DNA from: a virus
Taxonomy: Duplodnaviria > Heunggongvirae > Uroviricota > Caudoviricetes
Strand: one strand, 5' to 3'
Virus record (IMG/VR): IMGVR_UViG_643348547_000010
Span: 1-45,905 of that record
Length of the DNA stretch: 45,905 bases
In this document: positions 1 to 45,905 of the stretch, piece after piece
How positions within the stretch are numbered: position 1 is the stretch's first letter
How the letters are laid out: each line of letters opens with the position of its first letter
The notes under the pieces: model-generated
Database searches by the model: none
What the model saw: the letters and a program-made list of their open reading frames with translations, nothing else
Told to the model about the DNA's origin: nothing
Program-made: the position numbers and the translations under genes

Positions 1-367
1 ATGAAGAAAGTTTTTCTTTGCGCCATCTTAGCCTCCTTAAGCTATCCGGCTATCGCCTCATCATTGCAGGATCAACTCTCTGCTGTCGCAGAAGCGGAAC
101 AGCAAGGTAAAAATGAAGAGCAAAGGCAGCATGACGAATGGGTCGCGGAGCGCAACAGGGAAATCCAGCAAGAGAAGCAACGTCGCGCAAACGCCCAGGC
201 CGCCGCTAACAAAAGAGCGGCAACGGCAGCGGTAAATAAGAAAGCTCGTCAGGATAAACTGGACGCCGAAGCCTCTGCGGATAAAAAACGCGATCAAAGT
301 TATGAAGATGAGCTACGCAGCTTAGAGATTCAGAAACAAAAACTGGCGCTGGCGAAAGAAGAAGCCC
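1..367 (+). pseudogene. Secreted coiled-coil protein gene, 5' portion, interrupted by IS629 (continues at 3948)
   Basis: ORF starts at 1 with signal-peptide-like N-terminus (MKKVFLCAILASLSYPAIA), Lys/Glu/Gln-rich body; reading frame runs into IS629 left end at 368. Confidence 0.6.
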
Positions 368-421
368 TGAACCGCCCCGGGAATCCTGGAGACTAAACTT
401 CCTGAGAAAGAGGTAAACAGG

Positions 422-748
422 ATGACTAAAAATACTCGTTTTTCCCCCGAAGTCCGTCAACGGGCAGTCCGTATGGTTCTGGAAAGTCAGGGCGAATATG
501 ACTCACAATGGGCGACAATTTGTTCCATTGCCCCAAAGATTGGCTGTACACCGGAGACTCTGCGTGTCTGGGTACGCCAGCATGAGCGGGATACCGGAGG
601 CGGTGATGGCGGGCTCACCACCGCTGAACGTCAGCGTCTGAAAGAGCTGGAACGTGAAAATCGTGAACTGCGCCGCAGTAACGATATCCTTCGCCAGGCT
701 TCCGCTTATTTTGCGAAGGCGGAGTTCGACCGCCTCTGGAAAAAGTGA
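422..748 (+). CDS. IS629 OrfA (IS3-family transposase N-terminal HTH protein)
   Basis: 108-aa [25 protein letters not shown]..., near-identical to orfA of the copies at 14287 and 15893-16219. Confidence 0.9.
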
Positions 749-1162
749 TGCCACTGCTGGATAAGCTGCGTAAGCTGTACGGGGTCGGACCGGTATGCAG
801 TGAACTACATATTGCCCCGTCAACGTATTACCACTGTCAGCAACAGCGACATCATCCTGATAAACGCAGTGCCCGTGCGCAGCGCGATGACTGGCTGAAG
901 AAAGAGATACTGCGCGTATACGATGGGAATCATCAGGTATACGGTGTGCGTAAAGTCTGGCGTCAGTTGTTACGGGAAGGAATCAGGGTAGCCAGATGTA
1001 CAGTGGCGCGCCTCATGGCGGTTATGGGACTTGCCGGTGTTCTCCGGGGTAAAAAGGTCCGCACTACCGTCAGCCGGAAAGCCGTTGCCGCAGGCGACCG
1101 CGTAAACCGTCAGTTTGTGGCAGAACGTCCTGACCAGTTGTGGGTGGCTGATTTTACTTACG
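745..1162 (+). pseudogene. IS629 orfB, 5' part, interrupted by group II intron
   Basis: Translation identical to intact OrfB (14610-15500) up to ...QLWVADFTY, then diverges exactly at the intron 5' end. Confidence 0.8.
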
Positions 1163-1818
1163 GTGTGCCCGGAGTTCAGGGCGGGCATGGATGCTTAAAT
1201 GAACCGCGAGTCTGTCTGGAATATTGAACCGGTAACTCACGATGAGAAACCCAACAATCCCACCGGGTGTGACGGTGGAGAACCTGAGCGGCAGTGACCT
1301 GCGGCATGCCCGCAGGGTGATGTAACCCGCTGACAACGGGGATTGAGGCGAGATCACTAAGCCGAGATGATCCTCAAGGTTAAGTACTGAAAGGCTGAAG
1401 AACATGAACCCGTTAATCCGCCTCTGTGGGTTGAAAACGTCACCACGGCCTACGTGATCTGACAGGCCGTGCAGGAGGAACTGGCAGTGATACGTAAGCA
1501 CTGCCGGTCGAAGGTGTTTTGACATGTATGCGAAACACCGGGGCAGCAGCGTCTATCACGCTTGCGTTGCTGACTTCTGCCAACTTGCGGCAAGCAAGGA
1601 TAAAGAGTGCGACGGGCAGCCTCCTCAGTATGCCTGAGTCCAGGCAGGTAAACCGGGGAAGGTCAGCGACGGATGTTAAGGGGGCATGGCTCCGATGACG
1701 CGCTGGCTGGCGGAGCTTCCGTAGTAGTCCGCGATGGGGAAAGCCCATTACATGGCGAAGGGAAGCAGTTTGAATGTGTTTGCGACGTGAATTAACTGAC
1801 CTAACGAGGTGAAGACCT

Positions 1819-3342
1819 TTGATAATCAGCGAAATGCAACGCAAGCTTGCCACATGGGCAGCCACCGATCCGTCCCTACGGATTCAACGGCTGCTGCGTC
1901 TAATAACACAACCAGAATGGCTGGCTGAAGCGGCGCGGATCACGCTTTCATCAAAGGGGGCCCATACCCCCGGCGTTGATGGCGTGAACAAAACAATGCT
2001 ACAGGCCAGACTGGCTGTTGAGCTGCAAATCCTCAGGGATGAATTACTCTCAGGCCACTACCAGCCCTTGCCCGCCAGACGGGTTTACATCCCTAAAAGC
2101 AACGGCAAACTGCGACCACTGGGTATCCCCGCGTTGCGGGATCGTATTGTTCAGCGGGCCATGCTGATGGCGATGGAGCCGATATGGGAGAGTGATTTTC
2201 ATACGCTCTCATATGGCTTCCGGCCTGAGCGCAGTGTCCACCACGCGATCCGCACGGTGAAATTACAGCTCACAGACTGCGGTGAAACCCGGGGACGCTG
2301 GGTGATTGAAGGCGACCTGTCCAGTTACTTCGACACCGTACATCATCGACTGCTGATGAAGGCTGTACGCCGCAGGATCAGTGACGCACGTTTCATGACT
2401 CTGCTGTGGAAAACCATCAAGGCGGGACATATCGATGTCGGTCTCTTTCGGGCGGCCAGTGAAGGTGTGCCACAGGGCGGTGTTATATCGCCGCTATTAT
2501 CGAACATCATGCTGAATGAGTTCGATCAATACCTGCATGAGCGCTACCTGAGCGGGAAAGCCAGAAAAGATCGGTGGTACTGGAATAACAGTATCCAACG
2601 GGGCCGAAGTACGGCGGTCAGAGAAAACTGGCAGTGGAAACCCGCGGTGGCGTACTGCCGCTATGCCGATGATTTTGTCCTCATCGTCAAAGGCACCAAA
2701 GCACAGGCGGAAGCCATCAGGGAGGAGTGTCGGGGTGTGCTCGAAGGCAGTCTGAAACTCAGGCTGAACATGGATAAGACTAAAATCACCCATGTTAATG
2801 ACGGCTTTATCTTTCTGGGGCACAGGATCATTCGCAAACGCAGTCGTTATGGCGAGATGCGAGTGGTCTCAACGATCCCGCAGGAGAAAGCCAGAAACTT
2901 CGCCGCATCGCTGACAGCACTGTTATCAGGCAACTACAGTGAAAGCAAAGTCGATATGGCTGAACAACTCAACCGAAAACTGAAAGGCTGGGCCATGTTC
3001 TATCAGTTCGTTGATTTTAAGGCCAAAGTCTTCAGTTATATCGACCGTGTCGTGTTCTGGAAGCTGGCTCACTGGCTGGCCCGCAAATACCGTACAGGTA
3101 TCGCTTCCCTGATGAGGTGGTGGTGTAAATCACCGAAACCGGGTCAGAGCAAAACGTGGGTTTTATTTGGTAAAACCAATCACGGCAAGCTCAGCGGCGA
3201 AATACTGTACCGGTTGGTGGGGCAAGGCAAGAAGCTGTTCCGCTGGCGGCTACCCGAAGGTAATCCCTATCTGAGGACGGAGACCAGAAACACGTATACA
3301 TCGCGCTTTACAGAAGTGGCAATGGCGTTCGCCAGCATTTAA
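1819..3342 (+). CDS. Group II intron-encoded reverse transcriptase/maturase
   Basis: 507-aa ORF with RT palm motifs (FDTVHHRLL, YADDFVLIV) and C-terminal maturase-like region; no HNH/En motifs visible. Confidence 0.9.
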   Translation: MIISEMQRKLATWAATDPSLRIQRLLRLITQPEWLAEAARITLSSKGAHTPGVDGVNKTMLQARLAVELQILRDELLSGHYQPLPARRVYIPKSNGKLRPLGIPALRDRIVQRAMLMAMEPIWESDFHTLSYGFRPERSVHHAIRTVKLQLTDCGETRGRWVIEGDLSSYFDTVHHRLLMKAVRRRISDARFMTLLWKTIKAGHIDVGLFRAASEGVPQGGVISPLLSNIMLNEFDQYLHERYLSGKARKDRWYWNNSIQRGRSTAVRENWQWKPAVAYCRYADDFVLIVKGTKAQAEAIREECRGVLEGSLKLRLNMDKTKITHVNDGFIFLGHRIIRKRSRYGEMRVVSTIPQEKARNFAASLTALLSGNYSESKVDMAEQLNRKLKGWAMFYQFVDFKAKVFSYIDRVVFWKLAHWLARKYRTGIASLMRWWCKSPKPGQSKTWVLFGKTNHGKLSGEILYRLVGQGKKLFRWRLPEGNPYLRTETRNTYTSRFTEVAMAFASI

Positions 3343-3347
3343 ATGGA

Positions 3348-3381
3348 GAGCCGGATGCGCTGAAAGGTGCACGTCCGGTTC
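3348..3381 (+). ncRNA. Group II intron domain V
   Basis: GAGCCGGATGCGCTGAAAGGTGCACGTCCGGTTC: 34-nt hairpin with AGC triad and GNRA-type loop, located just after the IEP stop and followed by a short domain VI-like hairpin. Confidence 0.8.
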
Positions 3382-3404
3382 GGGGAGGAGAGGCAGGGAA
3401 ATAG

Positions 3405-3905
<501 letters not shown>

Positions 3906-3947
3906 GTTCACAGATAAAACACTCTCCAGGAAACCCGGGGCGGTTCA

Positions 3948-4124
3948 GCCCGCGTTAAGCGAGAAAACGAATTTATCGATCAGGAACTGAAGCACAAAGC
4001 TGCGCAAACCGATGTGGTGCAATCTGAAGCTGACGCAAACAGAAATATGACTGAAGGCGGTCGCGATCTGATGAAAAGCGTGGGCAAAGCAGAAGAGAAC
4101 AAATCGGACAGCTGGTTTAATTAA
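3948..4124 (+). pseudogene. Secreted coiled-coil protein gene, 3' portion (downstream of IS629)
   Basis: Removing the IS and one GCCC copy joins 1-367 to this segment in frame (...KEEARVKRENEFIDQELKHK...SDSWFN stop at 4122-4124). Confidence 0.55.
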
Positions 4125-4163
4125 TCGATGTAAGTAACTTCAAGCCTATAATTCTTGAAGATA

Positions 4164-4196
4164 AAAAACCCTCTGTAGTAACAGAGGGTTTTGTTC
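4164..4196. terminator. Hairpin with flanking A- and T-runs (bidirectional terminator-like) between converging genes
   Basis: AAAAAACCCTCTGTAGTAACAGAGGGTTTTGTT. Confidence 0.55.
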
Positions 4197-4343
4197 ATTC
4201 ATAGTGCAGGGATCAAAATCATTCCCACTCAATTATTTACGATAACCATAACCAATTGAGTGATAACATTTTTCCAAATCTCAATTTTTCCCGTACCGTT
4301 TTATATACCGTCACCGGAAATCAGTACCATGAAAAATGCCATG

Positions 4344-4826
4344 CTATCTGGTCAAAGTGTCGTACTGTTTTTCGCAGACTCTTCCGGCTTCGGCTGCCCG
4401 GTCAGCATACTCTGCCAGTTGTCTGTTTCTCTCGAGAGATTTGCTGAGCACGTCGGCAAGCAAAACTCCGGTGTCTGCGGCTGACGACCCAGCGCCGACA
4501 ATGGCGTTATACTGCCTGAGCTGCTCACGGATGGCAAAGAGTTGTTGCTGCAACCGGCCAGCGCTAGCGGCAGCATCAAGAGCATCATTGCGCGCCTGGT
4601 CGATTCTCTGCTGAGCTTCACGTTCATTGGTCACTTTCTCCTGTTCGTAGTACTGACGAACTTTGTCTTCTTCGGCTTTGCGGTCTTCTTCCGCCTGAGC
4701 ATACCCGGCATCGTACTGGCGACTGCCGTGTATATTCCAGGCAACCACTCCTGATATGACCAGAACAGCAAGCACTGCCACGATAAGAAACTGTTTCCAG
4801 TATGCTTTTACGAATGCCCAGATCAT
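4344..4826 (-). CDS. Rz-like i-spanin
   Basis: 160 aa, N-terminal TM segment then charged coiled-coil periplasmic region; immediately downstream of endolysin. Confidence 0.75.
4352..4588 (-). CDS. Rz1-like o-spanin lipoprotein, embedded in Rz in the +1 frame
   Basis: Lipobox LALAGC after short signal ([14 protein letters not shown]), Pro-rich mature part; start chosen at internal Met of the track ORF 4352-4627. Confidence 0.6.
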   Translation of the reverse strand: MMLLMLPLALAGCSNNSLPSVSSSGSITPLSALGRQPQTPEFCLPTCSANLSRETDNWQSMLTGQPKPEESAKNSTTL

Positions 4827-5452
4827 ACCGCCAGCACCTTACTGGCAGTGATGTACCGCGCTCGCCGGTCGTCGATGCCGTTCCGGCCACCATTGATAAT
4901 CAGAGTTACACGTGCAATATCGCCGGTATACTTCATGCAGCCTTTGCTGACGAAGAACCACGCCGCGCTACGAGCCGCATATTCGTCCTGCGCCAGCAGT
5001 TCAGGGCTCTCCAGCAGGTCAACCTTCAGACCGTTTCCGCAATCACGATAGTTATTCAAACCGGTAATCTGGATAAGTCCGCGCCCTCGGTAATTCCAGC
5101 CATCACCAGGGGCATTGTTCCCCATGCGTTTGCTGTATACCAGATTTGCGATCGCGCGCTGGCGCTCAAGTGGCAATGGTGGTTCACCAGCACGGCGCCC
5201 CAGTGCATTAGCCTGCCCCTGAGTGAGACGCCCAGCCCGAACGAAGTTAGCCAGTCCGCTGACACTGTAGTTGAAATTCTCCTGCAACCTGGTGAAGCCC
5301 CCAGACTCATGCCCGGCTTGAGCAATAAACATTGCCTGATCTTCTGCTTTGCTGATACCAAACTCTTTCATCGCAGAAGTTATATGCGAGAACCAGCGTG
5401 CGGCCAGTGCCTCGCTGATACCAGCAGCTCGCTGGAATTGTTTAATCTCCAT
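4823..5452 (-). CDS. Endolysin, glycoside hydrolase family 19-like
   Basis: Start taken at [13 protein letters not shown]... (RBS GAGG upstream); motif [12 protein letters not shown] typical of GH19 phage endolysins. Confidence 0.8.
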
Positions 5453-5750
5453 GTTTAGACCTCGATACTTTAAAAATTTGAACGACGTTACCGCGCGTTT
5501 TAATAACCGCAGCCAGCATGACAGCGTTGATAATGACCTCAGATAAATCCACAGCCATTGGCGTACGTAACCAGATTGCATAGGCGACTCGAACAGGAAT
5601 ACTGGCCGCAGCAACAATCAGGAAATAAGCAAGCCATCCTCCCCACCTTCGATGTTGAGAGCCGTTACGCCGGAATGTGACAACGCGAATTGCTATGCCA
5701 GTGCAAATAACTGCATTAGTGATAAGCAAAAAAAACTCATGCGTTACCAT
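5442..5750 (-). CDS. Holin/antiholin-like small membrane protein
   Basis: 102 aa with 2-3 hydrophobic segments, overlapping the endolysin start. Confidence 0.5.
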
Positions 5751-6141
5751 CGTCTTTTCTCCCCGGAATTAACTCGCGTGGATTATCGGAACGGTGATAG
5801 AGCCATATACCAATACGCACAGCGACAATTGCTGACACGAATGCGCCTGCAGAGAAAACAATCCCTTTTTCAAAAGAGTCCTGCGTGATGGTAGGGATCA
5901 GGCTGGCTATGCCGATAAGAATTGATGCTGCTGGTTTGTAAAAGAGAAGGCCGCAAAGAAAGCTGAGCATCGACAGGAGCACCCGGCGACGGATGGGGTA
6001 CTCTACTGCAGAGGTAACAAAAATTACCGCCCCAGCCAAAGCCCCTAAAGCAACCTCCGGAGGGACACCTGCAATAACTGCAGCAAGAGAACCAAAACTA
6101 AGCAACTGATTTAATTGCTCACTTGTTACTTGAGCAGACAT
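5737..6141 (-). CDS. Holin-like membrane protein
   Basis: 134 aa, several hydrophobic helices, first gene of lysis cluster. Confidence 0.5.
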   Translation of the reverse strand: MSAQVTSEQLNQLLSFGSLAAVIAGVPPEVALGALAGAVIFVTSAVEYPIRRRVLLSMLSFLCGLLFYKPAASILIGIASLIPTITQDSFEKGIVFSAGAFVSAIVAVRIGIWLYHRSDNPRELIPGRKDDGNA

Positions 6142-6422
6142 ACTTTCTCCTGTTTACTATCTATAAGCCAGTCAATTATTGATGACTAAACCCGCATAGT
6201 AAACCATATATGAATCATTATTGTTCCATATCATATATCTCAATAAAAGTACTAATGATTTTACAGAACGAGCCAGCAGAGTGGGGGCAGTTGTACAGGA
6301 ACCATAGACTTAATTTTGTATTTAATAATGCTATGGTGTAATAAACCTGAACATGTATTTAAAATACGTACTGATTCATGATAGAATTCAAAGATAACTT
6401 TTCACCAACTCCGTTTTTGATA

Positions 6423-6449
6423 CCCGCAATATTTTGCGGGCTTTTTTTT
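6423..6449. terminator. GC hairpin plus T8 run abutting the tailspike stop codon
   Basis: CCCGCAATATTTTGCGGGCTTTTTTTT; the U-run is on the plus strand, so it is a better plus-strand than minus-strand terminator. Confidence 0.4.
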
Positions 6450-9400
6450 AACGTTCTTCCAGAGACTGAACCCGCTCTTTTATCTTATCCATTTCTCTGC
6501 GCTGCCATGCTGCCTCGATATAGAATAAGAGATCAGGTCTGACCCCCCATCTAGATCCTGCTGGCGTTATTTCAACGCGCTCAATGATGTCTTCTATTAC
6601 CATCACTGGATTATCATCCTCATCAACAATGATGCTCCCGTCATTATCAGTCAGCGGCATTTCCCTTTGGCCAGTAATGACGTCATCATATACTGCGGGA
6701 TAATCGTCATAGCAAAGAAAGGCATAGCGGCATGTTGTGCTTTCTTCTTCCATGAGTCCGTGAGAAATAAGAACATCACGAAGTTGCTGCGCGATTACAC
6801 CATGATGTATCCTCGCCCCTTCTTCCCCCTTTATAGCGACAGCGTTCAGCCATTTATAAGCGATATACCTGACGTCACCCCAGGCATCCAGCAATGCTTC
6901 GTCAGGAGAGACCGGCTCTGTCTTTAATGTTCCGTCACTGGTAACCACAGGATTGGAGCCAAGATAAACTGTCGAGAACCTGTTTCCCGGACCACCAAGA
7001 GCATTTACATTATCAAGATAAGGTTTAACATCTCCGTTCTCAAAAAGATGTTCGAGTGCGTTATATACCGCGCGACGTGGAGTACTGCTTCCGGAACCAT
7101 GCAACGTTATCATTGCACCATCTGCTGAAGACGTTGTTTCACCGCCGCTAACGATTAATCTCTGAGCGGTAACATCATCAGACGGTACTTTCTTCGCAAT
7201 AATGGCGTAATTACCCTCAAGTTTGACTTCCGCGCGAACTTGTCCTGATGTACCTGCATGGACAGTCAGTGACTGGACGGCAACATCATCTGTGAAATCA
7301 ACGGGTACAGGAACCGTCCTCACGCCTGACGTCGACATAAAAGTAGGAAGCGTTCTGTTAGGAGTGGCTCCGTAGACAAAATCCCTTGAAACAAATTCTT
7401 CCTGTTTAATTTTCACCCTGAAACAATACAAATCAGCCGGGTGACCATCGTGAACATAAGGATATTTTCTGTTGTTATCCCCTATGCTCCATGGGTTTAG
7501 AAAGTCTTCCCCACCGAAAATGTAGTACAGCCAGTTGTCTTTGATACAAACTGAACCAACACCAACCGCAGAGTTAACTATTCCGCCCTGATAAATCTGA
7601 TCAGTAACATTAACCCACTCTACATTATCCAGACTCCACTCATTGACGTTAACTCTGGTCATAAATGTTCTTGGATAATTTCCTGCATAACGGTTATCAG
7701 GTTCTCCTCCTTCCCACTCACCAAATGCGCGCTCACTGCCAAAAATAATCAGCTCATCGCCAACTTTGGCAAAAGGAAGGTTTGAGTGATGAACATTATT
7801 TGGGAAGCGAAGAGAATTCCATGATGTACCTAAATCAGAGCTTCTGTGCAATGAACTACCGGGTTGAGTACTTAATGTCCCCCTGGTCGTCAGATACAGA
7901 ATGCCATCATAATATTTTACACATGGCTCAGATGCATTCGCCTCATATTCTACAGGTATGCGTCTGCGAACAAAGCTACCAGGAGAACCGAAAGCATCAG
8001 AGAAATAGAGTATCCCAAGCTCGCGTGGACCAATATCACCATTATGGTAGCCAACAGCAAAACTGTTATCGCTAATCGTCGCAAAACTGTGAATCTCAGT
8101 AACAGGAGTGCTTCCGTCAACAAAAGAAGGAATAGTTCCAAGACTGGTTTTTCTCCATGGTGACGAGTGAAATGATGTGCCAAAACTCCAGTATCTACCC
8201 TCGTTATTCTGATCCACATCCTGGGTATTTTGCGTCGTAACTGTAAAGGTATTTTTATCAATAACAGTAGTCACCGTCATATTCCCGGTAACACCTGTAA
8301 CACCAGAGTTTGAGAAGTTGACAAAATCACCAGCAAATAATCCGTGATCAGTAATGCGAATATAAGCGACTTGCTGATTTGCTGCTTTCGTTATACCACC
8401 ATAAACGCGAAGGCTGCGACTCATTGGGCGATCCCACAACTCTGCAACCTGCAGTTTATTTCCTCTCACGGTCCGCGTCTCAATTACAGCAAAAAGGCGA
8501 TTTCTGACAACCCCCATACTCATGCAGTGATAGTTAACTGTGGGATAGTTTTCATGTAAATCTGTAAGCCATTCCGGCGTTGTCCAGGTCTTCCCGTCAT
8601 CTCCTGAGCGAACCCATGCAACATGGAGGTTATTTACACCATGGCGGTCTCCAGCCATAAAAGGCGCATAGATGACATTGTCATATACAAACGTTTTATC
8701 CTGCGTCCAGGCGTTGTACCACGGTGTATCTGTAATTTTAAATAACTCTCCCTGGATAAAATCTTCAGAAGCATAAAAAAGAGGCTGGCCCGGTATTCTC
8801 TCAAATAAAAAACGAGCATTTTTAAATCGACTGACATCCGGAAGAGTTGATACTTTAAAAGTAAGCCCTAATCCGTCAATTTTATAACCTGGAGATGAGG
8901 CTTCAAGGCACGCGCTTATTGCAGTGGAATCGTCATTTATACCATCACCAACAGCTCCAAAATCTTTGGGGCTAATAGCATCACGCATTTTATCCTGGAA
9001 CGTTCGGTACACAGCCCCAGAACCATACTGAATAAACCAACCAAAACCACCAACAACTCCGGCGATTGCAGCATCGACATAATTACGCATTGAGCGATTA
9101 TTTACAGCGTCCTGCTCAAATGATGGATCTGCAAGGTTAGAAATTTTGTTTTGCTTTGCATCGTAATATTTTGCAAGCAAAGATGGTTTCATCAATGCAC
9201 GTCTGAACCACCCAAAACATTGCTGGATCAGCATCGTCAGGTAGTCAAAGGCATCTTCATGCACTTCGGGGAAAAATTTTCCCTGATTGCGAAGGTCTGT
9301 GTCCTGCACTACATCAAGCACACGATCTATCGTAATTCGCCATCCAGTAGCAAGCGGAGACGGAAGAACCACAGAACCGCCACTATAAGTGCCCGCCACA

Positions 9401-9567
9401 GTTACCGTATAACCGGTATCCAGGACCAATTCTGTTACGTTCCCGTTCAGGTCAGACACCTGAACAACCAGGTCTGATTTTCTGAAAATTCGAAAAGTAT
9501 ACGGAAACGATGTCGTAACGCCGTTACCGGTGTATTCGTTGTGGTCAACTTCGGTTGAGACCGTCAT
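6448..9567 (-). CDS. Tail fibre/tailspike: T7 gp17-like N-terminal adaptor, glycosidase-like body with Asp-box motifs, C-terminal intramolecular chaperone (peptidase S74-like)
   Basis: N-terminus MTVSTEVDHNEYTGNGVTTSFPYTF... and NLADPSFEQDAVNNRS resemble tail-fibre N-domains; DFGAVGDGINDDSTAI beta-helix-type motif; Asp-boxes SGDDGKTW and SSDLGTSW; C-terminal ...SDGTLKTEP...HHGVIAQQL... chaperone-like. Confidence 0.8.
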   Translation of the reverse strand: MTVSTEVDHNEYTGNGVTTSFPYTFRIFRKSDLVVQVSDLNGNVTELVLDTGYTVTVAGTYSGGSVVLPSPLATGWRITIDRVLDVVQDTDLRNQGKFFPEVHEDAFDYLTMLIQQCFGWFRRALMKPSLLAKYYDAKQNKISNLADPSFEQDAVNNRSMRNYVDAAIAGVVGGFGWFIQYGSGAVYRTFQDKMRDAISPKDFGAVGDGINDDSTAISACLEASSPGYKIDGLGLTFKVSTLPDVSRFKNARFLFERIPGQPLFYASEDFIQGELFKITDTPWYNAWTQDKTFVYDNVIYAPFMAGDRHGVNNLHVAWVRSGDDGKTWTTPEWLTDLHENYPTVNYHCMSMGVVRNRLFAVIETRTVRGNKLQVAELWDRPMSRSLRVYGGITKAANQQVAYIRITDHGLFAGDFVNFSNSGVTGVTGNMTVTTVIDKNTFTVTTQNTQDVDQNNEGRYWSFGTSFHSSPWRKTSLGTIPSFVDGSTPVTEIHSFATISDNSFAVGYHNGDIGPRELGILYFSDAFGSPGSFVRRRIPVEYEANASEPCVKYYDGILYLTTRGTLSTQPGSSLHRSSDLGTSWNSLRFPNNVHHSNLPFAKVGDELIIFGSERAFGEWEGGEPDNRYAGNYPRTFMTRVNVNEWSLDNVEWVNVTDQIYQGGIVNSAVGVGSVCIKDNWLYYIFGGEDFLNPWSIGDNNRKYPYVHDGHPADLYCFRVKIKQEEFVSRDFVYGATPNRTLPTFMSTSGVRTVPVPVDFTDDVAVQSLTVHAGTSGQVRAEVKLEGNYAIIAKKVPSDDVTAQRLIVSGGETTSSADGAMITLHGSGSSTPRRAVYNALEHLFENGDVKPYLDNVNALGGPGNRFSTVYLGSNPVVTSDGTLKTEPVSPDEALLDAWGDVRYIAYKWLNAVAIKGEEGARIHHGVIAQQLRDVLISHGLMEEESTTCRYAFLCYDDYPAVYDDVITGQREMPLTDNDGSIIVDEDDNPVMVIEDIIERVEITPAGSRWGVRPDLLFYIEAAWQRREMDKIKERVQSLEER

Positions 9568-9670
9568 GTTAAATCTCCAGATAGTCGCAGCACCCGTTGC
9601 GCCGCATATCTGGTTATTCTATTACCTGAAAAACCATATATGGATAAAAAGACTATAAATACCAATAGAT

Positions 9671-9687
9671 ATTACCTTTCGGGTAAT
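9671..9687. promoter_or_regulatory. Operator-like 17-bp palindrome (site A)
   Basis: ATTACCTTTCGGGTAAT, intergenic, upstream of 9763 gene. Confidence 0.5.
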
Positions 9688-9762
9688 TTGCAAAACGTGC
9701 TGGATAGCAAACAAATTATTTGTTACTGTATAAACATACAGTTATTGCATGGAGAAGATAAG

Positions 9763-10020
9763 ATGCAGCAGTATCACTATCCACTGGAAGACGGATTTAC
9801 CGAAAGGATTCACACGCCGGGAGGCGTCAGGTCACTGGTGGAGGGATCGCACTTGATGAAATTACTCCGGGATCTCGATAAGGATGGATTTAATGTCGAT
9901 GGCCCACTTGCCGAACTGACTGCACTGATTAACTACGTCACCAGCTCACAGATGTCTATGCAGGATCTGCAAACACATCTCGACTATTGTGCCGAACAAT
10001 TACGAAAACAAACCAGATAA
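9763..10020 (+). CDS. Small protein paralogous to the C-terminal domain of the antirepressor at 10338-10994
   Basis: Start at internal ATG with GGAGAAG RBS; about 45 percent identity by eye to the last 80 aa of the AntA-like protein (shared ...IH-P-GV..L.E.S.LM.LL..L..DG..V.G..AELT....Y...LQTH..Y). Confidence 0.5.
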   Translation: MQQYHYPLEDGFTERIHTPGGVRSLVEGSHLMKLLRDLDKDGFNVDGPLAELTALINYVTSSQMSMQDLQTHLDYCAEQLRKQTR

Positions 10021-10023
10021 GGT

Positions 10024-10052
10024 TTGCAATTACCAAATAGAGTGCTTATATT
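10024..10052 (+). promoter_or_regulatory. Sigma70-like promoter TTGCAA-N17-TATATT
   Basis: Hexamers at 10024-10029 and 10047-10052; operator site B begins 27 bp after the -35 start. Confidence 0.45.
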
Positions 10053-10067
10053 TACCTTTGCGGTAAA
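10051..10067. promoter_or_regulatory. Operator-like 17-bp palindrome (site B)
   Basis: TTTACCTTTGCGGTAAA overlapping the -10/+1 of the promoter above. Confidence 0.5.
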
Positions 10068-10180
10068 TTTACATCGCACTCCTCTTGTGCCATAGTAATC
10101 GGGCACTGGCAAAATCCAGTGCCGGGATTGGTCTCCCGGATTACTAAGTGGCGCATACCACGCCAGACGTGGTTTTTTTA
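10059..10180 (+). ncRNA. Candidate structured leader or small RNA upstream of antirepressor gene
   Basis: About 120 nt between promoter/operator and an intrinsic terminator; contains stem-loops CACTGG...CCAGTG and CCGGGA...TCCCGG; no convincing ORF (track ORF 10119-10310 starts at GTG with no RBS). Confidence 0.3.
10158..10180 (+). terminator. Intrinsic terminator
   Basis: CCACGCCAGACGTGG followed by T7. Confidence 0.6.
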
Positions 10181-10337
10181 TGCGTATAGCACAGTCATGC
10201 CAGAATTATGGTGGGCTGAATGGGGGTCCGAAAGGACGCCGGTACCACTTAGGCCGGTAAGACCAACTCCGTTCAGTTCACCACCATCTGATTGGTCTCA
10301 GCGGTGGTGATGTAATTCGCTAAGTGGAGACGCCATC

Positions 10338-10994
10338 ATGAACGCTCAACTCATCCCCGTATTCAACGGCACTATCGCCAACGAAACCACTCTTCTCGTT
10401 AATGCTCGCGATTTACATACTTTTCTTGGGGTAGGTAAACGCTTTGCATCGTGGATTACAGAACGCATTGCTGAATATGGTTTCGTTGAAAATCAGGACT
10501 ATATTTTGGTTTCCCCAAATCGGGAAATCAAAGGTCGAGGAGGCGATCGCCGTAGCAAAGACTATCACCTCACCCTCGATACGGCCAAAGAAACTGCGAT
10601 GGTCGAGCGCAACGAAAAAGGCCGCCAGATACGCCGATACTTCATTGAATGCGAGAAACGTTTAAGACAACAAGAAACAAAGGTGGAGAAGGTCTTGTCA
10701 GGCTTCATGCCCGCCATTATGGAGGCGATCAAACTGGAAGACAAAAAAGAATACAGTGCCCCACTGAAGCCAGGCTACCGTAGCCTGATTCATTCGCCGT
10801 CTGGTGTTCTCGGCCTGACGGAGAACTCACTGCTGATGAATCTGCTGAACCAGTTGCAGGAAGACGGGCACGATGTATCGGGCGCGGCGGCGGAACTGAC
10901 CACCATGTTCTGCTACATCGTCGGTGTGAGCAAATGCCTGCGTGATATCCAGACGCACGCGGAGTACATCAACGACAAGGCAGGATTCTTCTGA
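10338..10994 (+). CDS. Antirepressor, AntA-like N-terminal domain plus C-terminal domain
   Basis: N-terminal DLHTFLGVGKRFASWITERIAEYGFVENQDYIL pattern typical of AntA/AntB-type antirepressors; RBS GGAG upstream. Confidence 0.7.
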   Translation: MNAQLIPVFNGTIANETTLLVNARDLHTFLGVGKRFASWITERIAEYGFVENQDYILVSPNREIKGRGGDRRSKDYHLTLDTAKETAMVERNEKGRQIRRYFIECEKRLRQQETKVEKVLSGFMPAIMEAIKLEDKKEYSAPLKPGYRSLIHSPSGVLGLTENSLLMNLLNQLQEDGHDVSGAAAELTTMFCYIVGVSKCLRDIQTHAEYINDKAGFF

Positions 10995-11039
10995 CAGAAC
11001 GGCGGCACAGGGATGTGCCTTTAAATAATTCTGTACAGA

Positions 11040-11068
11040 TTGCAGACTGGGGGTGAATAGCGTACTAT
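11040..11068 (+). promoter_or_regulatory. Sigma70-like promoter TTGCAG-N17-TACTAT
   Basis: Hexamers at 11040-11045 and 11063-11068; site C begins 27 bp after the -35 start. Confidence 0.4.
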
Positions 11069-11083
11069 TACCTCACGGGTGAT
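11067..11083. promoter_or_regulatory. Operator-like 17-bp palindrome (site C)
   Basis: ATTACCTCACGGGTGAT. Confidence 0.45.
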
Positions 11084-11119
11084 CCATAGCGATTAGGCAC
11101 CGATACAGGAGGAGCCCAC

Positions 11120-11152
11120 ATGAGAAAATTTGACGAGTACGAAGGCGTTTAA
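11120..11152 (+). other. Mini-ORF (10 codons, MRKFDEYEGV) with strong Shine-Dalgarno, between two operator sites
   Basis: AGGAGGA at 11107-11113, ATG at 11120, stop TAA at 11150-11152. Confidence 0.25.
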
Positions 11153-11167
11153 CATTCGGATAGTTCA

Positions 11168-11184
11168 TTTACCCTAATGGTAAA
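11168..11184. promoter_or_regulatory. Operator-like 17-bp palindrome (site D)
   Basis: TTTACCCTAATGGTAAA. Confidence 0.5.
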
Positions 11185-11223
11185 TCCCGCTTAAAGAAGC
11201 ATCTATATATTATGAGGTGATGT

Positions 11224-11859
11224 ATGCCACAACAACTGCTGAATCCGGCAAAGGTAACTGAGGTTTTCGCTCATCTGAACGAAACTCCAGACAACCGCGC
11301 CCTGTATTCAGAGTTAGTGAACGGCAACGATGTCACATCTGATGTCAAAGGCGTTTCTCTGGCTCCTGGATACCGCGTTGTCCGTGTAGACGATCGTAAG
11401 AAAGGCGAGATTCCACAGGCGCACTTTGAACTGTCATTGATAAATGACCTCACCGAAGAGGTAGTGTATTACAATCGTGTCATTATCCAGCCTGACAGCT
11501 ATCTTAACTGCCGTCCTGTCACGCAGATATTGGTATGGAGAACCCAGAAGCCTAAGCATCGTGCTGTGCTTCATGATTTCGCCGGCATCATCTTCATGAA
11601 CTACCTCTTGGAACGGTACGATATCATCGTGTCAGATCGCAACCAGACTCATGAAGGCATGTCGTTCTGGCAGGCTCGCATGTATGACGCACTGGAACTT
11701 GGCCTCCACCTCTATGGTTACGACATGATGACATGCGAGCTGATAGAGATGAATAACGAGGAAGAGCTTGAGAAAGGTGAAACCTGGTTGTGGGGTGATG
11801 CGGAAAACTTCCAAAACAGATTGGCCATAATTTCAAAGCATAAGCTGCCAATAAAATAG
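11224..11859 (+). CDS. Hypothetical protein (accessory gene in antirepressor island)
   Basis: 211-aa ORF with RBS (GAGGTGA), followed by a strong terminator; no family recognised. Confidence 0.6.
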   Translation: MPQQLLNPAKVTEVFAHLNETPDNRALYSELVNGNDVTSDVKGVSLAPGYRVVRVDDRKKGEIPQAHFELSLINDLTEEVVYYNRVIIQPDSYLNCRPVTQILVWRTQKPKHRAVLHDFAGIIFMNYLLERYDIIVSDRNQTHEGMSFWQARMYDALELGLHLYGYDMMTCELIEMNNEEELEKGETWLWGDAENFQNRLAIISKHKLPIK

Positions 11860-11865
11860 TTCTTT

Positions 11866-11888
11866 AAGCCCGCGGCGCGGGCTTTTTT
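11866..11888 (+). terminator. Intrinsic terminator
   Basis: AAGCCCGCGGCGCGGGCTTTTTT. Confidence 0.7.
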
Positions 11889-11961
11889 GTGTCTGCGGAT
11901 TCCCGCCCGGGTGGCGGTGGCATTCGTTAAAAACAAGGCCGCGAAAGCGGCCTGTGACATG

Positions 11962-12342
11962 TCACGCAACGCAATTATTACCGCGCCATGTAACATTTTT
12001 AATAATCTTATCAGCACCAAACTCAACGTAAACAGAGCAACTGAAATGGAGTGTATAACCGCCATCAGTTGTTGCGTATGTGTTTGAATATATAGTATTA
12101 CCAATTAGATTAGACGTAGTATTATACGTTGTGGTTTGTGGTACGTTATAACTACCAGAGCTTGAGTAAACATACACTCTGTTTCCATCTGGAGATGTAA
12201 GCTCTCCCTGAGGATACCCCCACTGCTGAACCATTGCGTCTATACTCTGCCCGCGCCACGTAAGCATATTTCTTTCAAACTGTGCAGCTGACTGGCATCC
12301 AACGAGAAGCATAAATCCAAAAATCAAAAATACTTTTCTCAT
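11962..12342 (-). CDS. Lipoprotein (possible superinfection-exclusion type accessory gene)
   Basis: Start at MRKVFLIFGFMLLVGCQSAA (lipobox LLVGC); Ser/Thr/Asn-rich mature part. Confidence 0.55.
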   Translation of the reverse strand: MRKVFLIFGFMLLVGCQSAAQFERNMLTWRGQSIDAMVQQWGYPQGELTSPDGNRVYVYSSSGSYNVPQTTTYNTTSNLIGNTIYSNTYATTDGGYTLHFSCSVYVEFGADKIIKNVTWRGNNCVA

Positions 12343-12389
12343 AATTACCCCTATCATGGAAAAACAGCACCAATCCACAAATTAACTAG

Positions 12390-12578
12390 TTATTTTATTA
12401 TTCTTCCGAACAATACAATTCCGAATACTACAAAGCCGAACCATGCCGCTGCACGCAACAGAGATTCCAATTGAAACCCATTTTTATCAAAATGTATGAA
12501 TAGCATAAAAACGCTGCACATATTAGTACAATAAAAGTTATTTGAACCATCATATCTCCTTTTATTGCGGAGTGACAT
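12390..12578 (-). CDS. Small hypothetical protein with C-terminal hydrophobic segment
   Basis: 62-aa ORF only; overlaps the end of the upstream gene. Confidence 0.3.
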   Translation of the reverse strand: MSLRNKRRYDGSNNFYCTNMCSVFMLFIHFDKNGFQLESLLRAAAWFGFVVFGIVLFGRIIK

Positions 12579-14232
12579 CCTGTGGTCGCCACCAGTATGT
12601 CTGGTTAAACTCTTTCTTCGAACGTTGCTCCATTTTACGCAAATAGCCTGGTGAAAAATACTCCTGCATCTGGTTAAAGATCATGTGATCGAGAGCCGCC
12701 TTCAAGTACCAGAGATTCGCACCAGGCATCAAACCTTTCCCCAGCTTCACCAGATCACCACCAGTCTGCTCACTCTTCCCTTCCACAGCATTTAACGGTA
12801 TGCCCTGAGCAATCTTCACTACGTCATCAACCAGACCAGCTACCGGGCCAAGCATCGACGCCAGCGCGCCGCTTCCGTACCTAGTGTGATCTGACAATAA
12901 AAAGTCACCGTAAAGGCCAAGACCACCACCTTTCAGTAGAGCACCAAGCCAGAATTTTGCGGCATCTTCTCCTGTCATCTCTCGAGGATTACGACCAGAC
13001 GCAAGGTCGTTAAGTTGCTGCGACAAAGCGCCAAGAATGGTCGTACTGGCAATAAACGTCGCAATATATGCCGCACGCCCACCAGCAGACGGCATACCCA
13101 TAGCGCGTGACCAGTGACGCATAACAACCGAGATAGGGAACGATTTAAACAGGAAAACACTTCTCGTTAATTCACCTTTCCATGTTCCACGCTGAATACC
13201 AGAACCGGTTATCAGTTGCTCACGTGCTCCCGGTGTAATAACAGCCATATCAACTTCTTCAGTTACGGCACCGAGCAGTTTACGCATTGCCTCAAATTTC
13301 ACGCGTTCAGGCTCACCAAGATGTTTAACTGCTGAATCAGGGATACGCATAATGCTTTCCGGTGTCAGCATCGTATTATTACCGTTCCCCCAGTCCTCCT
13401 GTTTCGCCAGCTTCCATACGCTCCAGTCTGTGTCAGTAATCCCTTTGCTTTTCAGGATACGAAAATCAGAGTCATCGAGGCTACGAAGGTCTGGTGTCCG
13501 TGACACTACTTCTCCCAGGCTTCCCATCATGGTTACGCCATAGGCGCGCTTGTGCGCATCTGACCATGCTGTAAGCCCACTGGCACGCATTACCGCCGTT
13601 GCCGCCCAACGAGACACTGACGGCCCCATATTATCCATCGCCCAGCGGTTAACGCTGCCAAGTAGAGATTCCATCGCCAGACCAGCGCGGCGCGCCCGCG
13701 CAAGTTCTGTACGGTTCGTTGGGTCCATAGCTTCAAGCTGGTTGCGGAATAACTGGTTCATTGGAAGGTTGGTAACCTTCGCAGACAGATACATGGTTCC
13801 AAGATCAGAGAACGATGACAGCAACGCGGATCCGAGTCTGCTGGCAACCAGCCAGTTGCGGATATTGTCAGACCATCGCGCGATGTGCGGATTCGCTACA
13901 GGCTGTGTCTTTCCGGAAATAAAGTTGTACAGATTCTCTGTGTTGTTCGCCAGCCGCTCGACTTTACCGGTTTTACTCGGGTTAGCTGTTGCCGTTTCTG
14001 CCTTCACCTGATCAAGAAGAGAGCGGAAAACATGATCGGGGTTTGGGCCATATGTTTCCACCAGTGCAATATCTTTACTGATACCTTCCAGGTGACCGAC
14101 CATGATTTCCCATAGAGAGCGATCGCCATAAAGTTGCTGATATTGCAGATAGGAATCTGCATCTTTGAAATGTATCTGTCGTGATGCATTACCACGGTTA
14201 GCACGTGCGCCGGAAATTCGCATTCCGGTATC
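12562..14232 (-). pseudogene. Internal virion (ejection/core) protein gene, C-terminal portion, separated from its 5' part by IS629 copies
   Basis: 557 codons of phage sequence downstream of IS629 left end; the track ORF (12562-14325) starts inside the IS. Confidence 0.7.
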
Positions 14233-14286
14233 TGAACCGCCCCGGGAATCCTGGAGACTAAACTTCCTGAGAAAGAGGTAAACAGG

Positions 14287-14613
14287 ATGACTAAAAATAC
14301 TCGTTTTTCCCCCGAAGTCCGTCAACGGGCAGTCCGTATGGTTCTGGAAAGTCAGAGCGAATATGACTCACAATGGGCGACAATTTGTTCCATTGCTCCA
14401 AAGATTGGCTGTACGCCGGAGACTCTGCGTGTCTGGGTTCGCCAGCATGAGCGGGATACCGGGGGCGGTGATGGAGGGCTCACCACCGCTGAACGTCAGC
14501 GTCTGAAAGAGCTGGAACGTGAAAATCGTGAACTGCGCCGCAGTAACGATATCCTTCGCCAGGCTTCCGCTTATTTTGCGAAGGCGGAGTTCGACCGCCT
14601 CTGGAAAAAATGA
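14287..14613 (+). CDS. IS629 OrfA
   Basis: 108-aa ORF, same protein as 422-748 apart from one residue. Confidence 0.9.
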
Positions 14614-15500
14614 TGCCACTGCTGGATAAGCTGCGTGAGCAGTACGGGGTCGGACCGCTATGCAGCGAACTGCATATTGCCCCGTCAACGTATTACCACT
14701 GTCAGCAACAGCGACATCATCCGGATAAACGCAGTGCCCGTGCGCAGCGCGATGACTGGCTGAAGAAAGAGATACAGCGCGTATACGATGAAAATCACAA
14801 GGTATACGGTGTGCGTAAAGTCTGGCGTCAGTTGTTACGGGAAGGTATCAGAGTGGCCAGATGCACTGTGGCACGTCTCATGGCGGTTATGGGACTTGCC
14901 GGTGTTCTCCGGGGTAAAAAGGTCCGTACGACCATCAGCCGGAAAGCCGTTGCCGCAGGCGACCGCGTAAACCGTCAGTTCGTGGCAGAACGACCTGACC
15001 AGCTGTGGGTGGCTGATTTTACTTACGTCAGCACATGGCGGGGCTTCGTCTATGTGGCGTTCATCATTGATGTGTTTGCCGGATACATCGTGGGGTGGCG
15101 GGTCTCATCGTCCATGGAAACGACATTCGTGCTGGATGCACTGGAGCAGGCGTTATGGGCCCGTCGACCGTCCGGCACGGTCCATCACAGTGATAAAGGT
15201 TCTCAGTATGTATCGCTGGCCTACACACAGCGGCTTAAGGAAGCCGGATTACTGGCATCAACAGGAAGTACAGGCGACTCGTATGACAACGCGATGGCGG
15301 AGAGCATCAATGGTCTTTACAAAGCGGAGGTAATACACCGTAAGAGCTGGAAAAACCGTGCAGAAGTGGAACTGGCCACACTCACGTGGGTGGACTGGTA
15401 TAACAATCGACGATTGCTGGAAAGGCTGGGCCATACTCCTCCGGCAGAAGCAGAAAAAGCTTATTATGCTTCCATCGGAAACGATGATCTGGCAGCCTGA
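14610..15500 (+). CDS. IS629 OrfB (DDE transposase catalytic part)
   Basis: 296-aa ORF overlapping orfA in the -1 frame as in IS3-family elements. Confidence 0.9.
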
Positions 15501-15542
15501 GTTCACAGATAAAACACTCTCCAGGAAACCCGGGGCGGTTCA

Positions 15543-15896
15543 GTCGCCTGCGGCAACGGCTTTCCGGCTGATGGTCGTACGGACCTTTTTACCCCGGAGA
15601 ACACCGGCAAGTCCCATAACCGCCATGAGACGTGCCACAGTGCATCTGGCCACTCTGATACCTTCCCGTAACAACTGACGCCAGACTTTACGCACACCGT
15701 ATACCTTGTGATTTTCATCGTATACGCGCTGTATCTCTTTCTTCAGCCAGTCATCGCGCTGCGCACGGGCACTGCGTTTATCCGGATGATGTCGCTGTTG
15801 CTGACAGTGGTAATACGTTGACGGGGCAATATGCAGTTCGCTGCATAGCGGTCCGACCCCGTACTGCTCACGCAGCTTATCCAGCAGTGGCATCAT
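15543..15896 (-). pseudogene. IS629 orfB, truncated
   Basis: Encodes first 117 aa of OrfB then runs into the neighbouring IS end. Confidence 0.8.
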
Positions 15897-16219
15897 TTTT
15901 TCCAGAGGCGGTCGAACTCCGCCTTCGCAAAATAAGCGGAAGCCTGGCGAAGGATATCGTTACTGCGGCGCAGTTCACGATTTTCACGTTCCAGCTCTTT
16001 CAGACGCTGACGTTCAGCGGTGGTGAGCCCTCCATCACCGCCCCCGGTATCCCGCTCATGCTGGCGAACCCAGACACGCAGAGTCTCCGGCGTACAGCCA
16101 GTCTTTGGAGCAATGGAACAAATTGTCGCCCATTGTGAGTCATATTCGCTCTGACTTTCCAGAACCATACGGACTGCCCGTTGACGGACTTCGGGGGAAA
16201 AACGAGTATTTTTAGTCAT
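15893..16219 (-). CDS. IS629 OrfA (in truncated copy)
   Basis: 108-aa ORF matching the other orfA copies. Confidence 0.85.
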
Positions 16220-16273
16220 CCTGTTTACCTCTTTCTCAGGAAGTTTAGTCTCCAGGATTCCCGGGGCGGTTCA

Positions 16274-17076
16274 GTAAGCTTATTCAGCCCACCAGTAGCG
16301 ATCGTGTTATAAGCCTCTCCAAGAAATGAAGACAACTCGGCATCGTTCATCAGTTGTCCATCGGCTCGGATATAATATTTGCGATCCAGCTTACCTATAA
16401 CATCGCTAACCCACTTATCCTTTGATACTGCCCCAACCTTTTCCATAGAATGATGTTGAGGGATCCCCCAGTTTTCGAGATAGCCAATGTCCCCACCAGC
16501 ATCATTAAACCGGCGGCGCAGCAGCTCTGTAACTTCTCTCCACGCCTTAGCACCGTTTCTTGCTTTAGCATTGCCAGTATTTTGCCCCCGCATTTCATAT
16601 ACCAGGTCACGTACGCCCGCTTCATCTTCAAACAGACCAAAAAAGCGAGGATCAACTGCTTCGAATGCCTCCTGCAATTGACTCAATGCATAATCACGGG
16701 TGGCTTTTGTTCTGGATTCAACAGAGAGGAAATTAGATTTACCGTCTGCATTAAAAGCTATAGTACGGTTAAGAGCGCCAAGTTTCCCATCAGCCCCTTG
16801 ATAGCTATTGATAAATTTATCCAATCTCTGACGTGCGGCTATAGTGAGAGCCACACGACGTTTCTTTAATGTCGCTTCTCGCTGTAATTCTTCAGATGCC
16901 AATTGTGCTGCACGATACAACCGTTCTGATTCGGAAAGTTGTCGCCACGACATCGGGTCATCACGAGCAATGGAGCGCATATTTCGATAAATGCGGTCTT
17001 CAATGTTCTGTATTTCTCGCGCCGTTAACGTGCGCTGCGCCGCCTGCTGGACCGCTTGTATACATTCCTGTCTCAT
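16274..17076 (-). pseudogene. Internal virion (ejection/core) protein gene, N-terminal portion, truncated by IS629
   Basis: Track ORF 16225-17076 reads from phage sequence into the IS end (last 16 residues IS-derived). Confidence 0.7.
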
Positions 17077-17081
17077 TTAAT

Positions 17082-18884
17082 TTAACCTCTCAAGAAACAC
17101 GCCACAGCAACATCAAACAGGCTGGAATCCTGTATTGCCTGCTCACTTTCCCTGTTCGCTTCATCCAGTACTTCACGCGCACTGCGCGATTGTGGATTAC
17201 CATCATCATCCAGCACGGTGATTATCATGTCCGGAGATTCAAGCAGCGAGTCTTCAGCTATACGCAGATCAATATCTCCTGCCGGATCTGCCATCATTTT
17301 TTGTTCTGTCTGTTGCAATATCTTACCGGGCTCAAAAGGAGCTACTTCGTCTGGCGTCCTGACCTCTGCTGTTTTATAGAATGAAACAGCCTGAGCATTA
17401 AGTTCACTTTCTGCCTGCTGTCGTCGTGCCAGTTCTGCTCGAGCTTCAAAAAACTGACCTCCAGGCTCGTGCGGCGCCAACGCGTTACGGGAAAATTCCA
17501 GGCGTTCTTGTGCCTGCCGGATTCGTTGGTCAATATCGCGAATTCTGGCCTGTTTATCTGATCGAGCACGAGACAAAGCTTTACCGCTACCAGTTGGCTC
17601 TTCTGCAAGAATTTGTGCGCGCTGTTCAGTGAGATTGTCGATAATTCGTTGGCTATTAGCGATTTCAGACTGGTAAACCTGTCTATCGCCACGCGACAAA
17701 AGCTGCGCGGCCTGTTCTTCAAGCAACCGATTTTCTATAGCGCGCGCCGTTTTTCCATCATCTACAGATGACAGAGCCTCATTAACTGCCTGAGAAAGCA
17801 GACTCTTGTGCCCAGGGATTTCACTGAAAGATGCAGACTCAACAATGCTGGCAACGTCTACAGGTCTCCCCTGGCTAACATCAGACATGGCTTTTCGCAG
17901 AGCCTGAATGTGAGAATTACGCGAAAGCACGTTGATCGGCACGCCAGGAGCAATATCAATTTCAGCATGATGAGCGGCATTCGCCGCCAGTGCAGCATCG
18001 ATATCAACTGGTGAAAAATTTGGTGCGCTTGTAGACTCGCCGCGAGAGTTAATAAATCTGCCGACACCACCAAACGCCACCCCAAGAACAGCATCAATAG
18101 CAATTGCCTGTCGATCCAACACATCATACTGGTTAGCCATTTCGCTATAGCCACCATCACGAAGCGTTTTTGCAGTAAGCCCACGCTGTGCCATACCGAA
18201 CGCAATATTTGTACCTGCGGCATAGGCAATATCTGGCGTTGCACGTACTGCTGTTGCTGCGGCGCGTCGCACTGAACTTTCACCCGTCCGCGCAAGCTGA
18301 GCCGCCACACCTTCCGCCAGCGCACCACCAGCACGTAACCCGAGGCTCATAGGGATCAGTGTTCCGGCACCAGCAGTAATACCCTGCACTAATCCCGCTT
18401 CCTGCGCCGTCCTGAAATCAACACCCTGTGCTGTAAGCCGTTCAAACTCAGAAAAACCCTGTAGAGAAGTTACCGCCGCAGCACCTCCGACCGGACCACC
18501 GAGCGTTGTACCGACAACAGCCTGCCCGCCCATATCGAACAACCCATAAAGGACCTGCCCGGCGGTTCCGGTTGTCGCGGCATCAGGCGTCAGCCGCTTA
18601 ACCTGCTGCTCTGCTAGTTTTCTCTGCTCAGCAATGTATGAAACTGAAGTGTCATTGATCGAGGTGTTTTCGTTAACAAACTGAGCAATCGGGGATACGA
18701 TTTTATCCATCCCTGCCCATAGCAACTGATCTGGCTTTGCCACCAGCCCGGAGTACAAACCAGACAATGCCGCTCCTACAGCATTGTCGAAAAAACCAAC
18801 ATCGCTGTTAAAGCCAGCTGGATTTGATGCTGCTTCGTCAAGCTGCTGATTCTGGTTTACTGGATTAAGGCCAAAGTAACTCAT
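17082..18884 (-). CDS. Internal virion protein (Gly/Ala-rich, coiled-coil C-terminal half)
   Basis: 600-aa ORF in the gp14/15/16-like block between nozzle and tail fibre genes. Confidence 0.65.
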   Translation of the reverse strand: MSYFGLNPVNQNQQLDEAASNPAGFNSDVGFFDNAVGAALSGLYSGLVAKPDQLLWAGMDKIVSPIAQFVNENTSINDTSVSYIAEQRKLAEQQVKRLTPDAATTGTAGQVLYGLFDMGGQAVVGTTLGGPVGGAAAVTSLQGFSEFERLTAQGVDFRTAQEAGLVQGITAGAGTLIPMSLGLRAGGALAEGVAAQLARTGESSVRRAAATAVRATPDIAYAAGTNIAFGMAQRGLTAKTLRDGGYSEMANQYDVLDRQAIAIDAVLGVAFGGVGRFINSRGESTSAPNFSPVDIDAALAANAAHHAEIDIAPGVPINVLSRNSHIQALRKAMSDVSQGRPVDVASIVESASFSEIPGHKSLLSQAVNEALSSVDDGKTARAIENRLLEEQAAQLLSRGDRQVYQSEIANSQRIIDNLTEQRAQILAEEPTGSGKALSRARSDKQARIRDIDQRIRQAQERLEFSRNALAPHEPGGQFFEARAELARRQQAESELNAQAVSFYKTAEVRTPDEVAPFEPGKILQQTEQKMMADPAGDIDLRIAEDSLLESPDMIITVLDDDGNPQSRSAREVLDEANRESEQAIQDSSLFDVAVACFLRG

Positions 18885-21394
18885 TGCGGAATATCTCCGG
18901 AGAATCTCTGACGCTTCTGTGTCAGATTAAGAACAACGGGAGAACCATCATCTTTCAGCAGATAACCAGTACCAAGTTTCACCAGGTACTGACTATCGCC
19001 GTAACTTTGCAAACCATACTGACCAGGCGGTGTTTTTATCCCGGAGCCGACAACTTGTTCATTCCAAGCCTGATTAACCTGCTTATCGAATTGCTCTGCA
19101 GACATTCCCCACGGCAAAAGGACATTCCCCATTCCGTTATAGTCATGCACGCCACCTGTAGCTACGTTAACAGCCTGTTTCCAGACATCATTGTCAATTT
19201 CGCCTGATACCACGCCTTTTTTCGCCATCACACCAGCGTAATAATCCTTTGCGATCTCGTATGCCATTGATGCGCCCTGAGCGTCACCAGCAAATGCATC
19301 CTTCACCATGTCAGAAAACTCAAGGCGAAGATCAGCATCTTTAGGCATCGGAATACCTTTCGCATCATCAGTACCTTTACGAGCCGCCGCGCCAGCAAGA
19401 ATTGTCTGCGCAGCGGTTTCAGGAGACACGGAAACATCCGGATTAAACCAGTTTTTTTCTGCCAAAATACCACCAGGCTTATCCATCAGTATCCCGGCAA
19501 CGGCAGCAGATGGAGCGTTGGCACTGATCTGCTGTAGTGCTGACATATACACCTGCCCACCACCAGTGCTCTGCCTGATGGTATCGAGATATGCTGCCTG
19601 TTGGGAAACTGGAGCATCACGAAAGAAAACACCGATCTGATTGGCCTCGTCTTTGGAAAAGAACGTCAGTGGAGTGCCATATGACTTAGCAAGGTCACTG
19701 ACCTGAGCGGCACGCAAGGCAACGCTCTGTCCAAAGTTATCCTTATTGCTCATGTCGATAGGCTTTGCCTGTCCGGAGGCAAGAGAGAACTGCACAGGAT
19801 CCGACTGCCGCTGCTTTATCACCTGATTTGCAGCCGAAACAACGTTGTCATAAAGAGTTGCGCGTGCCGCATACCCCTCCCCTGTATCACCAGTATCCGG
19901 GCGTAATTGCTCAACATATGCTGTAATGCTGCTTGTCGGCATGTTGCGGAAAGAGCCTATATACTGTCCGGCGATCTGCGTATTCTTAAACTCGGTATAT
20001 CGCAGGTTTCCTTCTCTGACTCCATAAGCTGCAATAAAATCATCCTCACCAGGTGGGTTAGGAAATTCAATGCCACGCATATACGCAGCCGTCGCATCGC
20101 GAACCCGGCTGTCGAGCATCGTTTTATATTCAGCCTGCTGTTGTCTGGCTAGTGCATCAGTCTGTCGCAACACGCTGGCCTGATCTGATTCACTTAAAGC
20201 ATCGAACCAGGCTATACCGGTATAACGTTTATTTTTTGTCGGTAGCTGAGAAAGCCCCAGCGCAGCACTAACACCTGCAGTTAACTGCTGATCACTGTAT
20301 GGCTGGCTACCGTTTTCATGATGGATAATGGCTGCACAAAGCGCCTTCAGGGTATCAGGATTTGATGCATCGAGAGGCTCATCAGCAGAAACGCCAAGTT
20401 GTTCGCACACTGCTTTGATATACGACATAGTGTCATTTTTATCAGTAGGCGGTGCCCAGCGATTAATTATCTCGCTGACGGTATCAATACCCTGCCGCTG
20501 ATACGACATCAGGTTCCGCCCTAATGCACGAATACCGTGTTCAGGGGTTTCGAATTTGGCAAAGCGACCATCATCACCAGTCTGCCCAACCCACGGATTA
20601 GTTTTGCTGTATTCAAGATTGCCGGGGTTATTGTTGCGTATACCGCGGGTACGATCGGAAGAGCCACTATCTGCTACAGCACGGCGATAACCAGCAGCAG
20701 TATCGCTTAACTCGCCGTTTTGCTGTCTTACCTGAAGATAGTTTGCTCCAATAGCATTTTGAGCAGTTGCTTTTGCTGTTGCTTCTTTAAACTCGATTTT
20801 CTTGGCCTGGATTTGCTCGTCACTCCAGCCATGTGCAATGCCGTAATCCTCAATTTGCTGGAAAGTTTGCTTATTAGCCAATACGTATGCGGCGTTGTCG
20901 CCATACAATGCTGCGGCATTTTTACCATTGTTCAGCAGCGTAGCCTGAAACTGGCCTTCTTCGTAGGCATTTATTTGCCCTATCTCGTGCCGCCCGGCCT
21001 GCGTAGTGAACTGAATGCGCTGCTGCTGCGCCTGCTGCATGAAAGCATTACGAGCCTGTTCATCCGGCAGCGACATAGCCAGTTGTTCGACCTGAGCATC
21101 AAACTGCTGCGTATACTCCTGACCTTTTCCAATAGCATTTTTCCCTTTCAGGTTAAGCAAACCTGTTTCAGGGTTATTCAGCAGATCGCTGCTTATCTGG
21201 CTTAAGCTAAGAGAAGCATCCTGAGCCATAGCAACATTCGCACGCTGTTTTGCCTGCGCAATAATACCTGCATATTGCTCTGCAACATCGCCAAGTACAT
21301 CACCGACATTTGGTGTCTGAAACGATGAGAATCCCTGCGTCGAAATCCCTCTGCTCTGAACCTGACGGCCCGATGTTGTTGGTACAACTGGCAT
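18881..21394 (-). CDS. Internal virion core protein (T7 gp15-like position) with a conserved globular domain
   Basis: 837-aa ORF; gene order after gp14-like gene; contains GIRNNNPGNLEY motif region. Confidence 0.7.
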   Translation of the reverse strand: MPVVPTTSGRQVQSRGISTQGFSSFQTPNVGDVLGDVAEQYAGIIAQAKQRANVAMAQDASLSLSQISSDLLNNPETGLLNLKGKNAIGKGQEYTQQFDAQVEQLAMSLPDEQARNAFMQQAQQQRIQFTTQAGRHEIGQINAYEEGQFQATLLNNGKNAAALYGDNAAYVLANKQTFQQIEDYGIAHGWSDEQIQAKKIEFKEATAKATAQNAIGANYLQVRQQNGELSDTAAGYRRAVADSGSSDRTRGIRNNNPGNLEYSKTNPWVGQTGDDGRFAKFETPEHGIRALGRNLMSYQRQGIDTVSEIINRWAPPTDKNDTMSYIKAVCEQLGVSADEPLDASNPDTLKALCAAIIHHENGSQPYSDQQLTAGVSAALGLSQLPTKNKRYTGIAWFDALSESDQASVLRQTDALARQQQAEYKTMLDSRVRDATAAYMRGIEFPNPPGEDDFIAAYGVREGNLRYTEFKNTQIAGQYIGSFRNMPTSSITAYVEQLRPDTGDTGEGYAARATLYDNVVSAANQVIKQRQSDPVQFSLASGQAKPIDMSNKDNFGQSVALRAAQVSDLAKSYGTPLTFFSKDEANQIGVFFRDAPVSQQAAYLDTIRQSTGGGQVYMSALQQISANAPSAAVAGILMDKPGGILAEKNWFNPDVSVSPETAAQTILAGAAARKGTDDAKGIPMPKDADLRLEFSDMVKDAFAGDAQGASMAYEIAKDYYAGVMAKKGVVSGEIDNDVWKQAVNVATGGVHDYNGMGNVLLPWGMSAEQFDKQVNQAWNEQVVGSGIKTPPGQYGLQSYGDSQYLVKLGTGYLLKDDGSPVVLNLTQKRQRFSGDIPQ

Positions 21395-21406
21395 CTTATT
21401 ATCCCC

Positions 21407-21946
21407 TTATCGACCGGTTGGAGTGCCAACAGCAGCAGAAATCGGCGCAGCCTTCTGAGAGAACGGGCTCCACGTTCCGCCGCCCATCTGGTATGCACCG
21501 TATGCTTTTAGTGGTGCCGTTAACAAAGTGCTGGTCATCGATGATTTAGCAGCCGACTGAGCAGCAGCCCCCTGTGCCTGAGCATTCATTCCCTGAACCT
21601 GATACCCATATGCCTCACGCTGAGCATTATTCACTGTCGTTAACGCATCAAGAGTGCCGAACTGAGCATTATCCGCAAAAACGTCAAGAGCTGTTCCGCT
21701 ACTTAATTCCGCACCGGTAGCCCCCATAGTGGCCGCCGCAGTGCCTGAGCGTTGACGCATTTCACGACGACGCTGATCCGCTTCAATATTCCCACGATTG
21801 ATTGAATCCTGTGCCTGAGCTTCAGCAATTTCAGCATTCCGATCAGCTATGGCTGACTGGTATTTTGCCTGCTTGCTCTGGCTGTACATTGACGCGGCTG
21901 TGGATGCCACTGTGACGGCAACCAAAGCGATGGCTGGGTTACACAT
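21407..21946 (-). CDS. Internal virion protein, T7 gp14-like
   Basis: 179 aa, N-terminus MCNPAIALVAVTVASTAAS... and Ala/Gln-rich composition resemble gp14-type proteins. Confidence 0.6.
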   Translation of the reverse strand: MCNPAIALVAVTVASTAASMYSQSKQAKYQSAIADRNAEIAEAQAQDSINRGNIEADQRRREMRQRSGTAAATMGATGAELSSGTALDVFADNAQFGTLDALTTVNNAQREAYGYQVQGMNAQAQGAAAQSAAKSSMTSTLLTAPLKAYGAYQMGGGTWSPFSQKAAPISAAVGTPTGR

Positions 21947-22410
21947 TATTTTCTCTCCATGTGAAATCTGTGGAAATTAAGACCAAGAGCACCATAAGGC
22001 GCGGCTTCTTCAAGCCTGAATCCAAGCCAGTGCAGCCATGCTTTGGCAACATGGTTTCGCTCGTCGACGTAGTTTTCCAGGCGCGGATAAACTGCCAGCA
22101 TCTGCTGCAATACAGGGCGGCAGTGGCGAAGAAATGTCTTCTGATATTTTTCAATACGGCTGGTTCCTACCAGCCAGGGCGTACCATTGCCACCGATCAT
22201 TGACGCCGGAGATACGCCAAACATGGTTACCAGTTCTCCGTTCGCAAATCCTGACCAGGCCATAGTCGCAGTACGCAGACCAACACGCAGCGCATCTTCG
22301 GTAGTCATCAGTGATACCGCATACAGTTCGTCAATATCAGCCTGACGAACATCCGGCAAAATCATCTGAAGATGCTCTTCGGTTGCGGGAATAATTTGAA
22401 CATCGATCAT
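21946..22410 (-). CDS. Virion protein (T7 gp13-like position)
   Basis: 154-aa ORF between nozzle and gp14-like genes; translationally coupled. Confidence 0.5.
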   Translation of the reverse strand: MIDVQIIPATEEHLQMILPDVRQADIDELYAVSLMTTEDALRVGLRTATMAWSGFANGELVTMFGVSPASMIGGNGTPWLVGTSRIEKYQKTFLRHCRPVLQQMLAVYPRLENYVDERNHVAKAWLHWLGFRLEEAAPYGALGLNFHRFHMERK

Positions 22411-24881
22411 CAGAACCCACCAACAGTAAGGCGAGGAATAACGGCAAGAACAGACAGCGGCAACGGATCAAGCTGACGGATTTTTACACGTCCGTTTTTG
22501 CCCCAGTTACTGTCCAGTTTCACTTCTACTTTTCCGGTAGCATCATCAACAGGATCATCGTAGAACTCGAATTCACGCTGTGGATATTCGTACCATTTAC
22601 CGCCGGGCGTAGTCGCCCAGATGCCGCGACTGGCATTCACAACCAGAGTAACGGACGGGATCACCTGTTTTTTGTCCAGCAGCGTTTCCTGTCCGTTAAT
22701 GTTGATATCCAGTGTTTCGAATTCAGCAGTTATTGGCAGGCCGATGTGCACTACAGCCCCCGGTGATTCCAGCGTGACGGCACCTCCGGAAACCACTTTC
22801 TGTGGTTCCACGTTCGCATCAGAGAGAATGTTTACGGTCTGGCCTTCAAGATGAGACAGGCCTCCAAATGTCCGGCGCGCCATCTGCCAGTTCGTGGTGG
22901 CCACATTCCTGAGGGATGGCGGGACGTTCCTGTTAGCACGAACCACTACAGCGGTATTGCTGGTTACAGAAATAATGTCGCAACGTAATTCTTTTGACAC
23001 CTCATCGCCAGTATCAGGATCAGTTCCGGTATAAGGGAACTGTAGTTGCGCGCCGACATCACTACTGGTGAAGTACGCACCACCAGAAACACTGATTGTA
23101 TATTCCGCGCGGTAATCCCATTCGCCAGAACCACCAGTGATGATCATCGTTCTGTCAGACGTATTTCTTCCATCATAGCTAAGGCCAGAATCAACAAAGA
23201 AAGCATCTTCATCGCTGGTAAATAAACGGCTGGACAGTCGCTCGATGTATCTCACTGTTTGCCCGTTAACGGTTCGGTTAACGACGAAATACACCGCATC
23301 TTCATTGCCTTCGCTGATACTGCATGTGCTTTCATATTTTCCGGTACTGGATTGTGGTGCCCATGCAAAAACCTGCTGATCACGCAAATAGGTCATCACC
23401 AGTAATTTACCGTCATCACGGATGCAGAAGGCGCTGGAGTAAGGGACTATTGAGAAGCACCAGTCAACAATGCTGTGCTTCTGAAAAAGATGATTGGCAA
23501 GGATAGTAAGGTCGTTCCCCTGATAGCCGTCAACATCGAATGAGTAGGCCAGATCACGGACAACACTGCCTTTCTCCTGGACGAACAGAGCAATATTCGC
23601 CACGGCAATTGGTGGGACATTGCTCGAGCCATTTGATCCCTGAGAGCTGAATGCAAATGATGATGGGGTAAGCACTTTGTTCTGGTCGCCAGTGATGACG
23701 TACTCACCTCCGGAAGTCAGCGCCACCAGCGAACCAACATCAATCAGGTGACGGATCTCATTAACCTGACGCCCGGCATAGGTGTAGATAATTCTGTCGT
23801 CATCCTGCGTAGGATTGCTTTTGCCAAAATCCTTATAATCCCCAGTACGGCTGGCCCAGATAGTCTGAGGGAACGCAGTCGATGCGGCGAAGTAAAGACG
23901 CTGTTGATAATAAACAACAGTGCCAGGATAACCATTAACACTGTTCCAGGCATATTTAGCCCATTTATAGCTGGCATTATCCTCGCCAACGACCTGCGAA
24001 GGGATATAGGAAATCACCTCGGCAGTTGCAGTAGTGCCATTTGCAGCAGTGATACGGGCAATGCCAAAACCACTGTGCAGATACTCCCACTCAATGCCAG
24101 TATCATCATCACCGGATCCGCCCCAGCCATCCCATGATGTGCCTTCTGTATGCGAAGGGCGCAAAGTACCTGTTTTGCCTGCTGTAACGGCGCGATAGTA
24201 GTTACTGTCTGCACGGCGAATATCGCCAATCGACGTACTCTTACTGGTTTCCCATACAGGTACTGAATCCACTGCAGGCTGTTCCAGATAGAACAATTTG
24301 CCTACCTGCTCCGCGCCAAAAATAGAGACGCTTGCCGTTAACGTAATTGTCCCGGTGCTGGCGCTGGCATAAACCGTCACTGACTCATCAATATTGATAT
24401 CTTCAAATGGCCCGTTCTTCGTTACCACATCAACCAGTTGCCAGTTGTCATGCGCATAGCGACGCAACTCTTTCGGCGGGTATGCCGGATGAACAAGCGT
24501 AAGCACGTCTGCGCTTTGCGTGAATTTAATTCGGAACAGATCGGCTTCAGTATATGGCGTGGCAATTTCATAAATAACATTGCTGCTGTTCAGCACCAAC
24601 GCACCATCTTTGATAACGCGCATGTACTGGTGTCCGAACTCCAGAGCATAAGTCTGAACCGTCGAGAACTGGAACGGGATCAGGCGGCATTTCCGATTTG
24701 GGTATTTGGCGGCACCGACAAAACGCGTACCAGGTCGATTCTCAACTCCGCCATACTGCCGCACGATAAAGTTATCGCACTTGCGCAATGCCACCTGGTA
24801 CTTCGCCATGTCGATACGACCGTACAACGACGGTCCAATCTCACCACCGGCAAAGCTGGGCTGGATCCAACTGATAGCCAT
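22410..24881 (-). CDS. Tail tubular protein B / nozzle (T7 gp12-like)
   Basis: 823 aa; N-terminus MAISWIQPSFAGGEIGPSLYGR resembles gp12-type N-termini; position after adaptor gene. Confidence 0.7.
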   Translation of the reverse strand: MAISWIQPSFAGGEIGPSLYGRIDMAKYQVALRKCDNFIVRQYGGVENRPGTRFVGAAKYPNRKCRLIPFQFSTVQTYALEFGHQYMRVIKDGALVLNSSNVIYEIATPYTEADLFRIKFTQSADVLTLVHPAYPPKELRRYAHDNWQLVDVVTKNGPFEDINIDESVTVYASASTGTITLTASVSIFGAEQVGKLFYLEQPAVDSVPVWETSKSTSIGDIRRADSNYYRAVTAGKTGTLRPSHTEGTSWDGWGGSGDDDTGIEWEYLHSGFGIARITAANGTTATAEVISYIPSQVVGEDNASYKWAKYAWNSVNGYPGTVVYYQQRLYFAASTAFPQTIWASRTGDYKDFGKSNPTQDDDRIIYTYAGRQVNEIRHLIDVGSLVALTSGGEYVITGDQNKVLTPSSFAFSSQGSNGSSNVPPIAVANIALFVQEKGSVVRDLAYSFDVDGYQGNDLTILANHLFQKHSIVDWCFSIVPYSSAFCIRDDGKLLVMTYLRDQQVFAWAPQSSTGKYESTCSISEGNEDAVYFVVNRTVNGQTVRYIERLSSRLFTSDEDAFFVDSGLSYDGRNTSDRTMIITGGSGEWDYRAEYTISVSGGAYFTSSDVGAQLQFPYTGTDPDTGDEVSKELRCDIISVTSNTAVVVRANRNVPPSLRNVATTNWQMARRTFGGLSHLEGQTVNILSDANVEPQKVVSGGAVTLESPGAVVHIGLPITAEFETLDININGQETLLDKKQVIPSVTLVVNASRGIWATTPGGKWYEYPQREFEFYDDPVDDATGKVEVKLDSNWGKNGRVKIRQLDPLPLSVLAVIPRLTVGGF

Positions 24882-25489
24882 CAGGACAACCTCGCAATGG
24901 TAAACTCGTCAACCGGTGGCAGTGGTTCCTGTGATTCATTCTGGCTATGCGAGCCAGCACTAAGAATCACGCGATTGTACATATTGAGGGCAAACGTACC
25001 GAGGTCTGCATTCCCAGTCAGCGCCATGTTAATAGCTGCCGCAAGACGCCAGGCCAACGCCTCCATAAAAATGGCATCAAACATGTTCACATCTGAAACG
25101 CGAGAGACATACTTGAGCCATGCCTGCGGCTGGTCTGTGTAGATCAACTTTCCTGTTCCGTTGGTGTCTGCACCAACTTCGTACTGAACGCGCATTGCTG
25201 CTGTTGGATTGCGTACACCAGGAAGCATAATTTCAGTAATGCGCAGACAATCTGACGGGTACTGGTACGCATATTCCCAGTCAGGCGGTGGATTGCTCGT
25301 ATCTGCAAGCGCCACGCGTTTGGTAGCAAAGTTCCAGTCAAAATCAGAAAGCACAGCATCACGGCAGGCCTCAAAGTGCAGCGAACATTCCCCCGCTTCC
25401 TTGCTGGCTTCCGTCAGGCTGTTAATGCTGCGGCTGTTGCCAATATTGGACAGCGCACGATTACAGATCTCTACTACAGAGGCCATCAC
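24881..25489 (-). CDS. Tail tubular protein A / adaptor (T7 gp11-like)
   Basis: 202 aa; N-terminal SVVEICNRALSNIGNSRSINSL pattern like gp11-type adaptors. Confidence 0.65.
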   Translation of the reverse strand: MMASVVEICNRALSNIGNSRSINSLTEASKEAGECSLHFEACRDAVLSDFDWNFATKRVALADTSNPPPDWEYAYQYPSDCLRITEIMLPGVRNPTAAMRVQYEVGADTNGTGKLIYTDQPQAWLKYVSRVSDVNMFDAIFMEALAWRLAAAINMALTGNADLGTFALNMYNRVILSAGSHSQNESQEPLPPVDEFTIARLS

Positions 25490-25815
25490 TCACCTCCGTT
25501 ACCGTACAGAGTTTCAGCCGCTGATTTTTCTACATCCCCGGAAACAGGAGCGATCGCCATATCAGTGATCTGCAGATCGGCGCTGCGATTAACACCATCG
25601 TCAGTTTCTCTGGCAGACAGGCCTCGAATAACAGCCTTTGCAGTTATCATCACTTCTGTTCCGACGCCCTGAGGTTGCGCCTTCAGCTTATTCAATGTGT
25701 CGTTATTAAGAGTGATGCACAGCCCCCACGGGTATTCATCGCGAGTTCTGGTTTCTCCGCTCTCATCCTGGTAGCTGTCAGTGCCGGTTTTGAGGTTTAC
25801 GAGTTCCATATACAC
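25486..25815 (-). CDS. Hypothetical virion-module protein
   Basis: 109-aa ORF, coupled to downstream gene. Confidence 0.5.
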   Translation of the reverse strand: MYMELVNLKTGTDSYQDESGETRTRDEYPWGLCITLNNDTLNKLKAQPQGVGTEVMITAKAVIRGLSARETDDGVNRSADLQITDMAIAPVSGDVEKSAAETLYGNGGE

Positions 25816-25859
25816 TCCTGCAATAAAGGGGCCGAAGCCCCTTGTCTGATCCGCGAGGC

Positions 25860-26204
25860 TTACACGCCCAGTTCTTTACGCTTATCTGCGATCTTCTCGC
25901 GGAGCGTTTCGGCTTTGGCGTTATGGTGTGGCTTCTCGTTAAAGAGCAATTCGTACTCTTCACGGAGCTTATCCAGTTCACCATCATCTGACACGTCGTT
26001 GATGATTTTGGTGCTGGTTGCTGCCATTGACACCTTTCCTGCAACTTTTGCTTTTGCCTGTCTGGCTGCATCGTTAACAGGTTCCAGTGCGCTACCAGGC
26101 TCACCTTCGTATTCGATTTCTGCCCCCTCCGGCCACAGAGTGTTATGGATATGAGAGAGGCGCAGAACGCGGTATCTTGGTTTCTCACCTGACATCGATA
26201 TCAC
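25860..26204 (-). CDS. Hypothetical virion-module protein
   Basis: 114-aa ORF. Confidence 0.5.
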   Translation of the reverse strand: MISMSGEKPRYRVLRLSHIHNTLWPEGAEIEYEGEPGSALEPVNDAARQAKAKVAGKVSMAATSTKIINDVSDDGELDKLREEYELLFNEKPHHNAKAETLREKIADKRKELGV

Positions 26205-26205
26205 C

Positions 26206-26643
26206 TTAACCAGTTACTTTTGAGCGGATCGGATACGGCGTATTGGCATCAACATCAAGACTGATACCAGCAGTGAATTCGCCAGCCGTTAGTGGGCCAG
26301 TTGCGACGGAGTAGTTAACACGCAGATATCGCTGAACACCGGCAGGCACCTTTGCAGAAACAACTCGTTTACCTGCTGTCAGGGCGGTCTTTGCCAGTGC
26401 GCCACTATCATAAATAGTGGTCCATGAGCTGTTATTCTCACTCGTCTGCAACTGGATGTTTACAGTTGCATCACCGCTTGCTGCGGCGGCTGTGTTAACC
26501 AGCGCCCAAAACTCAAGCGGGTAACCCACGCCGATATCACGACGTTTTCCGTCAATTGGACCGAGATCGATTACGTCAGTAGAAGCCGCGGTATTCGTAA
26601 CCGCCTGAGCTTCGGAGAACATCAACAGTTTGTCGGTGATCAT
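26206..26643 (-). CDS. Probable capsid-associated protein (decoration or minor capsid)
   Basis: 145-aa ORF directly downstream of major capsid gene. Confidence 0.5.
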   Translation of the reverse strand: MITDKLLMFSEAQAVTNTAASTDVIDLGPIDGKRRDIGVGYPLEFWALVNTAAAASGDATVNIQLQTSENNSSWTTIYDSGALAKTALTAGKRVVSAKVPAGVQRYLRVNYSVATGPLTAGEFTAGISLDVDANTPYPIRSKVTG

Positions 26644-26694
26644 CTTCTTTCTCCATTAGTGGGTCTGTTACGACCCACAGGTTAATAACAGGCG

Positions 26695-27687
26695 TTACAC
26701 CACGCGGGCTTCTGTTTCCAGAAGCGCATCAGTTTCACGGATTGGTACACCACGGAATGAAGTCCACCACTCGCCTTCTGTCTCTTTTACGCTGATAGCC
26801 AGAGATGTTTTCTCCAGAGACTGCAGATCAAGAGCCTGGCCTACAGTGCGGTTCATGTAGAACACCGGGCGGCCCATGCCACGGTTTGGAATGCGATGTA
26901 GTGCTTTAACCATCAACTTCGCAATATTTGCGGCAGAGGATGGTTCTGAAAGATTGCTGACATCGATGTTTGCAATGCGAACAACATAACGCCAGTCACG
27001 CAGAGCAAGTCCGTTATCCCATTTGTAATGGGTGCGATAGCCTTCGTACTTGCCGCCATTAGCATCTTCCAGTGTCACCTGGCCTTTATCTTCCATCTGG
27101 ATGCCAGCCTTCTGCCCTTTCGGGAAGATGCCATGCACGGTGTTTTCGCCCCACACCACTAACCAGATTGAGGTGTTATCTGTACCCGTGCCACCAGCAT
27201 CAATGATGTTCTGAGCATTACCCGCAGACAGGCTGGAATAGCGGGAGGACAGTCCCATAAACTGCTGAGGGTTAACGCTGGAATCACCATAAAACAGCGT
27301 CTGCGCCATCTGCTGATTCATCGCTTCAATAAATGCGCGGTCTTCAGACAGGCGGAATTCGGCGGTATTGCCGTTCAGATCAGCCAGTGACTTATCGACT
27401 TCCGCATAGGTTTCCAGCATGCCAACGGAATCGGTTACCTGCACTGTGGTTGATTTGCTTGGCTGTACGCCATAGTTCAGCAAACGCCAGGTAGCTGAAG
27501 GTAAACCAGAACGAATGGTGGTTCGGTGTCCGGTAGGAAGGTTCCCTTCAACAAAAGGCATATCCTGAAGGATTGGGTTGGTTTGACTGAGAAGCTCGAT
27601 AATCTTATCGACTTTCCCGTTTGGATCGACGCGCTTACCCCAGTCAGCCAGCGTTAGCGCAGTTAAGCCTTTAACAGCCATTGTCAT
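26695..27687 (-). CDS. Major capsid protein
   Basis: 330 aa, position after scaffold gene, size and composition typical of podovirus HK97-fold capsid proteins. Confidence 0.75.
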   Translation of the reverse strand: MTMAVKGLTALTLADWGKRVDPNGKVDKIIELLSQTNPILQDMPFVEGNLPTGHRTTIRSGLPSATWRLLNYGVQPSKSTTVQVTDSVGMLETYAEVDKSLADLNGNTAEFRLSEDRAFIEAMNQQMAQTLFYGDSSVNPQQFMGLSSRYSSLSAGNAQNIIDAGGTGTDNTSIWLVVWGENTVHGIFPKGQKAGIQMEDKGQVTLEDANGGKYEGYRTHYKWDNGLALRDWRYVVRIANIDVSNLSEPSSAANIAKLMVKALHRIPNRGMGRPVFYMNRTVGQALDLQSLEKTSLAISVKETEGEWWTSFRGVPIRETDALLETEARVV

Positions 27688-27695
27688 TTCCTCTC

Positions 27696-28397
27696 TTATT
27701 TGCCATAGAGCACTTCGGCCGCACTACGCTGGCCTTCATTACCACCGGTGACCATGCCATCTTCAGACATCGCCTTTCCGATTTTCACGAACGTTTTGAC
27801 CAGATCAGGGTGATTACCCAGCCCGGTGGTGTTCAGATATTCTTTGAGTTCAGGTGTCCCGAACTGGTCAAGCGCACGCTGTGCGGCGCTAAGGTTAGAA
27901 ATCAACTTGTCGCCACCGATTTCTTTGTCGGCTTTTACATCCGCAGCCCACTGCTCGGTTGTTTTCTGCCAGGCTTCTGCCTGGCGCTGCTGAACACCTG
28001 CCAGAATCTTCGGATAAGCATCAACCAGCTTTTGCGCTTGCTCGTTGGTCAGGTTTAGTTCTCGCGCCACCGGCTCGAATTCCTTCAACGCTTCTGTATC
28101 CAGCTCTACGCCTTCGGCAGCCTGAAACTCGTACTTTTCAGGCGCACCCTCTGGTTTATCGCCGTCCTTTTTTTCATCCTGCTTATCGTTTTCAGGCTTT
28201 TTGTCATCAGCAGGTTTATCGCCATCAGCAACAGGTTGTGGCTTATCACCTTCCTGTTGTGATGGATCACCAACTGGAGCAGGGTTATCACCTGCAGGCG
28301 CTGACGGTTCTGACGCAGCCGGAGCTGCTCCACCATCGACTGGTTGCTCATTGCAAAGACGGCGATACAGCAAACGCTCAAATAAATTCATGATCAC
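27696..28397 (-). CDS. Scaffolding protein
   Basis: Highly acidic, Pro/Ala/Asp/Lys low-complexity N-terminal half and helical C-terminal half, between portal and capsid genes. Confidence 0.7.
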   Translation of the reverse strand: MIMNLFERLLYRRLCNEQPVDGGAAPAASEPSAPAGDNPAPVGDPSQQEGDKPQPVADGDKPADDKKPENDKQDEKKDGDKPEGAPEKYEFQAAEGVELDTEALKEFEPVARELNLTNEQAQKLVDAYPKILAGVQQRQAEAWQKTTEQWAADVKADKEIGGDKLISNLSAAQRALDQFGTPELKEYLNTTGLGNHPDLVKTFVKIGKAMSEDGMVTGGNEGQRSAAEVLYGK

Positions 28398-28690
28398 TCC
28401 TGTTCACTGGCCTCTTTGGCCATCTTCAAATACTGTTCAGGGCAATGCGCCATAACGCGCTGAAACAGTTCCAGCGCCAGATTGCGTTGCCCCTCATTAA
28501 ATGCCATTGCCATAGCGTCCATCGGTGAGATAGCGGAAAACACACGGCCTTTCTCCAGCACTGACCAGACAACGCGACGCCCCTGTTCACTGCTCATGAC
28601 AAAGCGAATGTCATCAATTTCACGCTGTGCCATGTCACGTTGATTACGGGCGTTTTCTTCTTTCAGTTGATCGTCTTCGTAATCTGTCAT
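28394..28690 (-). CDS. Hypothetical protein between portal and scaffold genes
   Basis: 98-aa ORF, coupled to flanking genes. Confidence 0.5.
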   Translation of the reverse strand: MTDYEDDQLKEENARNQRDMAQREIDDIRFVMSSEQGRRVVWSVLEKGRVFSAISPMDAMAMAFNEGQRNLALELFQRVMAHCPEQYLKMAKEASEQE

Positions 28691-30366
28691 TGTGATTGCC
28701 CACCCTGACCACTAACTGCATTCGCCATAGCTGACAAAACACTCGGATCCGAAGTTTTAGCTTCGCTTAGCGTCTTGGCACCCTGTGCCGCCACCATCCC
28801 CATCGCCATCATTTGTTGCTGCTGTTGTTGCTGTGCCCGTTGCTGGCGAGCCTGCTCAACCTGTTCCTGCGGAACAATGACGGTTGGAGACACTCCGGAC
28901 ATATCAGCGAATGCATCGATCGCCTGATCAACGTTGAGTTTGTCGAGAGCTTCTGGTTTCGCTTGCGCAAGTTGACCAATGAAGTTGACCGTAGACGCCA
29001 GACTGGACAGGCCGATAGACTTCTGCGCCTGAGCCATGACGGAAATGTATTCGACCTTCAGGGGCATACCTTCCATCGCGTCAGGCGGTGGCGGCAGCAT
29101 GTTTTTACGCACCATCATCGAGAAAGCGCGGTCAATGAGAGGATTAAGACATTCGTCGTTCAGACGCTCCAGAACCGGCCCCAACATCAGAAGTTTTTCT
29201 TCTTTCATTTCGATCACCGCTTCAACAGGCATCGAGCGGGTATTGATGTTCTGCAACATCATGAACAGATCGACAAAGTAGGCGCTGTTAATGATTTGAC
29301 GGGTGTCCTGAATGTCTGCCACCAAATCTGCTGTACTGGGGTTAACCAGATAAGCAGGCCTGAAACCATCCTGACCAGTAATCTGATCGATATACGTGAT
29401 GTCGCCAGGAAGAAGGGAGGCACGCTGATTCTTGAGGGAAGTCGGAGCAACCATCGGCGGATTGGTGGCTTTATCAATCAACTGCGACTTGCGCTTCTGG
29501 AGAAGCTGCAATGCCTTAACAGGTCCAAGCGCCAGCATACCCGGGCATGATGATCCATAAACATCTTCGCCGTTAACTTCCCAGCGCGGAGCCATAATTG
29601 GAAACTCATCGAATCCGGACTCACGCAACAACTTGTCGTTATCGCCACCAACCTCGTAATAAACCGATTTGAATGGCTTGTTCTTGCTATCCAGCTTCGA
29701 TGTATCGCGGTCAATGTTCGGGTAAACCGAATGCATCACTTCAATCCACTTCTCGTAGGTGCCGCTTTCCCACATGCTTTTTACGGATTCGCTGACGTTA
29801 TTTAGCCCGAACTCCTGAACAAGCTGACGAACAGTCATAGAGAACTTGCGGAAACAGGTGTCCACACTGCCACGAGGTGAGTTAGCCAGGTAGTAACTGC
29901 CTATCGGGAATGGCATTGTGCGAATGATGTCCTCGTCATCCTCCAGCACCGCCATTGCACCAGTGCTGTATGTGCCGAGGCTTCCGTATAACTGCGGAAG
30001 GGACTGGTAGAGATTCGAATTATTGAACATATCGTTCATGCGGTTCTGAACTGCCTCAAGCCACAACTTAACAGGGCCATAGTCCATCATTTCAGGATCT
30101 GGCGTAGCCAGGCGAAACCACGGACGGGCGGGGCTTGTTATGCCTGACATCATGCCGCTGGCAAGAGTGCGCGCCGCCATAGTCCCGGTCGAATCAATAA
30201 TGCGTGTATTGCGTCGATCGTTACGGTTAACCTCAGAAGTCAGAAAGCGGGAACCACGCGGGTTGATGTAATCACTCAACTCGCGCCAGTGCGGCTCGAA
30301 CGACTGACGCTCGCTTTCAAGTTGTGCGAACTGTTTGTTCAATCGCTCTTTAGTTGTTTCCGCCAT
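28687..30366 (-). CDS. Portal (head-tail connector) protein, T7 gp8-like
   Basis: 559 aa; Gln-rich low-complexity C-terminus (...QQRAQQQQQQQMMAMGMVAAQGAK...) like T7-type portals. Confidence 0.85.
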   Translation of the reverse strand: MAETTKERLNKQFAQLESERQSFEPHWRELSDYINPRGSRFLTSEVNRNDRRNTRIIDSTGTMAARTLASGMMSGITSPARPWFRLATPDPEMMDYGPVKLWLEAVQNRMNDMFNNSNLYQSLPQLYGSLGTYSTGAMAVLEDDEDIIRTMPFPIGSYYLANSPRGSVDTCFRKFSMTVRQLVQEFGLNNVSESVKSMWESGTYEKWIEVMHSVYPNIDRDTSKLDSKNKPFKSVYYEVGGDNDKLLRESGFDEFPIMAPRWEVNGEDVYGSSCPGMLALGPVKALQLLQKRKSQLIDKATNPPMVAPTSLKNQRASLLPGDITYIDQITGQDGFRPAYLVNPSTADLVADIQDTRQIINSAYFVDLFMMLQNINTRSMPVEAVIEMKEEKLLMLGPVLERLNDECLNPLIDRAFSMMVRKNMLPPPPDAMEGMPLKVEYISVMAQAQKSIGLSSLASTVNFIGQLAQAKPEALDKLNVDQAIDAFADMSGVSPTVIVPQEQVEQARQQRAQQQQQQQMMAMGMVAAQGAKTLSEAKTSDPSVLSAMANAVSGQGGQSQ

Positions 30367-30380
30367 TTCAATGACTCCGG

Positions 30381-30587
30381 TTACTGACCAAGCAGCGTTT
30401 TACCGCTGGTATTAGCGGTTGATGTGTCGCCCTGAGAACCGGTAAGCAGCGTAGAACTACGACCAGCAGCAGCGCGACGGCGACGAGTTTCTTCGTCGCG
30501 GGCATCAACAACGGCGGCATCCTGCTCCTGTGGTGCTGCCTGAACTTCTGGTGTTGCAGGCACTGACGGTGAGCTACCCATGCACAT
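30381..30587 (-). CDS. Small hypothetical protein upstream of portal
   Basis: 68-aa ORF, charged and Ala-rich. Confidence 0.35.
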   Translation of the reverse strand: MCMGSSPSVPATPEVQAAPQEQDAAVVDARDEETRRRRAAAGRSSTLLTGSQGDTSTANTSGKTLLGQ

Positions 30588-30655
30588 ATCAATGACTCCG
30601 TACGCAATTAAATTATTACCAATTTAACCATATATGATTTATTTATCGTAGATAG

Positions 30656-30684
30656 TTGACATTTAACGCACGAATTATTACCTT
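30656..30684 (+). promoter_or_regulatory. Possible promoter for the tRNA transcript (TTGACA at 30656-30661)
   Basis: Consensus -35 hexamer; -10 is weak and overlapped by operator site E. Confidence 0.3.
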
Positions 30685-30693
30685 TCAGGTAAG
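30677..30693. promoter_or_regulatory. Operator-like 17-bp palindrome (site E)
   Basis: ATTACCTTTCAGGTAAG. Confidence 0.45.
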
Positions 30694-31014
30694 CAAATGG
30701 TTCATTCCGGTTATTAACCTGACTGGCTTGTCGTTAAATTGAACAGGTGGAGTGAGCTTTTATTTTGAGCAGTACGGCGTATGGCACATGCGCCGATAGC
30801 GGTCTGGATACGTTTAAGGGGCACCCTCCCTTGCTCGAGCAAACGAACCAGGTAGCCGGAATGTGCAAGTCGAGCGGTTTTATTCCGCGCACGGGGATTC
30901 ACCATCCCGGCGATTCGGTGTGACGCCTCGGAAGAGACGAGGGTACAACGATGAGAGCATTTATGGAGCCGCGACAAAGTGTGGCGCCTTAACAGGCTAA
31001 GTGCTCTCAGCGTT

Positions 31015-31091
31015 GTGGCATTAGCTCACTTGGACAGAGCAACCGCCTTCTAAGCGGTTGGTCGCAGGTTCGAATCCTGCATGCCACGCCA
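31015..31091 (+). tRNA. tRNA-Arg (anticodon UCU), phage-encoded
   Basis: Cloverleaf by hand: acceptor GTGGCAT/ATGCCAC, D-arm GCTC/GAGC, anticodon stem ACCGC/GCGGT with loop CTTCTAA, T-arm GCAGG-TTCGAAT-CCTGC, discriminator G, CCA; sequence differs from host argU. Confidence 0.85.
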
Positions 31092-31134
31092 GAATCACGC
31101 CTAAGGACCGTGATGCCAGAAGTTCCAGGGGCTT

Positions 31135-31176
31135 GGCGGTGATGGTTTCCCTTGAAGGACTATCACCGCCCTTTTT
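31135..31176 (+). terminator. Intrinsic terminator downstream of tRNA
   Basis: 9-bp stem GGCGGTGAT/ATCACCGCC followed by TTTTT. Confidence 0.6.
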
Positions 31177-31254
31177 ACAGCAGGACGCCATTGCGATGGC
31201 TTCATGCTGTAAACCAGTACAGCCACGGAAGGCATAACTCATTGCTTCCAGTTC

Positions 31255-31279
31255 GCCCGGTTCGCCGGGCATTTTTTTT
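31255..31279 (+). terminator. Intrinsic terminator
   Basis: GCCCGGTTCGCCGGGC followed by T8. Confidence 0.65.
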
Positions 31280-31387
31280 GGCGTGATACGTCACAATTAT
31301 GATATCGATGCAGATTACGACATACATGAAAAACATGTCATAGTATCTCCTGAGGTTAATCTCGATTCAAAAAGAGGATGATTTATA

Positions 31388-31735
31388 ATGATTAAAATCA
31401 ATAACGTACGTGGTGCTAGCGTTAGCGTCAACGGAGAAGACTTCACTGGTCATCATATTACGATTAACAATGGAAAAGTGATCGTTGATGGTGTCGAAAA
31501 AAATAGCAATCTTGACGGACAGATTAACGTAACAATTAATGGAAGCGTGGAAGGTGTTGAGATTGAAAATGGATCAGTGACTGTAAGCGGTGATGCACAT
31601 TATGTGAAAACTATGTCTGGTGATGTCCATTGTTCCAATGTATTGGGAAATGTAAACACCATGTCTGGAGATGTAATCTGCGAAACTGTTGGTGGAAACG
31701 CCAGCACAATGTCTGGAAATATTATCAAGAAATAA
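31388..31735 (+). CDS. Small repeat-containing protein (beta-strand-rich, bactofilin-like pattern); accessory gene
   Basis: 115 aa with alternating G/V/N pattern and tandem TMSGDV/TMSGNI repeats; strong RBS AAGAGGATG; own terminator. Confidence 0.6.
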   Translation: MIKINNVRGASVSVNGEDFTGHHITINNGKVIVDGVEKNSNLDGQINVTINGSVEGVEIENGSVTVSGDAHYVKTMSGDVHCSNVLGNVNTMSGDVICETVGGNASTMSGNIIKK

Positions 31736-31747
31736 TTATTTAAAAAT

Positions 31748-31779
31748 AAAGCCCGCGCATTTGGCGGGCTTTATTTTAT
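31748..31779 (+). terminator. Intrinsic terminator
   Basis: AAAGCCCGCGCATTTGGCGGGCTTT followed by T-rich run. Confidence 0.65.
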
Positions 31780-31820
31780 CCTCATCAGAGGATATCAACG
31801 ACATTATCCCCAGCAGCGGA

Positions 31821-33296
31821 TTAAGCATAGGGATCGTAATCTGTAATGGCCCTTCCCTGCTGGCTTTGCTGTCCTGGTATATTTATGCGTTTCGAGACCG
31901 GGAAAGCAAACGTCAGCAGTAGCGCATCGCCTTTACCCGGCGAACGCCCAAGCCGCTCCTTGATATCTTCCTTCGGTTCGATAACGATTTTACCGTCCAC
32001 TCGAACTTTGTACTCTGCCGCCGACAGGTCGTCCGCTGTTTCCTGGTCATCCAGCATGCCGCCCAGCCTCAGCCATGTCTTGCATGAGTTGAACATCTCC
32101 CCACGCTTGTTGAGCATCTGCGGGTCAGTAGACGCGCCACCGAACGGAACAAGTTGCCATGTGCGCCCCCAACCGTCACCGATTGACTTCAGACCAGTTC
32201 CGTAACCGAAGTCGATGAACACCGCGTCAGCCTGATACTGGTCTTCAAAGTCAGCGATACGCTTTGCCATAATCAGATCGTCAGTGGTCTTGTTGCCGGT
32301 CCACAGCACCTTACTGTGCAGCCCCTGCCGCAGGTATATCACCGCGTCATCAACACCGGAGTATGCAGGGTCAACGCCGATTATCACCGGAGCATGCGCC
32401 ACCTGCGCAGCGGTTACCACCCGTTTCATTGCCTCATCAGTAAGACCGGTAGGGATAAACTGCAATTCAGATGCATCAGGGAATATGCCGCGCACACGGA
32501 TTTTAACGAAGTCGCTGTCTTCCCCGTAGTCATCAACCCATTTCTGCAACTGCTGTTTGTTAGTGCCTTCCACCGTTCGGCTGTCAATCTGCGCAGTTTT
32601 CCAGCGGTGTTTATATTTGCGGAAACATTCGCGGAAACGTCCGGTATTACGCGTCGGGTTTCCGAACGCCACCCAGATAATCTCAGTGTCTTCGTCCGTT
32701 AGTGCACCCTCGGCAACTTCCCACACCAGATCCGCAATGTTCGACGCTTCATCGAATACCACGATGATGCGTTTGCGCTCGTTGTGTAGTCCGGCGAATG
32801 CCTCAGTGTTGTGCTCAGACCAGGGGATTGCGTCAGCTCGCCACCGCTTGTCGTGTCCAGGATCATTGCTGTACATCGCGGTAGCGGTACAGGTAAACCA
32901 GTCTTTCGTGATAGCAAGGTTCGACCACTTGATAATTTCCGGCCAGGTCTTCGTTCGTAGCTGGTTGTCGGTGTTGGCGGTCACCACGACCTTACAATCC
33001 TCGCAAGTGGACATGCCCCAGTTGATCAGCATTGAGATGAATGCGGATTTACCAATACCGTGACCAGAAGCGCGTGCCAGCATAAGCGGCTGATAGCGCG
33101 TCTCTGGATTCTGCAGGTGATCACGTATCTCTCGGAACGCATCAGCCTGCCACTGACGTGGGCCGGTAGCATGTGCCAGTTCAGTCCCCTCTTCCCCCCA
33201 CGGGAACGCATAGAGGGCATAGCCAAGCGGATCGTGAGTGAACCCTGCAATATCATCGATCAACTGCTCTTCAGGAGATAACGCTGTATCTGTCAC
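31821..33296 (-). CDS. Terminase large subunit
   Basis: 491 aa, Walker A-like ASGHGIGKS, acidic nuclease-type C-terminal half; directly downstream of small subunit. Confidence 0.85.
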   Translation of the reverse strand: MTDTALSPEEQLIDDIAGFTHDPLGYALYAFPWGEEGTELAHATGPRQWQADAFREIRDHLQNPETRYQPLMLARASGHGIGKSAFISMLINWGMSTCEDCKVVVTANTDNQLRTKTWPEIIKWSNLAITKDWFTCTATAMYSNDPGHDKRWRADAIPWSEHNTEAFAGLHNERKRIIVVFDEASNIADLVWEVAEGALTDEDTEIIWVAFGNPTRNTGRFRECFRKYKHRWKTAQIDSRTVEGTNKQQLQKWVDDYGEDSDFVKIRVRGIFPDASELQFIPTGLTDEAMKRVVTAAQVAHAPVIIGVDPAYSGVDDAVIYLRQGLHSKVLWTGNKTTDDLIMAKRIADFEDQYQADAVFIDFGYGTGLKSIGDGWGRTWQLVPFGGASTDPQMLNKRGEMFNSCKTWLRLGGMLDDQETADDLSAAEYKVRVDGKIVIEPKEDIKERLGRSPGKGDALLLTFAFPVSKRINIPGQQSQQGRAITDYDPYA

Positions 33297-33889
33297 TGAT
33301 TACCATCCTGACGTTCTTTGAGTCGCTTCCTGGCTGCTGCTATGCGATCAGCAATTGTCACATTCACATTAACATCCAGACGTTCTTTGAACGCGTTGAC
33401 ATCAACATGCTTACCAATCAGCTCAAGGTTCTTCACCTTGTCAGGCCATTTAATTTTTTTGAGGATTGTCTCTATCGAATCCTCGTTCATGTTCATGATG
33501 GTCGATGACAGATCAAAGCCACTAAGCGTAGTGCGCCAGATTTTCGGCCACTCACGGATTGGTTTAAGGCTCCCATCGTCGTTGAGGATGTCGATCACGT
33601 CCATCTGGTCGATCTCCACCAGGCGCATGAGAACGTAATCAGCACTGACGCGCATTCGTTTGTTGCGCTCCTCCATCAACTCGGCAATCCGTTTTTGAAT
33701 GCGTTCATCGCGCATCATGACACTGGCTTTAACTGCCGCTGTATTTGGGGAGAATCCTGCGTTAATCGCTGCCTGAGTCTGGTTTTCAGGCGTTTTGATG
33801 TATGACTGGCAATAAGCCTCCTGCATTGCTGTTAGTGGCTTAAATTGCGTTGATTTGCGTTTATAGGTTTTAGGTTCAGCAGGCATCAT
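33293..33889 (-). CDS. Terminase small subunit
   Basis: Motif QEAYCQSYIKTPENQTQAAINAGFS typical of terminase small subunits; start moved to ATG at 33889 because a terminator hairpin lies inside the longer track ORF. Confidence 0.7.
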   Translation of the reverse strand: MMPAEPKTYKRKSTQFKPLTAMQEAYCQSYIKTPENQTQAAINAGFSPNTAAVKASVMMRDERIQKRIAELMEERNKRMRVSADYVLMRLVEIDQMDVIDILNDDGSLKPIREWPKIWRTTLSGFDLSSTIMNMNEDSIETILKKIKWPDKVKNLELIGKHVDVNAFKERLDVNVNVTIADRIAAARKRLKERQDGNQ

Positions 33890-33905
33890 AACCACCGTGG
33901 TAATA

Positions 33906-33922
33906 GTTACCGTTGTGGTAAT
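33906..33922. promoter_or_regulatory. Operator-like 17-bp palindrome (site N) upstream of terS
   Basis: GTTACCGTTGTGGTAAT, preceded by GGTAATAGTTACC. Confidence 0.45.
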
Positions 33923-33932
33923 AGTACCATGC

Positions 33933-33958
33933 AAAATAAAGCCGCCATAGTTGGCGGC
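33933..33958 (-). terminator. Intrinsic terminator upstream of terS
   Basis: Minus-strand hairpin GCCGCCAACTATGGCGGC followed by TTTATTTT. Confidence 0.5.
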
Positions 33959-34007
33959 AGTATTCAAAACCCATCAAATTCATCATGCATAATCTACTCG
34001 TGACATG

Positions 34008-34346
34008 TCACACTATTAATTTCGTTTCATGCCAGCCTTTAGTCACCCAGCATTGCGAGTCACCATTACACGGGCATGAATTAACTGGAACTCTCTCGCC
34101 GCACTTACCGCAACATTTTCTGCTGATCGATTTTATACGCCCGCGCACGCGTGCATCATCCTGGCGGATCAGCAGCGCGATGTACTCGGCCATTTCATAG
34201 GGATCGCGACCAGGGCGCCGGGCGGCGCAGTTCCGCGCCAGCATTTCCTGCTCCTGCTTATCCAGCACCAGTTCAATTTTGCGCTCACCAGATGCAGCTT
34301 GTCTGGCTCTCTGAGCGGCTTTGCGCTCTGCTGCTGATTTAGCCAT
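34008..34346 (-). CDS. Hypothetical Cys-rich protein (possible zinc-binding regulator)
   Basis: 112 aa; basic N-terminus, C-terminal CCGKCG...CPC...C cluster. Confidence 0.5.
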   Translation of the reverse strand: MAKSAAERKAAQRARQAASGERKIELVLDKQEQEMLARNCAARRPGRDPYEMAEYIALLIRQDDARVRGRIKSISRKCCGKCGERVPVNSCPCNGDSQCWVTKGWHETKLIV

Positions 34347-34701
34347 TCTGATTTTCCTGCATCATGAGAAATACAATCATGGCGGCGCGGAGAACATTTT
34401 CATGCTCATGCTCCCAAATAGGGTTGGCAGAAGCACCGTGCAAACCGCTTTCGTTCCAGTCCCAGAGAATGTTAACTCCGTTATCAGCAATAATCGGCCA
34501 TGCATCTGCTGGGTTTGCGCATGGGTTAAAGGATCCGCGCTCAACTTCTACTTCAACTGCGTCTCCGTTTACAATGTCTCCCACAAATGAGATAAACACC
34601 ATCGCGCCATTCTCACCTTCTTTGTAATCCGGTGATCCGTTATGAATGGCTTCGAATACCGCCACGTTAATTTCAAAATCACTTAACTGTGAATAGTCCA
34701 T
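34339..34701 (-). CDS. Hypothetical acidic protein
   Basis: Start at MDYSQLSDFEIN... overlapping upstream stop (ATGA). Confidence 0.5.
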   Translation of the reverse strand: MDYSQLSDFEINVAVFEAIHNGSPDYKEGENGAMVFISFVGDIVNGDAVEVEVERGSFNPCANPADAWPIIADNGVNILWDWNESGLHGASANPIWEHEHENVLRAAMIVFLMMQENQNG

Positions 34702-35414
34702 CACTTCACCTCCTGCGGCGGTTCTGGTAGCGGCATCCAGTGTGATGGTATCCACGACGCACCAGGTATTACCCACCCATCATTAGCGTCAGGATGCCCC
34801 GGGATGTAAGTCGCCCATTTCATTCGCCAGTCACCTTTCCTGTCAAACTCCCTGGCAACAAGAACGGCTGTTTTGGTATCCGGCATTCGCTCACTACAGC
34901 TTATCCAACCATCCGGAGTTACCGGAGAGCTGGTTGACGCTTCCGGGATTTTCCGAAAATTATTGGTTGACGAATCTTTATTTTCCCGAAAGTTTCCGGA
35001 CTGAAGCATGGCTTCGCGGCAATCGTTCCAGCCTGTAGCGTATGCAGCCGCTTTGCTGCTGCCTTCAACTGGCGCATCCTGCCAATACATTTCATCCGGC
35101 ACTACCGGCGCTGGCAAGGCAGCGTGATAGTAGAGTGGCATAGTTTTGTACAGTGGTTCGCCAGGACTTCCGTCAACCTGATTCCATTCTTCAACCCAGG
35201 CATCAACAACCGCTTTGCTGGTTGATACATGTTCTTCTGAATCTACATTTTGTCCTGATATACAGAACATAACTGCCTCTGCTTCCAGCGATGCCAGAGC
35301 AATTCGTGCCAGTTCTTCCGCTTCTTCTGCTGGCAGTACAACGTTGCTACCAGGTCCGTATGTTTCGCGCCACTGCTTGATTGTCAGCAGTCGCTCTTTG
35401 GTTATAGTGGTCAT
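34701..35414 (-). CDS. DUF551-type phage protein
   Basis: C-terminus ...VLVAREFDRKGDWRMKWATY...WMPLPEPPQ matches the DUF551 pattern common in enterobacterial prophages. Confidence 0.6.
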   Translation of the reverse strand: MTTITKERLLTIKQWRETYGPGSNVVLPAEEAEELARIALASLEAEAVMFCISGQNVDSEEHVSTSKAVVDAWVEEWNQVDGSPGEPLYKTMPLYYHAALPAPVVPDEMYWQDAPVEGSSKAAAYATGWNDCREAMLQSGNFRENKDSSTNNFRKIPEASTSSPVTPDGWISCSERMPDTKTAVLVAREFDRKGDWRMKWATYIPGHPDANDGWVIPGASWIPSHWMPLPEPPQEVK

Positions 35415-35424
35415 TTGTTAATCC

Positions 35425-36180
35425 TTAAACTGCTAGTTGCAATTGCATTTCAAAGCGGTCGCGTTGTTCACAATACGCAAGAGAACCAGGGCTATTGTGT
35501 GCCTCAATCCGTTCTACCATTAATGCTGCTCGTGTCTCTTTACTTGCAGGTGCATAAGCCCCAGACCAGGCTTTATCAATACCGATGTTTCGAGCGACGT
35601 TCGTACTATCTGCGCTGGCTAAGGGTAATTTTGTGAATATCAGCGGATTTAACATGCGCAACCCATGTAGTTTCGTAACCGGCTGACCATACTCATCAAC
35701 AATGTGACGAATCAGGTCTTTCATTCTGGCTACCGCAAGAGTTGGGCGCTTTACGTCATAGTCGCCACAACTACCGATAGCCACTCGCGGAAACTCATTG
35801 CACAAATGAATAAATCGCTCGTCACTTTCATTCATGTGCCACACTGGAACGCCAGCTAGTTTTCCGTGAGGCCACTCATTCAGAAGCGCATCATTTTCTT
35901 CCTCTCCGCCATCAATAACATCAGGGATAATGGCAAAATCGAATCCTGGGTGATTCTTCCAGCGAGCAACAAACTCGTAGTAATCGCTCCAGTCGATTTT
36001 GTTTTTGCCAGCTGCTTTCCAGGCGGTGAATGCACCGTTGTCCAGCGCGAACGACTGACAGTATTCAGCCGCGAGATTGATCTGGCCTGAATGCGCAAAA
36101 CTGATAAACGCATGTCGCCCTTTCCATGCTCTCATGGCGCACGTATCAGGAGTAATAGGCCCACCGTGATAGTGAATCAT
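35425..36180 (-). CDS. Hypothetical enzyme-like protein (possible TGT/DpdA-like fold)
   Basis: 251-aa ORF; motifs LDNGAF, VAIGSCGD and DSTNVARN loosely resemble the three conserved blocks of tRNA-guanine transglycosylases; low confidence in function. Confidence 0.5.
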   Translation of the reverse strand: MIHYHGGPITPDTCAMRAWKGRHAFISFAHSGQINLAAEYCQSFALDNGAFTAWKAAGKNKIDWSDYYEFVARWKNHPGFDFAIIPDVIDGGEEENDALLNEWPHGKLAGVPVWHMNESDERFIHLCNEFPRVAIGSCGDYDVKRPTLAVARMKDLIRHIVDEYGQPVTKLHGLRMLNPLIFTKLPLASADSTNVARNIGIDKAWSGAYAPASKETRAALMVERIEAHNSPGSLAYCEQRDRFEMQLQLAV

Positions 36181-36181
36181 C

Positions 36182-36748
36182 TCACTCTCCTTTGATGCGA
36201 ATGCCAGCGACGCGTAATGCGTGTTCTAGGTCAATCAGGTAAAGCCAACTGCCATTTTCTTTAGGTATCATGACATGTCGCTCATCTGCATTTATCGGGT
36301 GTCCATATCGAAGGTCGTAGCGAGTCGGTAATTGAACTTCCCGCGCTTCCAGTTCAGCAATACGCTTCTCTGCGGCCTCTGCCCTGCATTGTTCCCGTTG
36401 GAACATTTTGTGGGTGCGGTCGAGCGCCTCAAGTCTGGCTGCTGATGTTTTCTCTTCTGCTTCAAGCTCAACGCGCAGCTTCCCAACCGTAAGCGCAATA
36501 TCCTCGTTCTCCTGGTCGCGGCGTTTGATGTATTGCTGGTTTCTTTCCCGTTCATCCAGTAGTGCCAGCACGGTTTCTGGTCCGGTCAGAAATTTGAAGG
36601 CATTGAGCGCATCAATATCCACACCGTAATCTTTAAGTTCCTGTTCACTTAACAAATCATCATCAGCTGGCAACATTAACAGGCGTTCCATTGCTGGAAT
36701 TGCACGTTCCGCCACCTCACGCAGTGACTGGTAATTAATTTCGCTCAC
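36182..36748 (-). CDS. Hypothetical coiled-coil protein
   Basis: 188-aa ORF, early region. Confidence 0.5.
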   Translation of the reverse strand: MSEINYQSLREVAERAIPAMERLLMLPADDDLLSEQELKDYGVDIDALNAFKFLTGPETVLALLDERERNQQYIKRRDQENEDIALTVGKLRVELEAEEKTSAARLEALDRTHKMFQREQCRAEAAEKRIAELEAREVQLPTRYDLRYGHPINADERHVMIPKENGSWLYLIDLEHALRVAGIRIKGE

Positions 36749-37320
36749 TGGTTGCCTCCTTTGCGAAGCTGTTCAGCAATACTTACGCATATCTCTGCGC
36801 CTCTAATCAGCCCCGGAACGTTCTTGTTTGGCCCAACTTCACCATCAACAAAATCAATCATCGCGTTACGAGCCATATCCACGCCCTGCGCCCGCACTTC
36901 AGCCAGGCATTTGCGAAACTCGGAAACGTACTGTTCGACGCTCATTCCCCAGCTAAGTGGACATTCATTGAATGTTTCGCCTTCGTGCTCTTCATCAGGT
37001 AGCTCTTTGGTAAAGAACTCACGTTCAATGGCGTGGAGTGTGTCAGCAAAACGACGTAAGTTACTCAAACCTGTCGTAATGGAGAATTCAGGAGCATCAC
37101 ATCCGACGCCCATCTGCTGATAAACGGCGGTTTTGAAGGCCTTAAGCCCAGCATTCTCCGCCGCCAGCGCATTAGCACGCACCAGTTGCACTTCCAGTTG
37201 CGTTGCCAAATCGCTGATCAGCTTTGCCACACTGCGCATATCAACGGCACCACATTCTGCTTTCAGTTCCGAAGCCATCTCATGCCCGGCGGAAACTAAC
37301 CCTTTGATATTACTTTCCAT
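36745..37320 (-). CDS. Hypothetical protein
   Basis: 191-aa ORF, early region. Confidence 0.5.
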   Translation of the reverse strand: MESNIKGLVSAGHEMASELKAECGAVDMRSVAKLISDLATQLEVQLVRANALAAENAGLKAFKTAVYQQMGVGCDAPEFSITTGLSNLRRFADTLHAIEREFFTKELPDEEHEGETFNECPLSWGMSVEQYVSEFRKCLAEVRAQGVDMARNAMIDFVDGEVGPNKNVPGLIRGAEICVSIAEQLRKGGNQ

Positions 37321-37381
37321 CTTTACCCTCGCTTATCCACATAACTTATTGATTACATTGATAACTAAAAAGATCGTCGAT

Positions 37382-37726
37382 TCAGAACTCTTCGATGTTC
37401 CAGCCACCACCTGCTTTCTTTGGCTTAACCGTTACCCCGATGATTCGGAACGGATACTGATCTGCGGCGACTTTGGTTTTCACCCTGGCGTCGTCGGTCC
37501 AGAAACCTTTCACTTCGTGCAGTTCCATCTCTCCGGTGGCGAGCATCACAGCGAAATCTGGCGTATAGAACGTGTTGTCAGCTAACCGCAGCTTGATACC
37601 CTCGAATCGATACCAGGCGATTTCCCCTGCACGTTTACGCAGCTCAAGGTGCTGGCAATACGCAGATTCAGTTTTGTTCATCTGGCCTGTTTTGAGTCGA
37701 CCAAGAGCCTGTATCTGTTTTTTCAT
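37382..37726 (-). CDS. Small PD-(D/E)xK-like protein (DUF1064-like, possible resolvase/nuclease)
   Basis: 114 aa with D...E.K arrangement (FYTPDF ... ELHEVKG). Confidence 0.5.
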   Translation of the reverse strand: MKKQIQALGRLKTGQMNKTESAYCQHLELRKRAGEIAWYRFEGIKLRLADNTFYTPDFAVMLATGEMELHEVKGFWTDDARVKTKVAADQYPFRIIGVTVKPKKAGGGWNIEEF

Positions 37727-37728
37727 GA

Positions 37729-37745
37729 TTTACCTCTAAGGTAAT
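37729..37745. promoter_or_regulatory. Operator-like 17-bp palindrome (site O), overlapping RBS of 37382-37726 gene
   Basis: TTTACCTCTAAGGTAAT. Confidence 0.45.
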
Positions 37746-37790
37746 TAAAAACCACATAAGACACGAAATCAATAGATTTTAGAATATTTT

Positions 37791-37807
37791 ATTACCCGCC
37801 AGGTAAT
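37791..37807. promoter_or_regulatory. Operator-like 17-bp palindrome (site F)
   Basis: ATTACCCGCCAGGTAAT. Confidence 0.5.
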
Positions 37808-37843
37808 CATTGAAACGTAAAAAAATGCGCTATCGCGCTGGTA

Positions 37844-38626
37844 TTACTTGATAAATCCTGCCGCCTTTCCCCGCCTGTATTCCTCCATCAGCCACTGCGC
37901 CGGTGTTATTCCCCCCAGGGTGGCGGCGTTAGGCATGCACCCGAAACTTCGCCCTGGTGGATGGTAAACGTCTCTCCCTGTATCCGGAGGTGTACTCATG
38001 GGTTCTGGCTTTGCCTGTATGCTGATCACCGGATCGGGTATCTGCTGTCCGGAAGCCACCTTTTTCGCCCAATCATCGAGCAGCCTGCACGCGTGTTTCT
38101 CAACCTCAATCTCGCTAAGCTGGCGCTGATACATTGCACGGCGGGTATCACATACGACCCAGTACATAACCGGATGTCGCCACGGGAATCTTTCGGGACC
38201 ACCAGGATATAAACTTTTTTCCTTGCTGTACCGGTGAAACTCCGCCATCACATCGTCAATGGTGACGCCAAGAACCATCTTGCTGTCTTTACACCACTTG
38301 ATAAATTGCCCTGGCGACGGCCAGAACGGAGACTCACTGGCGCGGGCGTGGCGCATACCAGCGTTAACCTGTTCCATTGTTGTGATCCCATTCTCCAGAA
38401 ACGCAAGCATCCATTGTTTTCGAAATTCGTTTAGCTTTCCTTGCTCGCTGATAGCAGCGATGCTGCCTGGAAATGCAGCCTGTAACTGGACAAACATTTC
38501 GTTGAAAATTCTTGCAACCTGCTCCTTCTTTGCCCTTTCATCGTCAGCAGAAGCAACCGCCGTCGAGTGGTCATGCCCACCACGAAAGCGATCGTACTCA
38601 TTAAGAAGTTCTGGAGTTGATTTCAT
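37844..38626 (-). CDS. Replication protein P-like (helicase loader)
   Basis: Blocks ENGITTMEQVNAGMR and PFWPSPGQF closely match lambda P; start taken at MKSTPELL. Confidence 0.8.
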   Translation of the reverse strand: MKSTPELLNEYDRFRGGHDHSTAVASADDERAKKEQVARIFNEMFVQLQAAFPGSIAAISEQGKLNEFRKQWMLAFLENGITTMEQVNAGMRHARASESPFWPSPGQFIKWCKDSKMVLGVTIDDVMAEFHRYSKEKSLYPGGPERFPWRHPVMYWVVCDTRRAMYQRQLSEIEVEKHACRLLDDWAKKVASGQQIPDPVISIQAKPEPMSTPPDTGRDVYHPPGRSFGCMPNAATLGGITPAQWLMEEYRRGKAAGFIK

Positions 38627-39434
38627 CCCACACCTCATCTATCCAGTCAGTGTTATGCCAGTCAAGGCTCTTTCTGACTTCACCTGATTTCTGTCTACAG
38701 AACTGGATGCGCCTTGCCAGCTTCTGCTCCCACTGTGCCTGATGGTATGCCTTACCCTCAGCCATCCAGTAAATTCTGAACTCTGCAAGTTCCTGTGCCG
38801 TTGGCAGACTGTCCAGGTAGATTCCCTGCAATGAGCTTTTCCGAAGAAAGTCATCTGATGGCTGCCATTGTTCATGCATGACAAATTTGCCTAATTGCCC
38901 TGGCCCACCAGGAGGAACAAAGTTATTCATCACGGCGTTGTTTGCGCCGGGGTCATGAGGAACAGAATCCCCGGTTTTTGTCCTGCTCTCCCTCTCTTGG
39001 TTAAATGACTGGTTATATGACTGGTTCTGGATCCCGTTTTTGGGATCATTCAACATCCCGTTTTTGGGATCATTCAACATCCCGTTTTTGGGTATATTCC
39101 CGTTTTCGGTAACATTACCGTTTTCGGGTTCATTGCCCCCCTCCCGGTTGCCTTTAATGTTCCCGTTTTTGGTTATATTAAGAGAGAAAACCCGCACTCT
39201 TTTTGTCGCTCCCTTTCTCTCTCCGGTATCTGAAATAAGCCCCATTTTCATGAGCGATATAAGCCCGGCCTGCACGGTTTTTTTATTCAGGCAAGTGTCT
39301 TTAACGAGGCGTTCTATGCTGGGGTAGCAGAGGTTATATTCATCGGCTCTGTCAGCCATCGAGAGCAGTATGAGCTTTAATGATGAGCTACCTGGATCTG
39401 TCTCCCAGGCCCAATCTGTTGCATGTCTGCTCAT
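38601..39434 (-). CDS. Replication initiator O-like protein with internal ori iterons
   Basis: N-terminal winged-helix-like region (LKLILLSMADRADEYNLCYPSIERLVKD...), Asn/Gly-rich repeat region encoded by DNA iterons. Confidence 0.7.
   Translation of the reverse strand: MSRHATDWAWETDPGSSSLKLILLSMADRADEYNLCYPSIERLVKDTCLNKKTVQAGLISLMKMGLISDTGERKGATKRVRVFSLNITKNGNIKGNREGGNEPENGNVTENGNIPKNGMLNDPKNGMLNDPKNGIQNQSYNQSFNQERESRTKTGDSVPHDPGANNAVMNNFVPPGGPGQLGKFVMHEQWQPSDDFLRKSSLQGIYLDSLPTAQELAEFRIYWMAEGKAYHQAQWEQKLARRIQFCRQKSGEVRKSLDWHNTDWIDEVWDEINSRTS
39031..39176. repeat. Origin iterons inside the O-like gene
   Basis: ATCCCGTTTTTGGGATCATTCAAC repeated in tandem twice, followed by four degenerate CCCGTTTT(T/C)GG units. 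Confidence 0.6.
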
Positions 39435-39449
39435 GATTAATCTCCGCTA

Positions 39450-39650
39450 TCAGCTTGAGTGTTGTGGGGAGGAATTAATCATGATCTGCTTAATCTCTGC
39501 CCTGATGCGACGGTTTGATTCCATGGTGCACTCAACACAGTGTCCGTTGTAAACCCAGCGTTCACTGTCATGTCCATGCTTACATGGTTTTCCGGTGTAG
39601 TAGCGTTTAAGTCCGCGCTTTGCGGCATCAATACGTGTAATGATTTCCAT
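39450..39650 (-). CDS. Small zinc-ribbon-like protein (CII-position gene)
   Basis: Start at MEIITRIDAAKRGLKRYYTGKPCKHGH...CVEC; two Cys pairs. Confidence 0.45.
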   Translation of the reverse strand: MEIITRIDAAKRGLKRYYTGKPCKHGHDSERWVYNGHCVECTMESNRRIRAEIKQIMINSSPQHSS

Positions 39651-39729
39651 GGTAAGCCCTGTTATTAGTATTGGGATTACGGTCATTTTGTGCTGACACA
39701 AAAAAAAGATCAACCAGATTTGGTTTTTT

Positions 39730-39746
39730 ATTACCTTTGAGGTACG
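39730..39746. promoter_or_regulatory. Operator-like site (site G, weaker right half)
   Basis: ATTACCTTTGAGGTACG. Confidence 0.35.
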
Positions 39747-39756
39747 AATAGATATG

Positions 39757-39778
39757 AAAAGACCGCCGGGTGGCGGTC
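39757..39778 (-). terminator. Intrinsic terminator after Cro-like gene (tR1-like position)
   Basis: Minus-strand hairpin GACCGCC-ACCC-GGCGGTC followed by TTTT. Confidence 0.45.
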
Positions 39779-39800
39779 TACAGAGGGTTGTAGCTGGATA

Positions 39801-40031
39801 TCATGAGTAGAAGAAGTATGCCAGTTCTGCTTTTGAGCGCAGCCATTGTCTTGTTTTACAGGCTTTAAAAAGCCCATTCATCAATACCTTACCTGGCATT
39901 TTGCGCTTACCTGTTAAGTGAGTCTGGATATAGTGACTCGTCGTTCCGGCTTCCTGTGCGAAGGCTTCACGCTCATCCGGAGTAAGTGCAAGCCAGTGCT
40001 TTTTGAAATCGAAATGTCCGTTATCGCTCAT
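39801..40031 (-). CDS. Cro-like HTH regulator
   Basis: 76 aa; HTH-like segment LTPDEREAFAQEAGTTSHYIQTHLTGKR; first gene of leftward early operon, divergent from repressor. Confidence 0.6.
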   Translation of the reverse strand: MSDNGHFDFKKHWLALTPDEREAFAQEAGTTSHYIQTHLTGKRKMPGKVLMNGLFKACKTRQWLRSKAELAYFFYS

Positions 40032-40066
40032 AGCTATTGCCTGATATTTATTTCAGATAATAAATA

Positions 40067-40083
40067 TTCACCCATAAGGTAAC
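40067..40083. promoter_or_regulatory. Operator-like site H in the divergent immunity intergenic region
   Basis: TTCACCCATAAGGTAAC. Confidence 0.45.
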
Positions 40084-40097
40084 AAAAATCAAGGATA

Positions 40098-40114
40098 GTT
40101 ACCTACGGGGTGCA
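40098..40114. promoter_or_regulatory. Operator-like site I (degenerate right half)
   Basis: GTTACCTACGGGGTGCA. Confidence 0.35.
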
Positions 40115-40131
40115 TTTACCTGTTGGGTAAT
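40115..40131. promoter_or_regulatory. Operator-like site J
   Basis: TTTACCTGTTGGGTAAT. Confidence 0.5.
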
Positions 40132-40185
40132 ATTGCTTTAAATTGAATCATCTACTGATTCATATATGAGGCGATTTTCCAGAAA

Positions 40186-40770
40186 ATGAAAAGTATCCAG
40201 GACGTCCGCAGGCAAAATCTCAACGACTTGATCGACCGTGAATTCAATGGTGTTCAGACGCGGATGGCAGAAAAACTTGGAACTCAGGCAAATCTGGTAA
40301 ACCGCTGGGCTCTTGGCAAGAAGGTTATCGGCGACCAGGTTGCACGAAAAATTGAAGCTGCCGCCAATAAACCCCGTAACTGGCTTGATATTGATCGTTC
40401 GCTTTCTCAGGAGGGTTTTCAGCCTGTCGGCCCGAGCGATATAGGTCAGCTGGCGGCTCACAACCTGGAACGCTGGATGAGCGAAAGCCGCGACCTTTCA
40501 ACGCAGGGAAAACTTCACCGCGCATCCGGCGTCGCCCAGGTGACAATCAGTCGCCTGTTAAACAATGAGGTCAGCGTTTCCATTTCCACCCTGGAGAATG
40601 TTGCATCCGCATTCGGGCGTCACGGATATGAACTACTGATTCACCCGCACGACCCTGCGACTATCAACTATGACCGCTCGCGCTACGCATTGTTACCCGA
40701 AACCGAGAAAGCAAAGATCGAAAGTTACATTGAATTTGTCATCAACCAGAACGAAAAAAACAAACAATAA
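40186..40770 (+). CDS. Immunity repressor candidate: double-HTH DNA-binding protein without peptidase domain
   Basis: 194 aa; two Cro/C1-type HTH segments (QTRMAEKLGTQANLVNRWALGKK and VAQVTISRLLNNEVSVSISTLENVASAF); no Ser-Lys S24 motifs; own terminator. Confidence 0.65.
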   Translation: MKSIQDVRRQNLNDLIDREFNGVQTRMAEKLGTQANLVNRWALGKKVIGDQVARKIEAAANKPRNWLDIDRSLSQEGFQPVGPSDIGQLAAHNLERWMSESRDLSTQGKLHRASGVAQVTISRLLNNEVSVSISTLENVASAFGRHGYELLIHPHDPATINYDRSRYALLPETEKAKIESYIEFVINQNEKNKQ

Positions 40771-40791
40771 AATCATACTCTTCAGTAAGTA

Positions 40792-40814
40792 AGCCGCCTT
40801 CTGGCGGCTTTTTT
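40792..40814 (+). terminator. Intrinsic terminator after repressor gene
   Basis: AGCCGCCTTCTGGCGGCT followed by T6. Confidence 0.7.
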
Positions 40815-40826
40815 ATTGCCTATACT

Positions 40827-40843
40827 ATTACCTAATGGGTAAT
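40827..40843. promoter_or_regulatory. Operator-like site K
   Basis: ATTACCTAATGGGTAAT (both half-sites perfect). Confidence 0.5.
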
Positions 40844-40861
40844 TTTTTTAACTCATATCTA

Positions 40862-40890
40862 TTGACATCAAACCAAATACGCATAATTAT
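40862..40890 (+). promoter_or_regulatory. PL-like early promoter (TTGACA at 40862-40867, AT-rich -10 region)
   Basis: Consensus -35; site L begins 27 bp after the -35 start, as at the promoters at 10024 and 11040. Confidence 0.45.
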
Positions 40891-40905
40891 TACCTCAACG
40901 GTAAC
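40889..40905. promoter_or_regulatory. Operator-like site L
   Basis: ATTACCTCAACGGTAAC. Confidence 0.5.
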
Positions 40906-40923
40906 AGACCGAGGTAACAAGTT

Positions 40924-41076
40924 ATGCAGTGGAAAATCATCAACGGTTGGTACTGCGTTACTGCATGCGGATTCATGAGCTGGAAGTTCCGCACCTTACA
41001 GGAAGGCATTAAGTGGGCTTTCGTCAGCAAAGAAGCTCGCGATGTAGCCAACGATAACGAGATATGGGAGGGCTGA
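40924..41076 (+). CDS. Small hypothetical protein (first gene of rightward early operon)
   Basis: 50-codon ORF MQWKIINGWYCVTACGFMSWKF... with RBS GAGGTAA; not in the supplied track (below size cut-off). Confidence 0.35.
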   Translation: MQWKIINGWYCVTACGFMSWKFRTLQEGIKWAFVSKEARDVANDNEIWEG

Positions 41077-41078
41077 TA

Positions 41079-41378
41079 ATGAACGTTAATCAGCAGAAAA
41101 ATCTTCAAAAAATCATGCTGGCATTCGACAAGGACTACCGCCTGTCAGAACAGCTATATGACCGACAAGTTGAACTGATTGAGAGCATCCGACTTCATCA
41201 ACTGTCCTCAACTTTCGACGTTGTAACAGGCAAAGGCGTTCGTCAGGAAGTGCTGGAGGCTGCTAAAGACAGCCCTGAGTTCGAAGAACTGATGGATGCC
41301 TACCGGCGCGAGGCAATGGCAATTATAGCGCGCTGGGATCTGGCGGATCAGCTTGATGGACAGAGGGACGCGGCATGA
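41079..41378 (+). CDS. Hypothetical early protein
   Basis: Start at MNVNQQKNLQKIM...; stop overlaps next start (ATGA). Confidence 0.5.
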   Translation: MNVNQQKNLQKIMLAFDKDYRLSEQLYDRQVELIESIRLHQLSSTFDVVTGKGVRQEVLEAAKDSPEFEELMDAYRREAMAIIARWDLADQLDGQRDAA

Positions 41379-42196
41379 AACCGGGAATTTATTTCGACAT
41401 CAGCAACGAAGACTACCACGCCGGTGACGGCGTGAGTAAGTCGCAACTGGACATGGTTGCCAAGAATCCGGCGCTTCTTAAATGGGTTCAGGCAGCACCA
41501 GAAGACGAAGAGAAAAAGTCTGCACTGGATATGGGAACCGCATTGCACTGTCTGCTTCTGGAGCCTGGAGAATTCGACAAACGCTTCATTGTTTCACCGA
41601 AGTTCGATCGTCGGACGAAACAAGGTAAAGCTGACGAAGAAGCATTTCTTCGTGATGTAGCGGATATGGGGATTACGGTACTTGATGCCGAGCAGTGGCG
41701 GAAACTGGAGCTGATGCGTGATAGCGCAATGGCTCACCCGGCGGCACGCTGGATGCTGGAAGCACCTGGTTACTGCGAAGCATCAATGTACTGGAACGAT
41801 GAAGAGACGGGTGAGTTGTGCCGAATTCGTCCAGACAAATGGCTGAACGAGCACAACGTGATCGTCGACGTGAAAAAGGTTGCAGATATGGACCGTTTTG
41901 CACGTCACATCGAGGAATTCCGCTACCACGTGCAGGACGCAATGTACCGCGAAGGCGCAATGAGGGTTACTGGTCAGCCGCATGGTTTTTTCTTTCTTGC
42001 CGTGAGCGAAAGCATTGATTGTGGTCGGTATCCGGTACGCGTGTTCGGGCTGGATGCGCCGGATGTCGATGCCGGGCACGCTCTGTTCCGCCGGGATCTG
42101 AATACCTATCACGAATGCCGCATCAGCGATGAATGGGGCGGCGTGGAAATTATTAAACGCCCTGAGTGGGCACGCAAACAGGATATGTACGTATGA
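41375..42196 (+). CDS. PD-(D/E)xK exonuclease (RecE/YqaJ-like recombination exonuclease)
   Basis: 273 aa; N-terminal ISNEDYHAGDGVSKSQL pattern; coupled to the RecT gene. Confidence 0.7.
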   Translation: MKPGIYFDISNEDYHAGDGVSKSQLDMVAKNPALLKWVQAAPEDEEKKSALDMGTALHCLLLEPGEFDKRFIVSPKFDRRTKQGKADEEAFLRDVADMGITVLDAEQWRKLELMRDSAMAHPAARWMLEAPGYCEASMYWNDEETGELCRIRPDKWLNEHNVIVDVKKVADMDRFARHIEEFRYHVQDAMYREGAMRVTGQPHGFFFLAVSESIDCGRYPVRVFGLDAPDVDAGHALFRRDLNTYHECRISDEWGGVEIIKRPEWARKQDMYV

Positions 42197-43110
42197 GCAA
42201 CGAAATTGCAATCACCAATGATGTGTTGGCTATTCGGGGAATCGATGAAGTTACATGGAGCGCTCTGAAAAACAGTATTTACCCTGGGGCAAAAGATGAA
42301 TCGGTAATGATGGCAGTCGATTACTGCCGGGCGCGTCAACTCGATCCTCTTCTTAAGCCGGTACACCTGGTACCAATGAGTGTTAAAGACTCGAAGAGTG
42401 GAAAGAATGAATGGCGCGACGTGGTCATGCCTGGCATTGGACTTTATCGCATTCAGGCCTACCGTTCCGGCGATTACGCAGGCGCTAATGAACCTGAGTT
42501 CGGTCCAGATGTAACACAAACGCTTTCAGGAGTGGAGGTTACCTTCCCTCAGTGGTGTAAGTACACCGTCAGCAAGCGAATGGCAAGCGGGGAAATCGTA
42601 GAGTTTAGCGCCAAAGAATACTGGATTGAGAACTATGCAACTGGGGGGCGTGACACATCGGCACCAAATGCCATGTGGAAAAAGCGCCCTTATGCGCAGT
42701 TGGCAAAATGCGCAGAGGCACAGGCATTACGTAAAGCATGGCCGGAGATTGGTCAACAAGCCACAGCTGAGGAAATGGAAGGTAAATATATCGACTCACC
42801 TGACATTATTGAACGTGACGTAACTCCAAGAAGTCAGGCAAAGCACGGCACAGCATCCAGCATGAACAGTCTGATCAACGCTAAAACAGTGAAAAAGCCT
42901 GATGAGCAAACGCGTAAAGCGGATAGCCGTGATCCAGAAGAAATGCTGATGGCCTTTACCAGCGCAGCGATGAATTACAGCACTGTCTCCGAACTGGATA
43001 AGGCTTACAAATACATTGCACAAAAACTTTCAGATGATGACGAACTGCTGGCAAAAGCCACCGACGTTTACAGCGTTCGTCGGGAAGAATTAAACGAAAC
43101 ATCTATGTAA
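42193..43110 (+). CDS. RecT-family single-strand annealing protein
   Basis: Start at MSNEIAITNDV...; block YPGAKDESVMMAVDYCRARQLDPLLKPVHLVPM typical of RecT family. Confidence 0.75.
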   Translation: MSNEIAITNDVLAIRGIDEVTWSALKNSIYPGAKDESVMMAVDYCRARQLDPLLKPVHLVPMSVKDSKSGKNEWRDVVMPGIGLYRIQAYRSGDYAGANEPEFGPDVTQTLSGVEVTFPQWCKYTVSKRMASGEIVEFSAKEYWIENYATGGRDTSAPNAMWKKRPYAQLAKCAEAQALRKAWPEIGQQATAEEMEGKYIDSPDIIERDVTPRSQAKHGTASSMNSLINAKTVKKPDEQTRKADSRDPEEMLMAFTSAAMNYSTVSELDKAYKYIAQKLSDDDELLAKATDVYSVRREELNETSM

Positions 43111-43159
43111 CCACCACCGCGGCGCCACGTGCGCCGCACTGCAACCAAGAGAGGTATTC

Positions 43160-43408
43160 ATGAAAGGTGCATTAGGTAAGAAGGAACTCCTGGCGGTGGT
43201 GCCACTGTCATGGAGCACTATCGACCGTATGGAGCGCGCAGGGGAATTTCCTAAACGCTGGTATATCACCGATAAACGCTGCGCATGGAACCGTGATGAA
43301 GTTGAGCGTTGGCTTGATGAACGTCAGGCAGCAAGCCCGGCAGAGTTCCAGGGTAAAAAGCCTCCTGTTCAGCAACGTGTATATCGTCCCGTGAGCAACG
43401 CTGCATGA
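43160..43408 (+). CDS. AlpA/Xis-like HTH protein (excisionase or regulator)
   Basis: 82 aa; LSWSTIDRMERAGEFPKRWYITDKRCAWNRDEVERWL matches AlpA-type pattern. Confidence 0.7.
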   Translation: MKGALGKKELLAVVPLSWSTIDRMERAGEFPKRWYITDKRCAWNRDEVERWLDERQAASPAEFQGKKPPVQQRVYRPVSNAA

Positions 43409-43517
43409 GTGCGCTGCTAAGGCACTGGAGCAAATGGTCAGGATGGTACTTATTCCTGGCCTCTGTTTCAGCATGGCTTTATCTGCTGGCATTAATTTTC
43501 AGAGAGGGTTGGATTAA

Positions 43518-43817
43518 GTGAGAAAGTTAAGCCGACTTGAAAAATATAACATGAACAAGGTTTCAGTGCGCAGTCCGTCAAAGATTGTCGCCGTTACTCC
43601 TGCGGCGATAGAGATCGAAAAACGCGCGATTGAAAGAGAGAAAAAAGGGCAATTCCGCATTGCCGCTCACCTTTGGCTTCAGTGTATGGATGTTGCTTCT
43701 GGTGATGTTGAACGTGCAAGGATCGCGGTTCGCAGGGACCAATGTATCACAAAAGGTAACGGCCTTCGCCGTGGCGACTATAACGGCATAGGATGTTGTG
43801 GGGTGGTTTATGACTAA
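43518..43817 (+). CDS. Small regulator-like protein (PerC/ANR-like pattern)
   Basis: 99-aa ORF with GTG start and GAGGG RBS; motif FRIAAHLWLQCMDVAS...ERARIAVRRDQC. Confidence 0.4.
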   Translation: MRKLSRLEKYNMNKVSVRSPSKIVAVTPAAIEIEKRAIEREKKGQFRIAAHLWLQCMDVASGDVERARIAVRRDQCITKGNGLRRGDYNGIGCCGVVYD

Positions 43818-44460
43818 GAAATACACACTAATCTATGCAGATCCACCCTGGGTATACCGGGACAAAGCCGCAGATGGTAATCGCGGTGCCGGTTTTAAAT
43901 ATCCGGTTATGAGTGTGCTGGATATCTGCCGCCTTCCTGTGTGGGATTTGACCGCTGAAAACTGTCTGTTGGCCATGTGGTGGGTGCCAACACAACCACT
44001 CGAAGCACTAAAAGTTGTTGAAGCCTGGGGATTTCGTCTGATGACGATGAAGGGCTTCACGTGGATAAAATGTGGTAGTCGACAACCAGATAAACTGGTT
44101 ATGGGTATGGGACACATGACTCGCGCCAATAGTGAAGATTGCCTGTTTGCGGTAAAGGGAAAACTACCTACGCGCATTAATGCAGGGATCGTTCAGTCAT
44201 TTACCGCACCGCGGCTTGAGCATTCAAGAAAGCCAGATATCGTTCGTGAAAAACTTGTGCAATTATTAGGCGATGTTTCTCGCATTGAACTGTTCGCCCG
44301 CCAGACGTCTCATGGCTTCGATGTTTGGGGTAATCAGTGCGAAGACCCGGCAGTGCAACTACACCCTGGATACGCGTTGGATATTGGCGGATTAACAAAT
44401 GCATTCAGCAATGCTCCGCTGTCACCAACAGACATCCAGGGGCGGGAGCGTGCTGCATGA
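43810..44460 (+). CDS. DNA N6-adenine methyltransferase, MT-A70 family
   Basis: Catalytic DPPW motif (LIYADPPWVY); start at ATG 43810 overlapping upstream stop. Confidence 0.8.
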   Translation: MTKKYTLIYADPPWVYRDKAADGNRGAGFKYPVMSVLDICRLPVWDLTAENCLLAMWWVPTQPLEALKVVEAWGFRLMTMKGFTWIKCGSRQPDKLVMGMGHMTRANSEDCLFAVKGKLPTRINAGIVQSFTAPRLEHSRKPDIVREKLVQLLGDVSRIELFARQTSHGFDVWGNQCEDPAVQLHPGYALDIGGLTNAFSNAPLSPTDIQGRERAA

Positions 44461-44651
44461 ACAGGGCATCACCAGCAGATTTAAGAAAATGCCTTGAAAC
44501 TGCAAACATGCTTGCACACAGCGGGATCAGGTTTGTTCCAATTCCCGCTGTCACTGATGCTGAATTTGCAACACTGTCAGCAATATTCGAAAACAAAATT
44601 GAATCACTGGCAGCAGAAGCAGAGATGGAAGAAAATCAGCAGAACTATTAA
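44457..44651 (+). CDS. Small hypothetical protein coupled to the methyltransferase
   Basis: 64 aa; ATG overlaps the methyltransferase stop (ATGA). Confidence 0.45.
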   Translation: MNRASPADLRKCLETANMLAHSGIRFVPIPAVTDAEFATLSAIFENKIESLAAEAEMEENQQNY

Positions 44652-44654
44652 ACG

Positions 44655-45905
44655 TTATTCCCCCGCTATCCACTTCTCAAACTTCGACGGGGAGAACGGA
44701 ATCAGATCCGTATGCTCCCCGTCAATCCATGAATCAATCATATCGGCCCACTGCTGCAACATGTAGGCGCGCTGTCTGGCGTATTCCGCTTTGTTATATA
44801 CGGCGCGCACACCTTTCTGCTCATGTGCCAGAGCCTTTTCAATCCAGTCTGAAGGATAACCAGCCTCATGCAACAACGTACTGGCTGTACGGCGCATATC
44901 GTGTACGGTGAAGCCCTGAATATGCTCACCATCTTCATTTATTATTTTCACCGTTCTGTCGATCAGAGAGTTCAGCGCGGCATTAGATAATGGCTTCCGG
45001 AAATTGTAACGACCAGGAACCAGATATTCACTTCCACCAGCGCACATCTGCAACCCAACCAATATATCCTGTGCCTGTTTAGGCAGGTAAATAACGTGCG
45101 CCCGGCTTCCCTTCATGCGGTCTGAAGGAATTGTCCATGTCCATTTTTTAAAATCTATTTCATCCCACGTTGCATTGGTGAATTCGCCTTTACGAACCAT
45201 AGTGATAAGCACCAGCTTTAAAGCCATTTTCATAGTGCCCATAGCACCAATGGCATCCAGCGTGCGGAAGAACAGGCCAATTTCTTCTGGTGTCAGTGTT
45301 CGCTCTCGTGGTTTAAATATGGCGATAGACGAAGGTTTAATGTCAGCCGCAGGATTAAACAAACCATGACCACGGTCATTGGCGTGACGGTATACGCTGC
45401 TGATGATCTCCCTGGCCTGTACTGCTGTTGCCCGACCACCGCGTTCGACAATCCGGTCACACAAATCACGAACCATCGATGTGGTAATTTCAGCCATCAT
45501 TTTGTTACCAAGAACAGGAAGTATGTCACGGTCGATCACCGCCTGCTTCATTGCGCGGGTACTGTCAGCCAGGATGACGTGTTTCATATAACTGTCGGTA
45601 TGTACCGCAAACGTCTCGGCACCACGAATCTTTTTGATACCGTCACGTTTAGCCGCAGCCGGTGACTGGCCTGCTTTAAGCAGCTTCTTTGCAGCAATCA
45701 GTTCTTCTCGCGCTTCTGCCAGGCTGATACCGTCACGCCCATACTGCCCGATTACCAGTGTTTCGCGGCGACCGTTGATACGGTAGTCATAGCGAAACGA
45801 GACCGTGCCTGACGTAAGCACAGCTACATACAGCCCGTCACGATCGGAGACCTTGTACAGTTTGTCCTGCGGCTTGAGGTTTTTTAATTTTGTATCGGTA
45901 AGCAC
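44655..45905 (-). CDS. int: Tyrosine integrase (P4/CP4-type), 5' end at or beyond the window edge
   Basis: 416-aa ORF; N-terminal LTDTKLKNLKPQDKLYKVSDRDGLYVAV and C-terminal catalytic region (...HDMRRTASTLLHEAGYPSDWIEKALAHE...); reaches the last base of the window. Confidence 0.9.
   Translation of the reverse strand: MLTDTKLKNLKPQDKLYKVSDRDGLYVAVLTSGTVSFRYDYRINGRRETLVIGQYGRDGISLAEAREELIAAKKLLKAGQSPAAAKRDGIKKIRGAETFAVHTDSYMKHVILADSTRAMKQAVIDRDILPVLGNKMMAEITTSMVRDLCDRIVERGGRATAVQAREIISSVYRHANDRGHGLFNPAADIKPSSIAIFKPRERTLTPEEIGLFFRTLDAIGAMGTMKMALKLVLITMVRKGEFTNATWDEIDFKKWTWTIPSDRMKGSRAHVIYLPKQAQDILVGLQMCAGGSEYLVPGRYNFRKPLSNAALNSLIDRTVKIINEDGEHIQGFTVHDMRRTASTLLHEAGYPSDWIEKALAHEQKGVRAVYNKAEYARQRAYMLQQWADMIDSWIDGEHTDLIPFSPSKFEKWIAGE

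Follow-up and report, generated by a model that had tools for sequence, protein, structure and literature searches.

The window analyzed here, 45,905 nt of prophage DNA, encodes on its minus strand (35425..36180) a protein of 251 amino acids which, as judged from its sequence, belongs, as a compact singleton, to the DpdA family of phages within the tRNA-guanine transglycosylase (TGT) superfamily. By analogy with characterized enzymes of the family, the product of this dpdA-like gene is probably, though by no means certainly, an early lytic DNA guanine transglycosylase working with host preQ0. The assignment to DpdA is not novel, being already present in the literature and in the RefSeq annotation of phages, and for the present window it constitutes a correct annotation and not a discovery.

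Modification of DNA with 7-deazaguanines is an established counter-defence of phages and is itself targeted by host systems such as GrwAB and Dag glycosylases. Work to date has centred on virulent phages that encode the whole preQ0 pathway. The compact singleton form is common, occurs in well-studied temperate phages including BTP1 and SfI, and is labelled 'hypothetical' in general databases. If such proteins are active, many prophages would parasitise the host queuosine pathway and mark their own DNA on induction, with consequences for restriction, CRISPR and sequencing-based methylome studies; if they are inactive on DNA, they would represent an unexplored use of the TGT fold.

Assignment to the phage DpdA family

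Three weak motifs had sufficed for the initial annotation to infer the family correctly. The blocks it named, ALDNGAF (residues 45-51), RVAIGSCGD (132-140) and ADSTNVARNIG (190-200), are all present in the protein, and the TGT motifs to which they had been likened (TDSGGF, AVGGLAVGE and FDCVMPTRNARNG) were verified in TGT of E. coli K-12. The hypothesis of a TGT/DpdA-like enzyme was borne out by PHROGs, in which the protein has one match, phrog_887 'queuine tRNA-ribosyltransferase' (E = 6e-103, residues 1-248), and by the Asp and His residues of the motifs, which are kept in 191-195 of 197 full-length family members that are 35-99% identical to the query. On these two grounds the resemblance to TGT is not due to chance. 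DpdA of Enterobacteria phage 9g falls into phrog_887 too (E = 2e-98).

The dpdA protein alone gave zero matches in Pfam, NCBIfam and the PDB sequence search, and a Pfam scan matched PF01702 neither to the query nor to any of 50 family members. The Pfam TGT match is absent also in 9g DpdA, in the validated DpdA of phage Iggy and in the Sonali and 7-11 proteins annotated as DpdA homologues; the control, E. coli TGT against Pfam TGT, gave E = 2.8e-168. Since validated phage DpdAs have no Pfam TGT match, its absence is normal among phage DpdAs.

In BLASTP the query aligned with 9g DpdA over 152 residues (22% identity, E = 4e-7), with all motifs in register. At the profile level, a family alignment of 50 sequences, drawn from an exhaustive HMMER search with 814 representatives at E ≤ 1e-3, matched the alignment of the 9g group in HHalign with a probability of 99.4% (E = 5e-21, 164 columns). 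Neither the family profile nor the 9g-group profile gave any signal in hhalign against the single sequence of E. coli TGT, and the PDB matches of the family profile and of a joint DpdA profile in hmmsearch (GCN4, RNase H and a venom protease, E > 0.1) were rejected as spurious. Among phage genomes searched with tblastn, direct orthologues of the same length as the query were found in BTP1 and SPN3UB (93% identity each) and in SfI and Vibrio phage Athena1 (68% each); more distant matches were Salmonella phage 7-11 (36% identity) and the validated Iggy DpdA (25%, E = 1e-4). In BLASTP the DpdA of 7-11 (YP_004782407) is a full-length homologue (E = 9e-33).

Two unusual family sequences were set aside as functional clues. 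P0235, a protein of 421 aa from a Logan contig of 36.6 kb, combines a D12-class Dam methyltransferase, itself truncated (residues 7-193), with a DpdA-like part (193-351); it is a lone sequence from one contig with both domains truncated, and the fusion may be an assembly or frameshift artefact. P0260, which shows an overlap with Phage_GPD, looks chimeric.

Predicted fold and active site

The AlphaFold2 model built on the family alignment (pLDDT 95.7, pTM 0.92) contains eight strand/helix units, with the conserved residues located at or just past the C-terminal ends of strands 3, 4, 5, 6, 7 and 8; the predicted structure is a minimal form of the (beta/alpha)8 barrel of the TGT superfamily. Foldseek against the PDB returned only generic TIM barrels with non-significant E-values and placed TGT at rank 37. 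Because unrelated barrels reach 13.7 in structural comparison, the structural signal is supportive and alone not decisive. The predicted viral structures of BFVD yielded 30 matches at E ≤ 1e-3, and every named one is a phage 'queuine tRNA-ribosyltransferase'. The closest structural neighbour of the dpdA protein is Cap10.

Asp47, Asp87, His115, Gly136, His172 and Asp191 are the predicted catalytic or base-binding residues. In a joint alignment that took in the proteins of 9g, a 9g relative, Iggy, Sonali, 7-11 and DMCA, no variation occurs at D47, A50, D87, I89, P112, H115, H172, P186, S189, D191 and S192, and H172 aligns with His196 of 9g DpdA. Conservation within the 197 full-length family sequences is nearly complete (D47 in 194, D87 in 193, H115 in 194, H172 in 195 and D191 in 191). 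Alignment and analogy predict that D47, D87 and D191 form a trio serving in acid/base catalysis, base recognition and nucleophilic attack, respectively. By their order and spacing the conserved residues would correspond to D95, D130, H181 and D256 of bacterial DpdA, the activity of which is abolished by D95A and by D256A. The D191/H172 pair also recalls the D248/H226 pair of Cap10.

Cysteines occur only at positions 14, 41, 127, 138 and 237, and the protein ends 60 residues beyond Asp191. Its sequence lacks the CxCxxC zinc motif, the tRNA-binding insertions of TGT and an equivalent of the 128-residue Ins8 of bacterial DpdA, and in the joint alignment it also lacks the C-terminal region of 9g-type DpdAs.

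Genomic surroundings and distribution

The prophage lies beside guaA in close relatives and carries BPP-1-like podovirus-type structural genes with an endosialidase tailspike. The order of genes on the minus strand is: O-like initiator, P-like helicase loader, DUF1064 gene, two Ea22-like genes, dpdA, DUF551 gene, a small ORF, a regulator and the small and large terminase subunits. This is the divergent replication-side early operon, headed by the O-like/DnaT-like replication initiator and the P-like helicase loader (37844..39434, minus strand; phrog_1032, phrog_109 and RefSeq), with the terminase genes downstream of dpdA. Directly upstream of dpdA stands an Ead/Ea22-like coiled-coil gene (36182..36748, minus strand; phrog_250/368, 'ead/Ea22-like' in RefSeq for the closest genome), and directly downstream, after a gap of 11 nt, a DUF551-containing gene (34701..35414, minus strand; phrog_60/924 and DUF551 annotation). 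The dpdA-like gene is a single ORF with its ATG at the 36180 end; one base separates this start codon from the TGA stop of the upstream ORF (36182-36184), so that dpdA is tightly packed within the operon. A Shine-Dalgarno sequence, AAGGAG (36187..36192, minus strand), is read six bases 5' of the ATG, and its position inside the end of the upstream gene suggests translational coupling of dpdA.

The initial annotation had placed the gene near a methyltransferase-bearing recombination module, which is only loosely true of dpdA: the MT-A70 family DNA methyltransferase (43798..44460, plus strand; phrog_359 and RefSeq) is not adjacent to it but lies about 7.6 kb away, past the repressor region, in another, divergent operon with RecE-like and RecT/Bet genes. 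In sister prophages a gene for a DGQHR-domain protein (DndB/DpdB-like, ParB-fold; 23313-24380 of L021 in E. coli CRKP-1) is found directly upstream of the MT-A70 methyltransferase gene; the CRKP-1 prophage is without dpdA, and the window is without the DGQHR gene (the corresponding site is at about 43817). The DGQHR protein and the adenine methyltransferase may form a separate modification or defence module. As a partner of DpdA the DGQHR protein was rejected, its gene being unlinked to dpdA and absent from the window.

Genes for FolE, QueD, QueE and QueC were sought in the window by tblastn with queries from three phages, and none was detected below E = 0.05; neither does the window contain a DpdB/ParB-like or DGQHR homologue. 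Co-encoded preQ0/G+ synthesis genes are typical of high-level modifiers and are not obligatory, and their absence from the window places the protein in the 'only DpdA' group. The missing domains together with the missing pathway genes leave a barrel reduced to the minimum, which has to obtain its base from the host. A modest independent link to deazapurine metabolism is provided by the temperate Caulobacter phage DMCA (L103, 6705-7726), in which a gene for a 98-aa QueD/PTPS-like protein (PF01242, E = 1.1e-4) is immediately followed by a DpdA-like gene of 37% identity, with no other annotated que genes nearby. This two-gene arrangement might serve in making or altering a deazapurine, a comparable case being the DpdL decarboxylase of phiST.

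Several other features of the window were recorded. An IS3-family element (367-3948) is split by an insertion of about 2.26 kb (1163-3423) that carries a group II intron reverse transcriptase/maturase (ORF 1819-3342, plus strand; RVT_1 E = 1.5e-34, GIIM E = 1.3e-10), and its halves are 96-98% identical to an intact copy at 14232-15543. This second copy (orfA 14287-14613, orfB 14610-15500) abuts an inverted partial copy (15543-16274), the two together spanning 14232-16274, and is situated within the virion-gene region beside an ORF of 587 aa (12562-14325); its presence there may have interrupted a structural gene and made the prophage defective. A gene for tRNA-Arg (anticodon TCT; 31015-31091, plus strand), annotated in sister prophages too, has the portal side on one flank and the terminase genes on the other. 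The tailspike (6448-9567, minus strand; 1039 aa) has all endosialidase domains (End_beta_propel E = 1.7e-232) and an S74 chaperone domain, and an endosialidase tailspike implies a phage specific for the K1 polysialic acid capsule. Such specificity fits the record of the exact DpdA protein, which is public as CAR18812.1, 'uncharacterized protein', of E. coli O7:K1 IAI39 and was found on 70 contigs.

The neighbours of dpdA were counted across 79 viral contigs carrying copies of ≥90% identity to it. A member of the Ea22-like cluster stands directly upstream in 68 of 78 of these loci, and one of the DUF551 cluster directly downstream in 63 of 79. The Ea22-like/DpdA/DUF551 trio (34701-36748 in the window, minus strand) keeps its gaps of 1-2 nt and 11 nt while its outer flanks vary, and at 68-70% identity the neighbours are different ones (DUF1317, DksA-like). 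The two genes were therefore rejected as conserved functional partners, their association being conserved only among relatives at or above 90% identity, and the trio is read as a mobile cassette held together by linkage and not as a functional complex.

The same cassette could be little more than a passenger, an accessory element with little or no modifying activity in the host that persists by linkage in a mosaic early region, but this alternative is unlikely. In its favour, the slot is variable, dpdA being missing from a sister prophage that shares the guaA site; the three genes move as a unit between changing flanks; the gene is present at ≥95% nucleotide identity in only 203 of 5426 complete E. 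coli genomes, the listed copies being annotated 'hypothetical protein'; and Mycobacterium phage Orion, which has a singleton DpdA, shows zero modification. However, at least 97% of the 197 sequences, which reach down to 35% identity, retain the catalytic-type residues, and the family comprises more than 7800 clusters at 90% identity, which together point to purifying selection on the active site. Moreover, E. coli makes preQ0, whereas the host of Orion has no queuosine pathway and does not.

Proposed activity and comparison with known systems

The analysis shows membership of the family, the fold, conservation of the active-site residues, singleton status and the place in the operon. For the dpdA product as a DNA guanine transglycosylase we infer the activity, its substrate, how much and at which sequences DNA is modified, and what the phage gains, as follows. 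The gene would be co-transcribed with the replication genes in lytic growth. On the model of TGT and DpdA, Asp191 would act as the nucleophile attacking C1' of the target deoxyguanosine, with displacement of guanine; His172 would be placed beside Asp191, general acid/base catalysis would fall to Asp47, and recognition of the base to Asp87 and His115. The covalent intermediate would then be resolved by a free 7-deazaguanine, leaving dPreQ0 or a derivative (e.g. dADG) in phage DNA. The free base would most likely be preQ0 from the FolE/QueD/QueE/QueC pathway of the host, since the phage has no synthesis genes, and the likely benefit would be that phage DNA entering a cell is shielded from restriction or from other defences aimed at DNA. 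Our reservation about this mechanism arises from the trace level of modification in 7-11, the lack of an obvious DNA-binding extension in the protein and the activity of the cluster being only predicted; in the literature we found no published test of the singleton DpdA cluster of enterobacterial temperate phages.

Cap10 as the closest structural neighbour suggests a shifted substrate, and the protein could accordingly be an active TGT-fold enzyme directed away from phage DNA to host tRNA or to protein-linked or free 7-deazaguanine of host immunity (type IV CBASS Cap9/Cap10, Qat), with a role in counter-defence or host takeover. We consider this quite unlikely. Cap10 of type IV CBASS (PDB 9NTN), 9% identical to the query, binds the deazaguanylated N-terminus of the CD-NTase and acts with Cap9 in a defence operon; around dpdA neither Cap9 (QueC-like) nor CD-NTase or effector partners were found. 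It is a still more doubtful proposition that the minimal singleton DpdA is not a bulk anti-restriction modifier at all, and either sets few sequence-specific deazaguanine marks of regulatory or self-recognition character or has a non-DNA target like Cap10, e.g. intercepting type IV CBASS or Qat; if true, it would define a new class of counter-defence enzyme. An unrelated TIM-barrel enzyme (aldolase-like or PdxJ-like) with coincidental TGT-like motifs is extremely improbable and effectively refuted already by the HHalign match to validated DpdAs, by the BLASTP match to 7-11 DpdA, by the named BFVD matches, all of them phage TGT-like proteins, and by the five motif residues invariant across both groups; PHROG 887, common to both, and the failure of validated phage DpdAs to match Pfam TGT too also speak against it.

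The DNA guanine transglycosylase reading may be set against the systems already described. Unlike bacterial TGT (PF01702), the query does not match that Pfam family, has neither a Zn site nor insertions for tRNA binding, and falls short of the length of E. coli TGT by 124 residues. The bacterial DpdA of S. Montevideo (PDB 7UI4) is a protein of 413 aa with Ins1-3 and a 128-residue Ins8 that holds a CXCX2CX22H zinc site, all of which are missing from the query. In the Dpd restriction-modification system this enzyme requires the ParB-like ATPase DpdB, whereas none is encoded in the window, where the neighbours of dpdA are not dpdC-K but phage replication, Ea22-like and DUF551 genes.

The DpdA1 enzymes of the Queuovirinae-type phages 9g, CAjan, Bas24 and Iggy are proven DNA transglycosylases that do not need DpdB. 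Expressed alone in E. coli, 9g DpdA yields dPreQ0 in plasmid DNA from host preQ0, and the delta-dpdA mutant of CAjan has lost all dPreQ0. The query shares with these enzymes the PHROG, the 99.4% profile alignment and the invariant Asp/Asp/His/His/Asp set, although pairwise identity is only about 16-22%. DpdA1 proteins, of about 310-317 aa, have an N-terminal extension and a C-terminal region of about 90 residues, both missing from the query, and their genes lie within FolE/QueD/QueE/QueC clusters, with 16-32% of G modified.

The closest relative of the query for which phage DNA has been analyzed is the DpdA of 7-11, likewise a compact (234 aa) singleton, with 36% identity over 220 residues. 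It differs in coming from a virulent phage of 90 kb and in its predicted pI (9.0 versus 6.1 for the query). The DNA of 7-11 contains 50 dADG per 10^6 nt, about 0.02% of G.

The orthologues have been catalogued among the 'only DpdA' phages by Hutinet et al. 2019 (Nat Commun 10:5442; Supplementary Data 1), whose list holds BTP1 (SIU02687), SPN3UB (YP_007011024), SfI (YP_009147480), HK106, Athena1 and 7-11 (YP_004782407). In the similarity network of that study the singleton DpdAs of gammaproteobacterial phages form a separate cluster, and it was suggested that singleton phages could use host preQ0 and noted that the hosts encode the full queuosine pathway. Leaving 7-11 aside, the query and these DpdAs are alike in singleton status, in belonging to temperate phages and in having hosts that make preQ0. 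The home of the query is a BPP-1-like, K1-specific podovirus-type prophage at guaA, whereas these other singletons reside in P22-like or lambda-like phages; nothing substantive distinguishes the query from the gammaproteobacterial singletons of Hutinet et al.

What the first reader, a model, noticed from the sequence alone, without database searches (positions are those of the whole stretch)
39730..40924. Immunity switch with a non-cleavable double-HTH repressor and lambda-like terminator layout
Divergent Cro-like (minus strand) and double-HTH repressor (plus strand) genes flank a 154-bp region with three operator-like sites (two adjacent, one 31 bp away). The repressor has two HTH segments and no recognisable LexA/CI-type autocleavage domain, so SOS-driven self-cleavage is unlikely and an antirepressor route is expected. 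The repressor gene has its own terminator (40792-40814), followed by a second operator pair and a consensus -35 promoter for the recombination operon. A terminator plus operator-like site (39757-39746) follows the Cro-like gene, a tR1-like arrangement suggesting antitermination or repressor-controlled read-through.
Basis: partly seen in the sequence, partly recalled or inferred. Interest (0 to 1): 0.6.

Follow-up and report, generated by a model that had tools for sequence, protein, structure and literature searches.

The report
Known Rep–Ant prophage immunity switch
This is the lysis/lysogeny switch of a common phiV10/epsilon15-type E. coli prophage: its repressor is not cut during DNA damage but is pulled off the DNA by a small LexA-controlled antirepressor, a mechanism already worked out and crystallised for the related Salmonella phage SPC32H.

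Summary
Divergent genes for a Cro-like protein and a 194-aa repressor flank a 154-bp region with three TTACC-N5-GGTAA operators. Both genes end in stable terminator hairpins. A second operator pair brackets a TTGACA promoter for the recombination operon. The motif occurs 10 times exactly in the window against 0.04 expected.

The system is already known. The window is a phiV10/epsilon15-like (Uetakevirus) prophage. Its repressor is 100% identical to phiV10 gp40 and to vB_EcoP_ZX5 ORF21, which was tested by overexpression. It is a full-length homologue of SPC32H Rep (PDB 5D50, E=4e-42). It has no S24 domain. The predicted antirepressor exists elsewhere in the window, at 9763-10020: it is 86% identical to SPC32H Ant and sits behind a perfect LexA box.

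Two parts of the reading fail. According to the literature on SPC32H Rep, the second "HTH" is a dimerisation domain, not a second DNA reader. Lambda-style antitermination is not supported: no N/Q homologue was found among the ORFs scanned, and a conserved promoter follows the post-cro terminator.

Beyond the finding, operators sit at every transcription unit, in positions conserved across four phages, including two pairs 62 bp apart. A second antirepressor lies behind isrK-like and C4 RNAs. I could not establish whether this wider layout has been published.

The parts
39731..39745 (.). Weak operator (TTACCTTTGAGGTAC, 1 mismatch) just downstream of the post-cro terminator, centred about -60 from the inferred replication-gene promoter
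   Evidence: An equivalent degenerate site sits at the same position in Tyrion (35365), BUCT711 (6032) and SPC32H (34778, 2 mismatches) (alignment A1).
39685..39713 (-). Inferred promoter for the replication genes: TTGATC (39713-39708), 17-bp spacer, CAAAAT (39690-39685)
   Evidence: The block GGTTGATCTTTTTT...AAAAT is invariant across four phages that are otherwise 75% identical here (A1). It matches 8 of 12 consensus positions, so the scanner did not flag it. Inferred.
39760..39779 (-). Intrinsic terminator hairpin after the Cro-like gene
   Evidence: Fold energy -15.1 kcal/mol, z -4.4. Annotated in phiV10. The stem is conserved in four phages; the U-tract is clear only in the window and Tyrion (A1).
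39801..40031 (-). Cro-like HTH protein, 76 aa (phiV10 gp41 / SPC32H_042 homologue)
   Evidence: phrog_35 'transcriptional repressor', E=5.6e-13. AF2 model has pLDDT 81.6 and five helices; top fold matches are YdaS, the 434 repressor DNA-binding domain and C-proteins, TM 0.56-0.62, none significant. Weak HTH similarity to the Rep N-terminal domain, E=0.004. 58-84% identical among four phages (A8).
40068..40082 (.). Operator O3 (TCACCCATAAGGTAA), overlapping the core of the Cro-like gene's promoter
   Evidence: Scanner promoter on the minus strand: TTGTTA 40085-40080, 17-bp spacer, TATTAT 40062-40057. An alternative -35, TTGATT 40095-40090, lies in the invariant AAAAATCAA (A2).
40099..40113 (.). 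Operator O2 (TTACCTACGGGGTGC, 2 mismatches), 17 bp from O1
   Evidence: It is an exact site in SPC32H and BUCT711, and the same weak variant in Tyrion (A2).
40116..40130 (.). Operator O1 (exact), overlapping the -35 and spacer of the inferred rep promoter: TTTACC 40115-40120, 17-bp spacer, TTAAAT 40138-40143
   Evidence: Both promoter hexamers are conserved in four phages (A2). The promoter is inferred and was not flagged by the scanner.
40186..40770 (+). Rep, a non-cleavable prophage repressor: N-terminal DNA-binding HTH, middle HTH-like dimerisation domain, C-terminal tetramerisation and Ant-binding domain
   Evidence: PDB 5D50_A, E=4e-42 over residues 1-190. 100% identical to phiV10 gp40 and ZX5 ORF21, and 42% to SPC32H Rep. 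Pfam HTH_3 in two stretches, no S24. Domain roles come from PMC9986798.
40791..40816 (+). Intrinsic terminator of rep
   Evidence: Fold energy -21.1 kcal/mol, z -6.3. Annotated in phiV10.
40828..40904 (+). Leftward-operon promoter: TTGACA 40862-40867, 17-bp spacer, AATTAT 40885-40890. It is bracketed by two exact operators (40828-40842 and 40890-40904) 62 bp apart
   Evidence: The same 62-63 bp pair occurs in SPC32H, Tyrion and BUCT711 (A3).
9672..9686 (.). Exact operator upstream of ant, about 40 bp before the LexA box
   Evidence: Conserved in four phages (A5).
9724..9743 (.). LexA box TACTGTATAAACATACAGTT (CTGT-N8-ACAG at 9726-9741)
   Evidence: Conserved in four phages, with one core mismatch in BUCT711 (A5).
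9763..10020 (+). Ant, a small SOS-controlled antirepressor of 85 aa
   Evidence: PDB 5D50_E, E=4e-47. 86% identical to SPC32H Ant (A4). Annotated only as 'hypothetical' in phiV10 (p24).
10052..10994 (+). Second antirepressor module: exact operator 10052-10066, isrK-like sRNA 10103-10179, C4 antisense RNA 10204-10288, and an AntA-domain protein 10338-10994 with an Ant-like C-terminus
   Evidence: Rfam scores 67.7 and 61.2 bits, both above gathering threshold. Pfam AntA, E=3.6e-27. The C-terminus (137-214) is 40% identical to Ant, E=4e-16. The same module occurs in phiV10 and Tyrion.
37730..37806 (-). Second bracketed promoter: exact operators 37792-37806 and 37730-37744, 62 bp apart, around TTGATT 37772-37767. 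It lies after a short terminator hairpin and before the DUF1064 gene
   Evidence: Strongly conserved in four phages (A6).
33889..33921 (.). Two adjacent operators (one exact, one with 1 mismatch) abutting the start codon of the small terminase gene, after a terminator hairpin
   Evidence: Equivalent sites occur in SPC32H (12 and 30) and Tyrion (67 and 85).
30678..30692 (.). Single exact operator upstream of the head-gene operon
   Evidence: Equivalent sites: SPC32H 3175, Tyrion 3969, BUCT711 34570.

Best explanation
The region is the primary immunity switch of a phiV10/epsilon15-like (Uetakevirus) prophage and works like the Rep/Ant system of Salmonella phage SPC32H.

Rep (40186-40770) binds TTACC-N5-GGTAA palindromes through pairs of N-terminal HTH domains. 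It assembles into tetramers through its middle and C-terminal domains. In the lysogen it occupies three groups of sites:
- O3, which blocks the promoter of the Cro-like gene.
- O1 and O2, which overlap its own weak promoter and autoregulate it.
- The operator pair that brackets the leftward recombination-operon promoter.

Rep's own terminator stops its transcript from running into that operon.

Rep is not cleaved in the SOS response. Instead, LexA cleavage derepresses the small ant gene 30 kb away (9763-10020). Ant binds the Rep C-terminal domain, breaks up the tetramer and releases Rep from DNA.

What is shown here: homology of Rep and Ant to the crystallised pair, the absence of S24, the operator motif with its statistics and conservation, the LexA box, and the terminator hairpins.

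What is taken from the literature on close homologues: that Rep is not cleaved, the Ant mechanism, and the domain roles.

What is inferred: which promoter each operator controls, autoregulation, and looping between paired operators.
For: Phage identity: 98% nucleotide identity to phiV10.

Rep: full-length match to 5D50_A at E=4e-42. It is 100% identical to phiV10 gp40 and ZX5 ORF21. Overexpressing ZX5 ORF21 abolished free phage and cut lysis-gene transcripts by more than 99.9% (PMC9782041). No S24 domain and no Ala-Gly or Cys-Gly site.

Ant: E=4e-47 to 5D50_E, preceded by a perfect CTGT-N8-ACAG box that is conserved in four phages.

Literature: SPC32H Rep binds palindromic sites as a tetramer, and Ant breaks the tetramer (PMC9638917). 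The domain roles are DBD, MDD and CAD (PMC9986798). LexA-controlled antirepression in SPC32H is summarised in PMC7380047.

Operators: 10 exact copies against 0.04 expected, at conserved positions in four phages. The Rep recognition helix NLVNRW is invariant in the same four phages.

Terminators.
Against: No experiment has been done on this prophage. Rep is only 42-43% identical to the crystallised protein, so interface details may differ. The ZX5 data are overexpression only, and that paper tested the large Bro-N antirepressor, not the small Ant. Binding of Rep to these palindromes is inferred here: I could not read the two primary SPC32H papers, and the Cro-like protein could share the sites. 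The rep promoter and the post-cro promoter fall below the scanner threshold. My single-sequence AF2 model of Rep failed (pLDDT 45), so the fold rests on sequence homology alone. The prophage carries IS insertions in a virion gene and may not be able to complete induction.
Confidence: 0.88

Rival explanations
1. A lambda-type switch in which the repressor is inactivated by RecA-stimulated self-cleavage, with early transcription extended past the post-cro terminator by an N-like antiterminator.
For: The gene order is lambda-like: divergent repressor and cro-like genes, three operators, recombination genes to one side and O/P-like replication genes to the other. A real terminator follows the cro-like gene.
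Against: There is no S24 domain at E<=1 and no Ala-Gly or Cys-Gly site. The repressor is homologous to a repressor that reviews report is inactivated by Ant rather than by cleavage. A cognate Ant with a LexA box is present. No N/Q-type family was hit among the early and late ORFs scanned. A conserved promoter-like block follows the terminator.
Confidence: 0.03
2. The dispersed TTACC-N5-GGTAA palindromes are not Rep operators. They are bound mainly by the Cro-like protein or by a late regulator, and Rep acts only at a subset of them.
For: The Cro-like HTH segment AGTTSHYIQ.HLT is as invariant as the Rep recognition helix across the four phages. In lambdoid switches Cro and the repressor share operators. 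Several sites lie at late operons (terS, head), which a lysogeny repressor does not normally need to control directly.
Against: The palindromes are concentrated where a lysogeny repressor must act: at the cro promoter, the rep promoter and the leftward promoter. Published summaries state that SPC32H Rep binds palindromic sites as a tetramer. The paired sites fit a protein with two DNA-binding units per tetramer.
Confidence: 0.15
3. The 194-aa protein is an HigA/VapI-type antitoxin or a generic XRE regulator of a neighbouring cargo gene, not the prophage master repressor.
For: One phage record annotates the identical protein as 'plasmid maintenance system antidote protein VapI' (H6). Pfam gives only generic HTH families, plus a sub-threshold YdaS_toxin hit.
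Against: There is no adjacent toxin gene. The match to the SPC32H Rep structure is full length. The gene sits at the immunity position, divergent from cro. The identical ZX5 protein blocks phage production when overexpressed.
Confidence: 0.02

Closest known systems
Salmonella phage SPC32H Rep/Ant antirepression system (Kim & Ryu 2013, J Virol 87:11775; Kim et al. 2016, PNAS 113:E2480; PDB 5D4Z and 5D50)
   Same: Rep is homologous over its full length (E=4e-42). Ant is 86% identical. A LexA box precedes ant, and ant lies divergent from the tailspike gene. The operator half-sites TTACC/GGTAA are the same. The rep-cro intergenic layout matches (two sites 17 bp apart, a third about 30 bp further). 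The same 62-bp operator pairs occur.
   Different: Rep is only about 42% identical. The O2 site is degenerate here. The central N5 of the operators is not A/T-rich as it is in SPC32H. This phage adds a second, larger antirepressor behind isrK-like and C4 RNAs, and an extra operator pair at 11068/11169; SPC32H has neither.
phiV10 gp40, epsilon15 gp38 and vB_EcoP_ZX5 ORF21 repressors (Uetakevirus)
   Same: The protein is 100% identical to phiV10 gp40 and ZX5 ORF21. phiV10 already annotates the two HTH motifs and both terminators. ZX5 ORF21 was shown to block phage production when overexpressed (PMC9782041). From memory of the abstract of Kropinski et al. 2007, which I could not read, epsilon15's major repressor was identified experimentally.
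   Different: This copy is a prophage with IS3-family insertions. Its second antirepressor has an AntA N-terminal domain instead of Bro-N. In the phiV10 record the small Ant is annotated only as a hypothetical protein, and the two sections of the ZX5 paper that I read name only the large Bro-N protein as antirepressor.
LexA-controlled antirepressors of Gifsy prophages and coliphage 186 Tum (Lemire et al. 2011, PMC3121763; Shearwin et al. 1998)
   Same: The logic is the same: a non-cleavable repressor, and an SOS signal relayed by a small LexA-repressed antirepressor.
   Different: The proteins are unrelated. From memory of the abstract of Kim & Ryu 2013, the SPC32H-type Ant was described as structurally distinct from those antirepressors. 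Published summaries say it breaks up the Rep tetramer and works by forcing a conformational change rather than by covering the DNA-binding domain.
Lambda CI/Cro/OR-OL switch
   Same: Divergent repressor and cro genes, three operators between them, a second operator set at the leftward promoter, and probable cooperative or looped binding by an oligomeric repressor.
   Different: No S24 autocleavage domain, a different oligomerisation domain, and no N/Q antitermination detected. Operators are present at many transcription units instead of two.
Phage P1/P7 immI (C4 antisense RNA-icd-ant) and Gifsy-1 isrK-anrP
   Same: The second module has a C4-family RNA and an isrK-family RNA directly upstream of an antirepressor gene. 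Like P1's C1 repressor (from my own knowledge), the repressor here has operators dispersed around the genome.
   Different: The repressors are unrelated, and the operators are palindromic here whereas P1's are asymmetric. The antirepressor carries the SPC32H-Ant-like C-terminal domain.

Membership tests
SPC32H-type Rep (non-cleavable tetrameric phage repressor) | Full-length sequence homology to the crystallised Rep (DBD + MDD + CAD) | tested here: met
   5D50_A, E=4e-42, query residues 1-190 aligned to chain residues 2-197. The 5D4Z C-terminal fragment aligns to residues 89-190 at E=4e-20.
SPC32H-type Rep (non-cleavable tetrameric phage repressor) | No LexA/CI-type S24 autocleavage module | tested here: met
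   No Peptidase_S24 hit at E<=1. No Ala-Gly or Cys-Gly dipeptide.
SPC32H-type Rep (non-cleavable tetrameric phage repressor) | Cognate small Ant encoded in the same phage | tested here: met
   The ORF at 9763-10020 matches 5D50_E at E=4e-47 and is 86% identical to SPC32H Ant.
SPC32H-type Rep (non-cleavable tetrameric phage repressor) | ant under LexA control (SOS box at the ant promoter) | tested here: met
   TACTGTATAAACATACAGTT at 9724-9743, 20-40 bp upstream of the ant start codon. Conserved in four phages. LexA binding itself was not tested.
SPC32H-type Rep (non-cleavable tetrameric phage repressor) | Palindromic operators shared with SPC32H at the rep-cro intergenic region | tested here: met
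   The TTACC-N5-GGTAA motif and its spacing are the same in both phages. The recognition helix NLVNRW is invariant.
SPC32H-type Rep (non-cleavable tetrameric phage repressor) | Tetramer formation, and disassembly and DNA release by Ant | not testable with these tools
   Needs biochemistry. The single-sequence AF2 model of Rep was unusable (pLDDT 45).
Lambda CI / LexA-like SOS-cleavable repressors | C-terminal Peptidase_S24 domain with a Ser-Lys dyad and an Ala-Gly cleavage site | tested here: not met
Lambda-type N/nut-tR1 antitermination | An antiterminator protein (N- or Q-like) encoded in the early region, with the terminator as the only route to downstream genes | tested here: not met
   No antiterminator family was hit among the early and late ORFs scanned (PHROGs; Pfam); not every ORF was scanned. 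A conserved promoter-like block lies downstream of the terminator (A1). Absence of a hit is not proof that none exists.
Cro/CI-type (XRE, lambda-repressor-like) HTH for the 76-aa protein | Five-helix lambda-repressor-like fold with an HTH | tested here: inconclusive
   No Pfam hit. phrog_35 'transcriptional repressor', E=5.6e-13. The AF2 model (pLDDT 81.6) has five helices, and all its top matches are XRE-type domains (YdaS TM 0.62, 434 repressor TM 0.56), but none has E below 1.
P1 immI-type C4 RNA / antirepressor module | C4-family antisense RNA immediately upstream of an antirepressor gene | tested here: met
   RF01695 at 10204-10288, 61.2 bits against a gathering score of 45. RF01394 isrK at 10103-10179, 67.7 bits against 50. 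AntA-domain gene at 10338-10994. The RNA-target pairing was not examined.

The most novel reading that the evidence does not exclude
Uetakevirus Rep may be more than a two-promoter switch. It may be a genome-wide regulator that takes the place of an antitermination cascade.

TTACC-N5-GGTAA operators sit at conserved positions at nearly every transcription unit: the cro, rep, leftward, replication-gene, post-replication, terS, head, ant and second-antirepressor units, and in relatives also int and lysis. They follow a recurring pattern. An upstream operator is centred near -62, and a second operator abuts the -10 exactly 62 bp away, which fits looping by one tetramer. At the ant promoter a LexA box takes the place of the downstream operator. 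That would put the antirepressor under a double Rep + LexA lock with positive feedback.

A subset of these phages adds a second antirepressor. It is a fusion of the Ant Rep-binding domain to a Bro-N or AntA domain, and it lies behind isrK-like and C4 RNAs.

I could not establish whether this wider layout has been described. The primary SPC32H, epsilon15 and phiV10 papers were not readable here.
Probability: 0.3. Interest if true: 0.45.

Novelty: already known. Interest (0 to 1): 0.2.

Why it matters
The finding itself is a correct rediscovery of a published mechanism. Its practical value is in annotation. The same immunity region is present at 95% identity or more in 540 of 5,426 complete E. 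coli genomes. In those records the repressor is labelled only 'helix-turn-helix domain-containing protein', and the small Ant is labelled 'hypothetical' in the phiV10 record. Recognising the Rep/Ant/LexA circuit predicts that these prophages respond to SOS through an antirepressor, and possibly cross-talk with each other, since Ant is 86% identical between E. coli and Salmonella phages whose Reps are only 42% identical. The dispersed operator layout, if it proves undescribed, would give a compact model of a temperate phage that controls each transcription unit directly instead of by antitermination.

Tried and rejected
- S24 or autocleavage reading: rejected.
- Second HTH as a DNA reader: rejected on the published domain assignment. 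By my own count, residues 96-152 have a net charge of +1 against +5 for the N-terminal domain; this is weak support only.
- AF2 of Rep from a single sequence: failed, pLDDT 45. Not used.
- Sequence search of the Cro-like protein against the PDB: nothing at E<=1. Fold search gave only non-significant XRE-type matches.
- Reading the primary papers (PNAS 2016, J Virol 2013, Virology 2007) by DOI and by PMC id: none is held. Statements about them come from citing papers or, where marked, from my memory of their abstracts.
- Full-text search for the operator string: no relevant paper.
- NCBIfam: no informative family for Rep, Cro-like, Ant or AntA.
- PADLOC on cargo-like genes near ant and in the flank: nothing.
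- Other CTGT-N8-ACAG matches at 26665 and 31207: they lack the AT-rich centre and flanks, the one I placed (31207) lies inside an ORF, and about 0.7 such matches are expected by chance. Treated as chance.
- The large database searches (search for homologous proteins, the search of protein representatives, metagenome scans) were deliberately not used, because the identification was already unambiguous.
Full report
**What is there**

Window 39730-40924 holds two divergent genes. One is a 76-aa ORF on the minus strand (39801-40031). The other is a 194-aa ORF on the plus strand (40186-40770). They are separated by exactly 154 bp.

The gap contains three copies of a palindrome, TTACC-N5-GGTAA:
- 40116-40130, exact.
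- 40099-40113, with two mismatches, 17 bp away.
- 40068-40082, with one mismatch, 31 bp further on.

Exact copies of this motif, which specifies 10 bases, occur 10 times in the 45.9-kb window against 0.04 expected. None of 100 dinucleotide-preserving shuffles reaches that count.

Both genes end in hairpin terminators:
- 40791-40810 plus a T-run, -21.1 kcal/mol, z -6.3.
- 39779-39760 on the minus strand, -15.1 kcal/mol, z -4.4.

After the repressor's terminator, two exact operators (40828 and 40890) lie 62 bp apart. They bracket a promoter, TTGACA-17-AATTAT, that matches 10 of 12 consensus positions. It leads into small ORFs and then an exonuclease and a RecT gene. After the Cro-like gene's terminator there is a one-mismatch operator at 39731-39745. 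The only error is a coordinate pair (39757-39746) that is 10-20 bp off.

**What it is**

The stretch is 98% identical to Escherichia phage phiV10 and is close to many other Uetakevirus (epsilon15-like) phages. The phiV10 record already annotates the 194-aa protein as a putative repressor with two HTH motifs, and it annotates both terminators.

The protein is 100% identical to phiV10 gp40 and to ORF21 of phage vB_EcoP_ZX5. Overexpressing ZX5 ORF21 abolished free phage and reduced endolysin and holin transcripts by more than 99.9% (PMC9782041).

Against solved structures, the protein matches the repressor of Salmonella phage SPC32H over its full length (5D50_A, E=4e-42). Identity is 42-43%. Pfam finds HTH_3 in two stretches and no Peptidase_S24, even at E<=1. 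The protein has no Ala-Gly or Cys-Gly dipeptide.

**The predicted antirepressor exists**

At 9763-10020 there is an 85-aa ORF, divergent from the tailspike gene. It matches the SPC32H antirepressor chain 5D50_E at E=4e-47 and is 86% identical to SPC32H Ant.

Twenty to forty base pairs upstream of its start codon lies TACTGTATAAACATACAGTT, a perfect CTGT-N8-ACAG LexA box. The box is conserved in SPC32H, Tyrion and BUCT711, with one core mismatch in BUCT711.

Papers I could read describe the published system as follows:
- SPC32H Rep binds palindromic DNA as a tetramer. The pairs of DNA-binding domains come from different dimers. Tetrameric Ant binds two Rep dimers and breaks the tetramer (PMC9638917).
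- Rep consists of an N-terminal DNA-binding domain, a middle dimerisation domain, and a C-terminal p53-like tetramerisation and Ant-binding domain (PMC9986798).
- After LexA self-cleavage an antirepressor is made that inhibits the repressor by protein-protein contact (PMC7380047).

From memory of the abstract of Kim & Ryu 2013, SPC32H Rep is not cleaved during SOS, and a point mutation in the LexA box makes Ant constitutive. I could not open that paper, the PNAS 2016 structure paper or the epsilon15 genome paper.

First, the 'double HTH'. The second HTH_3-like stretch (about residues 100-150) corresponds to the middle dimerisation domain of the crystallised homologue, not to a second DNA reader. 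Each palindrome is read by a pair of N-terminal domains. The proposed docking of 'two HTH units of one protein on one 17-bp site' is therefore the wrong model.

Second, the 'tR1-like' arrangement. The terminator is real, and its stem is conserved in four phages. However, immediately after the weak operator there is an invariant block, GGTTGATCTTTTTT...AAAAT. I read it as a promoter: TTGATC 39713-39708, a 17-bp spacer, and CAAAAT 39690-39685 (A1). It matches 8 of 12 consensus positions and so falls below the scanner's threshold.

No N- or Q-type antiterminator family was hit among the early and late ORFs I scanned, which was not every ORF. The only regulators found were a PerC-like activator (43518-43817) and a phrog_536 'transcriptional regulator' (34008-34346) just upstream of the terminase genes. 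The simpler reading is that the terminator insulates the cro transcript and the replication genes have their own promoter. This is an inference, not a demonstration.

**The Cro-like protein**

It has no Pfam hit. It matches phrog_35 'transcriptional repressor' at E=5.6e-13. It aligns weakly with the Rep HTH (E=0.004).

Its single-sequence AF2 model is usable (pLDDT 81.6) and has five helices. The best fold matches are all XRE-type DNA-binding domains: YdaS at TM 0.62, and the 434 repressor DNA-binding domain at TM 0.56. None of them is statistically significant. 'Cro-like' is therefore reasonable by position and probable fold, but it is not proven.

**Cis-regulatory anatomy (inferred)**

Alignments were made with SPC32H (Salmonella), Tyrion (Enterobacter) and BUCT711 (Klebsiella). 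They show the following:
- A conserved TTTACC-17-TTAAAT for the rep promoter, whose -35 lies inside O1.
- An invariant AAAAATCAA, which reads TTGATT on the other strand, as a -35 for the cro promoter.
- O3 lying over the core of the cro promoter (A2). The scanner's alternative promoter, TTGTTA-17-TATTAT, is also overlapped by O3.

The Rep recognition helix NLVNRW is invariant in all four phages, which matches the invariant half-sites.

**Beyond the finding**

The operator motif is not confined to the immunity region. Sites with at most one mismatch lie at these positions:
- 9672, upstream of ant.
- 10052, upstream of a second antirepressor module.
- 11068 and 11169, upstream of a phrog_1349 gene.
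- 30678, before the head operon.
- 33889 and 33907, abutting the terS start codon.
- 37730 and 37792, after the P-like replication gene.

The same positions are occupied in SPC32H, Tyrion and BUCT711. In those relatives there are also weaker sites upstream of int and of the lysis genes.

Two promoters share one design, with one operator centred near -62 and another abutting the -10. They are the leftward promoter and the one at 37730-37806. Their operator spacing is 62 bp (63 in one case) in all four phages. At ant, by my hand count on the sequence, the upstream operator keeps the same position and the LexA box sits where the second operator would be.

This fits one tetramer bridging two operators, with Rep directly gating each transcription unit. 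That is unlike lambda and resembles, by analogy only, the dispersed operators of P1's C1 repressor (from my own knowledge). PMC9986798 remarks that the mechanism of gene repression by SPC32H Rep 'has not been extensively characterized'. Because I could not read the primary papers, I cannot say whether this layout is new.

**A second antirepressor route**

Downstream of ant lie, in order:
- An exact operator at 10052.
- An isrK-family sRNA at 10103-10179 (67.7 bits).
- A C4-family antisense RNA at 10204-10288 (61.2 bits).
- A 218-aa protein with an AntA N-terminal domain (E=3.6e-27).

The last 80 residues of that protein are 40% identical to the small Ant (E=4e-16).

phiV10 and Tyrion carry the same RNAs in front of a Bro-N version of this protein. 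SPC32H and BUCT711 lack the module. In phiV10 the protein is truncated within the Ant-like domain. The 'anti-repressor' tested in the ZX5 paper is described there as a Bro-N protein. By its position in the genome it is probably the counterpart of this gene, but I did not compare the sequences.

**Verdict**

The central interpretation, a non-cleavable repressor that needs an antirepressor, is correct. It is also already published for SPC32H, and published for an identical protein in ZX5 and phiV10. The double-HTH DNA-docking idea and the antitermination idea are not supported. Novelty is 'already known' and interest is low. There is a modest residual chance that the genome-wide operator layout and the RNA-gated Ant-domain fusion have not been described.

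Noticed in passing
window 9672, 10052, 11068, 11169, 30678, 33889, 33907, 37730, 37792 (plus the immunity-region sites): The Rep operator motif TTACC-N5-GGTAA is dispersed over the whole prophage, in intergenic positions that are conserved in SPC32H, Tyrion and BUCT711. Two promoters carry operator pairs exactly 62 bp apart in all four phages.
   Followed up: yes
window 10052-10994: A second antirepressor module: an isrK-like sRNA (10103-10179), a C4 antisense RNA (10204-10288), and an AntA-domain protein whose C-terminal 80 aa resemble the small Ant. It resembles P1 immI and Gifsy-1 isrK-anrP. It is present in phiV10 and Tyrion with a Bro-N head, and absent in SPC32H and BUCT711.
   Followed up: partly
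L003 2266-2945 (phiV10 p23/p22): The phiV10 Bro-N 'anti-immunity' protein ends prematurely inside the Ant-like C-terminal domain (…LLMNRTTGMMYQARRRS) and is followed by a 29-aa ORF. This looks like a frameshifted gene or a sequencing error.
   Followed up: no
window 9613-9645: A conserved block, CATTCTATTACC..AACC.TATATG.AT, lies between the tailspike and ant genes in all four phages. It contains one operator half-site and may be the tailspike promoter region.
   Followed up: no
window 14287-16219: Two IS3-family copies interrupt a large virion structural gene, whose pieces are 12562-14325 and 16225-17076. One copy is complete (orfA/orfB with an ALIL frameshift pseudoknot). The other is inverted and truncated. 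The prophage is probably defective for particle production.
   Followed up: partly
window 422-3432: In the left flank, an IS3-family element (transposase ORFs at 422-1227, with an ALIL pseudoknot at 703-819) is followed by a group II intron. The intron shows as a reverse transcriptase/maturase ORF at 1819-3342 and an Rfam Intron_gpII hit at 3346-3432. It may have inserted into the IS.
   Followed up: no
window 4216-4232: AATCATTCCCACTCAAT is the reverse complement of the attP/attB core reported for vB_EcoP_ZX5 (the 3' end of guaA). It marks one prophage end, next to the Rz-like gene. The window stops exactly at the integrase start codon (45905), so the other att site and the integrase promoter lie outside it.
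   Followed up: partly
window 41375-43110: The exonuclease (273 aa) and RecT (314 aa, GTG start) are separate overlapping ORFs here. phiV10 annotates a single 586-aa RecE-RecT fusion, so one of the two sequences has a frameshift.
   Followed up: no
window 11224-11859: A 211-aa protein of unknown function (phrog_1349; no Pfam or PADLOC hit) is preceded by two operator-like sites 101 bp apart. It is absent from phiV10 at this position and may be a cargo gene under Rep control.
   Followed up: partly
window 9763-10020 compared with 40186-40770: Ant is 86% identical between this E. coli prophage and Salmonella phage SPC32H, while their Reps are only 42% identical. This suggests that Ant could act across prophages, as reported for Gifsy antirepressors.
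   Followed up: no
window 31015-31091: A tRNA-Arg (anticodon TCT) gene lies on the strand opposite the structural genes. It is conserved in SPC32H and BUCT711.
   Followed up: no
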